IMG/VR virus record: IMGVR_UViG_3300021478_000216
Coordinates: 14,995-78,994 of that record
Length of the DNA: 64,000 bases
DNA from: a virus
Strand: one strand, 5' to 3'
In this document: in pieces, positions 1 through 64,000 of the stretch
Position numbering within the stretch: position 1 is the stretch's first letter
Layout: each line of letters begins with the position of its first letter
Position numbers and translations under genes: made by a program
The notes under the pieces: generated by a model
The model's database searches: none
The model's input: only the letters and a program-made list of their open reading frames with translations
What the model was told of the DNA's origin: nothing

Positions 1-1
1 T

Positions 2-352
2 CGTGAGCCTCTAGTAAGGGCTCTTGTGGCTGCGAAGCTGGAAGCGGCCGGAGTACAAGGCACTAATACTCCTAGGCTCGTAAGGCTGTTGGATCTCGAC
101 AAGATCGACCTGGACGCTGAGGGCGACATTGTCGGTCTCGACGACCAGGTCGACGAGCTCAAGACTGAGTTCCCCAACCTGTTCGCGCCTGCGGGCAGTA
201 ACGGGACTCGAGCACCGAACGTGAACGGCGGAGCCGGTAACGGGCGGACGAAGGACAAGCAGGACCGCCAGGAGCCAAAGGGCTTCGCACAGCAGTTGGC
301 GGATATGGTCACAGGATCAGCTCCCGTAGGCCAAGGTCTAGTAGGTAGGTAA
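2..352 (+). CDS. Capsid scaffolding protein, C-terminal part (gene likely starts before the window)
   Basis: Frame is open from base 2; acidic helical segment ending ELKTEFPNLF then a Gly/Asn-rich tail; directly upstream of the major capsid gene. Confidence 0.75.
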   Translation, partial: REPLVRALVAAKLEAAGVQGTNTPRLVRLLDLDKIDLDAEGDIVGLDDQVDELKTEFPNLFAPAGSNGTRAPNVNGGAGNGRTKDKQDRQEPKGFAQQLADMVTGSAPVGQGLVGR

Positions 353-395
353 GTCGGCCACCGCTGGGTGACGACTTTGATAAAGGAGGTGAAGC

Positions 396-1433
396 GTGGC
401 TCAGTCCACGTTTACCAACTGGATCCCGGTTGAATACGGGGCCCAGGTGATCCAGAGGGTCACCCAGCACAGTGCTGTTGAGTCGTTCGGCCAGCAGATC
501 ATGATGACGTCCAACTCGCGCTACGTGTCGCGTGACCAGGGTGTTCAGGCTGGCCTTGTGACCAAGGGCAGCACCTACGCGGTCGGCGGCGGTACTCAGG
601 GCTTCGGTACCAACGACGACGCTGAGGATGCAGTGCTTCTGACCGCCGGTAAGTGGGGCACAGAAGTTGACATCGCCGAGGAAGACATCATGGACTCCCT
701 CGCTGACATCATCAACTCCAAGTCCAACGCGATCGGTACTGCTCTCGCCAAGGTCTATGACAATGCGTCTATTGGCGTCAACGCAGCTCCGGGTGCGACG
801 AATGCTCAGACCACGTCAGTGTACTACGGTCTGACTCATACCAACGCGGCCGACAGCTACACCGCGAACACGAACTACAGCGCGGGAGCGGCTAACTCCC
901 ACGGTGCGGTCACGTACGCGCAGCTCTCCACGTCGCTGGGTCAGGTCGAGCAGGGTGACTACTTTAACGAGGAGGACATGATCTGCATTGCTCACCCGTA
1001 CTTCCGGCAGCAGCTGCGAGGTATCGTGGACGGGCAGAGCCGACCGATCTTCCAGGAGTCGTCAGGAGGGTTCCCGGGTGGCGGCCAGGGTCCGACGCCT
1101 GACCTGATCTTCCGCATTCCGGTGTTCTGGAGTCTGGGTGCGACGGTTACGGCGACCCCGTTGTCGACGTACGCAACGCCGAACTACGCAGGCTCGTCAG
1201 GCTCTGCCGCGGCTGGGACGGCGGGTAACCGTCTTCTCATCTTCTGTAACCGTCTGTACCTGCTTGCGGGTAAGAGGACCACGAACCCGAATAACCCGCA
1301 GGCTACGCCCGAGTTCCAGATCGTGCCACCTATGTACTCCGGCACGGACACGACCATCCTGCGTGGTCGCATGAGGCGCGCGTTCTCGATGGGTATCGAG
1401 TTCGCGTTCTCCATCTTCGAGGCTGTCAACTAG
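396..1433 (+). CDS. Major capsid protein (HK97-like)
   Basis: 345 aa, AAGGAGG RBS, GC3-rich codons, motifs WIPVEY, HPYFRQQLRGIVDGQSRPIF, position after scaffold. Confidence 0.9.
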   Translation: MAQSTFTNWIPVEYGAQVIQRVTQHSAVESFGQQIMMTSNSRYVSRDQGVQAGLVTKGSTYAVGGGTQGFGTNDDAEDAVLLTAGKWGTEVDIAEEDIMDSLADIINSKSNAIGTALAKVYDNASIGVNAAPGATNAQTTSVYYGLTHTNAADSYTANTNYSAGAANSHGAVTYAQLSTSLGQVEQGDYFNEEDMICIAHPYFRQQLRGIVDGQSRPIFQESSGGFPGGGQGPTPDLIFRIPVFWSLGATVTATPLSTYATPNYAGSSGSAAAGTAGNRLLIFCNRLYLLAGKRTTNPNNPQATPEFQIVPPMYSGTDTTILRGRMRRAFSMGIEFAFSIFEAVN

Positions 1434-1442
1434 GTCGGTATA

Positions 1443-1471
1443 GGACGGGCGGTATTTCAGGCCGCCCGTCC
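1443..1471 (+). terminator. Stem-loop after capsid gene (terminator or mRNA stabiliser)
   Basis: Perfect 10-bp inverted repeat GGACGGGCGG/CCGCCCGTCC; no U-tract. Confidence 0.6.
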
Positions 1472-1493
1472 CCGTCTCGAAAGGAGGCCTTCA

Positions 1494-1826
1494 ATGACTG
1501 AGAACGAAGAAGAACTGTCGGCAGGTACAGTCAACAAGGGTGGTTCCTACCCTAAGGGCGACAAGGATGGCCCGAAGAGGGTTACTAGGCCTCGCCCCCC
1601 TAAGGACCTCGTTGTCGACCAGTACAACCCCGACGGACTTACCCATCAGGGTGGCGGCTGGGCGGTATTCGAGTATCCTTCTCCAGGTGAGATGGAGCCT
1701 AGCATCGAGGCTGTACGTCATCACGTCGAGGACCGAGTTCGTAGGGCTGGCTATGTCATCGATGGTGACGTAGTAGCTTACAACAAGGATGACGAGAGCT
1801 TTCGCGTCGCAGTACGTTACGCATAA
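1494..1826 (+). CDS. Hypothetical protein
   Basis: AAGGAGG RBS, 110 aa, in structural operon. Confidence 0.7.
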   Translation: MTENEEELSAGTVNKGGSYPKGDKDGPKRVTRPRPPKDLVVDQYNPDGLTHQGGGWAVFEYPSPGEMEPSIEAVRHHVEDRVRRAGYVIDGDVVAYNKDDESFRVAVRYA

Positions 1827-1835
1827 GGAGATATC

Positions 1836-2252
1836 ATGACGATTCTTCTTTCGAACACGTTCGCTAACGCGCTGTTGCAGCATAGCGGAACCTCGCTTGC
1901 AGACCAGTTCGGTGGAGGAACGCTAGTTGTCTATAGCGGGACTCCACCTACAGGTCCGAACGAGGCGCTTTCAGGTAACACTGTTCTAGCTACTTTCACG
2001 TTCGCAGCAGCTACAGCCTGGGCTGCTCCTTCTGTCGGCATCGAAAATCTAGACTTCGTAGCGCAGACAGTGACTGCGACTGCTACAGGTACTGCGACGT
2101 TCTTCAGGATCCTGAACTCTGGTGCTCAAGCGTTGCTCCAGGGTACAGTTAACACCTCCGGTGGAGATTTTAACTTGTCGAGTACCGCTATCACTTCCGG
2201 TGACAACGTGGCGATTACCGGAACACCAACAATCGCCTGGACGACAACTTAG
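1836..2252 (+). CDS. Virion structural protein (small beta-rich, head decoration/fibre-like)
   Basis: Thr/Gly/Ala-rich, motifs YSGTPP and ATGTATFFRI typical of small phage structural proteins; RBS AAGGAG. Confidence 0.65.
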   Translation: MTILLSNTFANALLQHSGTSLADQFGGGTLVVYSGTPPTGPNEALSGNTVLATFTFAAATAWAAPSVGIENLDFVAQTVTATATGTATFFRILNSGAQALLQGTVNTSGGDFNLSSTAITSGDNVAITGTPTIAWTTT

Positions 2253-2264
2253 AAGGGTGTAGTT

Positions 2265-2843
2265 ATGTCCTGGACTACTGGTACTCAGACGGAAGCTCTC
2301 GGCGCCAACAATGCTGTAGGGTCGTCGTTTGCCTCATTCACTGCGGCGCAGTTTATCGGTCCCTCCGCTTCGGGTTCCGGTTACCTTCCCGCGAACTTCT
2401 TCCTACCTTCGACCGGTGTAGGAAAGTCGCTTCTAGTCAAGGCCTTCGGCGTCGTCGGAACCACCGCGACTCCTAACATCACGTTCGGTATGACCTTCAA
2501 CACTGCTCAGGGCACTTACAACGGTTCAGGCATCGTCGCAACCACTGGTGCGGTAGCAGGTCCCACTTCAGGCAGCAACATGCCTTGGGAGTTCGACCTG
2601 ATTATCACCTGTTCCGCAACAGGCGCTGCCGGAACCTTCCTCGCTGATGGAGCGCTGAAGATCTACCCGACGGGTACTACGGTGCAGAACCTGCGTTGCT
2701 CTTCTTCGGCGGCGAACCCGAACACCGCGCTGTCTTTGACTACTGAGTCGGCGTACTACCTGGAGCTGTTTGCGGCCTTCTCGGCTTCGAGCGCCTCGAA
2801 CAACATTCAGTGCTACGACGTGGTAGTTCTTGGCCTGAACTAG
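2265..2843 (+). CDS. Putative virion structural protein
   Basis: 192 aa Ala/Gly/Thr/Ser-rich beta protein in the structural operon, GC3-rich. Confidence 0.6.
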   Translation: MSWTTGTQTEALGANNAVGSSFASFTAAQFIGPSASGSGYLPANFFLPSTGVGKSLLVKAFGVVGTTATPNITFGMTFNTAQGTYNGSGIVATTGAVAGPTSGSNMPWEFDLIITCSATGAAGTFLADGALKIYPTGTTVQNLRCSSSAANPNTALSLTTESAYYLELFAAFSASSASNNIQCYDVVVLGLN

Positions 2844-2893
2844 ACTACCCTGTCCGGAGGAGGACAGTTCTTTCGAGCTGAGGTGATGCCGAC

Positions 2894-4849
2894 GTGGTGG
2901 CGACACTTGTTCAGTCGGTATCAGTCAGCACTAATACTGCTTCGCCCCTGTCTATTACCCTGGGTGCGAATACTTCTCAGGGTAATACTCTTATTGTCTG
3001 CTCGAACGGCAATGCAGCAGTTAATGACCCGTCCGTTACGGGTATTACTCTAGGAAGTGCATCAGGTAACTTTGCTCAGAATGTTACTATTGGTACTCCT
3101 TCTACTGACTTTCAGACGGTGTCGATATGGTCTGATCCTAACTGTACTGGTGGACAGACGTCGGTATCGGTTTCGTTTAGTACTTCTGGTGGCAGTATAG
3201 CCTTCTGTGTTACTGTTATGGAATGGGCTGGTCTGCTACTTGCAGTGCCGAATTCGGACAAGACAGCCGGTCAGATAAATAATACTAACGGGACTTCGTG
3301 GTCTTCATCTGCGACAGCAGGGCTTAGTCAGTCTCCAGAGCTTGCTATCGGAATAGTAGGTGCCTATCTTAGCACAGGCGTCGGAACGATAAACGGTCCG
3401 TCGCCGCCTTGGTCGAACCTGACCCAGAAGAACTCGCCTGGCGGTACGGTAGGACAGCTCGTTGGGTATCAGGCGCTATCGTCTACTGCAGCAGTTACCT
3501 ATTCAGGTACTACAGCTAATTCTGTTCAGTATGGCGCTGCTATTGCTACCTTCAAGGTACTAGCTAGCACGGACATACCTGATGTTCAACCTGGTCCTAC
3601 TTGGATCTCTCTGTATAAGCCTGGATGGAAGCGGACCCGTCCTCTTGCTACTCCTAGTAGCGAGGCTGTTGAACAGGTTATAGCATTCTCGGTACCGCTA
3701 CCTGCACTGGTTACTAATATAGTAGGAACCGTTGTTCACGACGGTACGCTAGCTATCGTACTGTCGCCACCTGTAGCAGGGCTTAACGTTGCTTACGAGA
3801 GCAACTTCAGCGTAACGCAGTTCGCACCCGGTCCGACATGGTTGGAGTATTTCAAGCCGGGGCTTCAGAGAGCTCGACCGACGACACCCTGGCAGCAGAT
3901 TACTGTTGAATTCGGGACGCTGAGTATTGTTATACCTCCGGTACTGACTACTACTCTAGCAGCTGTTCAGACCAATCCGGCAGACGTTACTGTATTTAAT
4001 CCAGGGCCGACCTGGTGGACTCTATTCAAGCCTGGTCTGAAGCAGACCAGACCCTATACTACATTTGATCTCAAGGGTGAATCAGGCCGACCAGTAATTA
4101 ATCTACCAACCTTGTCAACCAGTATATCAGCTGCGCTCATGAACTTCAGCGACGTTCAAGTAGCTAATCCTGGCCCTACATGGCTTGCTTTGTTCAAGCC
4201 TGGAATCCGGAAGCGTCCTGTTGAGCAGGACGATCGAGTTGCAGCCCTTATGACAGGCTCGGTTGTTATAGTACTGTCTCCAGGGTGCAGAGTCGAACTG
4301 GAGCAAGGTCCTCTTAGCATAGTTATACCGACAGTATCTTCTCAACTCCAAGGGATAGATTACTATGGTAGGCTAAATCCTGTTATTTCGTCGTTGTCCC
4401 TGACAACTAGTTTGTTTGGGCAGACACAACAGACGGAACATGGCGCGCTCGCTATAGTATTGCCCGTTCTAGCTGCTACGATTGCGTGCGACAACGGGCG
4501 TAAGCTGCTGCCTATTACAGCTAAAATTCCTACTCTGATAGTGTCGCTATCGGGTGTGATTGTTCATAATGGAATATTTACGATTCTGTTTATGAATTGT
4601 GGTTCTGGACTACGCCCGTTGACGCGATACGAGATGTTCGGTTGTGAATCTGTAGTTGATATGGCGATAGTGCTGTCTGAACCTGTACTAGAGATTAGTG
4701 CTTATCTGACTAGGGTGCGAACAGGTAACGAAACTGCTAACTGGTTGCGGGCAAAGCGTGCTCGTTCTACTAGGCGGAGACAGATTCAAGCTGCTCGTAC
4801 AGCCGCACAGGGGCGTCAGAAACTGAGAGAGGACACTGACGATGGTTAA
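2894..4849 (+). CDS. Putative structural protein with 4 PGPTWxxLFKPG repeats
   Basis: 651 aa; Ser/Thr-rich N-terminal domain, 4 copies of the repeat shared with 6260-8596. Confidence 0.7.
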   Translation: MVATLVQSVSVSTNTASPLSITLGANTSQGNTLIVCSNGNAAVNDPSVTGITLGSASGNFAQNVTIGTPSTDFQTVSIWSDPNCTGGQTSVSVSFSTSGGSIAFCVTVMEWAGLLLAVPNSDKTAGQINNTNGTSWSSSATAGLSQSPELAIGIVGAYLSTGVGTINGPSPPWSNLTQKNSPGGTVGQLVGYQALSSTAAVTYSGTTANSVQYGAAIATFKVLASTDIPDVQPGPTWISLYKPGWKRTRPLATPSSEAVEQVIAFSVPLPALVTNIVGTVVHDGTLAIVLSPPVAGLNVAYESNFSVTQFAPGPTWLEYFKPGLQRARPTTPWQQITVEFGTLSIVIPPVLTTTLAAVQTNPADVTVFNPGPTWWTLFKPGLKQTRPYTTFDLKGESGRPVINLPTLSTSISAALMNFSDVQVANPGPTWLALFKPGIRKRPVEQDDRVAALMTGSVVIVLSPGCRVELEQGPLSIVIPTVSSQLQGIDYYGRLNPVISSLSLTTSLFGQTQQTEHGALAIVLPVLAATIACDNGRKLLPITAKIPTLIVSLSGVIVHNGIFTILFMNCGSGLRPLTRYEMFGCESVVDMAIVLSEPVLEISAYLTRVRTGNETANWLRAKRARSTRRRQIQAARTAAQGRQKLREDTDDG

Positions 4850-5360
4850 TGCTTCGAATACCTGGGCGATGCCTGCAGACGTGCTTAACGTTACAGGTCA
4901 GGTAGTAACGCTATCTCAGGTTCAGTATGCGGGATCGATTATCGACCTATTTACCGGACGCCCATATGTGTTTACTTGGACAGAGCCTAGCTCGCAGGAA
5001 GTGATCACGTATAACTGGTTCGAGAATGTTGGCGCAACCGACTTTTACTACTTGAATATGGCGGTTATCTATCAGACACTCTGGATGCAGCAGCAGCCTG
5101 ATATCTTTACACGTCTCGAACTAGATTCTATTCAGACTATGCGTGCACCTATTAAGTTGAATAACGATAACGCGCTCATGATCGGACCTCTAGTTCGTAA
5201 GGCGTTGTCGCGGGTCTCATGGCTTCGTAGTCGGGCGCTTCACGTTAGGTCGCCATTCGAGGACCTGTATGCTGCTAACAGCGTGAACTTCGGTGAGTAT
5301 ATCTTCCCGTGGTCGCCAATAGGTGGTTACGGAGGGTCCCCTTCGGGACCAGACTACTAG
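4842..5360 (+). CDS. Head-to-tail adaptor
   Basis: N-terminal WAxxxDVxxVTG and size/position typical of actinophage adaptors. Confidence 0.6.
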   Translation: MVNASNTWAMPADVLNVTGQVVTLSQVQYAGSIIDLFTGRPYVFTWTEPSSQEVITYNWFENVGATDFYYLNMAVIYQTLWMQQQPDIFTRLELDSIQTMRAPIKLNNDNALMIGPLVRKALSRVSWLRSRALHVRSPFEDLYAANSVNFGEYIFPWSPIGGYGGSPSGPDY

Positions 5361-5370
5361 GAGGGATACA

Positions 5371-6219
5371 ATGACAGCTCAGCTCGTTACTTTGATAATA
5401 GACCGTACAGATGGTGCGGAAAATCCCTATACTCAAGGATCGGGCGTATGGATTCCCAGCTCGGAAATTCCAGATCCTGCGGACCACATACTTATAGGAC
5501 AAGACCCGATACCTTTCATGTTCAGTGCGGGAGCTTTTCCAAGCGTCCAACTGGTAGCTAACGATACTGCTGGTCCCCAGCAGTCAAGTGGAGCGCCTGG
5601 ATGGTCCTGGATAGTCAAGTACGGGAGTAACGTACCTGGTAATCCTCCCTCTGCATCATACTACATACTTTCGACGAACGGACTGACTCAACGTCTCAGT
5701 CAGCTAGTGCCTATTCCGTTAATACAGCCGGGTATAGAGTACGTTTCTGCAGTCAATAGTAAGACTGGTGCTGTAGTCTTGAGTGCAGCTGACGTCGGTG
5801 CTTTGGCTAATCCGTCGCCTGCTGGAGGTGCTCTATCTGGGTCTTATCCTAATCCAGGGTTTGGTTCTGGTGTTATGGGTGGATATCTGGCTCCGAAGGT
5901 TAAGACACTAGTAGATGGTGCTAGCGTGCCTGTTGACCTGAGTCAGGCCAATCTGTTCCGTTGGCTCCTGAATAGTCCTGGACATTCACTAGCTAACCCA
6001 TCTAATCTAGTTGACGGACTAGCTTTCGTGGTCAGGATTATTTATGGAGGTCCTTATACACCTTTGTTTGGAACTGCTTATGAGTTCGGGTCGGATGGTC
6101 AGCCTACCTGGTCAGCTTCAGCTGGTAAGATAGATGAGGTTGGGTTCGCGTACAACGCTGATGCAGGTGCAGGTTCCGGTTCTCTGACGTGCAGGGGCTG
6201 GAAACTCGGTTATACTTAG
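5371..6219 (+). CDS. Putative minor structural/fibre protein
   Basis: ATG 5371 with GGAGGG RBS; contains VSAVNSKTGAVVLSAADVGA and GGALSGSYPNP motifs common in phage fibre proteins. Confidence 0.6.
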   Translation: MTAQLVTLIIDRTDGAENPYTQGSGVWIPSSEIPDPADHILIGQDPIPFMFSAGAFPSVQLVANDTAGPQQSSGAPGWSWIVKYGSNVPGNPPSASYYILSTNGLTQRLSQLVPIPLIQPGIEYVSAVNSKTGAVVLSAADVGALANPSPAGGALSGSYPNPGFGSGVMGGYLAPKVKTLVDGASVPVDLSQANLFRWLLNSPGHSLANPSNLVDGLAFVVRIIYGGPYTPLFGTAYEFGSDGQPTWSASAGKIDEVGFAYNADAGAGSGSLTCRGWKLGYT

Positions 6220-6259
6220 TATAGGTTCAACTACAGGGGCTGAGAGAGGAGATTAGGTC

Positions 6260-8596
6260 GTGACCTTCACCGCTGCCGGTACCCTCACGGAAGCCGAGAA
6301 CGCGGTCGCGGCGACCAGCACGACGTTCTCCCTGACCACCAATACTGTTGGTAACTTCATCCTGGCGCAGTTCGCCTGCAACACGTCCTTCGCATCAGCG
6401 GTCACCAGCACCCGGTGCACCTGGACCCAGTTGGCGCCCGCCACCGGGGCGGCGTCATTCACGTTTAGTTCCCCGTTTAACTCGAATATCTGGATCGGCC
6501 GGGTAAACAGCGTCGGCAGCGACACTGTATCGGTGACGTTCAACGCCTCGATGGGCGGGGCAAACTGCCGGTTTGACGCTCGCGAGTTCCACTCCAGTAC
6601 AGGAGTCGCTGTGCTGGAAACCTACGGCACGGTTAACACGGCGGGAGGAACCAGCAGCTGGGCGACACTGACCCCGGCTGGCTCAGGTCGGCTTTACTGG
6701 GGCTGGTGTGAGGACAGCGGGTCGGCGGTCGCGGGTTCCACGTCCGGGTTCGTCTACGAGCCTGACAGTCATAGCAACGGTGCTGGTTACTGCCTAAGCG
6801 TATCTTCGGCCTATACTCCTGTGTGGGGAGACAGCAGCCAGGTAGCAGGCATCATGGTCCTAGTCAGCGGGACCCTGCCAGGTATAGATCAGCCGTCTAT
6901 TCAGCCCGGGCCAACGTGGATCCGGCTCTTTAAGCCTGGACTCGTTAAGCCAGTACCAAGTATGCCTTGGCAGCGAGCTACTGGAGAGTCTGGGACGCTA
7001 AGTATTGTAATACCGTCTCTAACTGTATCGATAACGGCGTCTTATGAGAACAGTAGTAGTATTCCTGCTATTGCACCTGGGCCTACATGGCTAGATCACT
7101 ATAAGCCAGGATCGACGCATCCTGTGCCGATCACGGTGTCTAGTAGTACTACAGTTGAATTTGGCACGCTCAATATTGTTCTACCTGCTGTAACATTTAA
7201 TCCTTCTGGTACTGATGTTAACCCTATCGACGTTTCTATGATCAATCCAGGCCCGACCTGGCTGGATCTGTTTAAGCCCGGAATCCAGAGACCTAGACCT
7301 GTAACACCTTGGCAGCAGGTTACGATTGAATTCGGGACGCTAAATATAGTTCTTCCTGTAACTAGCCTAATCCTGACAGGTACTGATGTTAATCCTGTCG
7401 ATGTTTCTGGAATTAATCCAGGACCTACTTGGCTGGATTTGTTTAAGCCTGGACTTTCTAGGGCGAGACCCGTAGTACCCTGGCAGCAGATTACGGTTGA
7501 ATTCGGTTCTCTTAATATTGTTATACCACCAGTACTGTCGACTAGTATCACGTCGGTTCAGACTAATCCTAATGACGTCTCTATAATTAATCCGGGACCG
7601 ACCTGGCTGAACCTGTTTAAGCCTGGACTTCCTAAGCCTAAGCCACTGACTCTTTCTAATGTTGGCGGCCTTATTGTTGAATCCGGTACTCTTAACATTA
7701 TTCTTCCTGTATTGAGTCTAGCTCTTGCAGGCACTGACGTTAACCCTATTGATACTCCCGGGATCAATCCAGGACCTACGTGGATCGAACTATTCAAGCC
7801 TGGGTTTTCCAAGCCTAGGCCTGTAACACCTTGGCAGCAGATCACAGTTGAGTCTGGCTCATTTAATATTGTTCTTCCTGCTATTAGCCTTGCACTTACG
7901 GGTAGCGATGTTACACCTATTGACGTTCCTAGTATTAATCCGGGACCAACGTGGCTAACACTCTTTAAGCCAGGCTTTTCGAAGCCTCGGCCTCTTACTC
8001 TCTCTATTAATGCTCTAGCGATTCCTACAGAGTCTGGTATTCTAAATATCGTCTTGCCTGCAGTGAGTCTAGTACTGTCGGGTAGCGATATTACGCCGAT
8101 CGATACACCTAGTATTAAGCCAGGGCCTACTTGGCTAAGTCTGTTTAAGCCTGGGTTGTCTAAGTCTAGACCTATTACGCTTACTAGTAGCGGAATTGCA
8201 GTCTTTACTGAATCAGGTACTCTTAACATAGTTCTGTCAGTACCAGTCTTTACTCCTACAGGTATTGACGTCACGCCGACTGATATGCCTGAAATTAATC
8301 CAGGACCGACTTGGTTGGCTTTGTTTAAGCCGGGACTAGTCAGACCTCATGTGCTCACAGTCTCTAGTAGAGTTACTGTTGAGTTCGGCACCTTTAATGC
8401 AGGCTTGAGTTCTCCTATAGTAACTCTAGCGGCCATACAGACGAACCCGAACGACGTTCCAGTATTCAATCCTGGACCAACTTGGTGGGCTTTGTTTAAG
8501 CCTGGTATCTCGAGGCCTCATCCGGAAGGTCTTTCGGTAGCAGTTACTGTGGGATCTAGAGTATCTACCGGTCTACTTATGGCATCGATCATCTAA
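6260..8596 (+). CDS. Putative structural protein with 10 tandem ~60-aa PGPTWxxLFKPG repeats
   Basis: 778 aa; ~205-aa N-terminal domain followed by 10 repeats. Confidence 0.75.
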   Translation: MTFTAAGTLTEAENAVAATSTTFSLTTNTVGNFILAQFACNTSFASAVTSTRCTWTQLAPATGAASFTFSSPFNSNIWIGRVNSVGSDTVSVTFNASMGGANCRFDAREFHSSTGVAVLETYGTVNTAGGTSSWATLTPAGSGRLYWGWCEDSGSAVAGSTSGFVYEPDSHSNGAGYCLSVSSAYTPVWGDSSQVAGIMVLVSGTLPGIDQPSIQPGPTWIRLFKPGLVKPVPSMPWQRATGESGTLSIVIPSLTVSITASYENSSSIPAIAPGPTWLDHYKPGSTHPVPITVSSSTTVEFGTLNIVLPAVTFNPSGTDVNPIDVSMINPGPTWLDLFKPGIQRPRPVTPWQQVTIEFGTLNIVLPVTSLILTGTDVNPVDVSGINPGPTWLDLFKPGLSRARPVVPWQQITVEFGSLNIVIPPVLSTSITSVQTNPNDVSIINPGPTWLNLFKPGLPKPKPLTLSNVGGLIVESGTLNIILPVLSLALAGTDVNPIDTPGINPGPTWIELFKPGFSKPRPVTPWQQITVESGSFNIVLPAISLALTGSDVTPIDVPSINPGPTWLTLFKPGFSKPRPLTLSINALAIPTESGILNIVLPAVSLVLSGSDITPIDTPSIKPGPTWLSLFKPGLSKSRPITLTSSGIAVFTESGTLNIVLSVPVFTPTGIDVTPTDMPEINPGPTWLALFKPGLVRPHVLTVSSRVTVEFGTFNAGLSSPIVTLAAIQTNPNDVPVFNPGPTWWALFKPGISRPHPEGLSVAVTVGSRVSTGLLMASII
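6880..8530 (+). repeat. Degenerate coding tandem repeat (~175-185 nt unit, 10 copies)
   Basis: Recurrent aatccaggaccNacNtgg...tttaagcctgg with third-position variation. Confidence 0.85.
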
Positions 8597-8606
8597 GGAG
8601 GAGACT

Positions 8607-8981
8607 ATGTATGCAATCGCTAATACGCTAGTAACGATTCTGCGAGGAACGTCAGCAGATAGCTTCGGAGACACGATAGATGCGCCTGTGCCAGTGTATA
8701 CTGATGTTATAGCGTTCCTTAGTTATCCGACGATGAGTCCTCTGCGTCCTATCGTTCTAGGTCAGCAGGTCTTTGAGCCTGCTACGCCCGATCCTAGTAC
8801 TACACGATTGGCTGCCTGTACTCTTCCTTCAGGGACCGATATTAGGAATACTGATCAGGTGCTTGATCAGTTTACAGGAGCTATATACCAGGTGTATGCA
8901 GTGACTACACTTGGTAATGCGGGAGCAACGCCAGATATTCTAGTTACTCTAAAGCGCGTAACTACTACGGAGCCTGCCTAG
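8607..8981 (+). CDS. Head-to-tail stopper
   Basis: VTILRGTSADSFGD N-terminus and LPSGTDIRNTDQV motif typical of SPP1 gp16-like stoppers. Confidence 0.7.
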   Translation: MYAIANTLVTILRGTSADSFGDTIDAPVPVYTDVIAFLSYPTMSPLRPIVLGQQVFEPATPDPSTTRLAACTLPSGTDIRNTDQVLDQFTGAIYQVYAVTTLGNAGATPDILVTLKRVTTTEPA

Positions 8982-8989
8982 GAGATAGC

Positions 8990-9409
8990 ATGATTCGGAA
9001 AGTAGTGAATTGGGTTATTTATAGAACAGGTCGTCGCGGAGCCTTTCTAGCCTTCCTGATGATCCTCGACGCAGTCTACGGCTATAGTCTCATTATGCTT
9101 CCGGGGACTACTATTCACCCGAATCTGATCCTGCCTCTACGCGCTTGGGGTTGGCTCTGGATAGCTGCGGCTGTATGCTGTGCTTCAGGTATACTCCTGC
9201 GGAAGGATAGGATCCCGTATTCGGTAGCTGCATTGCTGAAAACTGCGTGGGGACTTACCTTCGCTTGGCTTTGGTATCAAGGACTGCCAGAGTGGCCTTC
9301 TGTAGTCGTCTGGCTAGCTTTCGCACTTATAGTGCTACTAGTTGCTGGATGGCCAGAGAAGACAGTATTCGCAGATCCCTCTCCACCTAAAGTACCGGAG
9401 AAGCTATGA
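8990..9409 (+). CDS. Membrane protein (about 4 TM; holin-like)
   Basis: Four hydrophobic segments, GRRGAFL N-terminal motif. Confidence 0.65.
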   Translation: MIRKVVNWVIYRTGRRGAFLAFLMILDAVYGYSLIMLPGTTIHPNLILPLRAWGWLWIAAAVCCASGILLRKDRIPYSVAALLKTAWGLTFAWLWYQGLPEWPSVVVWLAFALIVLLVAGWPEKTVFADPSPPKVPEKL

Positions 9410-9747
9410 CTAGTGATCACATCATCGAGATTCTACTTGGACTGCTTACGCTAGTCGTAGGGCTCGTTACTTTTATGGCTGCGACGCGTACTGATCGTGA
9501 GCAGTCTCGTGCTGAGAGAGTAGCGGTTGATGCAGCTGCGTACAAGCGTGCACAGGACATTTATGAAGGCGCCCTGAAGACACTACGCGAAGAATTGGAT
9601 ACCACACGGAACGATCTACATGAGGCTCGTGTCGAGATGGTAGGACTACGTCAAGAGCTGACTGATACTCGTACTGAACTGTCTAAGGCTCGTAGGGACA
9701 TTAGTAGTCTACGCGCGGAACTACATCGATACGAAGACAATCATTAA
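9406..9747 (+). CDS. Single-TM coiled-coil membrane protein
   Basis: N-terminal TM followed by heptad-rich helix; ATGA overlap with upstream gene. Confidence 0.7.
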   Translation: MTSDHIIEILLGLLTLVVGLVTFMAATRTDREQSRAERVAVDAAAYKRAQDIYEGALKTLREELDTTRNDLHEARVEMVGLRQELTDTRTELSKARRDISSLRAELHRYEDNH

Positions 9748-9756
9748 GGAGGAATT

Positions 9757-9858
9757 ATGTGGGAAGACCTTAAGGCTATCGCAATCGCCGCAGCGGGAAT
9801 CGGTGTAGGTATCCTTCTCGGAGGATTCCTGGTTCACCTGACAGGGCTCCACCTGTGA
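9757..9858 (+). CDS. 33-aa single-TM micro-protein (not in ORF track)
   Basis: AAGGAGG RBS, MWEDLKAIAIAAAGIGVGILLGGFLVHLTGLHL, GTGA overlap with next gene. Confidence 0.6.
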   Translation: MWEDLKAIAIAAAGIGVGILLGGFLVHLTGLHL

Positions 9859-10304
9859 CTACGCCACAGGAGGTACCTGCCCATGTACAGACAGTCGCCC
9901 ATAACTATACCGTCCACTATCCGGCCCACGAGCCTCGAGCAAACGATCCCCACCACGCAGACTTCGAGGAGTGGAAACAGAGACGAAGAGCTGCAGGTAC
10001 GTACGACTGCGACTTCGCTAAGAAGTATCGTCCTGACTTCTCTGAGTGCGATCTCACTAAGCCTCTGGAAGCGCATCACGCTGTTATCGAGTTTGCGCTC
10101 CAGAACGGTGTAGATATCAAGCTCCTGGAGCAATTCTATCCAGGTGTTTCACAAGAAGGAATCGGCGCATGGATCGATTCCGACCAGAACCTGACGTTGC
10201 TGTGCGTATGGCACCATCGCGGACATGGTGGAGTTCATCTCGTCAGCGCGTCAGACTGGGCAGCTTACGAGTTCGTGAAGGGCATGATCTCATTATGTAT
10301 GTAG
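9855..10304 (+). CDS. His/Cys-rich hypothetical protein (HNH-like metal-binding)
   Basis: LEAHH and NLTLLCVWHHRGHGGVH motifs. Confidence 0.55.
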   Translation: MTTPQEVPAHVQTVAHNYTVHYPAHEPRANDPHHADFEEWKQRRRAAGTYDCDFAKKYRPDFSECDLTKPLEAHHAVIEFALQNGVDIKLLEQFYPGVSQEGIGAWIDSDQNLTLLCVWHHRGHGGVHLVSASDWAAYEFVKGMISLCM

Positions 10305-11143
10305 GCGCGACACCGACCAAGTTCGGTCAGTACAGCATCGATGAGAAGCACCTGCTTCCGAGAGCACTGTTTCACTCTGCAGAGCCTCTTAAGGAAGTTA
10401 CCTGGGATATCCCGATCCCGGTCCTCGACCAGGAAGACCTGCTCGCGCAGTCGATCGATACGTCAGCTCTGGTTCCCGAAGCGCCTTCAGTCGACGCGCT
10501 CGGATCGTGCACTGCGAATGCTTCTACGGAGCACATTGCTCAGCTCGCCGTCGCAGCAGGCAAGGACCTCGAGTCCTTGGAGGTCGGCTACGGTGGCAGG
10601 ATCTGGCGTATGTCACCGAATTCGGCACCTGCTAACGAACAGTGGGCGATCGTGTTCTACCATCTCACAACGGACCAGACCAACGACCCTTCGCAGGAGT
10701 GGCCTCCTACGGACTGTGGATCTACAGGGACGTACTGCTGCGAATTCGCAGTAGCGAACGGTCTTGCCAAGGACTACAACGTTCCTCACAATGTTCAGGG
10801 AGCGCTGCTCGCGCTTCAGACGGGTACTGTCATTCAGGGCGCTCCATGGTTCAACTCCTGGATGCAGCCTGACTCAGATGGCTTCGTCGACGGCGACGGT
10901 TCGGTGGACGCTCTTCAGGCGGCTATCCAGTCAGGTGTGGCTGGTGGTCACGAGACCTGCGAGCGAGGTATCGTCCAACTAGCACAGGTCAAGGCTACTG
11001 GTGCAATCGACCTACAGAAGACGATCATCAAGGTTCGGAACTCCTGGAGCCAGAACTTCGGTCTAGACGGCGACTACCTGATCCACGCATCTACTCTGGA
11101 CCTGCTCGGGAACTACGTCGATTACAAGCAGATGGTGGTCTAA
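10295..11143 (+). CDS. Papain-like (C1 family) cysteine peptidase
   Basis: LDQ...LGSCTANA (Cys), GGHE (His), RNSW (Asn) catalytic motifs; probable start ATG 10295. Confidence 0.75.
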   Translation: MYVGATPTKFGQYSIDEKHLLPRALFHSAEPLKEVTWDIPIPVLDQEDLLAQSIDTSALVPEAPSVDALGSCTANASTEHIAQLAVAAGKDLESLEVGYGGRIWRMSPNSAPANEQWAIVFYHLTTDQTNDPSQEWPPTDCGSTGTYCCEFAVANGLAKDYNVPHNVQGALLALQTGTVIQGAPWFNSWMQPDSDGFVDGDGSVDALQAAIQSGVAGGHETCERGIVQLAQVKATGAIDLQKTIIKVRNSWSQNFGLDGDYLIHASTLDLLGNYVDYKQMVV

Positions 11144-11255
11144 GTGGGTAAGAGCAAGATCGTCATCCTCGTGGACTGGTTCTTCGACTGGTTTATTCTA
11201 CCCTGGTACGAAGGTCTGGAAGGAGCAACTCTTCACCATCGGACTAAGGAATGCG

Positions 11256-11582
11256 ATGCAACTAAGTCCAGCTCGTAGAGTCCCTACGCTGGATGATTTG
11301 GAGCGGGCCGGTGACTATACTGGCCCGCACCCGATCATAAGCGGGGGCCATGAAGATCAGGTTGTCTGGTTTCTGCTGCCTACACATAAGGGAGTAGATA
11401 TGTTCGACCGTCCTGATGAACATTCTGGTCTGCACGGTGTCTATCAACCTCCTTGGACGTTTAGAGAGTGTCCTGATGGCTCTCTCGAGATTCGTGCATC
11501 GATAGGCTGCGGTAGTTCGCCTTTCTACTGGCATGGTTATCTCGATGAAGGAAACGTATGGAGGGAAGTGTTATTTTATTAG
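11256..11582 (+). CDS. Hypothetical protein (DUF6527-like)
   Basis: PWTF...DGSLEIRASI...WHGYLDEGNVW pattern. Confidence 0.55.
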   Translation: MQLSPARRVPTLDDLERAGDYTGPHPIISGGHEDQVVWFLLPTHKGVDMFDRPDEHSGLHGVYQPPWTFRECPDGSLEIRASIGCGSSPFYWHGYLDEGNVWREVLFY

Positions 11583-11610
11583 TATCTCTCAGTATTTTGG
11601 GGACTTACCC

Positions 11611-11640
11611 TAGCTTTCCTAGTGTGTTGTGTGTTATTAT
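11611..11640 (+). promoter_or_regulatory. Promoter, TAGCTT-N18-TATTAT
   Basis: Member of the 10-copy promoter family; AT-rich intergenic gap upstream of the tail module. Confidence 0.7.
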
Positions 11641-11719
11641 TAAAATAGAACGACGAAGTCTGCAGGGCGGTAGACGCCTAGGAACTTTGTCGTGCCACTG
11701 ACGTAGAGGGACGTGGCGA

Positions 11720-12181
11720 GTGCGCGTTTATATCGATCCCGATGCGATCGGGCATATAGAGGCTGATGTCGAAGAATTTCTCGATGTAACTCTTGGGCCC
11801 TTGATCACAGCAGACGCGATCCGATATGCACCTAAGCGTACGGGGGCACTCGCAGCGGGAATTGAGTACTACGTAGATACCACGACGCTGATTGTCTACT
11901 CGACAGCTGACTACACGTTGGATGTAGAATTCGGTCACCGCGTGTTCCACCGGTTTAGTCATCGTACGGGCCCCGAAATAGTTCCTGAAGAGCCGTTCTT
12001 GAGACCTGCGTTGTACAAGTATAGGTCGCCAGAGAATCCTGAAGGTACTCCTCCGTTGGTAGCTCCTGGTATCCAGCGCACTGGTCGTCCGACTACTCTC
12101 GAGCAGTGGATTCAGCGTCGCGCTTCACAGCAACGGATTAAGAGGGGTGGCTTATGGCTCTCCACCCCAATAGCGAACTAG
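11720..12181 (+). CDS. HK97 gp10-like neck/minor structural protein
   Basis: APKRTGALAAGI, Y..DVEFGH, PFLRPAL motifs. Confidence 0.75.
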   Translation: MRVYIDPDAIGHIEADVEEFLDVTLGPLITADAIRYAPKRTGALAAGIEYYVDTTTLIVYSTADYTLDVEFGHRVFHRFSHRTGPEIVPEEPFLRPALYKYRSPENPEGTPPLVAPGIQRTGRPTTLEQWIQRRASQQRIKRGGLWLSTPIAN

Positions 12182-12651
12182 TTGCTATGGCCTGGATAGG
12201 TAGTATTCCAAGTCAGTTTGGCGTCTTCAATCCTGGTATGGTAGCTACTCAGCCTCCTGCTGAGCAGAACTGGCCTCTGAACCTAGACGGGGTCTCTAAC
12301 TTTATTACGGTAAACACTGTAGGAGGAACTCCTATGGCGGGTATGCCGATTGCACAGCCGCTAGTAGAGGTTAAGGCTTACGCAACTAAGCCTGGATCGA
12401 ATAAGCCTCCTTGGTTCGCAGCTAATAATCTGTTGCAGCAGATCTGGCTTGCGTCAATGAGTAAGCTCCCAGGTGTTTTCGGACGTGTATTGACAATTGA
12501 GTTCGGGGGGAAAGTTTACGCACCTGCTTGTGTTATACATGCAGAGGTTCATACGGAAGCGAGGAGGATATATAGCGACGCGCGTAACTGGGCAGCATAC
12601 TCGATGGACATGGCATTTTCTTGGCGTGAAGTAGGACTTGTTATTCAGTAA
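12154..12651 (+). CDS. Tail terminator
   Basis: PNSELVAMAWI N-terminus, position before major tail. Confidence 0.65.
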   Translation: MALHPNSELVAMAWIGSIPSQFGVFNPGMVATQPPAEQNWPLNLDGVSNFITVNTVGGTPMAGMPIAQPLVEVKAYATKPGSNKPPWFAANNLLQQIWLASMSKLPGVFGRVLTIEFGGKVYAPACVIHAEVHTEARRIYSDARNWAAYSMDMAFSWREVGLVIQ

Positions 12652-12683
12652 GATATGGCGGACTGTATTCGGGAGGAGGAACC

Positions 12684-12935
12684 ATGGCTAGGAAGATGAA
12701 GATCACTATCAAGCATCCTGGAGCTTTCACTAAGAAGTCGAAGGCTGCTGGGATGAGCAACCAGGCTTACGCTCGTAGGGTTCTTTCAGCTAAGAAGGGA
12801 ACGTATCCCGTATCTACAGTCCGTCAGGCAAACTTCGCCAAGAACTTTGGTGGAGCGTCACATCGTCGAGCCGGAACGGCTAAGGCGAAAGCAGTCGGTC
12901 GTAAGGCCGCAGCGACCCGTAGGAGGCGGGGATAG
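12684..12935 (+). CDS. Small very basic protein
   Basis: 83 aa Lys/Arg/Ala-rich, no acidic residues, strong GGAGG RBS. Confidence 0.7.
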   Translation: MARKMKITIKHPGAFTKKSKAAGMSNQAYARRVLSAKKGTYPVSTVRQANFAKNFGGASHRRAGTAKAKAVGRKAAATRRRRG

Positions 12936-13319
12936 ATGGCAGTTCTCGCGCTCGGGCCCGGCGTTTCGCCTGGGTTCCAGCAGCTAGTAGGAAACGGCGT
13001 GCTCGACACGACCGCGATGACGTACGCGACGCTTGGTGCTAACACCGGTATCACGTTTCCCAATATTCCAGGGCTCACGCTTGTGTTCTGTAAGACAGTT
13101 ACAGGTGACCCTGCAGCTACGATCACACCAGGCGCTCAGATCCTGGGTGTGAGCATTCCTGCTATCGCGCTTGTCGAGGCGGTTGCAGCCCATGTGTACC
13201 TGCTCGGCCCATTCTATACGGTGGACGCGAACGCAGGCACCAACTTGGTCCAGATCAACTTCGGTACTCCGGCGAACGTGTCAGGTGTCGTTGTTGTTCA
13301 GTCCGGCGGCGTTTACTAG
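12936..13319 (+). CDS. Putative tail-associated structural protein
   Basis: 127 aa immediately before major tail gene. Confidence 0.55.
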   Translation: MAVLALGPGVSPGFQQLVGNGVLDTTAMTYATLGANTGITFPNIPGLTLVFCKTVTGDPAATITPGAQILGVSIPAIALVEAVAAHVYLLGPFYTVDANAGTNLVQINFGTPANVSGVVVVQSGGVY

Positions 13320-13334
13320 GAGGTGTGAGACAGC

Positions 13335-13967
13335 ATGACAGGATACGTAGGCGTCACTCCAGGTAACGTCGTTCAGGGGCCTGCGACGATCTACTGGGGA
13401 GTCTTCGGTGCAGTGACCGAGCCTCCCGTGACCAACGCGTCGATCAAGACAGACCCGGTCTCGGCAGGTGGCGCGGGATACACTGACTTCGGCGGCACGA
13501 TGGGCGGCGTCCAGTGGGAGGCGGCGTACACGTATGGCCAGATCAAGGCTGACCAGGCCGTCGACCCGATCGGAGCTCGACTTACGGGTCGCGCGATCAC
13601 GGTAACAGTGTCACTTCTCGAAGCGACGCTGGCTAACCTTCAGGAGGCGATGAACCAGTCAGCTACACTGTCTGTCGGCTCCGGTATCAACACTCTCGAC
13701 CCGGGCGGCGCGATCGCAGCTCCTGGAACGAACACGCCGAACATCACGCAGCCAACGTACAGCGCGCTACTCATCGACGGTTGGGCACCGAACCTAGGCA
13801 GCGGTGCTGTCGCGAGGCGACGGTTCATCGTACGCAAGGTCCTCAACGATGTCAAGGCGACGGCGAAGTACGACCTGGCTACGCAGTCGGTGTGGGCCTG
13901 TACGTTCACAGCGTACTACGTGAGCGCTGTGACCTCACCATTCGTCATCTACGACCAGACCACCTAG
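13335..13967 (+). CDS. Major tail (tube) protein
   Basis: NVVQGPATIY, DFGGTMGGV, LLEATLANL motifs typical of actinophage major tail proteins; GC3-rich. Confidence 0.85.
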   Translation: MTGYVGVTPGNVVQGPATIYWGVFGAVTEPPVTNASIKTDPVSAGGAGYTDFGGTMGGVQWEAAYTYGQIKADQAVDPIGARLTGRAITVTVSLLEATLANLQEAMNQSATLSVGSGINTLDPGGAIAAPGTNTPNITQPTYSALLIDGWAPNLGSGAVARRRFIVRKVLNDVKATAKYDLATQSVWACTFTAYYVSAVTSPFVIYDQTT

Positions 13968-13979
13968 GAGGGGACTGCA

Positions 13980-14384
13980 ATGGCGGACACCACGCAGTCG
14001 GACTCGCCGGAAGTCGACAGCACTCCCGGCGAGTTCGAAGTTCTGAAGCTTTCTACCAAGACCAAGAAGAAGGACGTCGAGTACGTCGACCTCTTCGAGA
14101 TCGACGATGTCATGTACCAGGTGCCCAAGAAGCCTTCGCCGACTGTAGGTCTCAGGTTTCTGTACATCATGAAGCACGAAGGTGCTGAAGAGGCAGCCTA
14201 CTACATGTTGACTACTATGCTCGGCGAAGAGGGCTATGACGCTCTCATGAACTACGAAGATCTGGAACAAGAGCAGTACGACTTCGTTCTAACAGCCGCT
14301 ATCAGGATCGCGACGGGCAAGACCGAGAACCCAAAAGTCTCGGTGAAGAGCCAGCGGCCTGGATCAAGAGGGCGGCGCAGATAA
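13980..14384 (+). CDS. Tail assembly chaperone (G)
   Basis: Between major tail and tape measure; carries slippery site near 3' end. Confidence 0.8.
   Translation: MADTTQSDSPEVDSTPGEFEVLKLSTKTKKKDVEYVDLFEIDDVMYQVPKKPSPTVGLRFLYIMKHEGAEEAAYYMLTTMLGEEGYDALMNYEDLEQEQYDFVLTAAIRIATGKTENPKVSVKSQRPGSRGRRR
14330..14336 (+). promoter_or_regulatory. -1 programmed frameshift site C CCA AAA
   Basis: X XXY YYZ heptamer in correct phase; the -1 frame is open from here into ORF 14411-14785. Confidence 0.7.
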
Positions 14385-14410
14385 TATGGATCATAGATTG
14401 TCTCGACAGT

Positions 14411-14785
14411 GTGTGCAGCGACATGAGCGTATTGCACCGTGTCAGAGACATCTGCGAGCTAGATGGTCCGACGTTCTTTACTCTCGCATACAGGCTTCCT
14501 GCGTACGAAGGTGCCACAAGGGTAGCTCTGACGGATCTATTCGAGGGTATGGAAGAGGAAGAAGCTGCGGCGGCTTTGGAGGCGGAAGCAAGTAAGTATC
14601 CGCCTAGATATGTAGATGTAGACCTAGACGAGATGCGTGTAAAGGAGGGTAGAGTAGTGGGAACGCCTAAGGCTGTTCGTGAAGATCGAGCAGCTACGCT
14701 TCAAGAACTTCGGGCTTCTGGTCCCGCTGCTCCTGCTCTAGGTCAGTTGGCTCCCATTTTCGAGATGCCGGTGGTGACGGACTAG
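14411..14785 (+). CDS. Tail assembly chaperone frameshift extension (GT)
   Basis: -1 frame relative to G, ends adjacent to tape measure start. Confidence 0.7.
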   Translation: MCSDMSVLHRVRDICELDGPTFFTLAYRLPAYEGATRVALTDLFEGMEEEEAAAALEAEASKYPPRYVDVDLDEMRVKEGRVVGTPKAVREDRAATLQELRASGPAAPALGQLAPIFEMPVVTD

Positions 14786-17700
14786 ATGGCTGGATTCAGG
14801 GTTGCGCAAGGTTACGTCGAAGTCGATGTTGACTATGCTCAGCTTGATTCAGCTGTCGCAGGCATTAAGGCTCGACTCGCAGCAGTTAAGGACGCTTCGA
14901 TCACGCTGGGTATAAACCAGAGGCAGGTCGACGCCGCGATCACCGAAATCATGGCTAAGATCAAGGCGCTTCAGGCTCAGGCTTTGTCTCTAGGCGGAAT
15001 CAATCAGGCTGCGTTCGATGCTTCTATCGCCGAGATCAGAGCTAAGCTTGAAGGCTTGCAGTCTCTGACGAACATTGATTTGAAGGTTTCTGGGGTTGCT
15101 GAAGCTGTCGCAGGTCTGGAAGCTCTTAGAGCTGCTGCGAACGAAACGATTCCGCTGGTTGAGCGAGGCAACGGTCTGTTCGGTGTATGGAACAGTACGA
15201 TTCAGCTTTTCGGCGGATACCTGACTAGGATTGGTGTGCCTGCGCTGTTTGCCACTGCAGGCACTATCCACATCGTGATCGATGCTATCGCCGAAACTCT
15301 GGCTATTCTTATTCCCGCTGGCATCGCTCTGGCAGCTTTTGGAATTGCGGCTAGTAGTACCTTCAATGACATCGTGCACTCCGAGCAAGCGATGTTTACG
15401 ATTACAACTGCTCTTAATCAGCAGTTCCCAGGCCTGACGTCTGGTCTGCAGCACTTTACAGACTCTGTAAAGCCTAATGTCTATATCCTGTTCGGCGAAG
15501 CGCTAGACACTATTAACAAGCACACATCTATGTTCCAGCAACTAGCTACTGGCGCGGGACAGGTTCTAGACGGATTGGGTGCTAGGGCTGAAGCAGCTCT
15601 TGGCGGTAACGGTCTTGACGGATTTATTGCCAAGGGTGTTGGCGACCTAAGGCTCCTCGGTGATATCATAGCGAACGTTTTCGGAATCCTCGGAAACTTC
15701 CTACATGCTCTGCCTGGTGTTGCAGAAGTTCTGTTTATGGCGATCAGGAACATTACAGGCGCTCTAGAACTTATGACCAGTAGCGGAATCGTCCAAGGGA
15801 TCTTGGATGTCGCTATGGGATTCCACGGGATGTTGCTCTGGGCAGGTCTAGCTGTCACTGGATTGGTAGCGCTTCAAGGCCCGTTGGTAAACTTGGGCAT
15901 CTGGTTCTTCGGTCTAGTTGCTGCTATTAGAACGTATATTGCAAGCGTTATAGCAGCTGAAGGAGTAACGGCTACCTTCGAGGCTATCTTGGCTCCTCTG
16001 GCTGCGATTAACCCGTTCGTATGGGTTGCTATAGCTGTCGGAGCTCTAATAGCTCTTGCCGTTTGGTTGAGTAATACTACGAACGCGTGGCAGGCTCAGT
16101 ACAACGCTATTATCCAGAACGTGAACGCTGCTACGACGTTTACACAGGCACAGTTGATCCTGGCTCAAGGACTTCAGCAGACTAATGCAGAACTGCAGAA
16201 GACACCGCAGTACATCCAGGTTATGACGCACGCTGGTCATGATAACTACGTTATGACTACGGAACTGAACCCTGCTTATCAGGCCTTGCAGCAGAACGTA
16301 TCGGGACTCAGCTCTGCTCAGGCGACGCTTGGTACGCGCATGCAGCAGTTGGTGCAGATCACGGGTAGCCAGTCTACTGCTCTTAACGACCTAAACGCTC
16401 TAGGTGTCAAGGCTGGTCAGATCGCGACAGAGTCTGCGCAGGCATTTAATAGTCAGAAGCTGCAGATTCAAGCCTTGACTGATGCTACTACTCAGCTAGC
16501 AGGGTTCCAGAGTGGTCCTGCAGCTGCTGCTCAGAACGCTCTGACAAACCAGTACATGCAGGAGACGCTTCCGGCGATCCAGAAGATCACGCAGGCCGAA
16601 GGCAACCTGATGAACGTGATCACGGGCAGCCAGCTAGCGTTCGACACATTCGGTCAGGGTATCGCTACTCTGGCGACGAACTTTAATCAGGTAACGGGGA
16701 CGTCGCTTACAACGACGCACACACTGACAGGCCTTAGGAGTACAGCGTCGCTCGCGGGTGCAGCACTGGATGGAACTAGCCAGGCTAGCGACGCCTTGAA
16801 TGCAGCGTTCTACACATCGATCCAGAACGCCCAGAAGCTAAATGGCGCGCTGATGGAGCAGAGCATCTCGCAGAAGGACCTAGCTAAGGTTGTTGCTACT
16901 AGCGCTGGCCAGATGCTCGGTTACGCCGGTAATAATGATGCAGCCCGTCAGTCCCTTGTAGCCCTGATCAATAACGCCTTGGGCCCTGGGACTGTATCGC
17001 TTCAGAATCTTGACCAGTGGGTCGGAACCAATCAAGTTTCGATGTCCCAGTATCGAGGGATCATCGATAAGACTACTGCTTCTGCTAGTCAGCTAACAGG
17101 CGTGCTTGGCTCTACACTACAGCAGATGCAGGCTATAGCGTTGTTCCAGGCTGAAGGCGGCCAGCAGGCTTGGAATATCTTTACGTCAGACATCATTAGT
17201 GGTAAGACTCATTCCGATGCGTTTAAGCAATCCGTGACCGACGTTGCGACTCAATTGCTTATCCAGTCGAACAATAGCCTGCCAGCTGCACAGCGCGCCT
17301 TCGAGCAGTATGCGGGCCAGTTGGGAATAACCAAGCAGGACGCCGACGCTCTGTGGCAGCAGTCGCTACCGAGCCTGCAGCACTTCATCGATAGCATGCA
17401 TGGTAAGAAGCTCGATATCACGGCTAGTACGGCTCAGGCCATGTCGCAGGCGATAGCTCTACAGCAGTACCTTGATGCCATGCATGGAGTGAACCTTGCG
17501 ATCACGGTTACACAGCAAGTGGCGCTGGCTCAGGGCGGCATGAACCCTATGAAGCACGCTGCAGGTGGTAAGATCACTGGAGGGACCACGTCGACGGCTG
17601 ACGATGTCCTGGCTCTTGTGTCTAAGGACGAAACGATTGTGAGCGCAGCTCACTCGCAGGTTTTGGCTCCTGTGTTTAAACAGCTAGGTGTCCCTGGATA

Positions 17701-18463
17701 TGCTAGCGGTGGTGTTCCTCATCACAAGTCGACCTTTGTGCCTGTAAGTGAAATAAACGTACTTCTCGCAGCTGGTCTAGGCAGTAGCAACGCGAATGTA
17801 TTGAAGGCAGCTCATAAGGTCCAGTCAGATAAGGGAAACCTGGCCACGGAACGAGCCGACGCGCGGTCGCTGTACGGTCTCCTTTACGGTAAGACTTACA
17901 ACTACGCTTCAGTGCCTCATATCAGCGGATCTACTACGACTCATCACACGACTAGTCATCACACGACTACGCATCACATATCAGCAGCTCACATGCAGCA
18001 CTTGCTGGGCATGGGTCTGGGTAGTCATGTAGCTGCAGCGCACAACGCAGCTGTAGGTCTAGAACATGCTTCAGCTGGCGGCAAGCAAGCAGCAGCGGCT
18101 AACCTTGAAGCTGTGCTACACCAGCTCCACATGGAGCACAGGGCTCACCAGGCCTACATAAAGGCTCATAGCGGGAAGCATCATAGCTCAGGTGGCTATC
18201 TACCTGCAGGAGCCTGGGGTTATGCTGGTGAGTCTGGTATGGAATCGATTACGTCACTACCAGACGGTGGAACACAGATTACGCCTATGCCAGGTGGAGT
18301 CGATCTAGGCACTAAGCTAGACACGTTGATTAGCCTAACTCAGAGGCTGATAGACACGACAGCAGCTGTTCCAGCAGGAGTCGGGAACAAGGTCGGTAGT
18401 GCCTTGATGTCAGGCGGAGCTAGAGCATCAACTAACATGCGTTATGGACGGGGCGGAGCGTAA
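14786..18463 (+). CDS. Tape measure protein
   Basis: 1225 aa Ala/Gln/Leu-rich helical, central hydrophobic block, FRVAQGYVEV start, position after chaperones. Confidence 0.9.
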   Translation: MAGFRVAQGYVEVDVDYAQLDSAVAGIKARLAAVKDASITLGINQRQVDAAITEIMAKIKALQAQALSLGGINQAAFDASIAEIRAKLEGLQSLTNIDLKVSGVAEAVAGLEALRAAANETIPLVERGNGLFGVWNSTIQLFGGYLTRIGVPALFATAGTIHIVIDAIAETLAILIPAGIALAAFGIAASSTFNDIVHSEQAMFTITTALNQQFPGLTSGLQHFTDSVKPNVYILFGEALDTINKHTSMFQQLATGAGQVLDGLGARAEAALGGNGLDGFIAKGVGDLRLLGDIIANVFGILGNFLHALPGVAEVLFMAIRNITGALELMTSSGIVQGILDVAMGFHGMLLWAGLAVTGLVALQGPLVNLGIWFFGLVAAIRTYIASVIAAEGVTATFEAILAPLAAINPFVWVAIAVGALIALAVWLSNTTNAWQAQYNAIIQNVNAATTFTQAQLILAQGLQQTNAELQKTPQYIQVMTHAGHDNYVMTTELNPAYQALQQNVSGLSSAQATLGTRMQQLVQITGSQSTALNDLNALGVKAGQIATESAQAFNSQKLQIQALTDATTQLAGFQSGPAAAAQNALTNQYMQETLPAIQKITQAEGNLMNVITGSQLAFDTFGQGIATLATNFNQVTGTSLTTTHTLTGLRSTASLAGAALDGTSQASDALNAAFYTSIQNAQKLNGALMEQSISQKDLAKVVATSAGQMLGYAGNNDAARQSLVALINNALGPGTVSLQNLDQWVGTNQVSMSQYRGIIDKTTASASQLTGVLGSTLQQMQAIALFQAEGGQQAWNIFTSDIISGKTHSDAFKQSVTDVATQLLIQSNNSLPAAQRAFEQYAGQLGITKQDADALWQQSLPSLQHFIDSMHGKKLDITASTAQAMSQAIALQQYLDAMHGVNLAITVTQQVALAQGGMNPMKHAAGGKITGGTTSTADDVLALVSKDETIVSAAHSQVLAPVFKQLGVPGYASGGVPHHKSTFVPVSEINVLLAAGLGSSNANVLKAAHKVQSDKGNLATERADARSLYGLLYGKTYNYASVPHISGSTTTHHTTSHHTTTHHISAAHMQHLLGMGLGSHVAAAHNAAVGLEHASAGGKQAAAANLEAVLHQLHMEHRAHQAYIKAHSGKHHSSGGYLPAGAWGYAGESGMESITSLPDGGTQITPMPGGVDLGTKLDTLISLTQRLIDTTAAVPAGVGNKVGSALMSGGARASTNMRYGRGGA

Positions 18464-21400
18464 ATGGTACACTCCCTGATTATTTCGAACCAGATCGAGC
18501 TGATCGGCGAAGTTCCATCTACGAATCCTCGCTGTCTCGGAGCTATCTTCAGGTTGTCGTCCGATACTAGTTCGCAGCGCTTGGACTTGGGCGCTCCTCA
18601 GCCAACAACGGACTTCGTGGCGTCGCTGCTTCTAGACGGTGAACGTCCGTTCGGTCGTAGGTCTAGTAACCGAACGATCAAGCTGCCTATATCGATCAAC
18701 GCTCCTAGCACGACGGTTCTTGCAGGTGCGATGGAGGTCTTGCAATCAGCCGTTGACCAGGACATGTGGATCCTGCAGTGGACACGAGATCCAGGCCAGG
18801 GTAACCCACAGCTGCCTCTGTTTCTTGACTGCTTCCGTGCGAACCCCTCAGTGCCTGTATACAACCTGACTGACATTACTCAGTGCTATGCTGAGATTCT
18901 GCTAACGATCCCCGCTCTGCCCTACGGTCGTTCTAATATCCGTAGACAGCTGTCGTTCCAGTCTCCTGTTCCTGCATCGCCGCCTCCTCCTCCAGCTCCT
19001 GTAGTTCTGGATAACTACTCAACGATTTCTAGTTCTCAGTTCCAGCAGTCGTCTCAATGTGTCGTAGGTCCTCACTCAGGCTTCTGGGACCCTGACTTTT
19101 TCGGAGATCAGGGAGGTCAGGTTTCGCAGCTGTCGTACAGTTCAGTCTTTACAACTACGCAGAACCTGACTTCTATGGTTTCCCTGCAGTTCTACCTGGG
19201 TCTAGGTACTCGATACTATCACAACCTGGAACACCACGGCGTTACTGAAGGCGTCGAGATCACGATTAACTTCACTGACGTTCTAGGTAATGTTCTGTCG
19301 TTGTCTCGTAACAACTTGAGAATACCTGTATCACCGGTCGTATCAGCACCCTGCTTTAGCCTAGTAACTGTCCCGATTCCACAGAACTCTCAGGTATTCC
19401 AGTACAATGCTGTGGTAAGTTACAGCATGACGATTACTAACAGGCGCGACTTCGGCAATCCGCGGTTCTCTAACGTCTCGGCTTACATTGATGCGCTGAC
19501 TGCATATCCTTCAACTCAAACAGTCCAGCCTGTTACTAGGGGCTTCGTACACCAGCTCTACGAGCTGATAGGTACCGCTCGAGCCCCTATGGCTCTATCG
19601 TTTCAGCAGCTACCGTCGGCTGGTACGCCTACTACGATTACTGCTATAGGTATCGGAAACTATACGGTTCCTGCGTTGACGGCTTATGTTAAGTCTGAAG
19701 TCTGGGCCGCTGGCGGTCCTGGTAGTTCTCGGACTAGCTCTGGCTTCGGTGGCGGAGGCGGTTCTGGCGGCTACTCTCGTGAGAACGTGTTCCCTTGTTC
19801 TTCAGGAGACGTAATTCCTTACAGCGTTGGTGCTGGCGGAACTCCTGGTACTAACGGAGCTGCGACTTACTTCGGACCCGGGCCAGCTAGCCCTCTAGTC
19901 GTAACAGCTAACCCTGGTCAGGCTGCGCCCGCTAACTCGATCACCGGCGGCCTGGGTGGTGCCGCGTCAAGTAACTCAATCAGTTTCTCAGGGGCAGCTG
20001 GTCGAACAGCTTCGGGCAGTGTAGGCGGAGGTGGCGCTTCTTCTGCAGGGCCGACTAGCGCGGGTCAGTCACCTATGGGTACATCAGCTGTCATTCTGAC
20101 AGGTAGCGGTAACTGGACAGCCCCGCTAGGTGTATCACAGGTCTATGTCGAGTGCTGGGCGCCTGGAGGTTCGGGTGCATGTGGTGGTCCTAGCACTAAC
20201 GGTAGCGGCGGCGGTGCCGGCGAATACGTGGCTGCTAATGTAAACGTAGTCGGTGGCAACTCGTACGTTTACGCTTGTGGTACCGGCGGTACACTAGTCA
20301 ACGGCAGCTCGATTAACGGGCATGCAGGATCTGGCCCCACTACGTTTACAGGAGCGAACGGTACCGTAACTGCTAACCCTGGAGCAGCTGGTCTTGGTGT
20401 AGCATATCCTGAGCCTGGAGGCGCTGGTGGTTCGGGCGGTAGCTTTACCGGAGGTCCGTATATAGAGTTCCCCGGTGGTAACGGTGGCGCTTCTAATCCA
20501 TATCCAGGTTCTGGTGGTTCTAGCGGTTCGGCTGCAGGTGCTGGTAATAATGGTGTTAGCACTGGAACTTCTTCGACTCCTGCTCCTGCAGGCGGTGGTG
20601 CGGGAGGTGCGAGCTCTGGACCGACGAATAACATTGGACAGCCTGGTTCGGCTCCAGGTGGCGGTGGTGGTGGTACTTACAATGCAGGCAACAACTCTGG
20701 TGCAGGAGCTAACGGACAAATCCGTATTACTTATCCTGGAGGCGCACCTACTAATAACGGCGCAGCTGCAGTCAGCGGAGGCGGTGCGGGAGGCAACGGT
20801 GGAGGCTCGGCTAATACTCCAGGTAGCAACGGTAGTAACCCTGGAGGCGGCGGTGGTGGCGCTGACTCTAGCGGAACTGCTGAGACTGGTGGTAACGGTG
20901 GTAACGGCCAGCTAACTGTTACACCTTATAGTAGTGCGGCTTTCAAGACGCTGCTTGTTCATAGGCCTCCTCTAGGGTGCAATCCGAACTTCCAGCCTCT
21001 GGTAAGTATCGGTAACGGTAGCGACGTGCCTAATGGTGGTACGCAGTATACGATGCCTCAGCCTGTAGCAGGCGTGCCTGCAGACTTCGGCGGCACGTAT
21101 ACGATATATGCAATCAACAAGACCTGGAACGGCTCAGGTACTAGGACTGTTACAGTTACCGTGACGCAGAAGGAATCTGCATCAGGGGCTTCTCACAGCG
21201 TCTCTACTATACCGGTAACATTCACGCCTTCTCAGGTTACAAACGGGTTCCTAGTAGCTGGTGTCCTGACGCTTCCTAACTGGAAATTGGCACCTGACAA
21301 TGTCGGAGCCGTGTATACAGTATCTATTAACGACACGAACACGTCAGACCGATTCTACGACCTGATCTTCGTAGACACCCAAGGTCAGACGATTCTGATC

Positions 21401-21661
21401 AATGAGCCTACTACAGGCTACATCAACTACTACATTGACATCCCTGATCCTAACGTCAACCTCGGTAACATCATGGGTAGTCAGAGTGGTCGTCCGAATG
21501 CTATTAGTGTACAGGATCAGACAACTGTCTCAGGTGTCTGTCTATTCCTTGAACCAACAGACTGCATAAACCAGCTATTTGTGTACAGCGTCGATGCAGC
21601 AGCTGGGATCGCTGTCTCTGCTGAGTATTATCCTCACTGGTGGTTTGACAGGTCTCAATAG
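18464..21661 (+). CDS. Minor tail protein (distal-tail-like N-terminus, Gly-rich insert)
   Basis: 1065 aa after tape measure; long GGGG-rich domain. Confidence 0.75.
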   Translation: MVHSLIISNQIELIGEVPSTNPRCLGAIFRLSSDTSSQRLDLGAPQPTTDFVASLLLDGERPFGRRSSNRTIKLPISINAPSTTVLAGAMEVLQSAVDQDMWILQWTRDPGQGNPQLPLFLDCFRANPSVPVYNLTDITQCYAEILLTIPALPYGRSNIRRQLSFQSPVPASPPPPPAPVVLDNYSTISSSQFQQSSQCVVGPHSGFWDPDFFGDQGGQVSQLSYSSVFTTTQNLTSMVSLQFYLGLGTRYYHNLEHHGVTEGVEITINFTDVLGNVLSLSRNNLRIPVSPVVSAPCFSLVTVPIPQNSQVFQYNAVVSYSMTITNRRDFGNPRFSNVSAYIDALTAYPSTQTVQPVTRGFVHQLYELIGTARAPMALSFQQLPSAGTPTTITAIGIGNYTVPALTAYVKSEVWAAGGPGSSRTSSGFGGGGGSGGYSRENVFPCSSGDVIPYSVGAGGTPGTNGAATYFGPGPASPLVVTANPGQAAPANSITGGLGGAASSNSISFSGAAGRTASGSVGGGGASSAGPTSAGQSPMGTSAVILTGSGNWTAPLGVSQVYVECWAPGGSGACGGPSTNGSGGGAGEYVAANVNVVGGNSYVYACGTGGTLVNGSSINGHAGSGPTTFTGANGTVTANPGAAGLGVAYPEPGGAGGSGGSFTGGPYIEFPGGNGGASNPYPGSGGSSGSAAGAGNNGVSTGTSSTPAPAGGGAGGASSGPTNNIGQPGSAPGGGGGGTYNAGNNSGAGANGQIRITYPGGAPTNNGAAAVSGGGAGGNGGGSANTPGSNGSNPGGGGGGADSSGTAETGGNGGNGQLTVTPYSSAAFKTLLVHRPPLGCNPNFQPLVSIGNGSDVPNGGTQYTMPQPVAGVPADFGGTYTIYAINKTWNGSGTRTVTVTVTQKESASGASHSVSTIPVTFTPSQVTNGFLVAGVLTLPNWKLAPDNVGAVYTVSINDTNTSDRFYDLIFVDTQGQTILINEPTTGYINYYIDIPDPNVNLGNIMGSQSGRPNAISVQDQTTVSGVCLFLEPTDCINQLFVYSVDAAAGIAVSAEYYPHWWFDRSQ

Positions 21662-21666
21662 GAGGT

Positions 21667-22842
21667 TTGGTGACTGGACAGTTTACTGCTACGTACCCAG
21701 CATATCCTGGGACTAGTCAAGTTGCAACAGCTGTGCCGGGTACTTCAAACTGGCGATACATGGGGTCTATAGGTCAGATGACGGCGCTGACCTACAGCTT
21801 CAGCTGTCCTGGAGGTTGCTTCGATAGCGCCTGGACTCTACGAGTACCTATTGCCTATCGTGACCAGTCGTTCAACCCAGGAGATCTAGTTAGAATCACA
21901 CGAGGAGGTCACCAAGTATGGAAGGGCAAGCTCGACGAAGCCCAGCCTTCTTCCAGTGGATGGAACTTCACTGCTACAGGTGACGGAGCTAGAGGTTCTG
22001 ACTTCGTAGCTTACTATACGGATCCTTGGCCTGTAAGTCAGCCTGACGAGTCCGTAAACAATGCGATCACGCGCGGCTTGCCTTGGGTGAATCCTGGAAT
22101 AGGTACTCCTACTGGCATATGGCTGGGCCAAGGAGTCGATCCAGGTGCACAGTTTATATCAGACCTACTCAACCTAGTTTGCACTCGCGGAGGCCTAACC
22201 TGGTATGTTAACAGTCAGCCTGGAGGAAGAATAGGCAGTACCTTGTCGGTGTTTCCTCTACCTACGACTGTTAACCGTCTGATAGTGTCTTCACAGCCTG
22301 TGCCTCGGACACTAGGCGGCTATGTTAATACGCTGTTTATAAGGTACGAAACTGCAGCTGATAGTTCTGGAACTGATCAAGGTTCTGTTACGCCTGCTGC
22401 TTTCGCTACTACTTCAGTACAGAATACTGCTTCAGCAAGTGTCCACGGGGTCATAGAGGACTACATTGACCTGTCGAACGCTGGAATCATGACTCAAGCA
22501 GCGGCACAGGCTGTAGGTAACAGTGTACTATCGATTTATCAGGCAGCTACGTTTGCAGGTCCTTTTGAGATAAATTACGGGCAGCTGTTGACTACTGGTG
22601 GCCAGCCTATCGATCCAGGAACCGACCAAGCAGGGACAGTTGCTCAACTGATAGTTACAGACTTCGGCTACGGTGGCGAAGTTACTCCTCAGTTCCCAGT
22701 GATATTCCCTGTAGGCAAATATCTATGGGACGACTTCGCTCAAGTAGCTACAGTCACACCGTTCCAGAACCTAGACCAGTCGATTTCAGGTCTTTTGTCG
22801 ATGGAGAGTACCGTACTAACGCCTATTACGACTTCGAGTTAA
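21667..22842 (+). CDS. Minor tail protein (hub/baseplate-like)
   Basis: 391 aa, second gene after tape measure, VWKGKLDE motif. Confidence 0.65.
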   Translation: MVTGQFTATYPAYPGTSQVATAVPGTSNWRYMGSIGQMTALTYSFSCPGGCFDSAWTLRVPIAYRDQSFNPGDLVRITRGGHQVWKGKLDEAQPSSSGWNFTATGDGARGSDFVAYYTDPWPVSQPDESVNNAITRGLPWVNPGIGTPTGIWLGQGVDPGAQFISDLLNLVCTRGGLTWYVNSQPGGRIGSTLSVFPLPTTVNRLIVSSQPVPRTLGGYVNTLFIRYETAADSSGTDQGSVTPAAFATTSVQNTASASVHGVIEDYIDLSNAGIMTQAAAQAVGNSVLSIYQAATFAGPFEINYGQLLTTGGQPIDPGTDQAGTVAQLIVTDFGYGGEVTPQFPVIFPVGKYLWDDFAQVATVTPFQNLDQSISGLLSMESTVLTPITTSS

Positions 22843-22850
22843 GGAGCACC

Positions 22851-23303
22851 ATGAAGCAGATCATCACGCAGGCGATAGCACTTATTCCGGTGCTCTGGCT
22901 ACACGGAGTCGAGAGTCTGATTGCTCTAGCAGTGTTCTTGCTGATATCGTTGCATGCTAGTTCTTCGAACGTTGCAGCCAAAGCTCGTAGCACTGAAACT
23001 CGTGTAGCTAATCTCGAAGGTATCGTTTTTCCGAACACAGGCGGAACCGTCAACGGAGACGTAAACTCGACTGGGACCGTCTCGGGAAATACTCTCCAGG
23101 GTAATCTCAACGCAGGCTACGTGCAAGGTACGGTCAGCAACGCTAACGTAGCTAACAACCTGAACGGTCTGAACATTCCTCAGAGTCGAGGCGGAGGTAT
23201 GACTAACGCACCGGCTTCGTACTCTCAGTCCTGGGGTGCTTCTGTCGTAACGGAGGTTACTCAGATCAACAATGCACTCGGTAATGCTGGTATCTTCGTG
23301 TAA
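22851..23303 (+). CDS. Hypothetical protein with N-terminal hydrophobic segment
   Basis: AAGGAG RBS before ATG 22851. Confidence 0.6.
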   Translation: MKQIITQAIALIPVLWLHGVESLIALAVFLLISLHASSSNVAAKARSTETRVANLEGIVFPNTGGTVNGDVNSTGTVSGNTLQGNLNAGYVQGTVSNANVANNLNGLNIPQSRGGGMTNAPASYSQSWGASVVTEVTQINNALGNAGIFV

Positions 23304-23315
23304 GGGAGCAGTATC

Positions 23316-23624
23316 ATGGTAATGTTCGATGAGCTCAACGCGGTGGCTACTGTTAATCAGATCCAGCAGCACCTCGCAGCTCTAATGAGAGCTTTCGAAG
23401 CCTGTGAGGACGACTATGAGTGGTCGTCGGCGTATTCTCAGACCGACTTCGAAGCACCTCCCCTGTCGATGTCAGGTAACGCTTCTCAGCAAGTCTTGAA
23501 CGCGCTAGCTGACGTTCACGACCTGTACGAGACTGCTAAGGGGACTCCGGGATTTCCACTTCCGGCTCTGCCGTACAACTTCACTGCATCTATGCGTGCA
23601 GTGATAGGGTCAAGAAATCCTTAG
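23316..23624 (+). CDS. Hypothetical protein
   Basis: 102 aa, GGGAG RBS, operon context. Confidence 0.65.
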   Translation: MVMFDELNAVATVNQIQQHLAALMRAFEACEDDYEWSSAYSQTDFEAPPLSMSGNASQQVLNALADVHDLYETAKGTPGFPLPALPYNFTASMRAVIGSRNP

Positions 23625-23638
23625 ATAAGAAGGTACGG

Positions 23639-24142
23639 ATGGCGGACAGAAATAGGCCACACTTCGGACACACGAAGACGGGTCACGCAGTTCACCTACA
23701 CGCAATCGATCATCTGCCTACACATAACGCGTATGCACGGTTTAACCGTAGGGTCGCGATCGCGATAACCACCCGGGTCGGTTCAATGACCTGTGCCTGG
23801 ATCTTCTGTCTGCTAGCCCTACTAAGCCTGCCAGCTGTGTTGACACTAGTGTTCAGCCTGCACTTCTTTCCGCAGTGGCTAGTTTCGGCCGGCCTAATCG
23901 CGCTAGTAGCATGGATCGCTCAGACGTTTATTCAGCTCGTGCTCCTAAGCGTGATCATGGTAGGACAGAATATCCAGCAGACTGCTTCCGATGCTCGGTC
24001 AGCGAAGCAGTTCGAGGATACGGAGCACATAGTAGACCAGCTCGACCTGAATACTGAAGGCGGGCTCTCAGTAGTCCTCACAGCGGTCATAGAGCTGAAC
24101 GAGCGCATGGGTCGCTTCGAGGCTGGACAAAGGAAGGAGTAG
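23639..24142 (+). CDS. DUF1003-like membrane protein
   Basis: ITTRVGSM...IQLVLLSVIMVGQN pattern, two TM segments. Confidence 0.7.
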   Translation: MADRNRPHFGHTKTGHAVHLHAIDHLPTHNAYARFNRRVAIAITTRVGSMTCAWIFCLLALLSLPAVLTLVFSLHFFPQWLVSAGLIALVAWIAQTFIQLVLLSVIMVGQNIQQTASDARSAKQFEDTEHIVDQLDLNTEGGLSVVLTAVIELNERMGRFEAGQRKE

Positions 24143-24145
24143 GTC

Positions 24146-24319
24146 ATGTTCAACAACATCGGTCAGTACAGTAAGTTCATCGTAGCCGTCCTAGGTGCGA
24201 TCTCCACAGGGGTCACGACCTTCGGTCACAACTCGCCTATGACGTCGACAGTCGTAGCTGCGATCGCAGCTGTCGTTGTCTGGCTCGTGCCTAACCAGCC
24301 CAAGCCTCCGACGTCTTAA
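24146..24319 (+). CDS. Holin (57 aa, 2 TM; not in ORF track)
   Basis: MFNNIGQYSKFIVAVLGAI...AIAAVVVWLVPNQP; directly upstream of endolysin. Confidence 0.7.
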   Translation: MFNNIGQYSKFIVAVLGAISTGVTTFGHNSPMTSTVVAAIAAVVVWLVPNQPKPPTS

Positions 24320-24337
24320 TCAGGAAGGCGGACAAAC

Positions 24338-25396
24338 ATGGGTGTTATACCAGCGTTCGATGCAACATCCGCAAACTACGGAGCACTGCCTCCAGGGCAA
24401 CGGTGCGCCTACGTTACAGGAACTCCAGACATCCTGTGGACTACTGCAGAGCTAGTTGCTAACCCTGGGGTCGTCCTAATCGCTCAGGCAGTCGGGCTCG
24501 CAATCGACGAGAGTCCGTTTCCTGACATCCTGGACGTAGAAGGCGGAGCAGCCACCTATGCAGACTGTGGGCCTTGGGCCATCGCGATGCAGGCAGCTTT
24601 CTCAACTGACAAGAGGCCAGGACAGCGTAGACCTGCTATCTACTGTTCGGCTAGTAATGTCTCGAACATCGTCAACGCTCTTGTAGCTGCAGGAGTTACG
24701 AGTCATGTCGGGCTGTGGATCGCGAACTGGAACCTAAGCGACGCACAGGCGGTCGTAGAGGTTCTTACGGCGTCTGGTCCGTTCCCAATTATCGCTATCC
24801 AGTTCAGTGCACTAGGGGGCGGAGGCTCCTATGACCTGGATGTCTTCTCAACGTCATGGCTAGCGGACCAGTCAGGCGTCGCAGGAGACCTAGTGTCGCA
24901 AGGCTCTTCGGGCCCTGCAGTCGTCGCTCTTCAGACAGCTCTCAACACCTGGATCTCGCCGAAGATAGCCATCGATGGCTTGTTCGGCCGAGAAACCTTG
25001 AAGGCGACTGAAGAGTTCCAAACGGATAAGCATCTCACGGTCGACGGTATAGCAGGTCCTGCAACCTGGAAGGCTCTTGAGCCTTCGGCGCCCGACCCCA
25101 CTCCTGTTCCGACGCCATCGTCTGCTCCAGGAGGTCTGAAGCAGACTGTTAGGTCGGCGGCTTCTGAAGCTATCTTCTCATGGCAGGCTGTTGCAGGAGT
25201 AGCTCTGACAGAAGGTTACCACTTGCAGGTTGAGTGGGAGAAGTCAGGCTTCGGGTGGGTCCTGTCGTTCGACGTCACAGTTAAGGCGCTAACGCAATTG
25301 GTAGCGCTAGCGCCGCGAACGACTTACAGATGGAGAGTGGCGGCAAATACTACAGACCACATCTGGTCTAGCTGGGTCCAGTTCGTTACGACCTAG
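24338..25396 (+). CDS. Endolysin (GH25-like catalytic domain, peptidoglycan-binding domain, FN3-like tail)
   Basis: LDVEGG, PAIYCS, LWIANW, YDLDV motifs; PGBD GSSGPAVVALQ...DGLFG...VDGIAGPATW. Confidence 0.85.
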   Translation: MGVIPAFDATSANYGALPPGQRCAYVTGTPDILWTTAELVANPGVVLIAQAVGLAIDESPFPDILDVEGGAATYADCGPWAIAMQAAFSTDKRPGQRRPAIYCSASNVSNIVNALVAAGVTSHVGLWIANWNLSDAQAVVEVLTASGPFPIIAIQFSALGGGGSYDLDVFSTSWLADQSGVAGDLVSQGSSGPAVVALQTALNTWISPKIAIDGLFGRETLKATEEFQTDKHLTVDGIAGPATWKALEPSAPDPTPVPTPSSAPGGLKQTVRSAASEAIFSWQAVAGVALTEGYHLQVEWEKSGFGWVLSFDVTVKALTQLVALAPRTTYRWRVAANTTDHIWSSWVQFVTT

Positions 25397-25404
25397 CCCT
25401 AGGC

Positions 25405-25451
25405 GCCTGGCCCTCTCTCGCCGTCCGCCCGAGGGAGGGTCAGGCTTTGTT
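25405..25451 (+). terminator. Rho-independent terminator at end of late arm
   Basis: GCCTGGCCCTCTCTCG/CGAGGGAGGGTCAGGC stem followed by TTTGTT; arms converge here. Confidence 0.75.
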
Positions 25452-25465
25452 CGCTAGGGAGATTG

Positions 25466-25609
25466 CTAGAGCAGGTCCCAGAACGTAGTGCTCATCGCCC
25501 TGGCGTCCAGGTATGCGGGAGTGCGTAGCCAGAACGGGACCGGGCTGCCCAGTCGCATGTCCGGACCGCTGTCGTACGAGCCGTTGCCTGAGACGTGGCT
25601 CCGATTCAC
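25466..25609 (-). CDS. 47-aa peptide, paralog B (not in ORF track)
   Basis: MNRSHVSGNGSYDSGPDMRLGSPVPFWLRTPAYLDARAMSTTFWDLL; GTGA-coupled to paralog A. Confidence 0.7.
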   Translation of the reverse strand: MNRSHVSGNGSYDSGPDMRLGSPVPFWLRTPAYLDARAMSTTFWDLL

Positions 25610-25752
25610 AGTAGGTTCCAGAACGTAGTGCTGGTCATCCTAGCGTCGATGTACGCAGGAGTCCGCATGTAGAATGGGATCGGGCTGCCCATCCGCATAT
25701 CCGGACCACCGTCGCACGCGCCGTTTCCGTTGGCGTAGCTGCGGTTTTCCAT
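25606..25752 (-). CDS. 48-aa peptide, paralog A (not in ORF track)
   Basis: MENRSYANGNGACDGGPDMRMGSPIPFYMRTPAYIDARMTSTTFWNLL; GAGAGGA RBS. Confidence 0.7.
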   Translation of the reverse strand: MENRSYANGNGACDGGPDMRMGSPIPFYMRTPAYIDARMTSTTFWNLL

Positions 25753-25887
25753 GACTGTTCCTCTCATTGATCTGTTCATCTATACCAGTGTGACTTGGAT
25801 GTCTCCTACGATATGCAAGGTTCTCGCGGACGTCTCTATCGGTGTACTTGTAATCGTAAGCTGGCATTCAGCACCTCCGTTCTTTTA

Positions 25888-25917
25888 ATTATATATCAAT
25901 ATGATAGTCGAAAGCAA
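25888..25917 (-). promoter_or_regulatory. Promoter, TTGCTT-N18-TATAAT
   Basis: Promoter family member; followed by GGAGGTG RBS. Confidence 0.75.
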
Positions 25918-25935
25918 GAGGCTACAGTGAGGTTT

Positions 25936-26091
25936 CTATTCGGCTTTTATGATACGCTCCGCAGCTGTAAACCAGACCTCTACTAGACGCCATCTCCAGT
26001 TCCAAGTAGAGGAATTTTCAGGAGACGAGATAGCGCAGACCATATGACTGCAGATCATGTCGAAGCAAGAGTCTAGAGCTTGACCTTTCAT
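25936..26091 (-). CDS. 51-aa hypothetical protein
   Basis: ATGA overlap with upstream micro-ORF. Confidence 0.45.
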   Translation of the reverse strand: MKGQALDSCFDMICSHMVCAISSPENSSTWNWRWRLVEVWFTAAERIIKAE

Positions 26092-26201
26092 GTCACACCT
26101 AGCAGGACGATGAGAACTATAGTGAACATACAAGTGAGAGCTATACCGGTAATGAAGCCTCGTGTCCAGTACTTCTCTTGTTCAGGAGTCATGGGCTTCA
26201 T
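26088..26201 (-). CDS. 37-aa single-TM micro-protein
   Basis: MKPMTPEQEKYWTRGFITGIALTCMFTIVLIVLLGVT; tightly packed. Confidence 0.55.
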   Translation of the reverse strand: MKPMTPEQEKYWTRGFITGIALTCMFTIVLIVLLGVT

Positions 26202-26202
26202 G

Positions 26203-26316
26203 TTACCAGAAGTCCATGAAGTGCGATATCCAGTTAAGGAACCATATAACGGCTACTATTCCTAGGATGATCACGACGATAAGAATTACTAGAAGCCAGA
26301 TCGGAATAGATACCAT
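26203..26316 (-). CDS. 37-aa single-TM micro-protein
   Basis: MVSIPIWLLVILIVVIILGIVAVIWFLNWISHFMDFW. Confidence 0.55.
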   Translation of the reverse strand: MVSIPIWLLVILIVVIILGIVAVIWFLNWISHFMDFW

Positions 26317-26317
26317 A

Positions 26318-26440
26318 CTACCGGTCCTTATACCAGTCTCGGAGCCACTTGAACAAGTGGCTATACTTGATAAGTACGCACATGAGTAGAAACGAGTTAA
26401 GATATAGGATGGCTAGTATTACGGTCGGTATAGTGCTCAT
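26318..26440 (-). CDS. 40-aa single-TM micro-protein
   Basis: MSTIPTVILAILYLNSFLLMCVLIKYSHLFKWLRDWYKDR; ATGA overlap with polymerase stop. Confidence 0.55.
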   Translation of the reverse strand: MSTIPTVILAILYLNSFLLMCVLIKYSHLFKWLRDWYKDR

Positions 26441-28992
26441 GCTGTATACTCCTGAAACATAGGAGGCTTCCAAAGTTCGACTGCGCACGGATAGGGACGA
26501 TCTCCTCTGAGCCAGTCTTCGAGATGGTTCATATCGCCCCAGTTGCGACCCACTTCTACGTCGACTGTGAATGGTACGTAGTCGCCACAGATCCTGTATG
26601 CGGACTCAGCCATGCGCTGGCGCATTAGGTTGCCTACATATTCGACGTTGTCCTGATGTGTCTCAAAGTACAGAGCGTCGTGGATAGTATTACGACACCA
26701 AGCGGTCCCCTTAAGTTCCTTTCTCAGATTAATGAAGGCCTGAACGCAAATGTCAGATCCTGTAGACTGTGGAAGGAAAGCCATAGCTTCATTCTGGACG
26801 TCCTTGAGATTCTCGTCCGTAACGAGATTAAATCGACGGCGTCGACCGAATGGAGTAATCAGGTCTTCCCCGTGCGTGGCAGCCCACTTGATCTTCTCCC
26901 GAAAGGCTACAATTCGGGGAATGACCACGAAGAAGTCACGATACATAGCTTGCGCGTCACGAAGCGGAATGTCAAGCTCGTCCGAGATGGACTTAGCTTC
27001 ACGACCATAAGCTAGGCCGTACACGAAGGCTTTAACGATGATACGCTTGTCCTTGGCTGAAGCTGACGCCAGTCTGTATGATCGTTCAGGTCTAACGATA
27101 GGGAGTAGCTCGTCGAATAGGTCTCGGGAAGGATCACGGAAGATCTCTGCGAAGTAAGGCTCTTGTGCTAGCCAGGTTAGAACTCGTAGTTCAAGCTGTC
27201 CATAGTCGGCACCAACGAGTACATGGTCATCCTTGGCAACCCTATACTGGCGTCGTAGCTTGTCTCCTCGGGGAATGACCTGTAGACTAGGCTTCTTCTG
27301 ACTGAGGCGTCCTGTACTTGTACTGTGTAGCATGACGGTAGGATATACCCGACCGCGCCAGACATACTTACGAAGACCTGATACATAGGTTCCATCTAGT
27401 TTGGCTACCTTGCGGTACTTAAGCATCGTCTCCAGAAACGTGACTATATCGTCTCTCTTATCACGGCGCGTCTTAGCGGCTTCGTACATCAGAGACAAAG
27501 CTTCGGCATTCGTGGTTTCTACTAGCTCGCCCTTGGTGTTCTTCATCTTAGGTATCGTAACACCTAGTTCATGAAGAACTGCCTTGACCTGCATAGGGGA
27601 ACGCGGATTGAACTCTTCTGCTATCCTGAACATAGTGCGTTCATAGCTAGCAGCCTCGATTGCGTATTCTCTCTGAAGCTGCCGATTGTAATTCAGGTCT
27701 ACAGCGAACCCGTTAAGTTCTAGATAGACGAAACCGGTCGCAGCTGCGCAGAGGAAGTCATGTAGGTCTCGGAGTCCCCACCATTCACCATCAGCTCGTG
27801 GCCTGATCGGGTCAAGACGGAGCGCGTCTTCTCTGTCGATATCGGCATCGAAGAACTCATCCAGTTCCCAAGTGCAAACCACGTCGTAACCGTTGTACTC
27901 GTAGAGGATAGGTCGGGGGATATTGCCGAAGCGCTTGTTCCTTCCTTTGCCGGTGTATTGATCGAGATCTTCGTCATAACGAGGAGCACCTAGTTTCTCG
28001 ACGGCGTTGTACTTCAGTCCGTGGATACCCGAGCGTTCATCCAGCACGTAGGATTTGAGCATGGTGTCTTGTCGGATGACAAGGTCCGTGAATCCCTTAG
28101 GATACAGGCCACTAACGTCGAATTTCCCGTTCTGAAATATGAGTTCAATACTGCGCAGCCAATCGGCCATCGATTTGAGGACTGCTTCGGATCTACAGGC
28201 CCGTTCTCCAAATACAATGCCTATGCCTTTCTGTACGCATATACCTATACAGAGCAATGCGAACCTGCTGGGATGGTCGAACGACCTTTCCTTGTCTAGA
28301 TCCGTCTCAATGTCAACTACTGCCTTATTGTACTTCCGGCGCAAAACAGCTATCGCACGGAGCGCTCCCTTTTCAGTATCAATGATAACGACCTTAGGCT
28401 TTCTCCAGGGAGGAGCACTGACTACGAGCTTCTGGAAGTCGTTACACATTGAAGGAAAGGAAGCCGACGATCGCAAGCACGCTGCTGGGTGAAATGTAGG
28501 AATGATCTTTACGTCAGGCAGATCACTAGTCTCGCGGAACGGTCCTACACGCAGCTGAGTAATGCCGATCTTAGTTCTCAGGAGCGACTGAGCCGCAGTG
28601 TTTCCTAGAGCCATGATCTGTTCGACACCGTGTTGCTTGAGTTCGGTTAGCAGTCTTTGTCGACAAGCAGTTACTGCTCCTGGAGGAGGCGTAAAGCTCG
28701 GGTTGTCTTTGGACGTACAGAGACAAGCGTTGGTAATGAACATCTCGTCTCGTCGCAGACGGTAGGCTTGCAGAACCTTGTCTAGGAGTTTGCCACTTGG
28801 TCCAATGAATGGTCTGCCTAGCCTGATCTCTGCTCGTCCAGGATTCTGACCGACCAAAGCGATCCTAGCTCTGTCGGGGCCAGAGCTAGGAACGAATCCG
28901 TATTCAGAGGTGTTAAGCGGACAAGTCTCGCAGGCTGCTAGAGGGTGACGACGCGCTTTGGGCTGAACTAGTTCGCTGGATTGTTCCACCAC
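26437..28992 (-). CDS. polA: Family A DNA polymerase with N-terminal family-4-like uracil-DNA glycosylase domain
   Basis: UDG: CETC, GQNPG, GRPFIGPSGKLL, HPAA; exo: DIET, NGKFD, YNGYD; pol: ADYGQLELR, KAFVYGLAYG, TIHDA. Confidence 0.93.
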   Translation of the reverse strand: MVEQSSELVQPKARRHPLAACETCPLNTSEYGFVPSSGPDRARIALVGQNPGRAEIRLGRPFIGPSGKLLDKVLQAYRLRRDEMFITNACLCTSKDNPSFTPPPGAVTACRQRLLTELKQHGVEQIMALGNTAAQSLLRTKIGITQLRVGPFRETSDLPDVKIIPTFHPAACLRSSASFPSMCNDFQKLVVSAPPWRKPKVVIIDTEKGALRAIAVLRRKYNKAVVDIETDLDKERSFDHPSRFALLCIGICVQKGIGIVFGERACRSEAVLKSMADWLRSIELIFQNGKFDVSGLYPKGFTDLVIRQDTMLKSYVLDERSGIHGLKYNAVEKLGAPRYDEDLDQYTGKGRNKRFGNIPRPILYEYNGYDVVCTWELDEFFDADIDREDALRLDPIRPRADGEWWGLRDLHDFLCAAATGFVYLELNGFAVDLNYNRQLQREYAIEAASYERTMFRIAEEFNPRSPMQVKAVLHELGVTIPKMKNTKGELVETTNAEALSLMYEAAKTRRDKRDDIVTFLETMLKYRKVAKLDGTYVSGLRKYVWRGRVYPTVMLHSTSTGRLSQKKPSLQVIPRGDKLRRQYRVAKDDHVLVGADYGQLELRVLTWLAQEPYFAEIFRDPSRDLFDELLPIVRPERSYRLASASAKDKRIIVKAFVYGLAYGREAKSISDELDIPLRDAQAMYRDFFVVIPRIVAFREKIKWAATHGEDLITPFGRRRRFNLVTDENLKDVQNEAMAFLPQSTGSDICVQAFINLRKELKGTAWCRNTIHDALYFETHQDNVEYVGNLMRQRMAESAYRICGDYVPFTVDVEVGRNWGDMNHLEDWLRGDRPYPCAVELWKPPMFQEYTA

Positions 28993-29082
28993 GTTACGTC
29001 CCCGTTCTGGTGCGGAGTGTCATTGCCGTGTTCGTTGCGCAAGCAGTAAATGTCTGTATCACGCAACCGGACGTTGCAATGT

Positions 29083-29715
29083 TCACTCCACGTTAGTAGG
29101 TCCGTGAGGCTTTGGTCCATTGTTGTCTTCCTGAAAGGTCATAACGTGTAGCGGATATCTTTCCTTCTCGAGCTGACGAAGACGTTCGAGGCAGATCGTA
29201 TAGACCTTACGTAGGTCGTCGTATTCGGTGCTTCCTGGCTTAACTCCGGCTCGTAGAAGGTAGGCGACCATCTCTCCGCGCCAGTAATCAAGCTTGAAGG
29301 CCTTAATGACGTCCCAGGGTTCTAGTCCAGACTCCGAACGGTAGTACTCAGGGTGGTGCTCGTCAGGCTTCTCGAAGAGAGGCTTAACGGCTTCGTTGTA
29401 GTCGAAAGGCTTGCCGGGGTGGTATCCAGGAGTACTAGGTTCAGAGCCTAGGTTGACAGCTTCGGAGAGTCTTTCGCTGTAGTCTCTGAGTGAAGCTCCG
29501 TAGTCAGTTTCTCCTCGCAGGACTTGTATAAGCTCACAGTGCATAGGATCGTCAGTTAGACGAACTGCGAAAGGTCTCGTACTAGCCAGCGGGTTATTAC
29601 TGTGGTAGTACTGTATGACGTAGCAGCCTGGAGGCGTTTCCCAGTCCTGGTCTGTAGGGATATTGACGATACGTTCTGTCACTGGTTCCACCTCTGAATT
29701 GGAGTTAGACCCCAC
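29083..29715 (-). CDS. DUF3310-like domain protein (possible nucleotide kinase-related)
   Basis: C-terminal HHPEYY...EPWDVI...YLLRAG.K...DDLRK pattern. Confidence 0.6.
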   Translation of the reverse strand: MGSNSNSEVEPVTERIVNIPTDQDWETPPGCYVIQYYHSNNPLASTRPFAVRLTDDPMHCELIQVLRGETDYGASLRDYSERLSEAVNLGSEPSTPGYHPGKPFDYNEAVKPLFEKPDEHHPEYYRSESGLEPWDVIKAFKLDYWRGEMVAYLLRAGVKPGSTEYDDLRKVYTICLERLRQLEKERYPLHVMTFQEDNNGPKPHGPTNVE

Positions 29716-30515
29716 TGATCGAGGGTCTTGATGTTGCGTTCTATAAGGAATGGTTGATCGAAATCCTCAGCCGTAAGGTCGAAGTAGTTGTCAGGCCTGG
29801 GAACTTCGACTCTACCAACTTCTTCTATGTTTATCCCCCTGTGCGCATACGAGAAAGGTGCGATAGTGTCCATGCTCCGAACTAGACCAGAGACCGAAGC
29901 ACAGTGCTGAAGCTCTGTTGGCCATTGGTCACTGAAGCCTAGCAGGTGAATATCGTAACGAGTACCGTAGCGCTTCTTGATCTCCAAAGCCAGTTCGAAT
30001 CTAGCTGTGGGGTTGCCTGATCTGTAACAGGTAGTTCGGCTGATAGAGATCGTCTTGATATGGTGACTTGTGTCGCTGTGGTTCAGTTCGGACACGAATT
30101 CTAGAGACTCTTGAAGACTCTGTCCGTGAGCTACAGCTGCGATGCGAGGAACCTTGCCACCGAAAGGCATAGGTCCTCGTAGAGTTTCTAGGAACTGCTG
30201 CGTAAGCACCAGCGTTGCAGAAGGATCTCCTAGGACGTCTGGAGCTACTAGCTCGGTTGCACCGTAACGTGCGGCTACTCGTATTAGGTCGTAGTCATTT
30301 AGACGTTCTCCTTCCCAGGCACCGTTGTCTAGTAGCCACTCGACGTGATGACTCTTCCACGCCTGGTTGTAGAAGTCTAGGTAATGCGCGTTCGGAGGTT
30401 CTCCACCGTTAGGATGAATAAGTTCGCCTGCCAGAGCCATCTGGATACGACGATCTTCGCAGTACTGCTGTGCGAGAGCGCCTGGAGGGATAATTGCTAC
30501 TTCTACCGGAATCAT
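29679..30515 (-). CDS. TGT-fold TIM-barrel protein, DpdA-like guanine transglycosylase
   Basis: LLDNGA, APDVLGD, IHLLG, RSMDT motifs; adjacent to folE/queD. Confidence 0.65.
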   Translation of the reverse strand: MIPVEVAIIPPGALAQQYCEDRRIQMALAGELIHPNGGEPPNAHYLDFYNQAWKSHHVEWLLDNGAWEGERLNDYDLIRVAARYGATELVAPDVLGDPSATLVLTQQFLETLRGPMPFGGKVPRIAAVAHGQSLQESLEFVSELNHSDTSHHIKTISISRTTCYRSGNPTARFELALEIKKRYGTRYDIHLLGFSDQWPTELQHCASVSGLVRSMDTIAPFSYAHRGINIEEVGRVEVPRPDNYFDLTAEDFDQPFLIERNIKTLDQWGLTPIQRWNQ

Positions 30516-30718
30516 AATACGGTTTTAACCTCTTCCCAGTCTTCCTTGTATGGAGCGCTATCTTCGTCCACGTCTGCCATCCAGCCAAGAGAGTTACGGA
30601 TTGTGAAGCTCTCACCTGGGAGAAAGTCATGAACGAGAACCTTGCCTGAAGGCCAGTTTCGTCGACGCATCATGAAGCCTGCTTTGGCCTTTGCGAAGGC
30701 TTCTGGAGTGTTCATCAT
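30512..30718 (-). CDS. DUF2829-like hypothetical protein
   Basis: EAFAKAKAG..MRRRNW...EDWEEV. Confidence 0.55.
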   Translation of the reverse strand: MMNTPEAFAKAKAGFMMRRRNWPSGKVLVHDFLPGESFTIRNSLGWMADVDEDSAPYKEDWEEVKTVL

Positions 30719-31329
30719 AGTCCCAACAGCGTAAAGAATTCCTCTTTGACATGGCGCTTGTTATCGACGAAGACGCCTCTGACAGCGCTGGTGACCGTTT
30801 CGGTCTCATGTGCTAGTGCGCCTCGTAGCGACATGCAGCTGTGGAACGCTTTCATGACGACGATAACACCTTGGGGGTTCAGGATGTCATTGAACGTATC
30901 AGCTAGGTCTGTAGTCAGCTCTTCCTGGACCGCAGGAGTCTTAGCTGCTGTCTGAACCTGGCGTGCTATCTTGGATAGACCTGCGATTAGTCCGTCAGGA
31001 ACGTAGCCGACGTGGCAAGTACCTGTGAAGGGTGCGAGATGGTGCGAACATAGACTTACGAATCGTATGTTCTTGACTACTACTAGTTCGTGTGCATCAG
31101 TCTTGAAGGTTGTGAACTTCCAACGCTCGCTAGCGTCCGTCAGTTCTCGTAGCATCTTGACGAATCGTAGCGGCGTGTCCTTGACATCGTCGCCTTCCCA
31201 GTCGAAGTCTGGTATGACCTTTTCGAGCAGGAGTTTCATCAAAATTTCAGGTGATGTAGAAGACAGGTCTAGTACTTCTCTGCCTGATACTGAGTCGTAG
31301 TACGGTTGCCCGTCAGGTTCGAAAAGCAT
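30715..31329 (-). CDS. folE: GTP cyclohydrolase I
   Basis: DTPLRF, SLCSHHLAPF, GLSKIAR, VQEELT, HSCMSLRG. Confidence 0.95.
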   Translation of the reverse strand: MLFEPDGQPYYDSVSGREVLDLSSTSPEILMKLLLEKVIPDFDWEGDDVKDTPLRFVKMLRELTDASERWKFTTFKTDAHELVVVKNIRFVSLCSHHLAPFTGTCHVGYVPDGLIAGLSKIARQVQTAAKTPAVQEELTTDLADTFNDILNPQGVIVVMKAFHSCMSLRGALAHETETVTSAVRGVFVDNKRHVKEEFFTLLGL

Positions 31330-31802
31330 CAGAATCCTGTGAAACTCAGCGAAGTCAGTGCGTTGCGTGCACGTTGCTTATCGGGATTAGACATGGGTTC
31401 GGCTGCTAGAGACTCTAGTACATCTAGAACGGTATCGAGCGGCGGTAGTGAATGAGGCGAATACCAGGCGGTTGTCTTCGGAGTCTCACTGACTCGTACA
31501 GCTGTAACCTCTGGATACAAGGCTACTGCCCGTTCATAGAACAGCTTCGCCATATTTTCAGCTGTAGGCTGTGCGATCGTGTCGTTGATCTGTCTGTGGT
31601 CGAACGTGTTGTCGAGCCAGGTCTTAAAGCGTCCTAGCTCACCGTAGTCACGTACGAAGCCTACATCGTCGAGTGCAGGACTTTCTAGATACAGTTCGAC
31701 CTCGTAATTGTGTCCATGCAAGCGTCCGCAAGGGTGACCTTCTACAAGATCATTGAGATAGTGCGCTGCTGAGAACTGAAATGTCTTACTGATGCGCCAC
31801 AT
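31329..31802 (-). CDS. queD: 6-carboxy-5,6,7,8-tetrahydropterin synthase
   Basis: Probable start MWRISKTFQFSAAH; CGRLHGHNY, DYGEL, FDH, PTAENMA, SETPKT. Confidence 0.93.
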   Translation of the reverse strand: MWRISKTFQFSAAHYLNDLVEGHPCGRLHGHNYEVELYLESPALDDVGFVRDYGELGRFKTWLDNTFDHRQINDTIAQPTAENMAKLFYERAVALYPEVTAVRVSETPKTTAWYSPHSLPPLDTVLDVLESLAAEPMSNPDKQRARNALTSLSFTGF

Positions 31803-31803
31803 G

Positions 31804-32184
31804 CTAGTATCCGATCGGAGGAGGCGTGGGTGTACGGCCGGTAGGAGAACCTTCGATACCGAGTTGCTTCGGACCGATAGCCTTGCGCTTAAGGTCGTCA
31901 GGCTTCCAAGTCTCGAATAGATGCTTGATACAGGTAGCGTAGTCGGGTCCGTCGATAAGGACACAGGTGCGCATATGTGTCGTCAGTGTCAGATCCGTAT
32001 GCGTGATACCTGCATGAATCGGGAAGATTCCGTCGAACACTTGGTGGAACCCCGCTTCGTATCGGAGTTCCGCATAACTGAGCTCCTTGCTAGCAATGAT
32101 ACGAACTTTCCCGTCAGGAAGCTGCATACCACAGATAGACCATTCGGGATTCGGGAACTGCGAGCTAAAGTCGTAATTAGGCAC
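31804..32184 (-). CDS. Hypothetical protein
   Basis: AGGAG RBS, 126 aa, operon packing. Confidence 0.6.
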   Translation of the reverse strand: MPNYDFSSQFPNPEWSICGMQLPDGKVRIIASKELSYAELRYEAGFHQVFDGIFPIHAGITHTDLTLTTHMRTCVLIDGPDYATCIKHLFETWKPDDLKRKAIGPKQLGIEGSPTGRTPTPPPIGY

Positions 32185-32329
32185 TGTGTCTCCTAGGTGC
32201 TGAAGATGTAGGCGGTAGGTCGGTCCAGTCGCATTCTCACGGGTACCATCTTCTGGTCTTGTACTACCCCGCTAAACCGTGTGCTGCCTACTCTTACCTC
32301 GCGACGTGGCCTACATCTTCATGGTCTAG

Positions 32330-32848
32330 CTAGAACGGACTATCGGTTTCGCTCTTCGGAGACCCGAGCTGGTCTTCGGAGAACATCCCGTAGCCGCGGA
32401 TCTCGATGTGTCGCTCTGGCATGTCAGGGAACTTCTCGACCTGCCGCTTGTTCTTACCGCGCCGGATAAAGAGCTCCTGACCTTCGTAGTACTCCGGCTC
32501 GGTCGGGACTTCGAGGTTGCCGTCCGAGTCGAGGTTGTCCTCGTAGGCGTTCTTGTTGCCCTTCTGAGAAGGCAGCGCCTTGAGAATGCCGACGATGGTG
32601 TACATCGCGCCTTCCCAGAGGCACGCGTTGGTGAAGTCGTGCCTGTTGGCGTACTCCTGCCAGCGTCCCGGAGTATCCTGGATAACGAAGTCGAAGTTGA
32701 GCATTGGCTTGCCAGAGTTGTTTTCCGACTCTGACTCGAGCAGCTCCACGCCGTGGATCACGGCGTGGTACTTGCCGATCGGCATCGGATCGAAGCTGCG
32801 GTCACCTGACGAAGCTTCCTGGTCGCTGAGTGAAACCCTGATTCCCAT
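32330..32848 (-). CDS. Putative single-stranded DNA-binding protein (DUF669-like)
   Basis: FDPMPIGKYHAVI...GKPMLNF; acidic C-terminus ending DSPF; next to AAA ATPase. Confidence 0.7.
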   Translation of the reverse strand: MGIRVSLSDQEASSGDRSFDPMPIGKYHAVIHGVELLESESENNSGKPMLNFDFVIQDTPGRWQEYANRHDFTNACLWEGAMYTIVGILKALPSQKGNKNAYEDNLDSDGNLEVPTEPEYYEGQELFIRRGKNKRQVEKFPDMPERHIEIRGYGMFSEDQLGSPKSETDSPF

Positions 32849-32884
32849 AGTTCCGTTTTCTCTTTCTGTACTAGTTACTTTGCC

Positions 32885-33721
32885 CTATCGGGCGGGTTCC
32901 TCTGCAGGCATACTGATGATCTGCCTGTAAAGGTCTTCGAGTTTAGGCTCCTGAATAACCCTCTCGAAGAGTCCGGTTCTTGACTTGGCCTGATAACCTT
33001 CAGTGAGGCCTGTCAAGAGAACGCGACGTTCTGCTTCGACGATCTTGGTTCGGCCTTCAGCGACCGTTGTGCGCTCCACAGCAAGGTAGAACACGTTGCT
33101 GAACATACCGCAGGCCTGATTCTTGAGCTTGCCGGGCAGGTCTGGGACGATCCAGTTGATACTGCGGTTGTCCTTCGCCTCAGCTTCGTGACAGGTTACG
33201 ATGAAGTTGACAGGCAGATCGCGGAAGTGCCTGAATAGGGTTCGCATCTGGCTAATCGATTCGCCCCATTCACGCATGCTCGGGACGTCGAAGTTAACCT
33301 CGCCGCCTCCAGGCCGACCCGAGATGAGGAGAGCTGACATGATATCGTTCATAGACAGCTTCTGTGCTTCGGTGCCAGTGTCGATCACGAGAGTCTTGAA
33401 CGGGATAGGCGTGCCGGAACCAGACAGCTTAGCTGCTGCCTTGTAGATCTGGTCGAACTGTGAGAACTTCCTGATGAAGGCCACCTGTGCGTCTGGAGCT
33501 TCCTTACGCAGGGTGTCCGCCTCTGCTTGGTCAGGTGTCATGAAGAGTACAGGTGTCATGCCTGGGATCTTCTGAGCCTGAGCTACCAGAGTTGTCTTAC
33601 CGACCCCCGGCTTGCCGTAGATGAGAGCCTTCATGTACTGTGGCTTGTCTCGGATAGGCGCTATAGGAACGCCTCCGAAGTCTGTCATAGTAGGGACTAG
33701 TGCGGTACTAACGTCGCTCAT
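32885..33721 (-). CDS. AAA ATPase (Sak4-like recombination protein)
   Basis: Walker A YGKPGVGKTT, Walker B LVIDT, TCHE. Confidence 0.8.
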   Translation of the reverse strand: MSDVSTALVPTMTDFGGVPIAPIRDKPQYMKALIYGKPGVGKTTLVAQAQKIPGMTPVLFMTPDQAEADTLRKEAPDAQVAFIRKFSQFDQIYKAAAKLSGSGTPIPFKTLVIDTGTEAQKLSMNDIMSALLISGRPGGGEVNFDVPSMREWGESISQMRTLFRHFRDLPVNFIVTCHEAEAKDNRSINWIVPDLPGKLKNQACGMFSNVFYLAVERTTVAEGRTKIVEAERRVLLTGLTEGYQAKSRTGLFERVIQEPKLEDLYRQIISMPAEEPAR

Positions 33722-34890
33722 GACTGCCGCCGTCTCTGTATATAGTACGGTTCTGACTTGACGAAGTCTGCTTCAAGATCTCCTGTCGGGTCTAGACCGC
33801 CAGAAGCTGTAAGACAGGGTAGCTGGAATGAACATGACTGACAGTTCGGTTGACTAGCGTTCTTGTATATAGCTGGTTCGCCAATCACCTCCTTAGCTTG
33901 TAGCAGTATACTACGGCCTGCTTCTTCTAGTTGTTCGGCTGTCTTGATCATAACGAAACGCCTAGAAAACTCAGGGCCGTGATTCTTGAGCCATTCTAGG
34001 TAGTCGTTGTACAGACCATGGCGATACGCTCTGTTGTCTTTACGTTCGAAGACTTGACGAGCTGTATGGTAGTCCGTGAGCTGTTGCTTGTTGACACTGT
34101 ACCAACGTCCTTGACCTGGAGTCTGCAATCTCCTGGGAGGCTTCGGGTAAGCCTTTCGGAACTGATTAAGGATAATCCCAGTAGCTGGGTATCCGTTCTG
34201 ACGCACACACCATAGGTACGAAGGAAGCTGGTCTTCTAGTTCTGGAAGTACTGAGTCTTCTTTGTACAAGTTGGCGGCTGATTTACTGTCTTCTACAAAG
34301 ATGAATCCTTCACGGTCTTCGAAGACTACATCGATACGACAGCTAAATACAACTGGAATGCCTGTGAACTGTCCTAGGATGTCATATGAATCCGGGAACT
34401 CGTTGTGCTTTCGATACCGTGCGATACAGTCCTTGCAGGCACAGTGAAGCTGGTTGCCCTGATCGTCAACAACTGGACACTCGAATTCACGCTCTACGAA
34501 TAGCGGCTTATAAGCCGAACGATCAAGACTCCGACACAGTTTGACGAGCATGCTGCGTAGAATACTGAGACGCTCGCCGTAATCGAGAGCTTCTTCTTCG
34601 TCCAGCTGATACTTTGCCGAACGAAGAAGGTAGTCATTTCGTTGGTGATTAGCTTCGGCTATAAGTGCATCCTGAGCAAACTTGTGCAAGTCTCCCAACG
34701 GTGTACGCCAAGTCTCAGGGTTGTACAGGACTTCCAGAGCCTTGTGCCAGACAGTACCATCTTCGAGAGGAGCTGGTCGCTTAATCGGTTCCCAGTTGTC
34801 TCGATAGCGCCAGTCCCACATGCGTCTGCATGTACGGTAACCACGAAGCTGAGACGAATGGATCTCATGAGTGAGAGTCACTAGGGCCAC
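33718..34890 (-). CDS. PD-(D/E)XK Cas4/RecB-like exonuclease
   Basis: SSQLRGYRTCRR, GTVWHKALE, RIDV...EDSK, QLPSY, CQSCSFQLPC. Confidence 0.8.
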   Translation of the reverse strand: MALVTLTHEIHSSQLRGYRTCRRMWDWRYRDNWEPIKRPAPLEDGTVWHKALEVLYNPETWRTPLGDLHKFAQDALIAEANHQRNDYLLRSAKYQLDEEEALDYGERLSILRSMLVKLCRSLDRSAYKPLFVEREFECPVVDDQGNQLHCACKDCIARYRKHNEFPDSYDILGQFTGIPVVFSCRIDVVFEDREGFIFVEDSKSAANLYKEDSVLPELEDQLPSYLWCVRQNGYPATGIILNQFRKAYPKPPRRLQTPGQGRWYSVNKQQLTDYHTARQVFERKDNRAYRHGLYNDYLEWLKNHGPEFSRRFVMIKTAEQLEEAGRSILLQAKEVIGEPAIYKNASQPNCQSCSFQLPCLTASGGLDPTGDLEADFVKSEPYYIQRRRQS

Positions 34891-35368
34891 CTTGCGTAGT
34901 ATCTGAGCCAGATCCCCAAGCTTCGTATTGGGCTACTCCCGGTGATGGAGGCTTCCAAGTCTCGACAGGTCTGCCTTCAACATAGCAGTCACCAGGATGC
35001 GGGCCAGTGCTGTAGATACATCCAGGCTTGTGATACTGAAGACTTGGAGGAGGACTTCCGGGGCTTGCAGAGGCTGCGATCCTCTTAAGATCAGTCAGAG
35101 AGCATATCTGGACAGGACGTCCAACCTTGTAACCAATAGCCTTCGCCAGCTGGGCAGCCTCTTCTATCTGCTGTTGATCGTACAGAGGCGCTACGTAACC
35201 TGTTTCTCCGAAACCATGAATCGGTAGCCCGAACTTAGGCATAGTCCCTGGGTATTCAGTGTCTCCCAGGTTCTGAGGCATGCCATGCTCTGCACAGTTG
35301 ATGATAGACGTCGTCGGCGGGAAACAGTCTATCGCACAAGAGCAGGACTTCGGTAGTTCTGGTGTCAT
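34865..35368 (-). CDS. Hypothetical Cys/His-containing protein
   Basis: 167 aa filling gap between queC and exonuclease. Confidence 0.5.
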   Translation of the reverse strand: MTPELPKSCSCAIDCFPPTTSIINCAEHGMPQNLGDTEYPGTMPKFGLPIHGFGETGYVAPLYDQQQIEEAAQLAKAIGYKVGRPVQICSLTDLKRIAASASPGSPPPSLQYHKPGCIYSTGPHPGDCYVEGRPVETWKPPSPGVAQYEAWGSGSDTTQGGPSDSHS

Positions 35369-35382
35369 CGGAGTTGTCGCCG

Positions 35383-36090
35383 TTACTTAGCCGCGACCGC
35401 TGTCTTCCAGAACTCGGTGTCCATGTACACCGTGGGGTCCTCCACCTTTGCTTCGTGAAAGGCTTCGAGGCGTTCGACGCAAGTGCCGCATCGTCCGCAG
35501 TGGGAAGTTCCGCCCTTGTAGCATGACCACGTGAGATCAATAGGAACGCGGAGTTCGCCTGCCCTCCTGGCGATGTCAGCCTTAGTCCTGAAGATGTAAG
35601 GAGTCCTGATTTCGAATCCTGGGTGAATAAATCCTTCGTTACCGATCTTGATAGCTGCCTCTAGGTTCCTGATAAACTCAGGCCTACAGTCAGGATAGAT
35701 CGCGTGGTCACCTGCATGAACCGCCGTGGCGACAAACTGAGCCTTGATGGAGATAGCCACTCCCGCCGCCATAGCTATCATGACCATGTTACGGTTCGGG
35801 ACAACCGTTGCCTTCATGCTCTCGGCATCGTAGCTGCCTTCCGGGACCTCTGCGTTAGGGTCTACCAGGGAGCTTGCGCTGGATACAATCGAACGTCCAT
35901 AAGACGGAATGTCTATGATCAGGTGGTGAAGACGAAGGGCTGAAGTGATAGCCCTTGCCTGGATAAGTTCCCTGATGTGACGCTGACCGTAGTTGAAGGA
36001 CACTACGTCTACGTCTGTTCCGCTGTTTACAAGATCGTACAGCATAGTGGTGCTGTCAAGTCCGCCGGATACGATTGCTATGCCACCCAT
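35383..36090 (-). CDS. queC: 7-cyano-7-deazaguanine (preQ0) synthase
   Basis: SGGLDST, FNYGQRH, VPNRN, YPDCR, TWSCY, HCGRCGTC. Confidence 0.96.
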   Translation of the reverse strand: MGGIAIVSGGLDSTTMLYDLVNSGTDVDVVSFNYGQRHIRELIQARAITSALRLHHLIIDIPSYGRSIVSSASSLVDPNAEVPEGSYDAESMKATVVPNRNMVMIAMAAGVAISIKAQFVATAVHAGDHAIYPDCRPEFIRNLEAAIKIGNEGFIHPGFEIRTPYIFRTKADIARRAGELRVPIDLTWSCYKGGTSHCGRCGTCVERLEAFHEAKVEDPTVYMDTEFWKTAVAAK

Positions 36091-36128
36091 AAGGTTTGCT
36101 CCTGGATTCTCGCTTTTCGTATAATATA

Positions 36129-36158
36129 ATTATACTACAAGAATCTAGGGAACAACAA
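36129..36158 (-). promoter_or_regulatory. Promoter, TTGTTG-N18-TATAAT upstream of queC
   Basis: Promoter family member in AT-rich gap. Confidence 0.6.
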
Positions 36159-36323
36159 TGGAGCCTTAAAGGAAATTATTCTGAAATTTCCCTTAATACA
36201 CTAGTCAACTAATGACCGCAAGCGTTGGACGCACAGTCGGTTACAATAGCGTGTACTATAGCAAAGATAGCTAGTCCTGTCAGGACTAGTGCACATATCA
36301 AACAGACAAGAAGTTCCCAGTCT

Positions 36324-36638
36324 CTATTCTTCATGCCTAACAGGCCCTCCTGTCCGAGTCCCGTTACGAGACAGAGTCACTTCCTTAGGTACAGACTTCA
36401 TGGTAAGCCAACGGAGCGGTTCTTCGATATTGTCCAGAGCTGGAAAGGTAACTGTTACCGTGTCACCTGTTAGGTTCGTGTCTTCGTTAAGCCAGTCTTC
36501 GTCCATACCGTCCCAGTACTCACGTATATACCGGTAGAACTCTTCCGCCTCAGCTAGGGCTCCTTCGTAGTCATCTTCGGCTATCATTTCCTGGATAGAG
36601 TCGAACTCTACAACTAGCGTCCAACGGCTCATTTCCAT
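36324..36638 (-). CDS. Acidic hypothetical protein
   Basis: AAGGAGAG RBS. Confidence 0.6.
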   Translation of the reverse strand: MEMSRWTLVVEFDSIQEMIAEDDYEGALAEAEEFYRYIREYWDGMDEDWLNEDTNLTGDTVTVTFPALDNIEEPLRWLTMKSVPKEVTLSRNGTRTGGPVRHEE

Positions 36639-36653
36639 GATACTCTCCTTATC

Positions 36654-36681
36654 AGGCCCGCCGGCGTGTTCCGGCGGGCCT
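36654..36681. terminator. Intergenic hairpin (possible terminator)
   Basis: Perfect 11-bp stem AGGCCCGCCGG/CCGGCGGGCCT. Confidence 0.6.
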
Positions 36682-36690
36682 CGTTGCTGA

Positions 36691-36921
36691 TTAAGATAAA
36701 CGTCGACCTGATGGGACTTGCTGACCGATGCCTTCGAGACCTTCTCGCAGCTCCTGAATACTGAAGCTAGGCAGCTTGATCTCGCCTTCGGGTTGAAGAT
36801 TGTGCCTAGTAGCTGGTTTAGTCTCTGGAGCAGACTTTGACTTGATGGTCAAGGTCTGGCTCGTGTAGTCGTAGATGACGATGATTGTGTCGAACTCCAT
36901 TGTCTTAACGGACATCGTCAT
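36691..36921 (-). CDS. Hypothetical protein
   Basis: GGAGG RBS. Confidence 0.55.
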   Translation of the reverse strand: MTMSVKTMEFDTIIVIYDYTSQTLTIKSKSAPETKPATRHNLQPEGEIKLPSFSIQELREGLEGIGQQVPSGRRLS

Positions 36922-37151
36922 GCTGCACCTCCGAGTGATACCTTCGCCAGTGCTGCCGGTAAGCCTTGCATGTTCGGAATCTCGTGCCGGTTGCCCATCC
37001 AGCGTGGACGATGCCGCAGGCTAGAAACGAAATTGAGCCCCAGTCGCTTTTTCTCCTCTCACCCCAAGGGCAGTAGAAGAACGTGCCACCTCGGATCGGA
37101 GCTGGAGGCTCTGGAGAAGACGGAACTAGCCTGTTATGATGAACAGCCATG

Positions 37152-37469
37152 TTAAGGCTGACCGTTCTGGGTAGCCTGCTTACCTTCTTGCGTCTGACAG
37201 AAGGCATCCCATTCAGGGATGCGCGTGATCGCGCCTGCGGCTTCGCGCGTCGTCGTGGCGAAGCCTACACCGTTGATACAGATCTCGACGATGTTCGGAT
37301 GGCCGTCGACGTTGAGGTAGAGCCCAACGTAGTTCGGATATGACGGTGATACGTTCTGCAGGTCATCGGCGACAGGGTTTCCGCTGGCGCAGCCGGCGAT
37401 GATTGCTGCCGCTGCGATGCCAGTACTGGCGACGCCAGCCCAGGTCAGGTCGCGCTTGTTAAGTTTCAT
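37152..37469 (-). CDS. Putative lipoprotein
   Basis: Basic N-terminus, hydrophobic core, lipobox-like IIAG-C. Confidence 0.65.
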   Translation of the reverse strand: MKLNKRDLTWAGVASTGIAAAAIIAGCASGNPVADDLQNVSPSYPNYVGLYLNVDGHPNIVEICINGVGFATTTREAAGAITRIPEWDAFCQTQEGKQATQNGQP

Positions 37470-37489
37470 GTTCCATTTCTCCTGATTAG

Positions 37490-38287
37490 TTACTTAAGTA
37501 CAGGCTTTCTGAGCACGATTGCCATCTTGTCTTCGGCGATGACTTGCCACCCGAGCTCTTTCGGATCGATAGCGTAGTTGCCGAGAATGATGTATGCGCC
37601 TGGGTGCATGCGATTGAGAACTGTTTTTTCCAAGTGTCTCGCCAGCTCGAGATGGACGAACGGACGGTTGAGCCATATCACGTCGGCGAGAATGTAGGGG
37701 ACCTTGACTTCACGAGCGTCTGCTACGAACGCACCGCCCTTGCAGCCCTTAGACTGCAATAGCTCGTTCGCGTCTCTCACGTATTCGGGGTTATAATCGA
37801 TACCTCCTGCATCGAGGCCGAATACCTTCTCGGCTATGACTAGCTTAGTGCCTGGACCGCATCCGACTTCGAGAAATTTGAGCCTTCGAGGTGCGAGAAC
37901 GTCGTTGCACTTATCGATCGGATCGATATCCGTAACAACAGCGTCGAGCAGCTTGCCGAACGTGCTAATCGGGTAGGGCTTGAACATCCACGATGAACCG
38001 TCGATAGTGTTGTCGGTCGTGACGGCTTCCATTGCCAGCATCTCGTTGATCAGATTACGATGTTCGGCACTCTTGCACCAGCTGAGATCGAAGCCTGCAG
38101 CGTCTACGATACCTTCAGAACTGCCTATGTCTGCTTGGAGTCCTGGACCTAGCTCCTCGAATAGAACTTCGAACAGAGCGTTCGGGATAAACGCCCAGCA
38201 GCCGTCGATCGAGATCTTGGTGAAGTCCGCTTCTTCTTCGGTGCCCGGTTCCGTCTCGACTAGAACTGACCTAGTTCGATAGAGCAT
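37490..38287 (-). CDS. Class I SAM-dependent methyltransferase
   Basis: FLEVGCGPG motif I, GIDYN, VADA, DVIWLNRPF, HPGAYII. Confidence 0.8.
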   Translation of the reverse strand: MLYRTRSVLVETEPGTEEEADFTKISIDGCWAFIPNALFEVLFEELGPGLQADIGSSEGIVDAAGFDLSWCKSAEHRNLINEMLAMEAVTTDNTIDGSSWMFKPYPISTFGKLLDAVVTDIDPIDKCNDVLAPRRLKFLEVGCGPGTKLVIAEKVFGLDAGGIDYNPEYVRDANELLQSKGCKGGAFVADAREVKVPYILADVIWLNRPFVHLELARHLEKTVLNRMHPGAYIILGNYAIDPKELGWQVIAEDKMAIVLRKPVLK

Positions 38288-38289
38288 TG

Positions 38290-38730
38290 TTACTCCTGTT
38301 CTATGATGCGGCAGATACTGTATCCCTGCCGTCGGAAGATCTCGTTTTGTACTGCTCTGTAGAGAGGACGTTCTTCCATCCAGATAAGCGCATGTTTGTC
38401 AGTTACCTGATTGATCTCTGACTCCATAGCATCCTGTGCCATCTCGCCACCGAGTCCTGCTGCGAAGTGAAACATAGACTGAAGTACAGCTGACTGGTAC
38501 CTAAAGGCATGCTTTAGCAGAAAAGCTTTCAGGTTAACGAGATGGTCGTCTTCTATGTCGACGATGCGAAGGATTTCTCGATCACCTGACTGCCAGACTT
38601 CACCCTGCTCGAGTAGCTCGTCTACATGGTAGTGTCGTTCTGGCATCTCCGTAGGCTCTCTAGTCATTGCTTCGACAAAGTTTTTCATGATCTGATCGAA
38701 GACCTGACTCGGTGTACCTTCGTAGATCAT
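38290..38730 (-). CDS. Hypothetical protein
   Basis: 146 aa; ATGA overlap with upstream gene. Confidence 0.6.
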   Translation of the reverse strand: MIYEGTPSQVFDQIMKNFVEAMTREPTEMPERHYHVDELLEQGEVWQSGDREILRIVDIEDDHLVNLKAFLLKHAFRYQSAVLQSMFHFAAGLGGEMAQDAMESEINQVTDKHALIWMEERPLYRAVQNEIFRRQGYSICRIIEQE

Positions 38731-38960
38731 GGATCTAGATATCGAGCTGCGAACCGCTCAATAGTCATACCGCCCTGCCGAGTATCGTCAGTTACGATAA
38801 CCGTTAGATCCCGGTACTCTTTCGGGTCGTCGGTCTCGGGTGCGTCCTTGCCCCAGAATGCCGAAGCTAGAGCCTTCATGAAAGCTGCTGCCGTAGGACT
38901 TGACTCGCTGACAGGGACGTAATGAACGCCGTCGATGATGACTTTGTCAGGTTTGCTCAT
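38727..38960 (-). CDS. Hypothetical protein
   Basis: 77 aa, tight packing. Confidence 0.55.
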   Translation of the reverse strand: MSKPDKVIIDGVHYVPVSESSPTAAAFMKALASAFWGKDAPETDDPKEYRDLTVIVTDDTRQGGMTIERFAARYLDP

Positions 38961-39136
38961 TAGTATCCTGGTTCCTTACGACGTTCAGCTTTCTCCATAG
39001 GCACGTTCTCTTCTTCAGTAAACGCTGCGGTAGCATGCTCGATAGCCTTCATTAGACGTTCGCCTGCTGCGCGGAGTTCTTCAGCGTACTCTTCGTGGGC
39101 CTGACGTAGTGCTCTTCTGTATTCGGGTAGATTCAC
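38960..39136 (-). CDS. 58-aa helical hypothetical protein (not in ORF track)
   Basis: MNLPEYRRALRQAHEEYAEEL..., fills gap with 1-nt overlap. Confidence 0.45.
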   Translation of the reverse strand: MNLPEYRRALRQAHEEYAEELRAAGERLMKAIEHATAAFTEEENVPMEKAERRKEPGY

Positions 39137-39328
39137 TGCTACATCACTTCCTATGTTCCATCAGGACGCTTTGTACTCCGATCATCGGGACTAGAAGAAT
39201 ATCTTCGTCTATATCGAGCCTCCACTGGACTGCTTCCGTTATTAGGTGGTCTGCTTCGATCACGTTGATATGTCCGTCATTGTACTTAATCGTTACCTTG
39301 AGTCGTTTCATAGGACTTATATTGGTAC

Positions 39329-39877
39329 TCATTCCCCTTGAAACCATCCCTTCTGGACACCGAGATTCATCATCATGGCTGGTGTAACGAAGTGCTCGCT
39401 GCCGACTGTGCCAGGGAACATTGCCGCTTGTGCTACAGCGTCGCAGTGCTCGACCAGAGCGCTACAGTCCCACCACTTGTCGCTGTTAAATAGAGATGTG
39501 AGATCCTTGGTTAGAGAAGCCTTGAAGAGAGCTAGCATCAGAGCAGGATAGACCGCGAGGTCGTATCCTCCGCCGACTAGGTTCATGGCTGTCTTAGCTG
39601 CAACGGTACGTTGAGCTACTGTCAGCGGCTGTCCTGTAGCCCAGATGACGTTTTCTCGAGGAGCTGCGTCGTATTTAACCTTCGGCCAGCGAGCTTCAAC
39701 AGTCATGCCACCGCCTACGTACATTACAGCGTGACCTGCCCAGCTCTGTGTAGCCATACGGATGACGCTAGCGAAAGGTCCGCTGCCGTGAGCTACGCCC
39801 CAGGTTCCCGCCAGTGGAGGGTAAGGAACGTTGCTGAACTGGAAGCCTTCTGGCGGTCCCTGGTAGTTACGAGTCAT
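39329..39877 (-). CDS. Permuted papain-like NlpC/P60 (YaeF/YiiX-like) hydrolase
   Basis: His motif WAGHAVMYVG precedes YD and WDCSALV Cys motif. Confidence 0.7.
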   Translation of the reverse strand: MTRNYQGPPEGFQFSNVPYPPLAGTWGVAHGSGPFASVIRMATQSWAGHAVMYVGGGMTVEARWPKVKYDAAPRENVIWATGQPLTVAQRTVAAKTAMNLVGGGYDLAVYPALMLALFKASLTKDLTSLFNSDKWWDCSALVEHCDAVAQAAMFPGTVGSEHFVTPAMMMNLGVQKGWFQGE

Positions 39878-40164
39878 TACTAGGGGGTATCCTTTCCTGA
39901 TTGATCATGTTCTTGTCGGTGCGGTGCTGACAAGTGCAGTTCGTGTCTATGCATGACTGATGCAGTGAGATAGCTTCTGACTCCGGATCAGGATGCTCTT
40001 CACTCGGATCCAGCTTGAAGACTTCGCCGGCTCGTCTGCAGGGGTGACAGATCATCATTACTCCTAGTGATGTAGTTCCTGAGCAATGTACGATAGCCAG
40101 AGGATGATAATGAGTAGTTCGCCGATTATGACTCCGAGTAGTAGCATGAGTGCTCCGAACTTAC

Positions 40165-40473
40165 TCATGCGAACAGCCTGAGTCGTATATTATCGCCCAA
40201 GTCGATATCGTGCATTGAATCCGTGCGTGCGGTAGAGTCGTTCATAAGTCTGTCAGCTACTTCATGAGCTGCCTGAATCTTAAAACCTGCACGGACTAGA
40301 CGTGACATTAGATTAGCCTTCTCGAAGGTTCGGGTCGGCCACTCTATAGGCGTTCCGGACCCTGCATCCTTGTGCCTTTCGAATGGTTTTAGCCATCCCA
40401 TTCGATACCAGTAGTCCATTTGGCGATTCGTAATTCGTGCACGACTGCACAGTTCCTTAGATGTATAGGACAT
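40165..40473 (-). CDS. MerR-like HTH DNA-binding protein
   Basis: Probable start MSYTSKELCSRARITNRQMDYWYRMGWLKP...GSG. Confidence 0.7.
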   Translation of the reverse strand: MSYTSKELCSRARITNRQMDYWYRMGWLKPFERHKDAGSGTPIEWPTRTFEKANLMSRLVRAGFKIQAAHEVADRLMNDSTARTDSMHDIDLGDNIRLRLFA

Positions 40474-41261
40474 CAGTGTGCTCTCTGGTCGCCCCAGGCT
40501 AGGATATGTAGACGTGACGAGACATTGTAGCCTGCTCGAATTCCACGATCTGCTACGAACGTCATCTTGTCCTGTAGAGCCTGCGGAGTCGTGCCTTCCG
40601 GCATTACCCATATACGCCACGGAGGGATCTTGCACAGAGCTGCGATCTGGCTGATCTCGGAGAAGTCTCCAGGGTTCTTGACCACGAACTTGAAGAACGC
40701 CTTGTTCGAGCCAGCAAAGAAATTCAGGACGTCTAGGTTTCGCCTCACCCTGAGGCTGTTGCCACTAGTAGCCAGCTTAGGCGAGACGGCATATCCACCC
40801 ACAGCTTCGTGTAGAAACGGGCTAGGTCTACGAATACCTGCCGTTTCTATATTCGTCTCGATACCTGCCTCTAGTAGAGTATTGACTAGTAGTCCTACAG
40901 GGTCTCCGAGAGACTCTTCAACTGTCGTCTCAGGTCTCTGCATAGACACAGGAACCTGAGCTAGTGGTTCACCACCTGATAGGACTACGAGGCTAGCCCC
41001 TGTAGCACAGAAGATAGCCTGACTAGCGACGTCGCCTACGCTCATTTCGTGGACTTCTTCGGTGTAGTCGTATACCTTGCGGCTCTGGTGGTGCGCAGCG
41101 ATAGGGTCTGAGAAGGCCCATGTATAGGGTGTATCGCACCATGTACAGCGCAGCGGGCAGATTGCTAGTCGAACGAAAGCACAGCGTCGGCCCGTCGCAG
41201 GGCCTTCACCCTGGATCGTGGGCCCGAACACTTCATTTACCAGTAGCGTCTTGCTTGGCAT
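40473..41261 (-). CDS. queE: 7-carboxy-7-deazaguanine synthase (radical SAM)
   Basis: EVFGPTIQGEG, CPLRCTWCDT, LSGGEP, ETAG, SPKL, RLH. Confidence 0.95.
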   Translation of the reverse strand: MPSKTLLVNEVFGPTIQGEGPATGRRCAFVRLAICPLRCTWCDTPYTWAFSDPIAAHHQSRKVYDYTEEVHEMSVGDVASQAIFCATGASLVVLSGGEPLAQVPVSMQRPETTVEESLGDPVGLLVNTLLEAGIETNIETAGIRRPSPFLHEAVGGYAVSPKLATSGNSLRVRRNLDVLNFFAGSNKAFFKFVVKNPGDFSEISQIAALCKIPPWRIWVMPEGTTPQALQDKMTFVADRGIRAGYNVSSRLHILAWGDQRAH

Positions 41262-41529
41262 TCAGGATCTCCCTGACTTGTTCTTCAGGTAGTTGGAATA
41301 TCTTGGCTAGTTCTGACACGGTCCAGAAGTTCGAGTTAGACCTGTGCAAGGTAACTATCTCCTCGCACCATTCAGGATTGATGATCGGTTCGGCACTTCC
41401 GCATCCTGCGATAAAGGCTTGCCGCACCATATCGTATAGTTGCCCAACGGTAGAAGTTACTACAGACTGCTTATCAGGTTTGCCGAACACTTCGAGCCAG
41501 TATTCTTGGAACTTGTCTTCAGGCGACAT
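41233..41529 (-). CDS. Hypothetical protein with C-terminal HTH-like segment
   Basis: WTVSELAKIFQLPEEQVREIL. Confidence 0.5.
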   Translation of the reverse strand: MSPEDKFQEYWLEVFGKPDKQSVVTSTVGQLYDMVRQAFIAGCGSAEPIINPEWCEEIVTLHRSNSNFWTVSELAKIFQLPEEQVREILNAKQDATGK

Positions 41530-41752
41530 CTTCGCCTCCGATGTCCCAGCCTGCGCGGACTATTTCGGACTCTGGAATAGGCTCGATCTTCTGCCGCTTC
41601 TTTAGGTCTACCAGAGATTCCATTCTAGGTGTCTTGCTAAGGCCCCTACGTCTGAGACGATCGATGTATTTCGAAATGCCACGGTCCGGATGCTTGCAGT
41701 TGTATTTACGACTCACGACCGCTCCCGAACATTATTATTCTTTCCTTACTTA

Positions 41753-41782
41753 ATTATATCACGAGATCTAACAGAAATGCCA
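41753..41782 (-). promoter_or_regulatory. Promoter, TGGCAT-N18-TATAAT
   Basis: Promoter family member. Confidence 0.65.
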
Positions 41783-41813
41783 GAGGCTCCAGCAAGATCT
41801 TTTTGAGATACCG

Positions 41814-42233
41814 TTACTTGCCTTCATGACCTCCCTGGTATCTCTTGAGAGCTTCCGTGAAAGGATTAGGAGTCGCTATGCCGCCGTTGGAAGGAGCCTG
41901 TCGCTGCGTCGTCTTCTGACGCATTACGTCACAGGCTGTCGTGACGTGCGACCGAATAGCCTTATCGGACGGGTAGAAGTCTCCCGCAGGACCTTCAGCA
42001 GTTACCTGACCGATGATCTGAATCTGAACGTCTGCAGGTCCGCCATCCAGAAGCGCCGCGCCTCCAGGCAGAGAGGCTCTAGCGACGATAACTATGGCGT
42101 AGGCTGCAGTGAGCTTCCCGTTGACATCCCAGTTGCCGAAGACGACATCGAACCCTAGGACGTTGAGGCCTGTGCTACTTAGAGGAAGGGCTTCCTCGAC
42201 GACGGTGTAGATACGGTCCTGTAGGTCTTCCAT
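41814..42233 (-). CDS. Hypothetical protein
   Basis: 139 aa, directly after helicase. Confidence 0.6.
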   Translation of the reverse strand: MEDLQDRIYTVVEEALPLSSTGLNVLGFDVVFGNWDVNGKLTAAYAIVIVARASLPGGAALLDGGPADVQIQIIGQVTAEGPAGDFYPSDKAIRSHVTTACDVMRQKTTQRQAPSNGGIATPNPFTEALKRYQGGHEGK

Positions 42234-42235
42234 CG

Positions 42236-43726
42236 TTATCTGTCATCTCCTAGAATCTGGCGAAGATCTCGCCACTTACGGATATTTGTTGCTCTAACCT
42301 TTGCGTCTACAGTTTTCGGAGCATAAAAGTCGACGATTTGAACCGAGCTCTTCTGACCTTCACGGTGTAGACGATCTTCGGCTTGCTTGTTCCTGAAAGG
42401 TCCCCAGGCTCTATCAAAGAACACCATTGTGCTAGACGCTCGCTGTAGGCCATCGACACCTTCTCCTCCGGCCTTGATCGTGCCAAGAAAGAAGTCTAGC
42501 TTGCCTGCACTAAAGTTGTCTATGATTTGCTGACGAACTTTATCAGGAGTTCCGCCTGTGTAGACACCTACGCGAGCTCCGGCTGCGTCAAGCCTTGCTG
42601 CAGTCAGGTCTATCATGCCTCTGCTCTGACTGAATACAACAACTGGACTACTAACGTCAGAAGCCCAGTCTATGAAAGCATCTAGTTTGGCTGAAGGTTC
42701 TCGTAGTGCAACCTTCTTGATCGGCTTGCTGAAGCGATCAACCTTGCCAGTATCGCTGAACATTAGGGACGCTAGGGCAGCTTGCTGCAGACGTACGAGC
42801 TGTGCAAAGACGAACATACGGTTGATCCGTAGCTCTTCGTCTTCGTGCTCACCGATCCAAGCTATGAACTCACGCTTCAGCTGGTCGTATACCTTCTGCT
42901 GTCCGGCATACAAAGTAACGTGAACAGGACTGAAGACCTTCTCAGGTAGGTCGAGAACGTCTTCTTTCAGCCGACGCATATAGAACGGAGCGATAAGCGC
43001 ATGAAACTCAGCGAGACGGTCTTGACGCATGCCTGTGACACGCTTATGTATCTGGTGAATTTCGTTGCCATCATCATCGATCCCAAGGAATCGGCCTTCA
43101 AACTCTTCAGTCTCGCACCAGTCCTTGACGAACAGCTTGGTAGGATCCTTTGTCGAGACGTTCGGAAACAGATCAGGACGAGCCCAGTGTAGAGGGCTCC
43201 AGAAGTCCTGAGGGCGATCGTCTGCCATGGACCCAGATAGTCCTGTTCTGTACTGCGTTCTAAGACGCTTGAACGCTTTAGTCTGCAAAGCTTTCGGACT
43301 CTTGATACGATGGATTTCATCGGCAATGATGTGAAACCAGACGATGCGTTGAAGAGGTGCCATATCCTTGATACGCAGAGCCTCGTAGTGGACTATATAA
43401 TACTTAGCACGACCTAGTTGTACAGCTCGTAGGAATCTGTCTCGGTGCTTACGATCTATGACTACGATATCAGAAGCTGGTACGTTTAGGAGCTCTGCTA
43501 TCTTCCTGCGCCACATTTCATGTATGCTCCACGGAGCTATAATGAGCGTTCTCATTTTTGATCCTACATGCGCGCTGCGTAGCCGTTGTTCTATCGCGAT
43601 AGCTTCATGCGTCTTGCCGCAGCCCATCTCATCTGCTATCAACCGTGCAGAAATATCAGGGCTACCTAGTTTGTCAACCAGCTCTTGCTGAAACGGAAAC
43701 AGCTGCACTAAGACGTCATCTCCCAT
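42236..43726 (-). CDS. SNF2-family helicase
   Basis: ADEMGCGKT, DEIH, LSGS, MRRLK, GGEGVD, QAEDRLHREGQ; probable start MGDDVLVQLFPFQ. Confidence 0.9.
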   Translation of the reverse strand: MGDDVLVQLFPFQQELVDKLGSPDISARLIADEMGCGKTHEAIAIEQRLRSAHVGSKMRTLIIAPWSIHEMWRRKIAELLNVPASDIVVIDRKHRDRFLRAVQLGRAKYYIVHYEALRIKDMAPLQRIVWFHIIADEIHRIKSPKALQTKAFKRLRTQYRTGLSGSMADDRPQDFWSPLHWARPDLFPNVSTKDPTKLFVKDWCETEEFEGRFLGIDDDGNEIHQIHKRVTGMRQDRLAEFHALIAPFYMRRLKEDVLDLPEKVFSPVHVTLYAGQQKVYDQLKREFIAWIGEHEDEELRINRMFVFAQLVRLQQAALASLMFSDTGKVDRFSKPIKKVALREPSAKLDAFIDWASDVSSPVVVFSQSRGMIDLTAARLDAAGARVGVYTGGTPDKVRQQIIDNFSAGKLDFFLGTIKAGGEGVDGLQRASSTMVFFDRAWGPFRNKQAEDRLHREGQKSSVQIVDFYAPKTVDAKVRATNIRKWRDLRQILGDDR

Positions 43727-43845
43727 GGCTCTCCCCTTCCTTCGCCGGAGTGCTTTAGCATGTAACCGAGGAAGATAACGAATACTAGGAGGACTAGAAC
43801 ACAGGCTCCGCAGATGGCTATAAAGAGCCAGAAGTACCAGGGCAT
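43708..43845 (-). CDS. Single-TM micro-protein
   Basis: MPWYFWLFIAICGACVLVLLVFVIFLGYML. Confidence 0.5.
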   Translation of the reverse strand: MPWYFWLFIAICGACVLVLLVFVIFLGYMLKHSGEGRGEPWEMTS

Positions 43846-44213
43846 CAAGCGCCTCCCAAGGTTTCGACTTTGACAAGCTGTCGGCGTCGTTGCGCTTCTA
43901 CCGTGGTCTCGACACCTAGGAACCCATAGGCGTCCTTTTCTTCCTTGGTCAGTAGGTTGGCCCAATCAAACAAGGCCTCTTCGCAGACATGACGCCACAA
44001 CGAGGGGTTCGCGCTGCAGTGTGCACACACTATAGACTCGTTGAGGTGCATGAAGACTTTAAGGTTCTCTACGTGTACCTCTTCGAGTGGAACTGTAATT
44101 GTTACAGGTCCGGTGCTAGTGAAGGGAGCCTTTGAGGTTTGGTGACTATACCGGAACCCTCTAGGAGAGAGCGGCGATATCTCGAAGAAAGGCTCTGGAA
44201 AGCACTCACCCAT
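43845..44213 (-). CDS. Hypothetical protein (CxxC)
   Basis: 122 aa, tight packing. Confidence 0.5.
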   Translation of the reverse strand: MGECFPEPFFEISPLSPRGFRYSHQTSKAPFTSTGPVTITVPLEEVHVENLKVFMHLNESIVCAHCSANPSLWRHVCEEALFDWANLLTKEEKDAYGFLGVETTVEAQRRRQLVKVETLGGA

Positions 44214-44365
44214 TAGACGTCGTCATCCATTTCAGGATGATCGCACAGAGCTTCGACCAGATCGTGTAGCCAGTTATGCATTGCTAACACCTCCCGATTA
44301 TTTCGTATTTAGTATTTGGATTACTGGCCTATAGTTGAAAAGAACCTGGCTGTTTACTGAATTGC

Positions 44366-44746
44366 TTATACGGCTTCTTCTAGGAGTTCTTCCAGGCGCG
44401 CTTCGAGTATTTCAACGCGAGACTCCAAATCCGTGATACGTTCCTGTTGCGCCATCCATCGCTGACCACCCTGAGCAAAGGCTGCACGCGTCGGAGGCTT
44501 AATGACTAGCCACTCGCTGGGGATCCCGCGGCCTCCACGGATCTTCTGCTGTATGCAACCCATGGTTCGAAGTCTGCGCATAACCGGAGTGTAAATGCTG
44601 ATCGAATAACCGCACTGCTCAAGAAGGTAGGTCGTGTAGCCACGATAGATAGCAACTCCGTCAACTCGACTCTGAGCGGCTTCGTTCATGGCGTCGTAGA
44701 CCTTGCAGCACTGCTCGTACAGACGAGCGTCAACAGCTGTAGGCAT
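44366..44746 (-). CDS. Putative winged-helix DNA-binding protein
   Basis: YTPVMRRLRTMGCIQQKIRGG..SEW plus coiled-coil tail; GAGGAG RBS. Confidence 0.6.
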   Translation of the reverse strand: MPTAVDARLYEQCCKVYDAMNEAAQSRVDGVAIYRGYTTYLLEQCGYSISIYTPVMRRLRTMGCIQQKIRGGRGIPSEWLVIKPPTRAAFAQGGQRWMAQQERITDLESRVEILEARLEELLEEAV

Positions 44747-44759
44747 TACCGCTCCTCTC

Positions 44760-45660
44760 TTACGTCACACTGCTCAGGTATTCTGTGAGGTACATTAAGC
44801 CTGCACATCCAGCAACCTTCGGTTGGCCTGGGAGCACCTCCCTCTGCACCGCCACGCATGAACAGGATCAGCAGAGCAGGACCGGCTTGCCTTTTCGCGA
44901 TCGACCATCCATAGGAGGTGCTCCCAGGGTTATGACCGGGCTGCCAGCTGTCCACATTACGCATCTGGCAGCCCGGTGATTGAGTCGCCGGCTCGATACT
45001 AGCGCACGTGAAGGCGTGCTCTCGACTTCGGACCTTACTCAAGGGTCCTCGAGGTTGAGTATTCCTGCCGGCTACGATTGTAGATCCCGGGAGGGCTGAG
45101 CCGCTCTTGGTCTCGTCAGGGGGAAGACGGACGCACGCCGCCGGGCCGGCGCAATGCCTAGGTTGGACCTGACCTTCGTATCCTCTTGTGTGTGCCCCAT
45201 TTACGGATAGTCGACCTAGGAAGGCTCTGCAGCAGAGTCGTACTGCAGAGCCTCGAGCCGAAACCTGGATTCGAACCAGTGCGTTGCGATCCGAGCGCAA
45301 ACTCGGTGCTGACGTCCGACTACGTCGTCTCGGCACGACGAAGGGGACACCAGAGGTGTGGTTCAGCATAGAACGGATGTTCAAATTCATCCCACCGCTC
45401 AGCCTGCGCTTCACCTGCGTTGTCCCCTCCGTCTTTCGTCCGACTTTCGGTTCCTTTAGTCTCAAGGCATCTTGGGTTGTCCCTTGAGCCTTGGAACCTA
45501 GTAGCTGGACGCTTGGGTCCTGCTCGGGCGTGTGGTCGTCATCTGGGAGCTCCCAGACGGATCGTTGCCACTTCCCCGAGCAGGACGTTTAGTCCTGTTC
45601 GGTCGTGTCGAGCTCGCAGGTTGATCAATCCTACCCGCCGCATCCTACCGAACAGGACGT
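44760..45660 (-). ncRNA. Array of about 11 consecutive structured RNA modules
   Basis: Back-to-back closing stems (several perfect 11-15 bp) with short linkers; G-U pairs resolve on the minus strand. Confidence 0.65.
45257..45334 (-). ncRNA. tRNA-like element (non-canonical)
   Basis: Acceptor GCCGAGA/TTTCGGC, T-arm CTGG-TTCGAAT-CCAG, D-like arm GACGT/ACGTC, anticodon-like arm CCGAG/CTCGG with atypical loop; no CCA. Confidence 0.55.
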
Positions 45661-46266
45661 CTATTCGGCCTCGTCGAAATCTTCGTCTGCCGCAAGGTCC
45701 TCGACCGCAGCAGCGTCCTCGAGATCCGGGTCCTCAGCGGCGTCAGCAGCTTCGCCTTCCGGCTTCGCCTTAGGCTGACCAGGCTGGCGCTTCGGGCGAT
45801 CCTTCCACCACTTGAGGGCGTCTTCCTCGACGAGACCGGGCCGCGTGAGCGTCTCGTTGGTGACGGAGTGTGTCTGGATCTCGTCGAACATGTTGCCGGC
45901 CTTGTCGAAGTGCTTGACAGGCATGCCGTTGGATGCCGACTTGCGTACCAGTCCGTAGACCTGCACAGGGCTCATGCTCTCGCCTGCCAGCCCGAGCTCC
46001 ACCAGCTTGTGCCGGAAGGCTACAGGGGAGATGTAGCCTTCGGGGAGATCAGGCTTGCGCCTCTCCGGCTTGTCCTTCGCCTTCTTTGACTTGGTCGCCG
46101 CGGCCAGCTGCTCCTCGAGCTCGACGATTCGAGCCTTCAGCTCATCGACGGTCGGCTCGGCCTCGGTAGCTTCGTCTGTTACGAAGTCGGTCTCGGTCAT
46201 CTCGGTTGTCCCTTCTTGCTCGTCCGCCGACACAGGCTGTTGAGCGGCTCTACGCCTGCTTGCCAT
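45661..46266 (-). CDS. Acidic protein with putative DNA-binding domain (distant member of paralog family)
   Basis: ISPVAF...MSPVQVYGLVRK core, acidic termini, AGGAG RBS, GC3-rich. Confidence 0.7.
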   Translation of the reverse strand: MASRRRAAQQPVSADEQEGTTEMTETDFVTDEATEAEPTVDELKARIVELEEQLAAATKSKKAKDKPERRKPDLPEGYISPVAFRHKLVELGLAGESMSPVQVYGLVRKSASNGMPVKHFDKAGNMFDEIQTHSVTNETLTRPGLVEEDALKWWKDRPKRQPGQPKAKPEGEAADAAEDPDLEDAAAVEDLAADEDFDEAE

Positions 46267-46316
46267 GATCAGCTCCTGTTGTCCCTAGTCAGCTCCACAT
46301 TTCTGCGTATACTAAT

Positions 46317-46346
46317 ATTATAGCTGTAGCCTCAAGGCGCTTGCAA
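46317..46346 (-). promoter_or_regulatory. Promoter, TTGCAA-N18-TATAAT
   Basis: Promoter family member upstream of 45661-46266 and the RNA array. Confidence 0.75.
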
Positions 46347-46396
46347 GAGGCTACTGAGGGGAAAAATTCTTGAATTTTCGCGGACTGTGTTTGTGA

Positions 46397-46807
46397 CTAG
46401 AGTACAGCGATAATTACGGCCATAATTATAACCAAGACTATTATCACATTGATAGACTCTTGAGCAGTCAGCTGCTGTGGTGGTCGCTTCTTGACTGGAG
46501 CCTGCTTAGGCTCCTTGACGGCTACTGTAGTGATAGGCTCTGCGTACAGGTCAGTCATTCGGTCCTTGGCGTAAGCGTGTCCTGTCCTGATAAACTCACT
46601 GCGCCACCAGTCATAGGTCTGTACTATGTTGACCTTATGCAAGTCCTCGTAGATCGCGTCCGTCGTGGTCCACACAGGACAGTTACTGCATACCTTCAGA
46701 GAACCGTTTTCAGGCCGAACTATACGACAGGTGTAGTTCGAACTTGGGCCGTGTCGATAGTTCTGGCAAGTGCCTCGGAACTTATCCTGATCTACTTCGA
46801 TAGTCAT
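46397..46807 (-). CDS. Hypothetical protein with C-terminal TM anchor
   Basis: Cys motifs, hydrophobic C-terminus. Confidence 0.55.
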   Translation of the reverse strand: MTIEVDQDKFRGTCQNYRHGPSSNYTCRIVRPENGSLKVCSNCPVWTTTDAIYEDLHKVNIVQTYDWWRSEFIRTGHAYAKDRMTDLYAEPITTVAVKEPKQAPVKKRPPQQLTAQESINVIIVLVIIMAVIIAVL

Positions 46808-47127
46808 GACTCATCATCGGTCTCTTCCCGCTCGAACTTGAGCAGGACGTAGGTATTGCCTGGCTGAAGGTGTCGAGATTCGTTGTTCACTTTGACCTCC
46901 AGCGGGTTCTTTGCACTATTTGGAACGGCTATAGTAGAAGCTGTCACATGGAGTCCTCGGACACGTGCAGTACGTCGCGCTAGGAGTACGAAGCTTTCAG
47001 CCATGCACCGGAAGTCCTTCTTCTCAACTAGGAGACGCTCCGTACCATCAGTCCACTCGTTCCAAGGGTAGGCTGGTGGACGACCTAGACGGACAGTGCG
47101 GTCTTCGTTCGGGTAGTAGTTAGTCAT
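46804..47127 (-). CDS. Hypothetical protein (GRPPAYPWNEW motif)
   Basis: AAGGAAGG RBS, 107 aa. Confidence 0.6.
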   Translation of the reverse strand: MTNYYPNEDRTVRLGRPPAYPWNEWTDGTERLLVEKKDFRCMAESFVLLARRTARVRGLHVTASTIAVPNSAKNPLEVKVNNESRHLQPGNTYVLLKFEREETDDES

Positions 47128-47159
47128 TAGTTGTTCCTTCCTTTGTAGATACCCTCAAG

Positions 47160-47275
47160 GCCCTGTTCAGCACCCAGAACTGAACAGGACTTTCAAGGCA
47201 ACTACCGTAGTTACCTCAAGGCCCTGCCCGAGCCGCCTCGTAAGGCGTTCCCGCGCCGTACGGCTCGGACAGGAC
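47160..47275 (-). other. Two GUCCUG-based stem-loops related to RNA array units
   Basis: GTCCTGTCCGAGCCG/CGGCTCGGGCAGGGC and GTCCTGTTCAG/CTGAACAGGGC on minus strand. Confidence 0.55.
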
Positions 47276-47285
47276 GTTCAGGCGA

Positions 47286-48380
47286 CTAGTGTCCGCTAAT
47301 GAAGTAGACGTAGCCCCAGTGTGCACCCGGCCACGGTGTGATCGAGCCTGGTCCGGTCACCGGCTGGTAGAACACGGTGTAACCGTGACCCGCCAGCAGG
47401 CCTCCGTAGACCGCTTCGTTCAGTCCGAGCTGACCGTGAACCCAGCCCTGGTGACCATTGATCGCGCCAGGCCCGACGATCGTGAAGTGATCCCACGACG
47501 GCGATCCTGACTGGACGAAGAACACGTTCTCGCGGGAACTGTTGATGCCCGCAACCGCATGCCCGTGAGACAGCCTCGGAGTGTCGTTACCGACGATCGC
47601 GCCGTCGACTTCGACCTTGAAGGTGTCGACAGCGACAGCACCCATCGTGTCCGTCGCAGTGACGGACAGTCCGCTGTACTCATCGGGTCGAGCGTTGGTA
47701 GCCACCAGGTGGCTGCCGTTCAGGGCCACACCGTTCGGTGCATTGGCCAAGGTAAAGCCTGCACCGGTTGGAGTGCTGACGAAGTCGATCGCGTCGGTTA
47801 CGTTGTTGTTCGTGCCGATAAGAGTTACGTCGTCAGTTACAGCGGTCACATCGATCGCGGTGAGATGGCCAGCCACGATGACAGGCACTGCGGTCAGCAT
47901 CTCGAACGCCTTGGCTACGCCGTCTGTTGCGCTCACCGTGAGACTGATGTTCTGGTTGTTGGCAGGAGTGATCACAGGAGCAGTTGGCGTGACTGTCAGC
48001 AGACCGCTCGTCTGATCGATACTGATCAGAGTACTGGGCGGAATGTTGGTCTCACTGTCAATGTGCCAGGTCAGCGAGCCGTGAGACCCGAGCCCTGCGA
48101 ACTGTACACACATCACCGACGGTACCGTGAATACGCTAAACGAGCTACCGAGAAACGTAGCGGTCACAGGTGGTGTGGTCGGGCAGGTTACTGGCCCCTG
48201 CTCCCAGGCGTCCGCTGAGATTCCCGTGATCGCGTCCACGCTCTGGTGACTGGCTGTGATCTGCGTATCACCGTAGATCGGCGCAGCAGTCGCACGGTTA
48301 GCACCGAAGATGCCAGCGACGATAGCGGCGACGATCGCAATGATCGCACCTACTATCAGCTTCCTCTTCTTCCCAATCAT
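47286..48380 (-). CDS. Secreted/surface protein with Ig-like beta domains
   Basis: Signal peptide MIGKKRKLIVGAIIAIVAAIVAGIFGANRATAA; Thr-rich; LTVSATDG and LSVTATDT repeats. Confidence 0.7.
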   Translation of the reverse strand: MIGKKRKLIVGAIIAIVAAIVAGIFGANRATAAPIYGDTQITASHQSVDAITGISADAWEQGPVTCPTTPPVTATFLGSSFSVFTVPSVMCVQFAGLGSHGSLTWHIDSETNIPPSTLISIDQTSGLLTVTPTAPVITPANNQNISLTVSATDGVAKAFEMLTAVPVIVAGHLTAIDVTAVTDDVTLIGTNNNVTDAIDFVSTPTGAGFTLANAPNGVALNGSHLVATNARPDEYSGLSVTATDTMGAVAVDTFKVEVDGAIVGNDTPRLSHGHAVAGINSSRENVFFVQSGSPSWDHFTIVGPGAINGHQGWVHGQLGLNEAVYGGLLAGHGYTVFYQPVTGPGSITPWPGAHWGYVYFISGH

Positions 48381-49007
48381 GGATCGGGTTCCTTTCAGTT
48401 GTTACTGCAGGCGCAGGTTGCGCCCCAAACCGGGACGTCTGTCTCCAGACGCCCCGGAGTCTTGAGGACTACTGAAGGTTAGAGACCTTGTAGCGTCCAT
48501 GTGTCGGTCTGAGACTTGCGAAGTTCCTGGAGTTCCCAGTTACTCTGGGCGGGGTCTGGGCCCTGCGAGTTACTCGCGCCTCTGTTCATGACATCACTGT
48601 CCAGATACTCGTCTTAGTATCCCACAGCTCCCGCATCTCCCAGCCGCTCAGCCATATAGGTTTGTCCGGCCCTGTGGGGGTGCTATCGCCGTTACTGATA
48701 CTCGCGCCCTTCATATATTTCCTTCTGTTGTCTATACCGAGTTTCTCGGCACTAGCCAGTCGGGTAGCGCTGGCATGGTCTGGGTGTCCGCGAATCCATG
48801 TTCGTGAGACACCCTCACAGGCCACGGTGCCTGTGAGCCTAGCTGCATCCCTTCGTACACTTCTAGCGGTGGGATGATCTGTTGCTCCGGTTACTAGTTG
48901 GAATTCTAATATAGTTCACTTTTGACTATTAGGATACCTTAGAGGCCTCACCTCCTTCCGTTCTGGATTTGGTGATCTTTAGTTATACACATCGAGTGAG
49001 TTTCGCC

Positions 49008-49286
49008 TCAGCCTCTGGACCTGGGAAACTTGATGGTGAATTCGACTCGCTGACCAGGCATCCACTGCTGGACACAGAGGTCAACTAGTTCGTCGGAACA
49101 TCCCCTGAGTCGCTTCCTGATGTCAGCTGCCGATCTGACAGGCTCGCCGTCAAGGCTAGCGAGCATCACCTGGAGCTCTCTGATACCAGTCTGCGGGAAG
49201 GGTTTGATCTTCAGGCCGTAGCATCCCCAAGGGTTCTCGTCGGTCCCGTTGATCCTAACGGTGATCTCGACTTCGTCGTCAGCCAT
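49008..49286 (-). CDS. Hypothetical protein
   Basis: 92 aa, coupled to upstream gene. Confidence 0.6.
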   Translation of the reverse strand: MADDEVEITVRINGTDENPWGCYGLKIKPFPQTGIRELQVMLASLDGEPVRSAADIRKRLRGCSDELVDLCVQQWMPGQRVEFTIKFPRSRG

Positions 49287-49750
49287 TAGTTAGCCTGCTT
49301 GTATTCAGGCGCCTTGAACTCGACTGTCGGGGCGCCAACAGCTGCGTCGGCTAGCTCCTTCTCGGCTTCAACTTCGGCCTTCCGCCTCTTGGTCTTGACG
49401 ATGTCGTTGCCCTCGGCACCGCAGTTGCCGCAGTGATAGAGGAAGACCATGATCTCGATTGCGGTGTTGCCGGTGAGACGTGAGACGCTCCAGGTCTTCA
49501 TCTTGTCTGCTGTCGAGAGCAGAGCCTGTTCGTCCTCGTACATCTTGAACAGTTTGATGTACATGGAGATCGTTCTGGCCTTGCGATCGAACTCCGCACC
49601 GAGTTCGTCGAGCGTGAAGCCCTGCCTGTTCAGGACCATCATGATCTCGCCGAACCTGTAGGCCGCTATGAGGCCTCGGTTGTTGTTCGAGCGCAGCTGG
49701 TTAAAGCACTTGTGCGCTCCTCGGAATTCGAGCCTGATAACTCTTGCCAT
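49286..49750 (-). CDS. HTH plus CxxC protein
   Basis: FTLDELGAEFDRKARTISMY; HCGNCG. Confidence 0.55.
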   Translation of the reverse strand: MARVIRLEFRGAHKCFNQLRSNNNRGLIAAYRFGEIMMVLNRQGFTLDELGAEFDRKARTISMYIKLFKMYEDEQALLSTADKMKTWSVSRLTGNTAIEIMVFLYHCGNCGAEGNDIVKTKRRKAEVEAEKELADAAVGAPTVEFKAPEYKQAN

Positions 49751-49778
49751 AGCCGGTTTCTTTCTGTGTGTGTTCGTA

Positions 49779-50114
49779 CTAGTTCTTAATGTGCTCTAGG
49801 ATCTGACGTGCACGTCCTAGAACGACCGCTACGTCTGGTGGATAAGACCCGATAGGGAGCCCATGGCGTTCGAGACCTATGATCATCGACCACATCATCC
49901 GCAGGACTGGAAGTTCGACGTCGCTGATCGGGAGATCATGGTCTTCCAGTTCGCCTCTGCCCAGCTTGACAGCCCTAGCCCAAGCTTCCCGCATGTCGAC
50001 ATGGTCGAACAGAGTTGAAGGGCTTTCTGCACGGGACTTACACTGGGCGCAGCCATCATGAAACAGCTGCTTTCGGTTGTAGTTCGGCTGACCTTGATGG
50101 TAGTCATGTCCCAC
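49779..50114 (-). CDS. Hypothetical protein
   Basis: HDYH...HDGCAQC. Confidence 0.55.
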   Translation of the reverse strand: MGHDYHQGQPNYNRKQLFHDGCAQCKSRAESPSTLFDHVDMREAWARAVKLGRGELEDHDLPISDVELPVLRMMWSMIIGLERHGLPIGSYPPDVAVVLGRARQILEHIKN

Positions 50115-50455
50115 TGCGTCTAACCTCTCTCACGACCCACTCTGCCTGAACGTCCTCAAGCAGGCGCCCTTCGAAGCGAGTCCCCGGGCCGGAGCCTTCT
50201 CGCTCGTAATTACGAGTGATAGCAGCTAGACCATCCGATATCCGAATAACCAGAGGATCGTCTGGTCTCGGAGCGTTCGGGCTGCTTACCGCTTCGTAAC
50301 TCATGACACGACTTCGATCTCAGCCCAAGCTGAGTAGCCGTATTTGTTGAGCTGTCTGAAGTATCGCTCAAGGTCGACTACCGTGACCTTTTTCGGTGCT
50401 ACGTAGGAGTGATTATCGTGAAGGAAGTTGTCCGAGAAGAACACCCGAATCTGGA

Positions 50456-51700
50456 TCATTCGGCTTCGTCTTCCTCGTCAGGATCTTCGTCTACGAAGAC
50501 CTGAGGCTCTTCCTTAGCTGCGCGAGCTTGTGCCCACATGTGGAAGTCGCTGGTGCTGTAGCCTCTACGATTTTCTCCGTCAAGCCACTTCTGTCGGGTC
50601 TCGATTCCGTACGGCTTGAGGATGTTGGCTATCTGTCGCGCCGCGATAATCGGGTTGTCTAGCCAGGTCGCCCACGAGATCTTGCTGTCGTGATCTCGCT
50701 GAAGCTTGAGCAGGGCAATCAGGTCGCCTGTCGGTAGGAAGATACCTTGTCCTGTGACGGACGTGACAATCCTGATGAGCTCTTCCGCAGGGCTGACCTT
50801 AGCAGTCCGTGAAATACCGAGGACTACCTCTCTGCAGGCCTGACGGATTCGAGCGCTCCAGTCTGGTCCTGCTAGGTCGCCTATCCCGATCATGACCTTC
50901 ATGATCTGACGTCTGCGTGACCTAAGACCTTCAGGCATATCTGGCTGGGTATCGAGCTCTGGTCCCCGTTCTGCCAACCAGGACTGAAGGATCTCCGCGA
51001 CCCTCGCTGCCTCGCCTCGGAACAGATCTGGTTCGTACTCCTGCAGGTCGACGGTGTCTGGTACCGACCTCATGTTGATCGGAATGCTCCGACTTGCTAG
51101 CGTATCAGGCAACTTGCCGATACCTGCGAACGCAGCACACACGAAGACTGGGTAACGATATGCGCTACCGCTTCTGCTTCTCAGAACGTAGCCATCCATT
51201 GTGTATCCGTTGTTGAGGATGGCTAGCTGTTCGCGGTATCTTCTGCCTTGCCCGCTTGGACCCCACATGTTGTCTGTCTCGTCGAAACAGATCGTGGGCT
51301 GCTCCTGATCGATGATCGCGTACAGCGAGGCTGGACTCGCATCCATTGTCACGACTGCGTCTTTGCCGAGAGCAGAGATCATGCGAAGGACAGTTGTCTT
51401 GCCCGCTTCCTTTGTCGGTGCCATGACTGCCAGGCGAGGAGTCGCGTAGTACGCTTGGAACACATAAGTGTGCGCGATCCAGACAGTAAGAATGTCTAGT
51501 TCGGCGTCGCTTGCGTAGACGAAACGTCCTACGAATTCACGCACGACATCTAGCGGACAGGGCTCGTTGGACGTCATTATCCTATCGAGCTCGACCGCAG
51601 CTTCATGAAGCCTAGCCGGGACCTGCTTGCTACCTTCTCTGGGAGTGAATGCAGCAGCCAGGTCCTTGGCCAGACCTTCGATCTCCTTTGTGTTAGTCAC
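50456..51700 (-). CDS. DUF3631-type P-loop replication (primase/helicase-associated) protein
   Basis: TPRLAV..PTKEAGKTT, FDETD, ILNNGY, AGIGKLPDTLASRSIPI; GTG 51700 with AAGGAGG RBS. Confidence 0.75.
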   Translation of the reverse strand: MTNTKEIEGLAKDLAAAFTPREGSKQVPARLHEAAVELDRIMTSNEPCPLDVVREFVGRFVYASDAELDILTVWIAHTYVFQAYYATPRLAVMAPTKEAGKTTVLRMISALGKDAVVTMDASPASLYAIIDQEQPTICFDETDNMWGPSGQGRRYREQLAILNNGYTMDGYVLRSRSGSAYRYPVFVCAAFAGIGKLPDTLASRSIPINMRSVPDTVDLQEYEPDLFRGEAARVAEILQSWLAERGPELDTQPDMPEGLRSRRRQIMKVMIGIGDLAGPDWSARIRQACREVVLGISRTAKVSPAEELIRIVTSVTGQGIFLPTGDLIALLKLQRDHDSKISWATWLDNPIIAARQIANILKPYGIETRQKWLDGENRRGYSTSDFHMWAQARAAKEEPQVFVDEDPDEEDEAE

Positions 51701-51728
51701 TGGTACCTCCTTTCTTCTTTCTTTCTTA

Positions 51729-51758
51729 ATTATAAATGATGACGATAAGCAAACGCAA
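51729..51758 (-). promoter_or_regulatory. Promoter, TTGCGT-N18-TATAAT
   Basis: Promoter family member. Confidence 0.7.
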
Positions 51759-51786
51759 GGGAAAAAATCGCAAAGTTTTTGCAAAC

Positions 51787-51819
51787 GAGACGCCGTCTGC
51801 CGGGGACAGACGGCGTCTC
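51787..51819 (-). terminator. Terminator hairpin
   Basis: Perfect 13-bp stem GAGACGCCGTCTG/CAGACGGCGTCTC just after the 51833 stop. Confidence 0.7.
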
Positions 51820-51832
51820 TATGAGAGGTTCC

Positions 51833-52144
51833 TCAGGCTGCTGTGGTCTGTGGCGTCTCATCCAGCTCCTCTCTATGCGCCTGTCTTTCGGCAAGTCTCT
51901 CAACGTAACCTTGAAGCCATTTGTGGAACGACACTTGATCGATCGCCCACCTACCGTCACCAGAGCGACGACGACGGAACTTACCTTGGCGTGCGTATCC
52001 GTAGAGCATCGTAGGCGCTACGGTCTTGATTTCGCCAGTCCTCGGGTGACGAATGCCCGCCTTGGCTAGCTCTCTGTTAACTAGCCCTGTGGCCGCATAA
52101 GGCGTCATTGTGAACGCTTTGAGGTCACTAGCATCTGGTGCCAT
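51833..52144 (-). CDS. Putative DNA-binding protein, paralog family
   Basis: TPYAA...N...PTMLYGYARQGKF...IDQVSFHKWL. Confidence 0.7.
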   Translation of the reverse strand: MAPDASDLKAFTMTPYAATGLVNRELAKAGIRHPRTGEIKTVAPTMLYGYARQGKFRRRRSGDGRWAIDQVSFHKWLQGYVERLAERQAHREELDETPQTTAA

Positions 52145-52177
52145 TTTCCTCTCCCGAAATAATTGTTTCTTAATTTT

Positions 52178-52207
52178 ATTATAAGGTTAAACATTAGGAA
52201 AAAGCTA
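52178..52207 (-). promoter_or_regulatory. Promoter, TAGCTT-N18-TATAAT
   Basis: Promoter family member. Confidence 0.8.
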
Positions 52208-52287
52208 GAGGCACCTCAGGCTAATTTTTCTACCGTCAAACTCGTGAAGCCCGACCGACTGGGCCGATCGGGCCTCATGAACTGACG

Positions 52288-52554
52288 CTAGTTCTCGTCA
52301 GGATCGCCTAGGAACTTCAGCTCCTTGGCTACTGCTATTACTCGTGTCATGGCGTCGTAGATGTTTGTATCCTGCACTAGACCAGAAGCTACCCAGAGTC
52401 GCCTTCTATCCCAAGGGTTGTAGATGCTCATGTCTCCTTCTGTGAATATCTCGAATACACAGTCGAGATATCCTATCTTGGTCTTATCGACGCCTTTCGT
52501 GATCGAGTACGTGATGTGTTCTCCGTTTACCTCGATTATATCGATACTGCTCAT
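52288..52554 (-). CDS. Hypothetical protein
   Basis: 88 aa, operon packing. Confidence 0.55.
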   Translation of the reverse strand: MSSIDIIEVNGEHITYSITKGVDKTKIGYLDCVFEIFTEGDMSIYNPWDRRRLWVASGLVQDTNIYDAMTRVIAVAKELKFLGDPDEN

Positions 52555-52557
52555 GAT

Positions 52558-52797
52558 CTACTGCTCCTCGAACTGAGGGATCTGCTCGAGAAGCCACCGA
52601 GCTATGACTGCTGGGTCTTCTGTAACAGGCTCGGTGAGTTCCTTCTCCTGGTCTACACCATGAGTGCGATCCCAAGTGAACCACCAGCATCCATCGTTGC
52701 TCAGGTGGATCTCTCCGAGACCTGCTGCGACCCAGACGAATACATCGTCTGGGTCGTCGTTCTTGAATCCTGCTAGGTTAGGATCGGTTTTTCCCAT
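52558..52797 (-). CDS. Hypothetical protein
   Basis: Probable start MGKTDPN, avoiding overlap with upstream gene. Confidence 0.5.
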   Translation of the reverse strand: MGKTDPNLAGFKNDDPDDVFVWVAAGLGEIHLSNDGCWWFTWDRTHGVDQEKELTEPVTEDPAVIARWLLEQIPQFEEQ

Positions 52798-52810
52798 CCA
52801 GTAGAGGCTA

Positions 52811-53149
52811 TTACCTACGCCTCTTAGGAACGCTTCCGTATAATACACCCCATACACCTTCCCTTGGGTGTTCTGTGCAGATAGGGCAGTATCGTCGAGC
52901 TCCACCCGCATTCTTGATACGACGTTCGTCTTCCTTGGTGCCTTCTCGTGTTCTTGCAATAACGAACCCGAAGCCAGCTCTCAGGAAGGCATTTACGATC
53001 GCGACGCCTGAAGTTCCGTTTCGGTGATGATCGATCCGACGTTCGTTTGCGTACCAGCCCGTATAGTGCCGAGCCTGATTCCGAGCTATACCATCAGGTC
53101 CGAGGCGACCTTCGAAGTGCAACATATAGATCGTCCCGAGGTCGCTCAT
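52811..53149 (-). CDS. GIY-YIG-like nuclease
   Basis: TIYMLHF...ARHYTGW...RRIDHHRNG...E.RIK. Confidence 0.65.
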   Translation of the reverse strand: MSDLGTIYMLHFEGRLGPDGIARNQARHYTGWYANERRIDHHRNGTSGVAIVNAFLRAGFGFVIARTREGTKEDERRIKNAGGARRYCPICTEHPREGVWGVLYGSVPKRRR

Positions 53150-53535
53150 GACATGCCGTAAGGCCTTCTGTATCGGTGCCAAGGAGTTGGCTCTTCTGGG
53201 TCTCCACCCATTAGCTCCGACAGTAGGTTGTTGTACCCACCGATCATGTTCGTGATGAAGTCACGAACGACCATCGGCGAGCACTTGTTGCAGACGCCGC
53301 AGACCCACCAACCGTAACGCTTCGTGCGGCTCCAGCCTCGCTCGGACTTCTGCTTGCCTGGAACGCGGTGGGGTCCCTTACACCTCTGCGTAGGCTGCGC
53401 GATCAGCGCTTCTATCCTGACATCTTTCGAGGGAAGTACCGAGCACGTACCGTTGCTTTGTCCTTCGAGGACTTGACGTGCGAAATGCTCCGCAGCGTCA
53501 TTGTCTCGGAACGACAAGATGACAACCCTAGACAT
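53146..53535 (-). CDS. Hypothetical Zn-binding protein
   Basis: YGWWVCGVCNK. Confidence 0.55.
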   Translation of the reverse strand: MSRVVILSFRDNDAAEHFARQVLEGQSNGTCSVLPSKDVRIEALIAQPTQRCKGPHRVPGKQKSERGWSRTKRYGWWVCGVCNKCSPMVVRDFITNMIGGYNNLLSELMGGDPEEPTPWHRYRRPYGMS

Positions 53536-54070
53536 ACTCGGTCGTCCAGTCCTCTGGTAGACCGGCTTCGAGGTCGTCGAGCTCCTCCTCGGTCATCATC
53601 TTGGCGTCGCCCTGCTGTACACCGTTCTCGTCGAGTACCTTGACTTGGTATATCTTCGGACCCATGAGACAGTTCATGCAAGGGCAAGGACAGCTCTTTC
53701 CTGGGCATGCTTCGTCCATGCCATCATGTATGCACATATACTTCTCCCTTCTAGAACGCTACATCTCGTCCTGAATTGCGTCTATTACGCCTTCGACGTC
53801 GTTAATAGCGGCGTCTATCCGGTTTATTGCTTGACGCAAGCTGACAAGAGTTGCAGGGCTGCAAGACCCTACAGGGCCTCTCATCCTGTCTACAATGCGC
53901 TGGAGATTATCAAGCTCCGCCGGAATACTAGTCTTAGCACCCGACAGAGCGCTGTTCAACCTCCTGGCATAACCTATGAGTTTTACAGGTAGTACCATAC
54001 TTTCTCCCTTCCGACTGATCGCCGGCGGCCAAGCGGCGGGCTGGGCGTCCCGCCGCTGACCGTCACGCGA

Positions 54071-54673
54071 TCACTCGGCCTCGCTAGCCTCGATCTCGTC
54101 CGTCGTGACACCGTCGTCCTCGTGGCCCTCGGCGACGTCGACCTTCGCAGCCTCGTCGTCGGCGACCTTCTGGACCTGGGCCTTACCGGCACTCTTGCCC
54201 ACGACGCTGGCGATGTAGTCCGTCATCCAGGCGGTGAAGGACTCCTCGTCGATCTCGATGACCGGCTTGGAGATGCCCTTCGCAGTGACCTTGGTCGCCG
54301 GACGCGTGATGAACTTGCCCTTGGAGGCGTAGGTGTACATCATCGGACCCTGGATGACCTTGTCGACGCCTGCGGCTGCGAGCGCGGCGTTGAGACGCTT
54401 GCAGGCCTGGAAAGGCGTGACCGGCGAGTAAGGCTTGGGCTTAGCCGGCTCCGTCTTGGTCTCGACCTTGTCGTCGACCTCGTCCTCGTCGTCCTCGTCG
54501 TCCTCGTCGTCAGGCTCACCAGCGTAGTCGTCCTTGTCACGAGGCTCGGTGTTCGCTTCAGCGCGCTCGGTGGCGACATCGTCGGCGTCCTCGACGGTAT
54601 CGACGATCTCGACCTCGGGGGTCCCGTCGGTGACGTGACGGCGGTTACGAGTCGCAGTACGGGTAGCAGCCAT
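54071..54673 (-). CDS. Acidic protein with putative DNA-binding domain, paralog family
   Basis: TPFQAC...N...GPMMYTYASKGKF...IDEESFTAWM; very GC3-rich; AAGGAGAG RBS. Confidence 0.75.
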   Translation of the reverse strand: MAATRTATRNRRHVTDGTPEVEIVDTVEDADDVATERAEANTEPRDKDDYAGEPDDEDDEDDEDEVDDKVETKTEPAKPKPYSPVTPFQACKRLNAALAAAGVDKVIQGPMMYTYASKGKFITRPATKVTAKGISKPVIEIDEESFTAWMTDYIASVVGKSAGKAQVQKVADDEAAKVDVAEGHEDDGVTTDEIEASEAE

Positions 54674-54789
54674 TTCTGCTCTCCTTAGATTGTGGTTCGT
54701 ACTAGTTCGCTTGGACCGGGTGGTCCGATCCGCCTTCGTAGCCGAAGACGAACCGCACCCGCAGGTCTTTGCGATTGCCTTTTCTTTTT

Positions 54790-54819
54790 ATTTTACGCTG
54801 GTTCCGCTGGTGAAAGCTA
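54790..54819 (-). promoter_or_regulatory. Promoter, TAGCTT-N18-TAAAAT
   Basis: Promoter family member. Confidence 0.75.
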
Positions 54820-54851
54820 GCCTCCAGTTGAAGTTTTCCCAAATAACTTCC

Positions 54852-55223
54852 TTACGTGTCGTACTCGCTAGCCTTAGTCGAGTCTTTACATCCGTAGCAG
54901 GAGTAGTCTACTCCTCGCGTGTCGTGACGATGCGGAGGTCTCCGCATGTAGCCTGTTGCCTGCATGACGAAGCCGTAACGTTCGTACCACGCCACTAGCT
55001 CGGCGTAGTTCAAAGAGCCTGTAGGAAAAGGCTCTAGTTGTAGAACCACTTGTTCTCTGTCAGCATCTGCGAGGATGCGTCTGAGCAAGGCAGATCCGTA
55101 ACCGTTACCTCTGTTAGCATACGGGATTTTGATCCGAGCGATCGTCCAGTTCGGTGTCATCTCACTTGGCCGTACCAGATCTGCGATCCCGCGATGAGCT
55201 TTGTCGATATAACACGTTTCCAC
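54852..55223 (-). CDS. GNAT-family acetyltransferase
   Basis: NRGNGYGSALL acetyl-CoA motif and LVAWYERYGF. Confidence 0.8.
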   Translation of the reverse strand: METCYIDKAHRGIADLVRPSEMTPNWTIARIKIPYANRGNGYGSALLRRILADADREQVVLQLEPFPTGSLNYAELVAWYERYGFVMQATGYMRRPPHRHDTRGVDYSCYGCKDSTKASEYDT

Positions 55224-55372
55224 GTTAGGTCTCTCTGTGTTCGTGTTCGGGCAAGACTTCCCTGCATTCTTCGCAGAAGAAGACAGGGACTATCTGGCCG
55301 CCTATCATTCCCAGCATTACTTTCTCCCTTCCGAACCGCCTTCAGTCATCTGAAGGCGATCCGCACTGGAGA

Positions 55373-55543
55373 TCAGTACGTGAGCGAGGGTTCGTCACCG
55401 GACAGCCCAGCCGTGATCTGCTCCTTGTCCGTAGCAGACAGCTCTTCCCACTCAGCCTTGAAGGCCGTCAAGGACTGCCCTGGGAGCTTCCCGAAGTACT
55501 TCATCGCCTTGCCAATACCACTCGGCTGCTTGGCGTCCACCAT
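55373..55543 (-). CDS. 56-aa hypothetical protein (not in ORF track)
   Basis: MVDAKQPSGIGKAMKYFG...FKAEWEELSATDKEQI; GAAGGGAG RBS. Confidence 0.6.
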   Translation of the reverse strand: MVDAKQPSGIGKAMKYFGKLPGQSLTAFKAEWEELSATDKEQITAGLSGDEPSLTY

Positions 55544-55626
55544 GGTTCTCCCTTCTTGGAAGGTCTTTCCTTCCGAACCATACTCGAAGTTCTGGGATTA
55601 CCTCGAGTATGATTCGCAAGGGCTAC

Positions 55627-55842
55627 CTAGACGGGTTCGTCCTTGGTAGCTGTGCAGCCCGGGAACGTACACTCGTACTCGTCGTAGTATCCGCCGAGCT
55701 TACCGCCTCCGCGACGCTTCCACTTCCACTGGTGCGCGTGCTTTTCGACCTTCTTCTTTTTCTTATCCTTACCTCCGGCTCCAGGCTGCATGGGGCATTC
55801 GCCTGGCTTATGATTCGTTCCACACGAGTTACATGTTGCCAT
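55627..55842 (-). CDS. Small Cys/His-rich basic protein
   Basis: CNSC..H...C, polyLys, C-terminal CTFPGC; AAGGAG RBS. Confidence 0.55.
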   Translation of the reverse strand: MATCNSCGTNHKPGECPMQPGAGGKDKKKKKVEKHAHQWKWKRRGGGKLGGYYDEYECTFPGCTATKDEPV

Positions 55843-56101
55843 TTTGGTTATCTCCTTCCTTCCGAGCCGCCCTCGGGAAGGGAATACCGAGGGCGACCCG
55901 CATGGAAGGACCTACTTGGTCCAGCCGTGCTGTAGGGGGGTCTGGTGGATCATGATATGCGCTCGATCTTGAACCAAGCACCAGGCTCCATGTTGTCCAT
56001 CAGGAGCTTGATGACTGCCACCTGCTGGTTCGGATCGACGGTCATGGTATTGACCTGCTCCTGACCGTCGACAGGGCTGTAGATCGTGATGTTGAAGTAC
56101 T

Positions 56102-56377
56102 TCATGACACGCCCTCAGTCCTTGGTCGAAGTTCGCCGTAGGCATTGACCCTGGTATTGATACCGTATCGGCCTCGGTCGGCGTTTGGTCCACCCTCAGA
56201 CATGAAAGGTTTTATAGGTGTTGGAACCTCTAGACGTGGACCGTCTCCGAAGAATTCACGTGCAATGTCCAAGGCTTTTGTCTGGAGCTCTTCTACAGTG
56301 TCTCCGTAGACGGTAACAGGAACTGAACCGATAAAAGGCTCAGCTTTCTTGAGTGGCCACATGACTACAGGTACCAC
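56102..56377 (-). CDS. Hypothetical protein
   Basis: 91 aa. Confidence 0.5.
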   Translation of the reverse strand: MVPVVMWPLKKAEPFIGSVPVTVYGDTVEELQTKALDIAREFFGDGPRLEVPTPIKPFMSEGGPNADRGRYGINTRVNAYGELRPRTEGVS

Positions 56378-56685
56378 TCGCGCAGGTCGATCGACACCGC
56401 ATTGCCCTTGCGAACGATCGAAATGCGGAACTCGTTAGCTCCTGCCGGGAAGCCGACGAACTTGCGCTCGCCGTACTTCTCGTCGTCGCCGTCGACCTTC
56501 TTGGTGAAGCCGTAATCGTCGAGCTCCTTCCAGAAGCTCGCGACGTCGTCGGCCTCATTCCAGAGGGTCCGGACGATCTCCGTCTTCTCGGCGATGAAGA
56601 CGAGAAGATCGGTCGTGGCGGACAGGCGGATGCCTCTGGGAGCTGGCTTCCTGGCCTGCGCGGTGTCGTTGCCGGTGCTCTTCAT
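56365..56685 (-). CDS. Hypothetical protein (PC4-like C-terminal IDLREWY)
   Basis: GAGGAG RBS, GC3-rich. Confidence 0.55.
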   Translation of the reverse strand: MKSTGNDTAQARKPAPRGIRLSATTDLLVFIAEKTEIVRTLWNEADDVASFWKELDDYGFTKKVDGDDEKYGERKFVGFPAGANEFRISIVRKGNAVSIDLREWYL

Positions 56686-56783
56686 TTTTTCGGTCTCCTC
56701 GACCCTTGACCGGACGTTACCGGTGTACCTAACCTAGTGTTAGGCGAACGTGCTGAAGCTGGGCGATTCAGCACGAACGTCCA

Positions 56784-57158
56784 TCACCAGTCGTGAAGGC
56801 AGAGTGGGCAAAACCCGATGTCGTCTACCGTATCACCTTTCAGGACCACGATCGAGTTCGGAAGGATCTGACCTTCTTCACCGACTTGCTTAAGCATCTC
56901 CCGGAAGGCTTCCCTGACGGCCTCGTCGCTCGGGTAGCTATGCTTGCACTCGAAGCACACTCTTCCGTCGGGTGTGACCATCTCTTCGACCCCGTGGATC
57001 GCGCACAACGAGTACAGGTTGTGCACGTACAGGAAGAAGTCCTGCACGCGCTTTACAGGTTCCATCCTAGGAACTTCGAGTTCGTGTTCCTTCGCTTCCT
57101 CGACGTATTCTTTCCAGAATTTGTCCAGGAGCGCCTTGGCTTCCTCGAATTCGTCCAT
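56784..57158 (-). CDS. Hypothetical Zn-binding protein
   Basis: CAIH, CFECKH, FCPLCLHDW. Confidence 0.6.
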   Translation of the reverse strand: MDEFEEAKALLDKFWKEYVEEAKEHELEVPRMEPVKRVQDFFLYVHNLYSLCAIHGVEEMVTPDGRVCFECKHSYPSDEAVREAFREMLKQVGEEGQILPNSIVVLKGDTVDDIGFCPLCLHDW

Positions 57159-57505
57159 CAGAAGCTTCGATACATAATCAGTTTGTCTCCGGAAAGGAGT
57201 TCGAAGATCTCGCCATCGACTAGGTCGATGAACGAATGATCGTACTTAAGAGCGTACTGACCCTCGTTCAAAGGCGTCTGCGCGAGTGCACCGTAGGACG
57301 TTACCCAGAAAGCTACGCTTCTCGAGATCGGATACGGCATGTACGGATGAGTGTGAAGCTTGTCGGCATAGATCTTGGTCATATCGCCGAGTAGGCCTTC
57401 CTTATCGTCGAAGGCGGCCGCTAGAGCCATAGCCGCGACGTGGAAGTCTCCCCATCGGACCTTTACCGACTCGCCGTCCCTGATAACCTGCGTATTGAGA
57501 GGCAT
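57158..57505 (-). CDS. Hypothetical protein
   Basis: 115 aa, GGAGAG RBS. Confidence 0.6.
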   Translation of the reverse strand: MPLNTQVIRDGESVKVRWGDFHVAAMALAAAFDDKEGLLGDMTKIYADKLHTHPYMPYPISRSVAFWVTSYGALAQTPLNEGQYALKYDHSFIDLVDGEIFELLSGDKLIMYRSF

Positions 57506-57516
57506 GTTACTCTCCG

Positions 57517-57708
57517 TTACAGATTCTCGAAGAACGCGTTCATCTTGTCGGACGCAAGCAGTTCGTCTACCTGGCGTGCCTCGAAGATCTCGCAGGCTCT
57601 CTGGACGGTATCTTTGGTGTATCCATCAGGTTCGTCCATGATCTTCTCAAGGAACTCGACGGCTGAAGCCTTAAGAGCTTCCGTGCTGATCCATGTCTTA
57701 CCTATCAT
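57517..57708 (-). CDS. Hypothetical protein
   Basis: 63 aa, first ORF after promoter. Confidence 0.55.
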   Translation of the reverse strand: MIGKTWISTEALKASAVEFLEKIMDEPDGYTKDTVQRACEIFEARQVDELLASDKMNAFFENL

Positions 57709-57819
57709 TTCGTTCCCCTTCTAGAGGATCTTCCCTCCAGACCGTGCTCCAGAACAGGGGTGGTGAACTGGAGCACGGACTGCAAGGAAGGTACCCAAGA
57801 GCAAACGTTGTTTCTTTTT

Positions 57820-57849
57820 ATTATATTGCATATCCTATTGTAAAAGCTA
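57820..57849 (-). promoter_or_regulatory. Promoter, TAGCTT-N18-TATAAT
   Basis: Promoter family member. Confidence 0.8.
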
Positions 57850-57936
57850 GTCTCCAAAAGCAAGATCTTTTTGGCCTTCCTGATTCTGGCGACCACGGCA
57901 AGGTACGCCCTCGCGGAACGTACCTCACCGTAGTGG

Positions 57937-58122
57937 TCAGGGCATTCTGTCTCGCATCTCGGTTAGTTGGTCTCCTGGTGTGGTGAATACTTCGTCGTCA
58001 CCGAGGAACCTCACGGCGTAAGTGTCGTCGTCGAGGACTTCATCGATCTGGACAGGAGCCGAGAGTGCCTCGACGTCCTTGACGTGGTAGATCGCCTTGT
58101 CGCCGGCCTTGAGGTCAAGCAT
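57937..58122 (-). CDS. Small SH3-like hypothetical protein
   Basis: Probable start MLDLKAGDKAIY. Confidence 0.5.
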   Translation of the reverse strand: MLDLKAGDKAIYHVKDVEALSAPVQIDEVLDDDTYAVRFLGDDEVFTTPGDQLTEMRDRMP

Positions 58123-58396
58123 CTTCCGCATCCTTCTCGATCTTGTTCCGGAGGTCCTCCCTGATGAGATCCTCCAGTTCCGAAGCTTCGCCTTTCGGCA
58201 AGGCGAAGATAGCGTCACGTACTTTCGCGTACGCGTTAGCTGTCACCATGCATATTGAGTGGTACGCACCGTCTTCGAACTGAATGACAATGTGAGCGAC
58301 GGTACCGCCGAAATCCACAGGTTCGTCGATACCGCACCAGTTACACTCCAGCGGCTTGGTCATCTTCGGTATTCCCTTCGACTTCTTCCTTAGCAA
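58115..58396 (-). CDS. Hypothetical protein
   Basis: CNWC motif. Confidence 0.5.
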   Translation of the reverse strand: MLRKKSKGIPKMTKPLECNWCGIDEPVDFGGTVAHIVIQFEDGAYHSICMVTANAYAKVRDAIFALPKGEASELEDLIREDLRNKIEKDAEDA

Positions 58397-58628
58397 GATA
58401 CTCGTGCTCGGGGCAGAGTATCCAGCGTGTCGTGAGCGGAATTCGCAGTCCGCCGATTTCTAGGGTCGCACTTTCGAGCTGATCGTAGTACCAGAACATT
58501 CCGTCTGGGTGAGCTGCTTCGATCCAGCTCGGAAAGTGTTCGGCATCGTCGATGAAGCAGTGCGGACCAGACCGAGGTCCGGCCCAGCACGCCTTGATTA
58601 CGGCGACCTTCTCCTCTGGTGTCTTCAT
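58341..58628 (-). CDS. Hypothetical protein
   Basis: AAGGA RBS. Confidence 0.5.
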   Translation of the reverse strand: MKTPEEKVAVIKACWAGPRSGPHCFIDDAEHFPSWIEAAHPDGMFWYYDQLESATLEIGGLRIPLTTRWILCPEHEYLAKEEVEGNTEDDQAAGV

Positions 58629-58697
58629 TTGTTTCCTTCCCTTCGAACTGACGTCCGCGACGACGATCGAACCGTAGCTCGATCGCCATCGTGATCG

Positions 58698-58982
58698 TCA
58701 GTGAGGCGAGTCCCACATGTCTTCGTACTCTCCCTGCTCCTCAGGAGTCCAGCGTTCGTGCTTACCGCGTGCCTCTTCCACTCGCGCATCCTTGAAGTTC
58801 TGGGCGATGCGGTCGTCCGTCAGAACCATGTGGACGATCTCGGCGTAAGGCTCGAACATCCCGCCGAGCCTGTGTGCGTCCTGAATCTCGTGGACAACGT
58901 CCGCGAGAACCTTAAGGACCTTACGTCGGTCCTCAGGCGTAAACTCGCGTGCGCCCTCGAGAGCGTTGAACTGGATTCCCAT
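58698..58982 (-). CDS. Hypothetical protein
   Basis: Probable start MGIQFN with GGAAGG RBS. Confidence 0.5.
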   Translation of the reverse strand: MGIQFNALEGAREFTPEDRRKVLKVLADVVHEIQDAHRLGGMFEPYAEIVHMVLTDDRIAQNFKDARVEEARGKHERWTPEEQGEYEDMWDSPH

Positions 58983-59414
58983 GGCATTTCCTTCCTGAAC
59001 ACATGGACCTGTCTGAAGACGAGAGCACTCGTCTGTAATCTTGCAGCCTGGGTATCCACACCACCAAGGCTGTTCATTATCTAGCATGCGGCGAATTTGG
59101 CCGTATCAAAGATGTCGCGGTGGTTCTTGGCGATCCAGTAAAGCATGTCGTCCTTGATCGATTCGTCAGTGTTTTTGATGAACTCGTCAGCTTCGATCAG
59201 GTGCTGAGGCCTATTGTCCACTGGTACTTCCTTCCTCGAACACCAGCTTGGCGTCCGCGACAGTCGATCGAATCTGGGCAATCGATCGACCATCGTGAAC
59301 GTCAGGCCTGCTGGTTCCTGCAGGCCTCGTCCATTTCTTTCATGCCTTCCACGGCCAGAAGGATTCCTCCGTATGCGAACTCCCACCGGAGCAGGAGTTC
59401 GCGGAGCCAGCGCT

Positions 59415-59693
59415 TCATGTGAGCCACAAGACGCAGTTGACACACCTGTACTCACAGGGATCCAGACCGATACCGATCCAGTTGAACATCTTGCACGTTC
59501 TGCACATGTGTGCGAATTCGGCTGCCTGTCCGTACTCTTCTGCCACGATTCGGAGATCGGTGGTGATCGAGTCACCTTCGGTGTTCACGAACGTGACCTT
59601 GTGGAATACAGCGATCACGTCGCCTTGTCCGTAGGTCGTGTCGGGATAGTCGATCTCTTCGACCTTGACTTCGTCAGGGATTTGTGCGGTCAT
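59415..59693 (-). CDS. Hypothetical protein, Cys-rich C-terminus
   Basis: CRTC...CEYRCVNC. Confidence 0.5.
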   Translation of the reverse strand: MTAQIPDEVKVEEIDYPDTTYGQGDVIAVFHKVTFVNTEGDSITTDLRIVAEEYGQAAEFAHMCRTCKMFNWIGIGLDPCEYRCVNCVLWLT

Positions 59694-60036
59694 CTTTCCT
59701 GATCCGTTCCTTGATGTAGCTGAACAGTTCCTTGAAGTCTCGCTGCCTGAAGATCAGGTCGATCATGTACGACTTCGGCATCCAGTAGGTCACGACGTAC
59801 GCCGTACCTTCCGGCCAGTCGTCGAAGTCGTCCTGTTCGGCCATCAGCGTCCGAAATTCGTCTGCGAACGCTTCCGCGTTCTTGCGACCCGAGACGTACC
59901 ACTGCATGTCTCGAACGCTGAAGCCGCCTCCTGCGTCCTCTGGGTACTGATCGCCGTAAGCTGCTGCGATCAGGTAGAAGTCTTCGTCGCTGAGACGAGA
60001 GTCGAATGGGTATCCGACATCTATGCAGTATCTCAT
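59674..60036 (-). CDS. Hypothetical protein
   Basis: Probable start MRYCID with GAAGGA RBS. Confidence 0.55.
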   Translation of the reverse strand: MRYCIDVGYPFDSRLSDEDFYLIAAAYGDQYPEDAGGGFSVRDMQWYVSGRKNAEAFADEFRTLMAEQDDFDDWPEGTAYVVTYWMPKSYMIDLIFRQRDFKELFSYIKERIRKDDRTNP

Positions 60037-60265
60037 TTTGGTCCTTCCCTTCTCGGACTTGACGTCCGTGGCAGCCGATCGAGTAGGTACTCGATCGGCC
60101 ACCATGAATATCAGTCTTCGAGGATCCCGAACAGCACGCGCATCATGATCTGCACAGGACCTTCAGAGAAAGGTATCGGAGGACACTCGATCGTGCCTGC
60201 GCGAGCATGAACGACATCGCCGTCCATGTTTTCCTGAACGCGTGCGCCGCACTCTTCACACACGC

Positions 60266-60517
60266 TCATGTCAGCGACCTTACGATCCAGATCTCGAACG
60301 CGCCGTAGCAGTCATCCCAGGGCGTGACGTAGTGTGCCGTGCTTAGTCCGGTACCTCGTGACAGGTAATGAGTCCACACAAGAGGTGGCAGGGTGCCTTG
60401 TGCCAGGTGGTTAGCTTGAGTCTGGCACCATTCCTTGCCGGCATCGACGTCGTCGACGATTCCGACAGGCTTGGCGCCGAGATCGTTTTCGCACCACATA
60501 ACGATAACGGTGCTCAT
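60266..60517 (-). CDS. Hypothetical protein
   Basis: ATGA overlap. Confidence 0.5.
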   Translation of the reverse strand: MSTVIVMWCENDLGAKPVGIVDDVDAGKEWCQTQANHLAQGTLPPLVWTHYLSRGTGLSTAHYVTPWDDCYGAFEIWIVRSLT

Positions 60518-60810
60518 GGCTTCTTGGCCCTTTCATCCGTGAGACGAAGCGCCTTGGCAGCCTCTCGGAATCCGTTCATTGCTTCCGTAAGAGACGAGTA
60601 AGGCTGCTCGGAGAGCCGAACATCGCAGCTCGCATCTCTGGTGATCTCGTCTCTGCGGAAGATCCACCATCGCTTGCTGGTGTCGTCGGACCGCAAGTAG
60701 TACTCGGTGTTCCCCTTCCAGCAGTACAGGGTGTGGTTGTAGATGCGACTCCACGAGTCTGCGCGCTGTCGAGTGAAGTCGACGCCGTAAGGAGGAATTG
60801 CTCCGGTCAT
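60514..60810 (-). CDS. Hypothetical protein
   Basis: Probable start MTGAIPP with GAAGGGA RBS. Confidence 0.55.
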   Translation of the reverse strand: MTGAIPPYGVDFTRQRADSWSRIYNHTLYCWKGNTEYYLRSDDTSKRWWIFRRDEITRDASCDVRLSEQPYSSLTEAMNGFREAAKALRLTDERAKKP

Positions 60811-60884
60811 GGTCTTTTCCCTTCTAACTAGACCGCGCGGCACATCGAACGAATTCGATGTACCACGCCGCTTAGTCAGATCGG

Positions 60885-61292
60885 CTAGACGTCGAACACA
60901 CAATCGAGTTCGTACAAGCAGTTCCAGATTTCGGCGAGCGAGTGATACAGAAACTGTAGGTCCTCGGTTGCGGTGTACCGCTTGTCAGGCAAGTCGCTGT
61001 CAGGCGGAATCTGTCCCATGGCCCACGTGACCTGACTGTATGTCAGGTTCACAGCCTCGTACCCCATGTACTTGTAGACATCGGCCTGAAGCTCCTGTGA
61101 CTTCTTCAGGAGTCTAACCCTGACCTCCTCGTATCTATTACGGTCGAACACGAAGCGCTTGCGCTCGTCCTCGTAGGTCTCCGGCTTACCCGGAATCGGG
61201 TCCATGTACAGTCCGGACCACATCTGCGTACAGATGTCCAACTCGAACGTTGCCGTTCCGTGCTTGTGCTTCTTGACCAACGTCGTGGTCAT
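60885..61292 (-). CDS. Hypothetical protein
   Basis: GAAGGGAG RBS, 135 aa. Confidence 0.6.
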   Translation of the reverse strand: MTTTLVKKHKHGTATFELDICTQMWSGLYMDPIPGKPETYEDERKRFVFDRNRYEEVRVRLLKKSQELQADVYKYMGYEAVNLTYSQVTWAMGQIPPDSDLPDKRYTATEDLQFLYHSLAEIWNCLYELDCVFDV

Positions 61293-61374
61293 GATTCTCC
61301 CTTCTTGATCCTGAACGGATCAGGCGGCGCACCGAGGTTCTGGGTTCCTCGGTGCACCACCTCACTCGTTCAGA

Positions 61375-61731
61375 TCAGCAGGTACCTGAATGCGTGATGG
61401 TGTTGGTGACCGTACCCTTCTTGCTGACGGAGTGGCGCCACTCGGTCTTGGTCCAGCACGCCACGGTGGCGTTCTTAATCCAGTAGAACGTGGACGTAGC
61501 GCCGGTGTACGAGTCACTGTAGCCGCGTTCGGTCTCGGTGTAGACCTTGCCGCACCCGACCTTGTGCATCGTGTACCCCGACACGGTACCCTTCGCCGAC
61601 ACGGAGTAGTGATGCGTGGTCTCGTTCACGCACGTCGTGGCCGACGCCTGCGCGGTGCTCGTGAACGCGATCGCGCTTCCGGCGACAGCAGCGAAGGTAG
61701 CTCCGGTGGCGATGATGCTGCGGATCCTCAT
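61375..61731 (-). CDS. Secreted protein (Sec signal peptide, 4 Cys, internal repeat)
   Basis: MRIRSIIATGATFAAVAGSAIAFTSTAQA signal; YSVSAKGTV / HSVSKKGTV repeat. Confidence 0.7.
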   Translation of the reverse strand: MRIRSIIATGATFAAVAGSAIAFTSTAQASATTCVNETTHHYSVSAKGTVSGYTMHKVGCGKVYTETERGYSDSYTGATSTFYWIKNATVACWTKTEWRHSVSKKGTVTNTITHSGTC

Positions 61732-62108
61732 GACAGTTCCCTTCTGGGTTCCTTTTTGATCGGACTGAATGTCCGCGACAACTGATCGAATCGAACTCGA
61801 TCAGTCATCGTGATCGTTCAGGCGTGAAGCTCTTCGGCGTTCGTTACTCCGGGAGCGATCGTCAGGCGCCCGACAGATGCAGACATGTACGTTACAGAAT
61901 CGAACTCGACGCGAACGACCTTGCTGTAGGCAGGCTCGGTGTCCGTCGCCGCTACGAACATCGTAATGATTACTTCGTTCATTGTTCCGTTTCTCCCTTC
62001 GGGTTAGGTACCCGCAACGACCGACCGTAACCGATCATTGTGGGAACCTAACTAGCTCCCTGTTGCGCTTGCTGCTAGAAACTTTGTTCCGCTGTGAGCG
62101 CTCCTAGT

Positions 62109-62147
62109 TTTGCTGCTAGGATTCCGGGTTTGCTGCTAGGATTCCGG
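62109..62147 (+). repeat. Tandem direct repeat (20-nt period, 2 copies) plus partial upstream copy
   Basis: TTTGCTGCTAGGATTCCGG twice; TTGCTGCTAG also near 62069. Confidence 0.7.
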
Positions 62148-62172
62148 ACGTATTTAGTTGCTGTTTTTTTTT

Positions 62173-62475
62173 TTAGCAGGCTCGGAACGACTTGCTGCTG
62201 TGCGTACGATTCTCAGGTGAATCCGTAAACTGCGTTCCCGGCTTAGCAACTTTGGCTTCGTTGTACTGATTCGGCGCTTGATAGATAGCCTTAACGATAC
62301 TACGAGGTCCGGTCAAGCCTCGTGTCGGAACTCGATCTGAGTGACGCTTCGAATCACGTCTTGCCGGAATCTCACTTTGCTTCAGGTCTCGTGGCCGAAT
62401 CTTAACTTCTTCGGTTTCGGCTCTGATCATGCTGTCGAGAGCAAATAGCGCTGCCTGCAACGCTTTCGCGTCCAT
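62173..62475 (-). CDS. Hypothetical basic protein
   Basis: 100 aa. Confidence 0.5.
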   Translation of the reverse strand: MDAKALQAALFALDSMIRAETEEVKIRPRDLKQSEIPARRDSKRHSDRVPTRGLTGPRSIVKAIYQAPNQYNEAKVAKPGTQFTDSPENRTHSSKSFRAC

Positions 62476-62678
62476 GACTAGTTCAGGCCTCTCTTCGTAA
62501 TTTCGGCTTGAATCATTTCGTGTACTTCATTGTCCGGTTCGAGTACGGCTGCATCTAGCAGGTAATCGTCTTCGGAACTTTCGATCATGAACTGATAAAG
62601 TGACTTTTTGAATTGGTCCATGAACTTCTCCTCGTTCCGTATTTACTTAGGTGACTACTTTTAGTAGTTTTTTCTTTT

Positions 62679-62708
62679 ATTATATCACAGGTACGATTGT
62701 GAAATCTA
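62679..62708 (-). promoter_or_regulatory. Promoter, TAGATT-N18-TATAAT
   Basis: Promoter family member. Confidence 0.75.
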
Positions 62709-62748
62709 GTCGCTAGACGAAAGATTTCTGGGCTCACTTTTTTGTAGC

Positions 62749-63003
62749 CTACTCGCAGTTGCTACAGGTACCTGTGAGCGGAAGCTGCTCGTTACAGGTT
62801 GGACAGATCTTCTTGTTGCGGACCTTGCGTTGCGGCTCTCTCTTCTCGCATTCAGGTCTGTCGCAAGGTCCGTGACAATAGCAGTGGCATACGATTGCAT
62901 GGAGCCCGATTGCTACGAACTCGTCGCAAGCAGCTCCGTGTTCATCTTGCTTGCATGAGTACGAAATCAGTACATACCCTGCTCGGTTTTTGTGTGCCGA
63001 CAT
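62749..63003 (-). CDS. Cys-rich (Zn-finger-like) protein
   Basis: CHCYCH and ICPTCNEQLPLTGTCSNCE. Confidence 0.55.
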   Translation of the reverse strand: MSAHKNRAGYVLISYSCKQDEHGAACDEFVAIGLHAIVCHCYCHGPCDRPECEKREPQRKVRNKKICPTCNEQLPLTGTCSNCE

Positions 63004-63172
63004 TTTTGCGGAGTCAGGACTTCAGGTCCGCTATGACTACGATGACGAAGAGAACAGCTAGGGCGATGAAGGTGTAGTACATTCCGTTCACGGTATTGCT
63101 CCCTTTCTCAATTCGGTAACACCTAGTTACCTGCGCGACGCAGGAGCCGAAGCTCCTGCCTCACGCTCCGGA

Positions 63173-63502
63173 CTAGCTGTTCTTGGCGTTGAACTCTCGC
63201 ATCCAGCTGTAGAAGGATTCGACATCGACTTGCTTTCGGCCATCGGCTCCTTCGGTAATTCCGAACTTGTCTTTGCGTGCGTACGAATAGATCATCTGAG
63301 GCGAAACTTCTTTGAGTCCGAGTAGCGCTCGCTCTTCGTTCATGACTTTCGCTGCCTGAAACGGAGTGAAAACGTACTCTCGCTTCGGCTGCTTCGGCTT
63401 CGACTGCTTCGCGTTCCGGAGCTCGTTGAGTTCCCTCTGCGCCGCTTCGAGAGCGAGTCGGTAGTCTTCGATCGTCGCTGATTCGGTTGAGATTGCGTAC
63501 AT
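63173..63502 (-). CDS. Putative DNA-binding protein, paralog family
   Basis: TPFQAAKVMN...PQMIYSYARKDKF...VDVESFYSWM; GAAGGGA RBS. Confidence 0.7.
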   Translation of the reverse strand: MYAISTESATIEDYRLALEAAQRELNELRNAKQSKPKQPKREYVFTPFQAAKVMNEERALLGLKEVSPQMIYSYARKDKFGITEGADGRKQVDVESFYSWMREFNAKNS

Positions 63503-63595
63503 GATGCTTCCCTTCTATGTAGGCCCTGAGTGGCCTGAACGATGCTGAACTATGAGTTCAGTATCATTCTAGTAACTCAGATCCTGTTTTTTTTT

Positions 63596-63808
63596 TCAGT
63601 CGCATTCTATACATGTTCCGTTAACTGATAGTTTGATGAAATGTACAGGACAAGACTTAGTCTTGTAGTTTCCGGAGAATTTGAGATCTGCTGCAGCATC
63701 TGCTGCTGCTGAATTGAATTTTCTAGGTTCTGATTTGAGATGTACGAGATGTTGAGTTCTTTCGTAACGATGAGTTGTTGAGTACTGATCTTTTTGAGAT
63801 TGAAGCAT
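63596..63808 (-). CDS. Hypothetical protein with C-terminal CPxH...GTCxEC
   Basis: AGGAG RBS; C-terminus resembles that of 62749-63003. Confidence 0.5.
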   Translation of the reverse strand: MLQSQKDQYSTTHRYERTQHLVHLKSEPRKFNSAAADAAADLKFSGNYKTKSCPVHFIKLSVNGTCIECD

Positions 63809-63829
63809 GTTTATCTCCTGATAATAGTA

Positions 63830-64000
63830 GTTATTATTTTATTAAGTTGTTTAGTAAGTTGTTTAGTAAGTTGTTTAGTAATTTTGTTTGTTTTTTTTTT
63901 TTTTTTTTTATTTTATTTTTTTATTTTTATTTTTTGTTTTCGCATTTTTCTTTTTCTTTTTCTTTTTCTTTCTTTTTTTTTTTTTCTTTTTTTTTTTTTT
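63830..64000. repeat. AT-rich low-complexity end: 3x AAGTTGTTTAGT then poly-T tracts
   Basis: 12-nt tandem repeat 63844-63879 followed by T-rich run to the window edge. Confidence 0.8.

Follow-up and report, generated by a model that had tools for sequence, protein, structure and literature searches.

A 914-nt stretch on the minus strand of a virus genome fragment (44747–45660 of the window, the 64,000 nucleotides of DNA analysed here) is tiled by self-closing structured units and is flanked by the gene of an acidic protein and that of a winged-helix (wHTH) protein (Table 1). Comparison with related phages shows base pairing to be under selection on the transcribed strand and shows cassettes to be gained, lost, reordered and exchanged between these phages. 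The constraint on RNA structure is accompanied by a stop-free frame with a barely constrained peptide, a combination that is unusual and new here. The locus is tentatively read as a clade-specific array of cassettes that would act at the RNA level and include tRNA mimics, with translation as an added constraint in cis.

Table 1. Features of the array and its surroundings, in the order of the minus strand (positions in the window; z, folding z score)
Feature	Position	Strand	Description	z
Promoter-like site	46317..46346	-	TTGCAA-18-TATAAT, 10/12 matches; consensus match only	
Acidic-protein gene	45661..46266	-	201 aa; acidic N- and C-terminal tails, conserved core	
H1 hairpin	45592..45658	-	12-bp closing helix, GUCCUG...CAGGAC base, variable top	-5.4
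H2 hairpin, H1 type	45517..45586	-	12-bp closing helix	-7.2
H3 helix-closed unit	45437..45511	-	CGUCC...GGACG base	-4.9
M4	45337..45433	-	most sequence-conserved module	-4.6
Open frame	44746..45414	-	222 codons; opens at the GUG in M4, closes at a UAA overlapping the wHTH AUG (UAAUG)	
tRNA mimic	45256..45334	-		-2.0 (scored over 45255-45336)
H6 hairpin	45221..45254	-	perfect 14 bp, directly 3' of the tRNA mimic	-6.8
U7 + U8	45073..45220	-	weakly structured; sequence kept in L002 and L015	
M9 three-way unit	44987..45072	-	closed by GCCGGC/GCCGGC	-3.1
M10 hairpin	44935..44977	-	13 bp, 13-17-nt loop	-5.4
M11 long hairpin	44827..44928	-	16-bp outer helix and inner helices	-4.9
Tail	44747..44826	-	unstructured; holds the wHTH ribosome-binding site	+0.8
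wHTH gene	44366..44746	-	126-aa winged-helix protein, long C-terminal helix	

In the best reading, the array is transcribed on the minus strand within an early operon that comprises a promoter, the acidic-protein gene, the array, the wHTH gene and replication genes. The promoter-like site is the presumed 5' origin of the array-carrying transcript, and no intrinsic terminator was found within 43800–46900. The order of acidic-protein gene, array and wHTH gene is kept in 11 related phage and metagenome loci, with arrays of 201–1026 nt; the acidic-protein gene is the 5' neighbour in all 11 syntenic loci and the wHTH gene is the 3' neighbour throughout the relatives. The core of the acidic protein (AlphaFold pLDDT about 90) is invariant in its alignment (A4), as is a C-terminal E-x-F-x-EAE motif, and the dN/dS of the gene is 0.22. 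No family match was found for it in Pfam or PHROG, and Foldseek returned only weak winged-helix-like rows (E > 0.4). The wHTH gene has a dN/dS of 0.08–0.09, and the predicted structure of its product has a mean pLDDT of 86.8. The related metagenome and IMG/VR contigs probably derive from soil, peat and rhizosphere samples, and an Acidobacteria host is our guess from the habitat only. A blastn search with a 2.1 kb query against 50,697 phage records gave no match, and nothing was found when 401 Acidobacteriaceae genomes were searched for prophages with a wHTH profile.

The original prediction, made from the letters of the window, held that the gap between the two genes is tiled by about 11 closed units that are structured on the minus strand. 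Comparison with dinucleotide shuffles on both strands confirms the tiling for the stretch as a whole: 44747–45660 folds at -414.6 kcal/mol on the minus strand against -346.7±9.4 for the shuffles (z -7.2), and the plus strand has z -7.6. The number of units stands in part, as 8 of the 11 have z scores below -3 (most of them -4.6 to -7.2) and the tRNA-like unit has -2.0, while two are not significant. The choice of strand is supported, the gene strand being 4–43 kcal/mol more stable than its complement in 10 of 10 relatives tested, with 10 isolated A.C mismatches against 36 on the complement. Every cassette has a closing helix of its own, which can reach 18 bp. Linkers of 0–15 nt separate the units, and the first three in 5'→3' order start ACGUCCUG, ACGUCCUG and GCGUCCAG, just as had been described. 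Neither tandem repeats nor CRISPR-like direct repeats were found in the array, in agreement with the earlier statement that excluded both a tandem repeat and a CRISPR; the sole output of Tandem Repeats Finder is an 11-nt doublet, and the direct repeats present are stem bases in two copies, 11–20 nt long. Two further gene gaps of the window were considered as similar arrays and rejected. The gap 48381–49285 has z -2.8 and the gap 57506–58389 has z -7.0; read by eye, the folded sequence of the latter appears to contain small ORFs along with a promoter, a terminator hairpin and a hairpin in a 5'-UTR.

The modules differ in conservation. The 5'-most hairpin, H1, is untranslated, with stops in all frames, and hairpins of its type number from one to five among the relatives. 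H2 is kept in the relative L002, where its inner helix shows compensatory changes, and H3 is found in L002 and L015 with a diverged interior. M4 is 94% identical to its counterpart in L016, though the flanking proteins are only about 70% identical; its basal 21 pairs are nearly invariant across five lineages, and its apex exists in two variants whose distribution does not track overall relatedness. In H6, four pairs show two-sided changes although no more than three close relatives were compared. Template switching on the DNA can, however, restore a perfect palindrome, and this would inflate the number of apparent compensatory changes; H6 is the clearest case. Within the weakly structured region, 45157–45220 (z -0.8) and 45073–45156 (z +0.5) fold no better than shuffles; the closing helix CCUAGG of the former and the GCCGGCCCGGCGGC hairpin of the region are kept in relatives.

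The core of M9 occurs in the window, L002, L015, L018, L019 and L008, and in part in L017. It contains a 5-bp hairpin with the invariant loop CUUGAGYAA, which can pair with an upstream ACUCA to form a predicted pseudoknot. The hairpin stem covaries (GGACC/GGUCC, GCGCC/GGCGC, GCGUC/GACGC), and one pair of the pseudoknot changes from A-U to G-C in L018 and L008. M10 is present in seven lineages, with two-sided changes at 5 of 14 pairs. The inner helices of M11 surround two motifs, a conserved GUCGAUCGCG and, further in, (G/A)UCCUG; in its alignment of eight lineages, 94.6% of cells are paired, and two-sided changes occur at 20 of 30 pairs against 8.9±2.0 in shuffles (0/500), with 0–5 in slid controls. 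Exact-pattern scans of viral contigs with the M9 core and an M4 22-mer found nothing beyond the relatives already known. The M9 pattern has three matches in 185,579 species genomes, without further similarity or synteny, and these are taken as chance.

Covariation is also seen across the array as a whole: three close relatives show 18 two-sided pair changes against 6.8±2.1 in shuffles (0/500) and 3–6 in slid controls, and the M10 and tRNA-mimic families covary as well. The comparative sample is small, with three to eight related sequences per module, and it comprises lineages other than the contigs of about 15 further homologues (P0020–P0043). Divergence within the array is about 0.2, compared with 0.27–0.53 at the synonymous sites of the neighbouring genes. 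Module number, module order and the type of tRNA mimic vary between relatives. M10 and M9 are swapped between lineages, with M10 preceding M9 in L018; in L016, M10 precedes M11 and no M9 was found there. The window and L015 are about 80% identical, yet different tRNA mimics occupy the same position. Since modules are added, dropped, reordered and swapped in this way, the array consists of autonomous cassettes, and the alternative offered in the original prediction, one large multi-domain non-coding RNA, is disfavoured; a single large RNA was rejected on the permuted order.

One unit had been called tRNA-like, and it does prove to be a tRNA mimic with a canonical T loop. The mimic has an 8-bp acceptor stem, a 4-bp T stem with the loop UUCGAAU and a 5-bp D-like stem with a 6-nt loop, and it has no connector and no encoded CCA. 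The variable region spans 11 nt and can form no more than two pairs. The GGUUCGAAUCC-type loop motif of a T arm is exact at 45266–45276 (-), and GGUUCGA T-loops are found in seven related arrays. The unit departs from a canonical cloverleaf in its stems, which are 8/4 rather than 7/5, and in the 6-nt loop at the anticodon position, where U33 is replaced in L002. At its default setting, ARAGORN finds no tRNA in the 64-kb window, and the mimic appears only at a lowered threshold; the best Rfam match, to tRNA-Sec, scores 21.1 bits (E 0.26), where the gathering score is 47. In the relatives, ARAGORN makes two weak calls: in L009 a tRNA with a stop anticodon, and in L016 one with a GCG anticodon and a long variable arm. 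Relative to L002, two-sided changes are seen in both the acceptor stem and the D stem of the mimic. One or more tRNA mimics whose T arm is canonical occur in most arrays, including all those of at least about 0.46 kb. Mimics of five lineages have the alanine identity set (G3:U70 and A73); G3:U70 is seen in four of the five that were aligned, and mimics with this pair include those of L015, L016 and L018. This set is common to tmRNA and the Ala-type mimics; the mimics differ in being contiguous elements of about 67 nt, and no tmRNA was detected by ARAGORN (in the window and the 11 loci) or by Rfam.

The open frame crosses the tRNA mimic and all later modules. The longest open frame in the array has 280 codons against 110±30 in dinucleotide shuffles (0/500), and six other lineages behave likewise. 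Counted from the GUG in M4, the frame is open for 150–226 codons in seven lineages; this GUG lies in a long open frame in all five lineages that carry M4, and the stop falls -25 to +3 nt from the wHTH start in seven lineages. Gene callers report homologous ORFs of 187–226 aa in further contigs and choose the M4 GUG as the start (P0039). Downstream of M4, the indels relative to L002 are 3, 3 and 9 nt, and the indels in multiples of three include a 75-nt module insertion. An open frame that runs unbroken through the tRNA mimic speaks against cutting of much of the transcript at this site.

These features are compatible with a purely cis-acting regulatory leader, in which M4 would sequester the ribosome-binding site, ribosomes would unwind the hairpins and stop on the wHTH AUG, and wHTH and the downstream replication genes would be gated with no small RNAs being released. 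Both a Shine-Dalgarno-like GGAGGGG/GAAGGGG and the in-frame GUG (45414–45412) lie in the nearly invariant 5' arm of M4, opposite the complementary CCCCUUC of the 3' arm. The frame kept open in at least seven lineages, the stop that overlaps or abuts the wHTH start, the indel sizes and the lack of a terminator in the region all suit such a leader. It leaves unexplained, however, why most arrays have tRNA mimics whose T loops are canonical and which often bear the alanine identity set, as well as the pseudoknotted unit with its invariant loop bases and the rapid turnover of cassettes; in addition, wHTH has a strong, unstructured ribosome-binding site of its own, and the 5' hairpins H1–H3 lie outside the frame. 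A leader without RNA products is possible but doubtful.

A further reading is an ordinary, fast-evolving protein gene at 45414–44746, whose product would be basic and largely disordered and would carry a C-terminal Cys/His motif; the mRNA structure would then be secondary. The open frame, the SD/GUG start, the gene-like packing and the gene-caller ORFs are those of a gene, and the in-frame dN/dS is somewhat below that of the other two frames. The tail encodes the last 27 codons, with the pattern Cys-X2-Cys-X5-His-X5-Cys, and there 12 of 17 substitutions are at third positions, while 10 of the 16 codons that differ still specify the same amino acid. The tail, however, appears to be the sole part with a clear coding-type pattern, perhaps together with M9, and the Cys/His motif is restricted to the closest relatives of the window. 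Elsewhere in the frame, the third-position excess, low dN/dS and genomic codon usage of a gene are missing. Substitutions at codon positions 1/2/3 number 35/43/45, 42/46/53 and 36/31/35; they are flat over the first 340 nt, and from M4 to U8 there are 18 synonymous and 102 non-synonymous changed codons. Amino-acid identity (68–69%) is lower than nucleotide identity (about 80%), dN/dS is 0.54–0.72 against 0.08–0.22 in the flanking genes, the codon-usage score is 0.017 against 0.10–0.46 for genes, and GC is flat over codon positions. The peptide, which includes translated tRNA-like sequence, has no Pfam, PHROG or Atlas match, and the permuted module order would not be tolerable for a folded protein. 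Such a gene is quite improbable. The original prediction had regarded protein-level conservation of ORF 44746–45465 as speaking against structured RNAs. What is conserved is the frame, with its start and stop in at least seven lineages, but not the peptide, which is almost unconstrained, and so the RNA reading stands, combined with selection for translatability.

A highly improbable reading places the function in DNA, as a replication origin or single-strand initiation hairpins beside an initiator-like wHTH protein, or in a ColE1 RNA II-like priming transcript. The array heads the replication module, and the top structural matches of the wHTH model are N-terminal domains of RepA_N-type initiators (5kbj and 4pql; TM 0.47). 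In lambda O and RepA_N genes, the origin lies inside an open frame with a poorly conserved peptide. The Foldseek matches are marginal, however (E about 2e-3), with PadR/MarR regulators next and nearly equal in score. Neither iteron-type direct repeats nor tandem repeats were found in the array, and its GC content of 0.59–0.61 exceeds that of the genome (about 0.53), without an AT-rich stretch. The pairing asymmetry suits one strand only, T arms of the canonical tRNA type would have a purpose in RNA alone, and between relatives the array varies in length (0.2 to 1.0 kb) and has its content reshuffled. Present-day lack of function, with the array as a decaying tRNA cluster or a set of selfish palindromic insertions, would fit the degeneracy of the mimics by standard detectors, the variable hairpin copy number and the units that are not significantly structured, but is hardly to be credited given an array at the same place in every relative, evolution slower than at neighbouring synonymous sites, helices kept by two-sided changes across large divergence, a frame kept open and a hairpin type not seen dispersed (GUCCUG followed by CAGGAC 25–55 nt later has one match in the 64-kb window, H1, with 0.22 expected; the arms of H2 are 58 nt apart, outside this exact pattern).

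The search for a known RNA family recognised nothing at default thresholds: Rfam has no match at gathering score in the 64 kb, no relevant match at E ≤ 10 in 44600–45800 and none at E ≤ 0.1 in nine related loci. Among the candidates that were rejected is a CsrB/RsmZ-type sponge, as GGA counts equal both the compositional expectation and the antisense count and GGA words are not enriched in loops. CRISPR and type III antitoxin RNA repeats were also set aside, there being no regular direct repeats of one unit. The tRNA region of phage T4 is a tRNA cluster with co-transcribed stable species 1 and 2 RNAs. It resembles the array in being a polycistronic phage transcript with tRNA-shaped units beside other structured RNAs and short linkers; the array differs in that there is no functional tRNA in it or in the 64-kb window, its units lie inside an open frame and its processing is putative. 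GOLLD, ROOL and YrlA (bacterial Y RNA) are large or modular structured RNAs, frequent in phages and often beside or containing tRNA-like elements. The array shares the modular structure and the tRNA-like elements, but has no Rfam match to them even at E 10 and is reshuffled rather than one conserved fold. In contrast to YrlA-type systems, neither Ro60 nor RtcB, nor RNases or a nucleotidyltransferase as further RNA partners, are present among the 38 window proteins scanned with Pfam.

A close likeness in structure is to polycistrons of irregular and allo-tRNA-like sequences in forest and peat soil metatranscriptomes, some units of which have G3:U70 and which have been proposed to serve in something other than decoding (Mukai et al. 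2017, PMC5389517; review PMC7609411). By description, both have tandem irregular tRNA-like units with an 8/4 acceptor/T arrangement, no connector nucleotides between acceptor and D stems and, in some units, G3:U70; the habitat is probably similar. In the mimic, the 12-bp acceptor branch split 8/4 is seen both in the fold and in the Rfam alignment, whereas two features of allo-tRNAs are absent: a long variable arm, and an extended D stem capped by a tetraloop as in tRNA-Sec. The array also differs in that tRNA mimics are a minority of its units, it lies in a phage operon and an open frame runs through the mimic.

In the preferred reading, that of an RNA-level array with translation as a cis constraint, the cassettes would act as RNA. 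Host enzymes or defence proteins with an affinity for tRNA may be the targets of the tRNA mimics and of the hairpins that resemble 12-bp minihelices. It is plausible that the array is processed into small RNAs, and a fraction of the precursor may be cut at mimics and hairpins, releasing stable products. The M4 helix would lock the Shine-Dalgarno sequence of the GUG, with occasional ribosomes starting once M4 opens. The open frame would act in cis, letting ribosomes that have started run to the wHTH start; this run-through would keep ribosomes from being released prematurely, would spare the replication genes from polarity and would couple wHTH translation. Several observations sit uneasily with this reading. 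A continuous frame selected through the mimic is hard to square with efficient cleavage there, 2 of the 11 units are thermodynamically non-significant and the tRNA mimics fail standard detectors. The coding-type substitutions in the tail, and perhaps in M9, leave room for a functional peptide.

A bolder version, which is unlikely, gives ribosome traffic the deciding role. Exchangeable structured-RNA cassettes (tRNA mimics, minihelices and the pseudoknotted unit) would be embedded in a frame that is translatable but free in sequence, and traffic gated by the hairpin that sequesters the Shine-Dalgarno sequence would decide between two fates: mRNA coupling into the replication genes, or folding and processing into tRNA-mimicking small RNAs that would decoy host enzymes of tRNA-directed defence or processing.

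The non-coding RNA of phages is poorly charted, and RNA-based counter-defence has been recognised only recently. The locus is a compact, covariation-backed case of structured RNA modules. RNA modules are exchanged here like cassettes, as the genes of anti-defence proteins are, and a single genomic position has tRNA mimicry built repeatedly on different scaffolds. The same 0.7 kb is under selection both for RNA structure and for an open frame; should translation of the frame serve no other end than protecting or gating the RNA, this would be an unusual regulatory principle. The locus may explain the origin of the irregular-tRNA polycistrons of forest and peat metatranscriptomes and, if its modules are released, they would be candidate tRNA-like decoys.

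The source IMG/VR virus record is 78,994 bases long in full. In the window, the first ~25 kb carry structural genes on the plus strand; early and replication genes then form a long arm on the minus strand, which includes the array and both genes flanking it. The arm encodes a DNA polymerase of family A with a fused UDG domain, FolE, QueD, QueC, a radical-SAM protein, a RecA-like ATPase, a PD-(D/E)XK nuclease, an SNF2 helicase and a DUF3631 protein. FolE, QueD, QueC and the radical-SAM (QueE-like) protein constitute a 7-deazaguanine pathway; their genes, scattered near the polymerase gene, indicate 7-deazaguanine modification of DNA. Pfam and PHROG contain no family for the two flanking proteins, both of which have homologues in metagenomes. 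The acidic protein has a small, confidently modelled core domain with only weak winged-helix matches, then a variable acidic stretch and an invariant E-x-F-x-E-A-E terminus, a tail reminiscent of the protein-recruiting C-termini of single-strand-binding proteins. No intrinsic terminator was found in 43800–46900.

Features of the array and its surroundings in the window
Feature	Coordinates	Strand	Details
Family-A DNA polymerase	26437–28992	-	N-terminal uracil-DNA-glycosylase-superfamily domain
FolE, QueD, QueC and radical-SAM (QueE-like) genes	29083–41261	-	dispersed
Single unit upstream of queD/folE	32185–32329	-	13-bp closing helix; z −3.2
Winged-helix protein (wHTH)	44366–44746	-	126 aa; flank
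Array	44747–45660	-	914 nt
Cys/His tail of open frame	44779–44826	-	final ~16 codons
M11	44827–44928	-	closing helix 44828–44838/44917–44927
M10	44935–44977	-	
M9	44987–45072	-	
tRNA mimic	45256–45334	-	8-bp acceptor helix; 4-bp T stem, canonical loop; 5-bp D-like stem without connector; 6-nt loop at anticodon position
M4	45337–45433	-	GUG at 45414–45412
Hairpin H2	45517–45586	-	apical helix 45543–45556
Hairpin H1	45592–45658	-	
Acidic-tailed protein	45661–46266	-	201 aa; flank
Promoter-like site	46346–46317	-	sequence match
Second stretch without long ORF	57506–58389	-	0.9 kb; z −7.0

As originally predicted, the array folds better than shuffles (z −7.2 for the minus strand and −7.6 for the plus) and is neither a tandem repeat nor a CRISPR, such repeats being absent from it. 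The proposal of eleven closed units stands in part: eight have z-scores of −3.1 to −7.2 and the tRNA-like unit −2.0, while the other two are no better than shuffles, as found for 45157–45220 and 45073–45156. Rfam has no family for any part of the array, and ARAGORN, run on the window with default settings, called neither a tRNA nor a tmRNA. The single unit that fills the gap upstream of queD/folE is built like the array modules. The second stretch without a long ORF, judged by eye from its folded sequence, looks like small ORFs together with a strong hairpin of the terminator type, an AT-rich promoter and a ~19-bp 5′-UTR hairpin, not a module array.

Protein-guided scans collected 11 distinct loci (related phage or metagenome sequences, numbered with L) sharing the window's gene order, a sample of small depth with few lineages, related to each other. 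The acidic gene–wHTH spacing is 1026 nt in L002, 933 in L015, 924 in L016, 723 in L019, 716 in L018, 522 in L009, 463 in L008 and ~200 in L010–L012. Every one of these spaces folds as a row of helix-closed units, with short, A- and C-rich linkers, typically YCAAAC. In L017, a 2-kb metagenome contig, positions 1–960, upstream of a partial M9 and M11, lack both a tRNA mimic and any match to the acidic gene, contain several long open frames, of up to 239 codons, and fold like ordinary sequence; we suspect unrelated coding DNA, brought in by chimeric assembly or present in a recombinant relative.

On the gene strand of the window, a single frame runs for 280 codons without a stop, against 110 ± 30 in dinucleotide shuffles (0/500); frames that likewise exceed their shuffles occur in L002, L015, L016, L018, L008 and L009 (shuffle fractions 0.002–0.02). 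The five M4-bearing lineages have an in-frame GUG 9–11 nt behind GGAGGGG/GAAGGGG in the invariant M4 5′ arm; the 3′ arm carries the complementary CCCCUUC, so that the putative start region is locked in a 13-bp helix. Gene callers predict the frame with the same GUG start, and two more lineages have homologues of this ORF, 195 and 187 aa long. In the window, L002 and L015 the frame closes with UAAUG at the wHTH start, in L016 with AUGA, and in L008, L009 and L018 it closes 2–19 nt ahead of that start. Indels downstream of M4 relative to L002 measure 3, 3 and 9 nt, and an extra 75-nt module in L016 retains the frame. At the sequence level, this demonstrates selection against stops in one frame. 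Openness would be a cis requirement, in that ribosomes starting at M4 must get to the wHTH start. A rival explanation makes the array a purely cis-acting leader. Cutting by RNase P or RNase Z at the mimics and 12-bp minihelix-like hairpins could plausibly set small RNAs free, an idea with which a continuous frame through the tRNA mimic is in tension.

A second rival takes the frame for a real basic protein. Protein-level conservation, which the original prediction set against an RNA reading, holds insofar as the frame is kept open in relatives; the peptide itself is barely constrained. Substitutions are flat across codon positions (just as flat between L016 and L018), as is GC content; dN/dS is 0.54–0.72, against 0.22 and 0.08–0.09 for the neighbours; the codon-usage score is 0.017, against 0.10–0.46 for real genes; and homologues share less amino-acid than nucleotide identity. 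A coding-type pattern is confined to the last 27 codons, which are unstructured (12 of 17 substitutions fall on the third base of a codon), with a weaker version in M9. The tail shows Cys-X2-Cys-X5-His-X5-Cys with zinc-knuckle-like spacing, present in the window's closest relatives only and absent from more distant ones. Since substitutions among three close relatives are mostly synonymous there and nowhere else in the frame, the tail could be a small zinc-knuckle-like peptide.

A third rival makes the array a DNA-level origin adjoining the wHTH protein, which is initiator-like in its predicted fold. The evidence points to a structured molecule that is RNA, on the gene strand, rather than DNA or the complement. 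The gene strand, originally proposed as the structured one, is favoured by fold stability (by 4–43 kcal/mol in all 10 relatives tested), by mismatch asymmetry and by T-loop direction, tRNA-type T loops reading correctly on this strand only. An isolated A.C mismatch on one strand is a G.U pair on the other; the gene strand has 10 such mismatches and 211 G.U pairs, the complement 36 and 169.

In M11, 94.6% of cells are paired in eight lineages, and 20 of 30 pairs show two-sided changes, against 8.9 ± 2.0 shuffled (0/500) and 0–5 with slid partners. Such changes affect 5 of 14 pairs of M10 (seven lineages) and, from M4 to the end of the array in three close relatives, 18 pairs (6.8 ± 2.1 shuffled, 0/500; slid controls 3–6). 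The inner hairpin of M9 covaries, and in two lineages G-C replaces A-U at the pair of its proposed pseudoknot. All these counts come from few and related lineages, and template switching can renew perfect palindromes. Divergence per site is ~0.2 in the array, lower than at synonymous positions in the two flanking genes (0.27–0.53). These comparisons demonstrate selection for predicted RNA helices on the transcribed strand, with which decay of the array, the remaining rival, agrees poorly.

The window's tRNA mimic has U at the discriminator position, lacks CCA and shows two-sided changes from L002 in the acceptor and D stems. A second mimic family (L015, L016, L018 and L009; minihelix form in L010–L012) lacks the anticodon arm, ends in 3′ GUCCAC and possesses G3:U70 and A73, the alanine identity set of tRNA-Ala and tmRNA. 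L016 and L009 have additional class-II-like units with GCG and UUA, respectively, at the anticodon position. By description, the mimics resemble sequences that Mukai et al. (2017, PMC5389517) reported from forest and peat metatranscriptomes and ascribed to Acidobacteria, namely allo-tRNAs of the 8/4 type and 'polycistrons of irregular tRNAs', a possible link that serves as a lead only.

Module content differs among relatives, and the proposed alternative of one large multi-domain ncRNA was not upheld. Hairpins based on GUCCUG...CAGGAC number one to five per relative; M10 comes first in L018 and M9 in the window; L016 has M10 immediately before M11, no recognisable M9 and two additional units; the M4 apex has two variants, distributed at odds with overall relatedness; and the window and L015 are ~80% identical in the rest of the array, yet the tRNA mimics that they carry at the corresponding place are unrelated. 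This variation in copy number, order, M4 variants and mimic type fits independent cassettes swapped by recombination. GUCCUG occurs 2.8 times per kb in the arrays, about five times its density in the window (0.55 per kb). In H2, the apical helix (CUGGGAGCUCCCAG) reproduces the M11 closing helix in miniature, which suggests that modules derive from one another by duplication. The M11 interior (44850–44883) repeats the 5′-arm motifs (G/A-UCCUG-YUC) of H2 and H1, and so could pair with their 3′ arms (bases of H2 and H1 at 45516–45525 and 45593–45610) across ~700 nt; the inner (G/A)UCCUG of M11 is retained in nearly all relatives. We think that the primary function of the array is probably exerted as RNA, because pairing, loop motifs and tRNA mimicry persist across deep divergence and the peptide does not.
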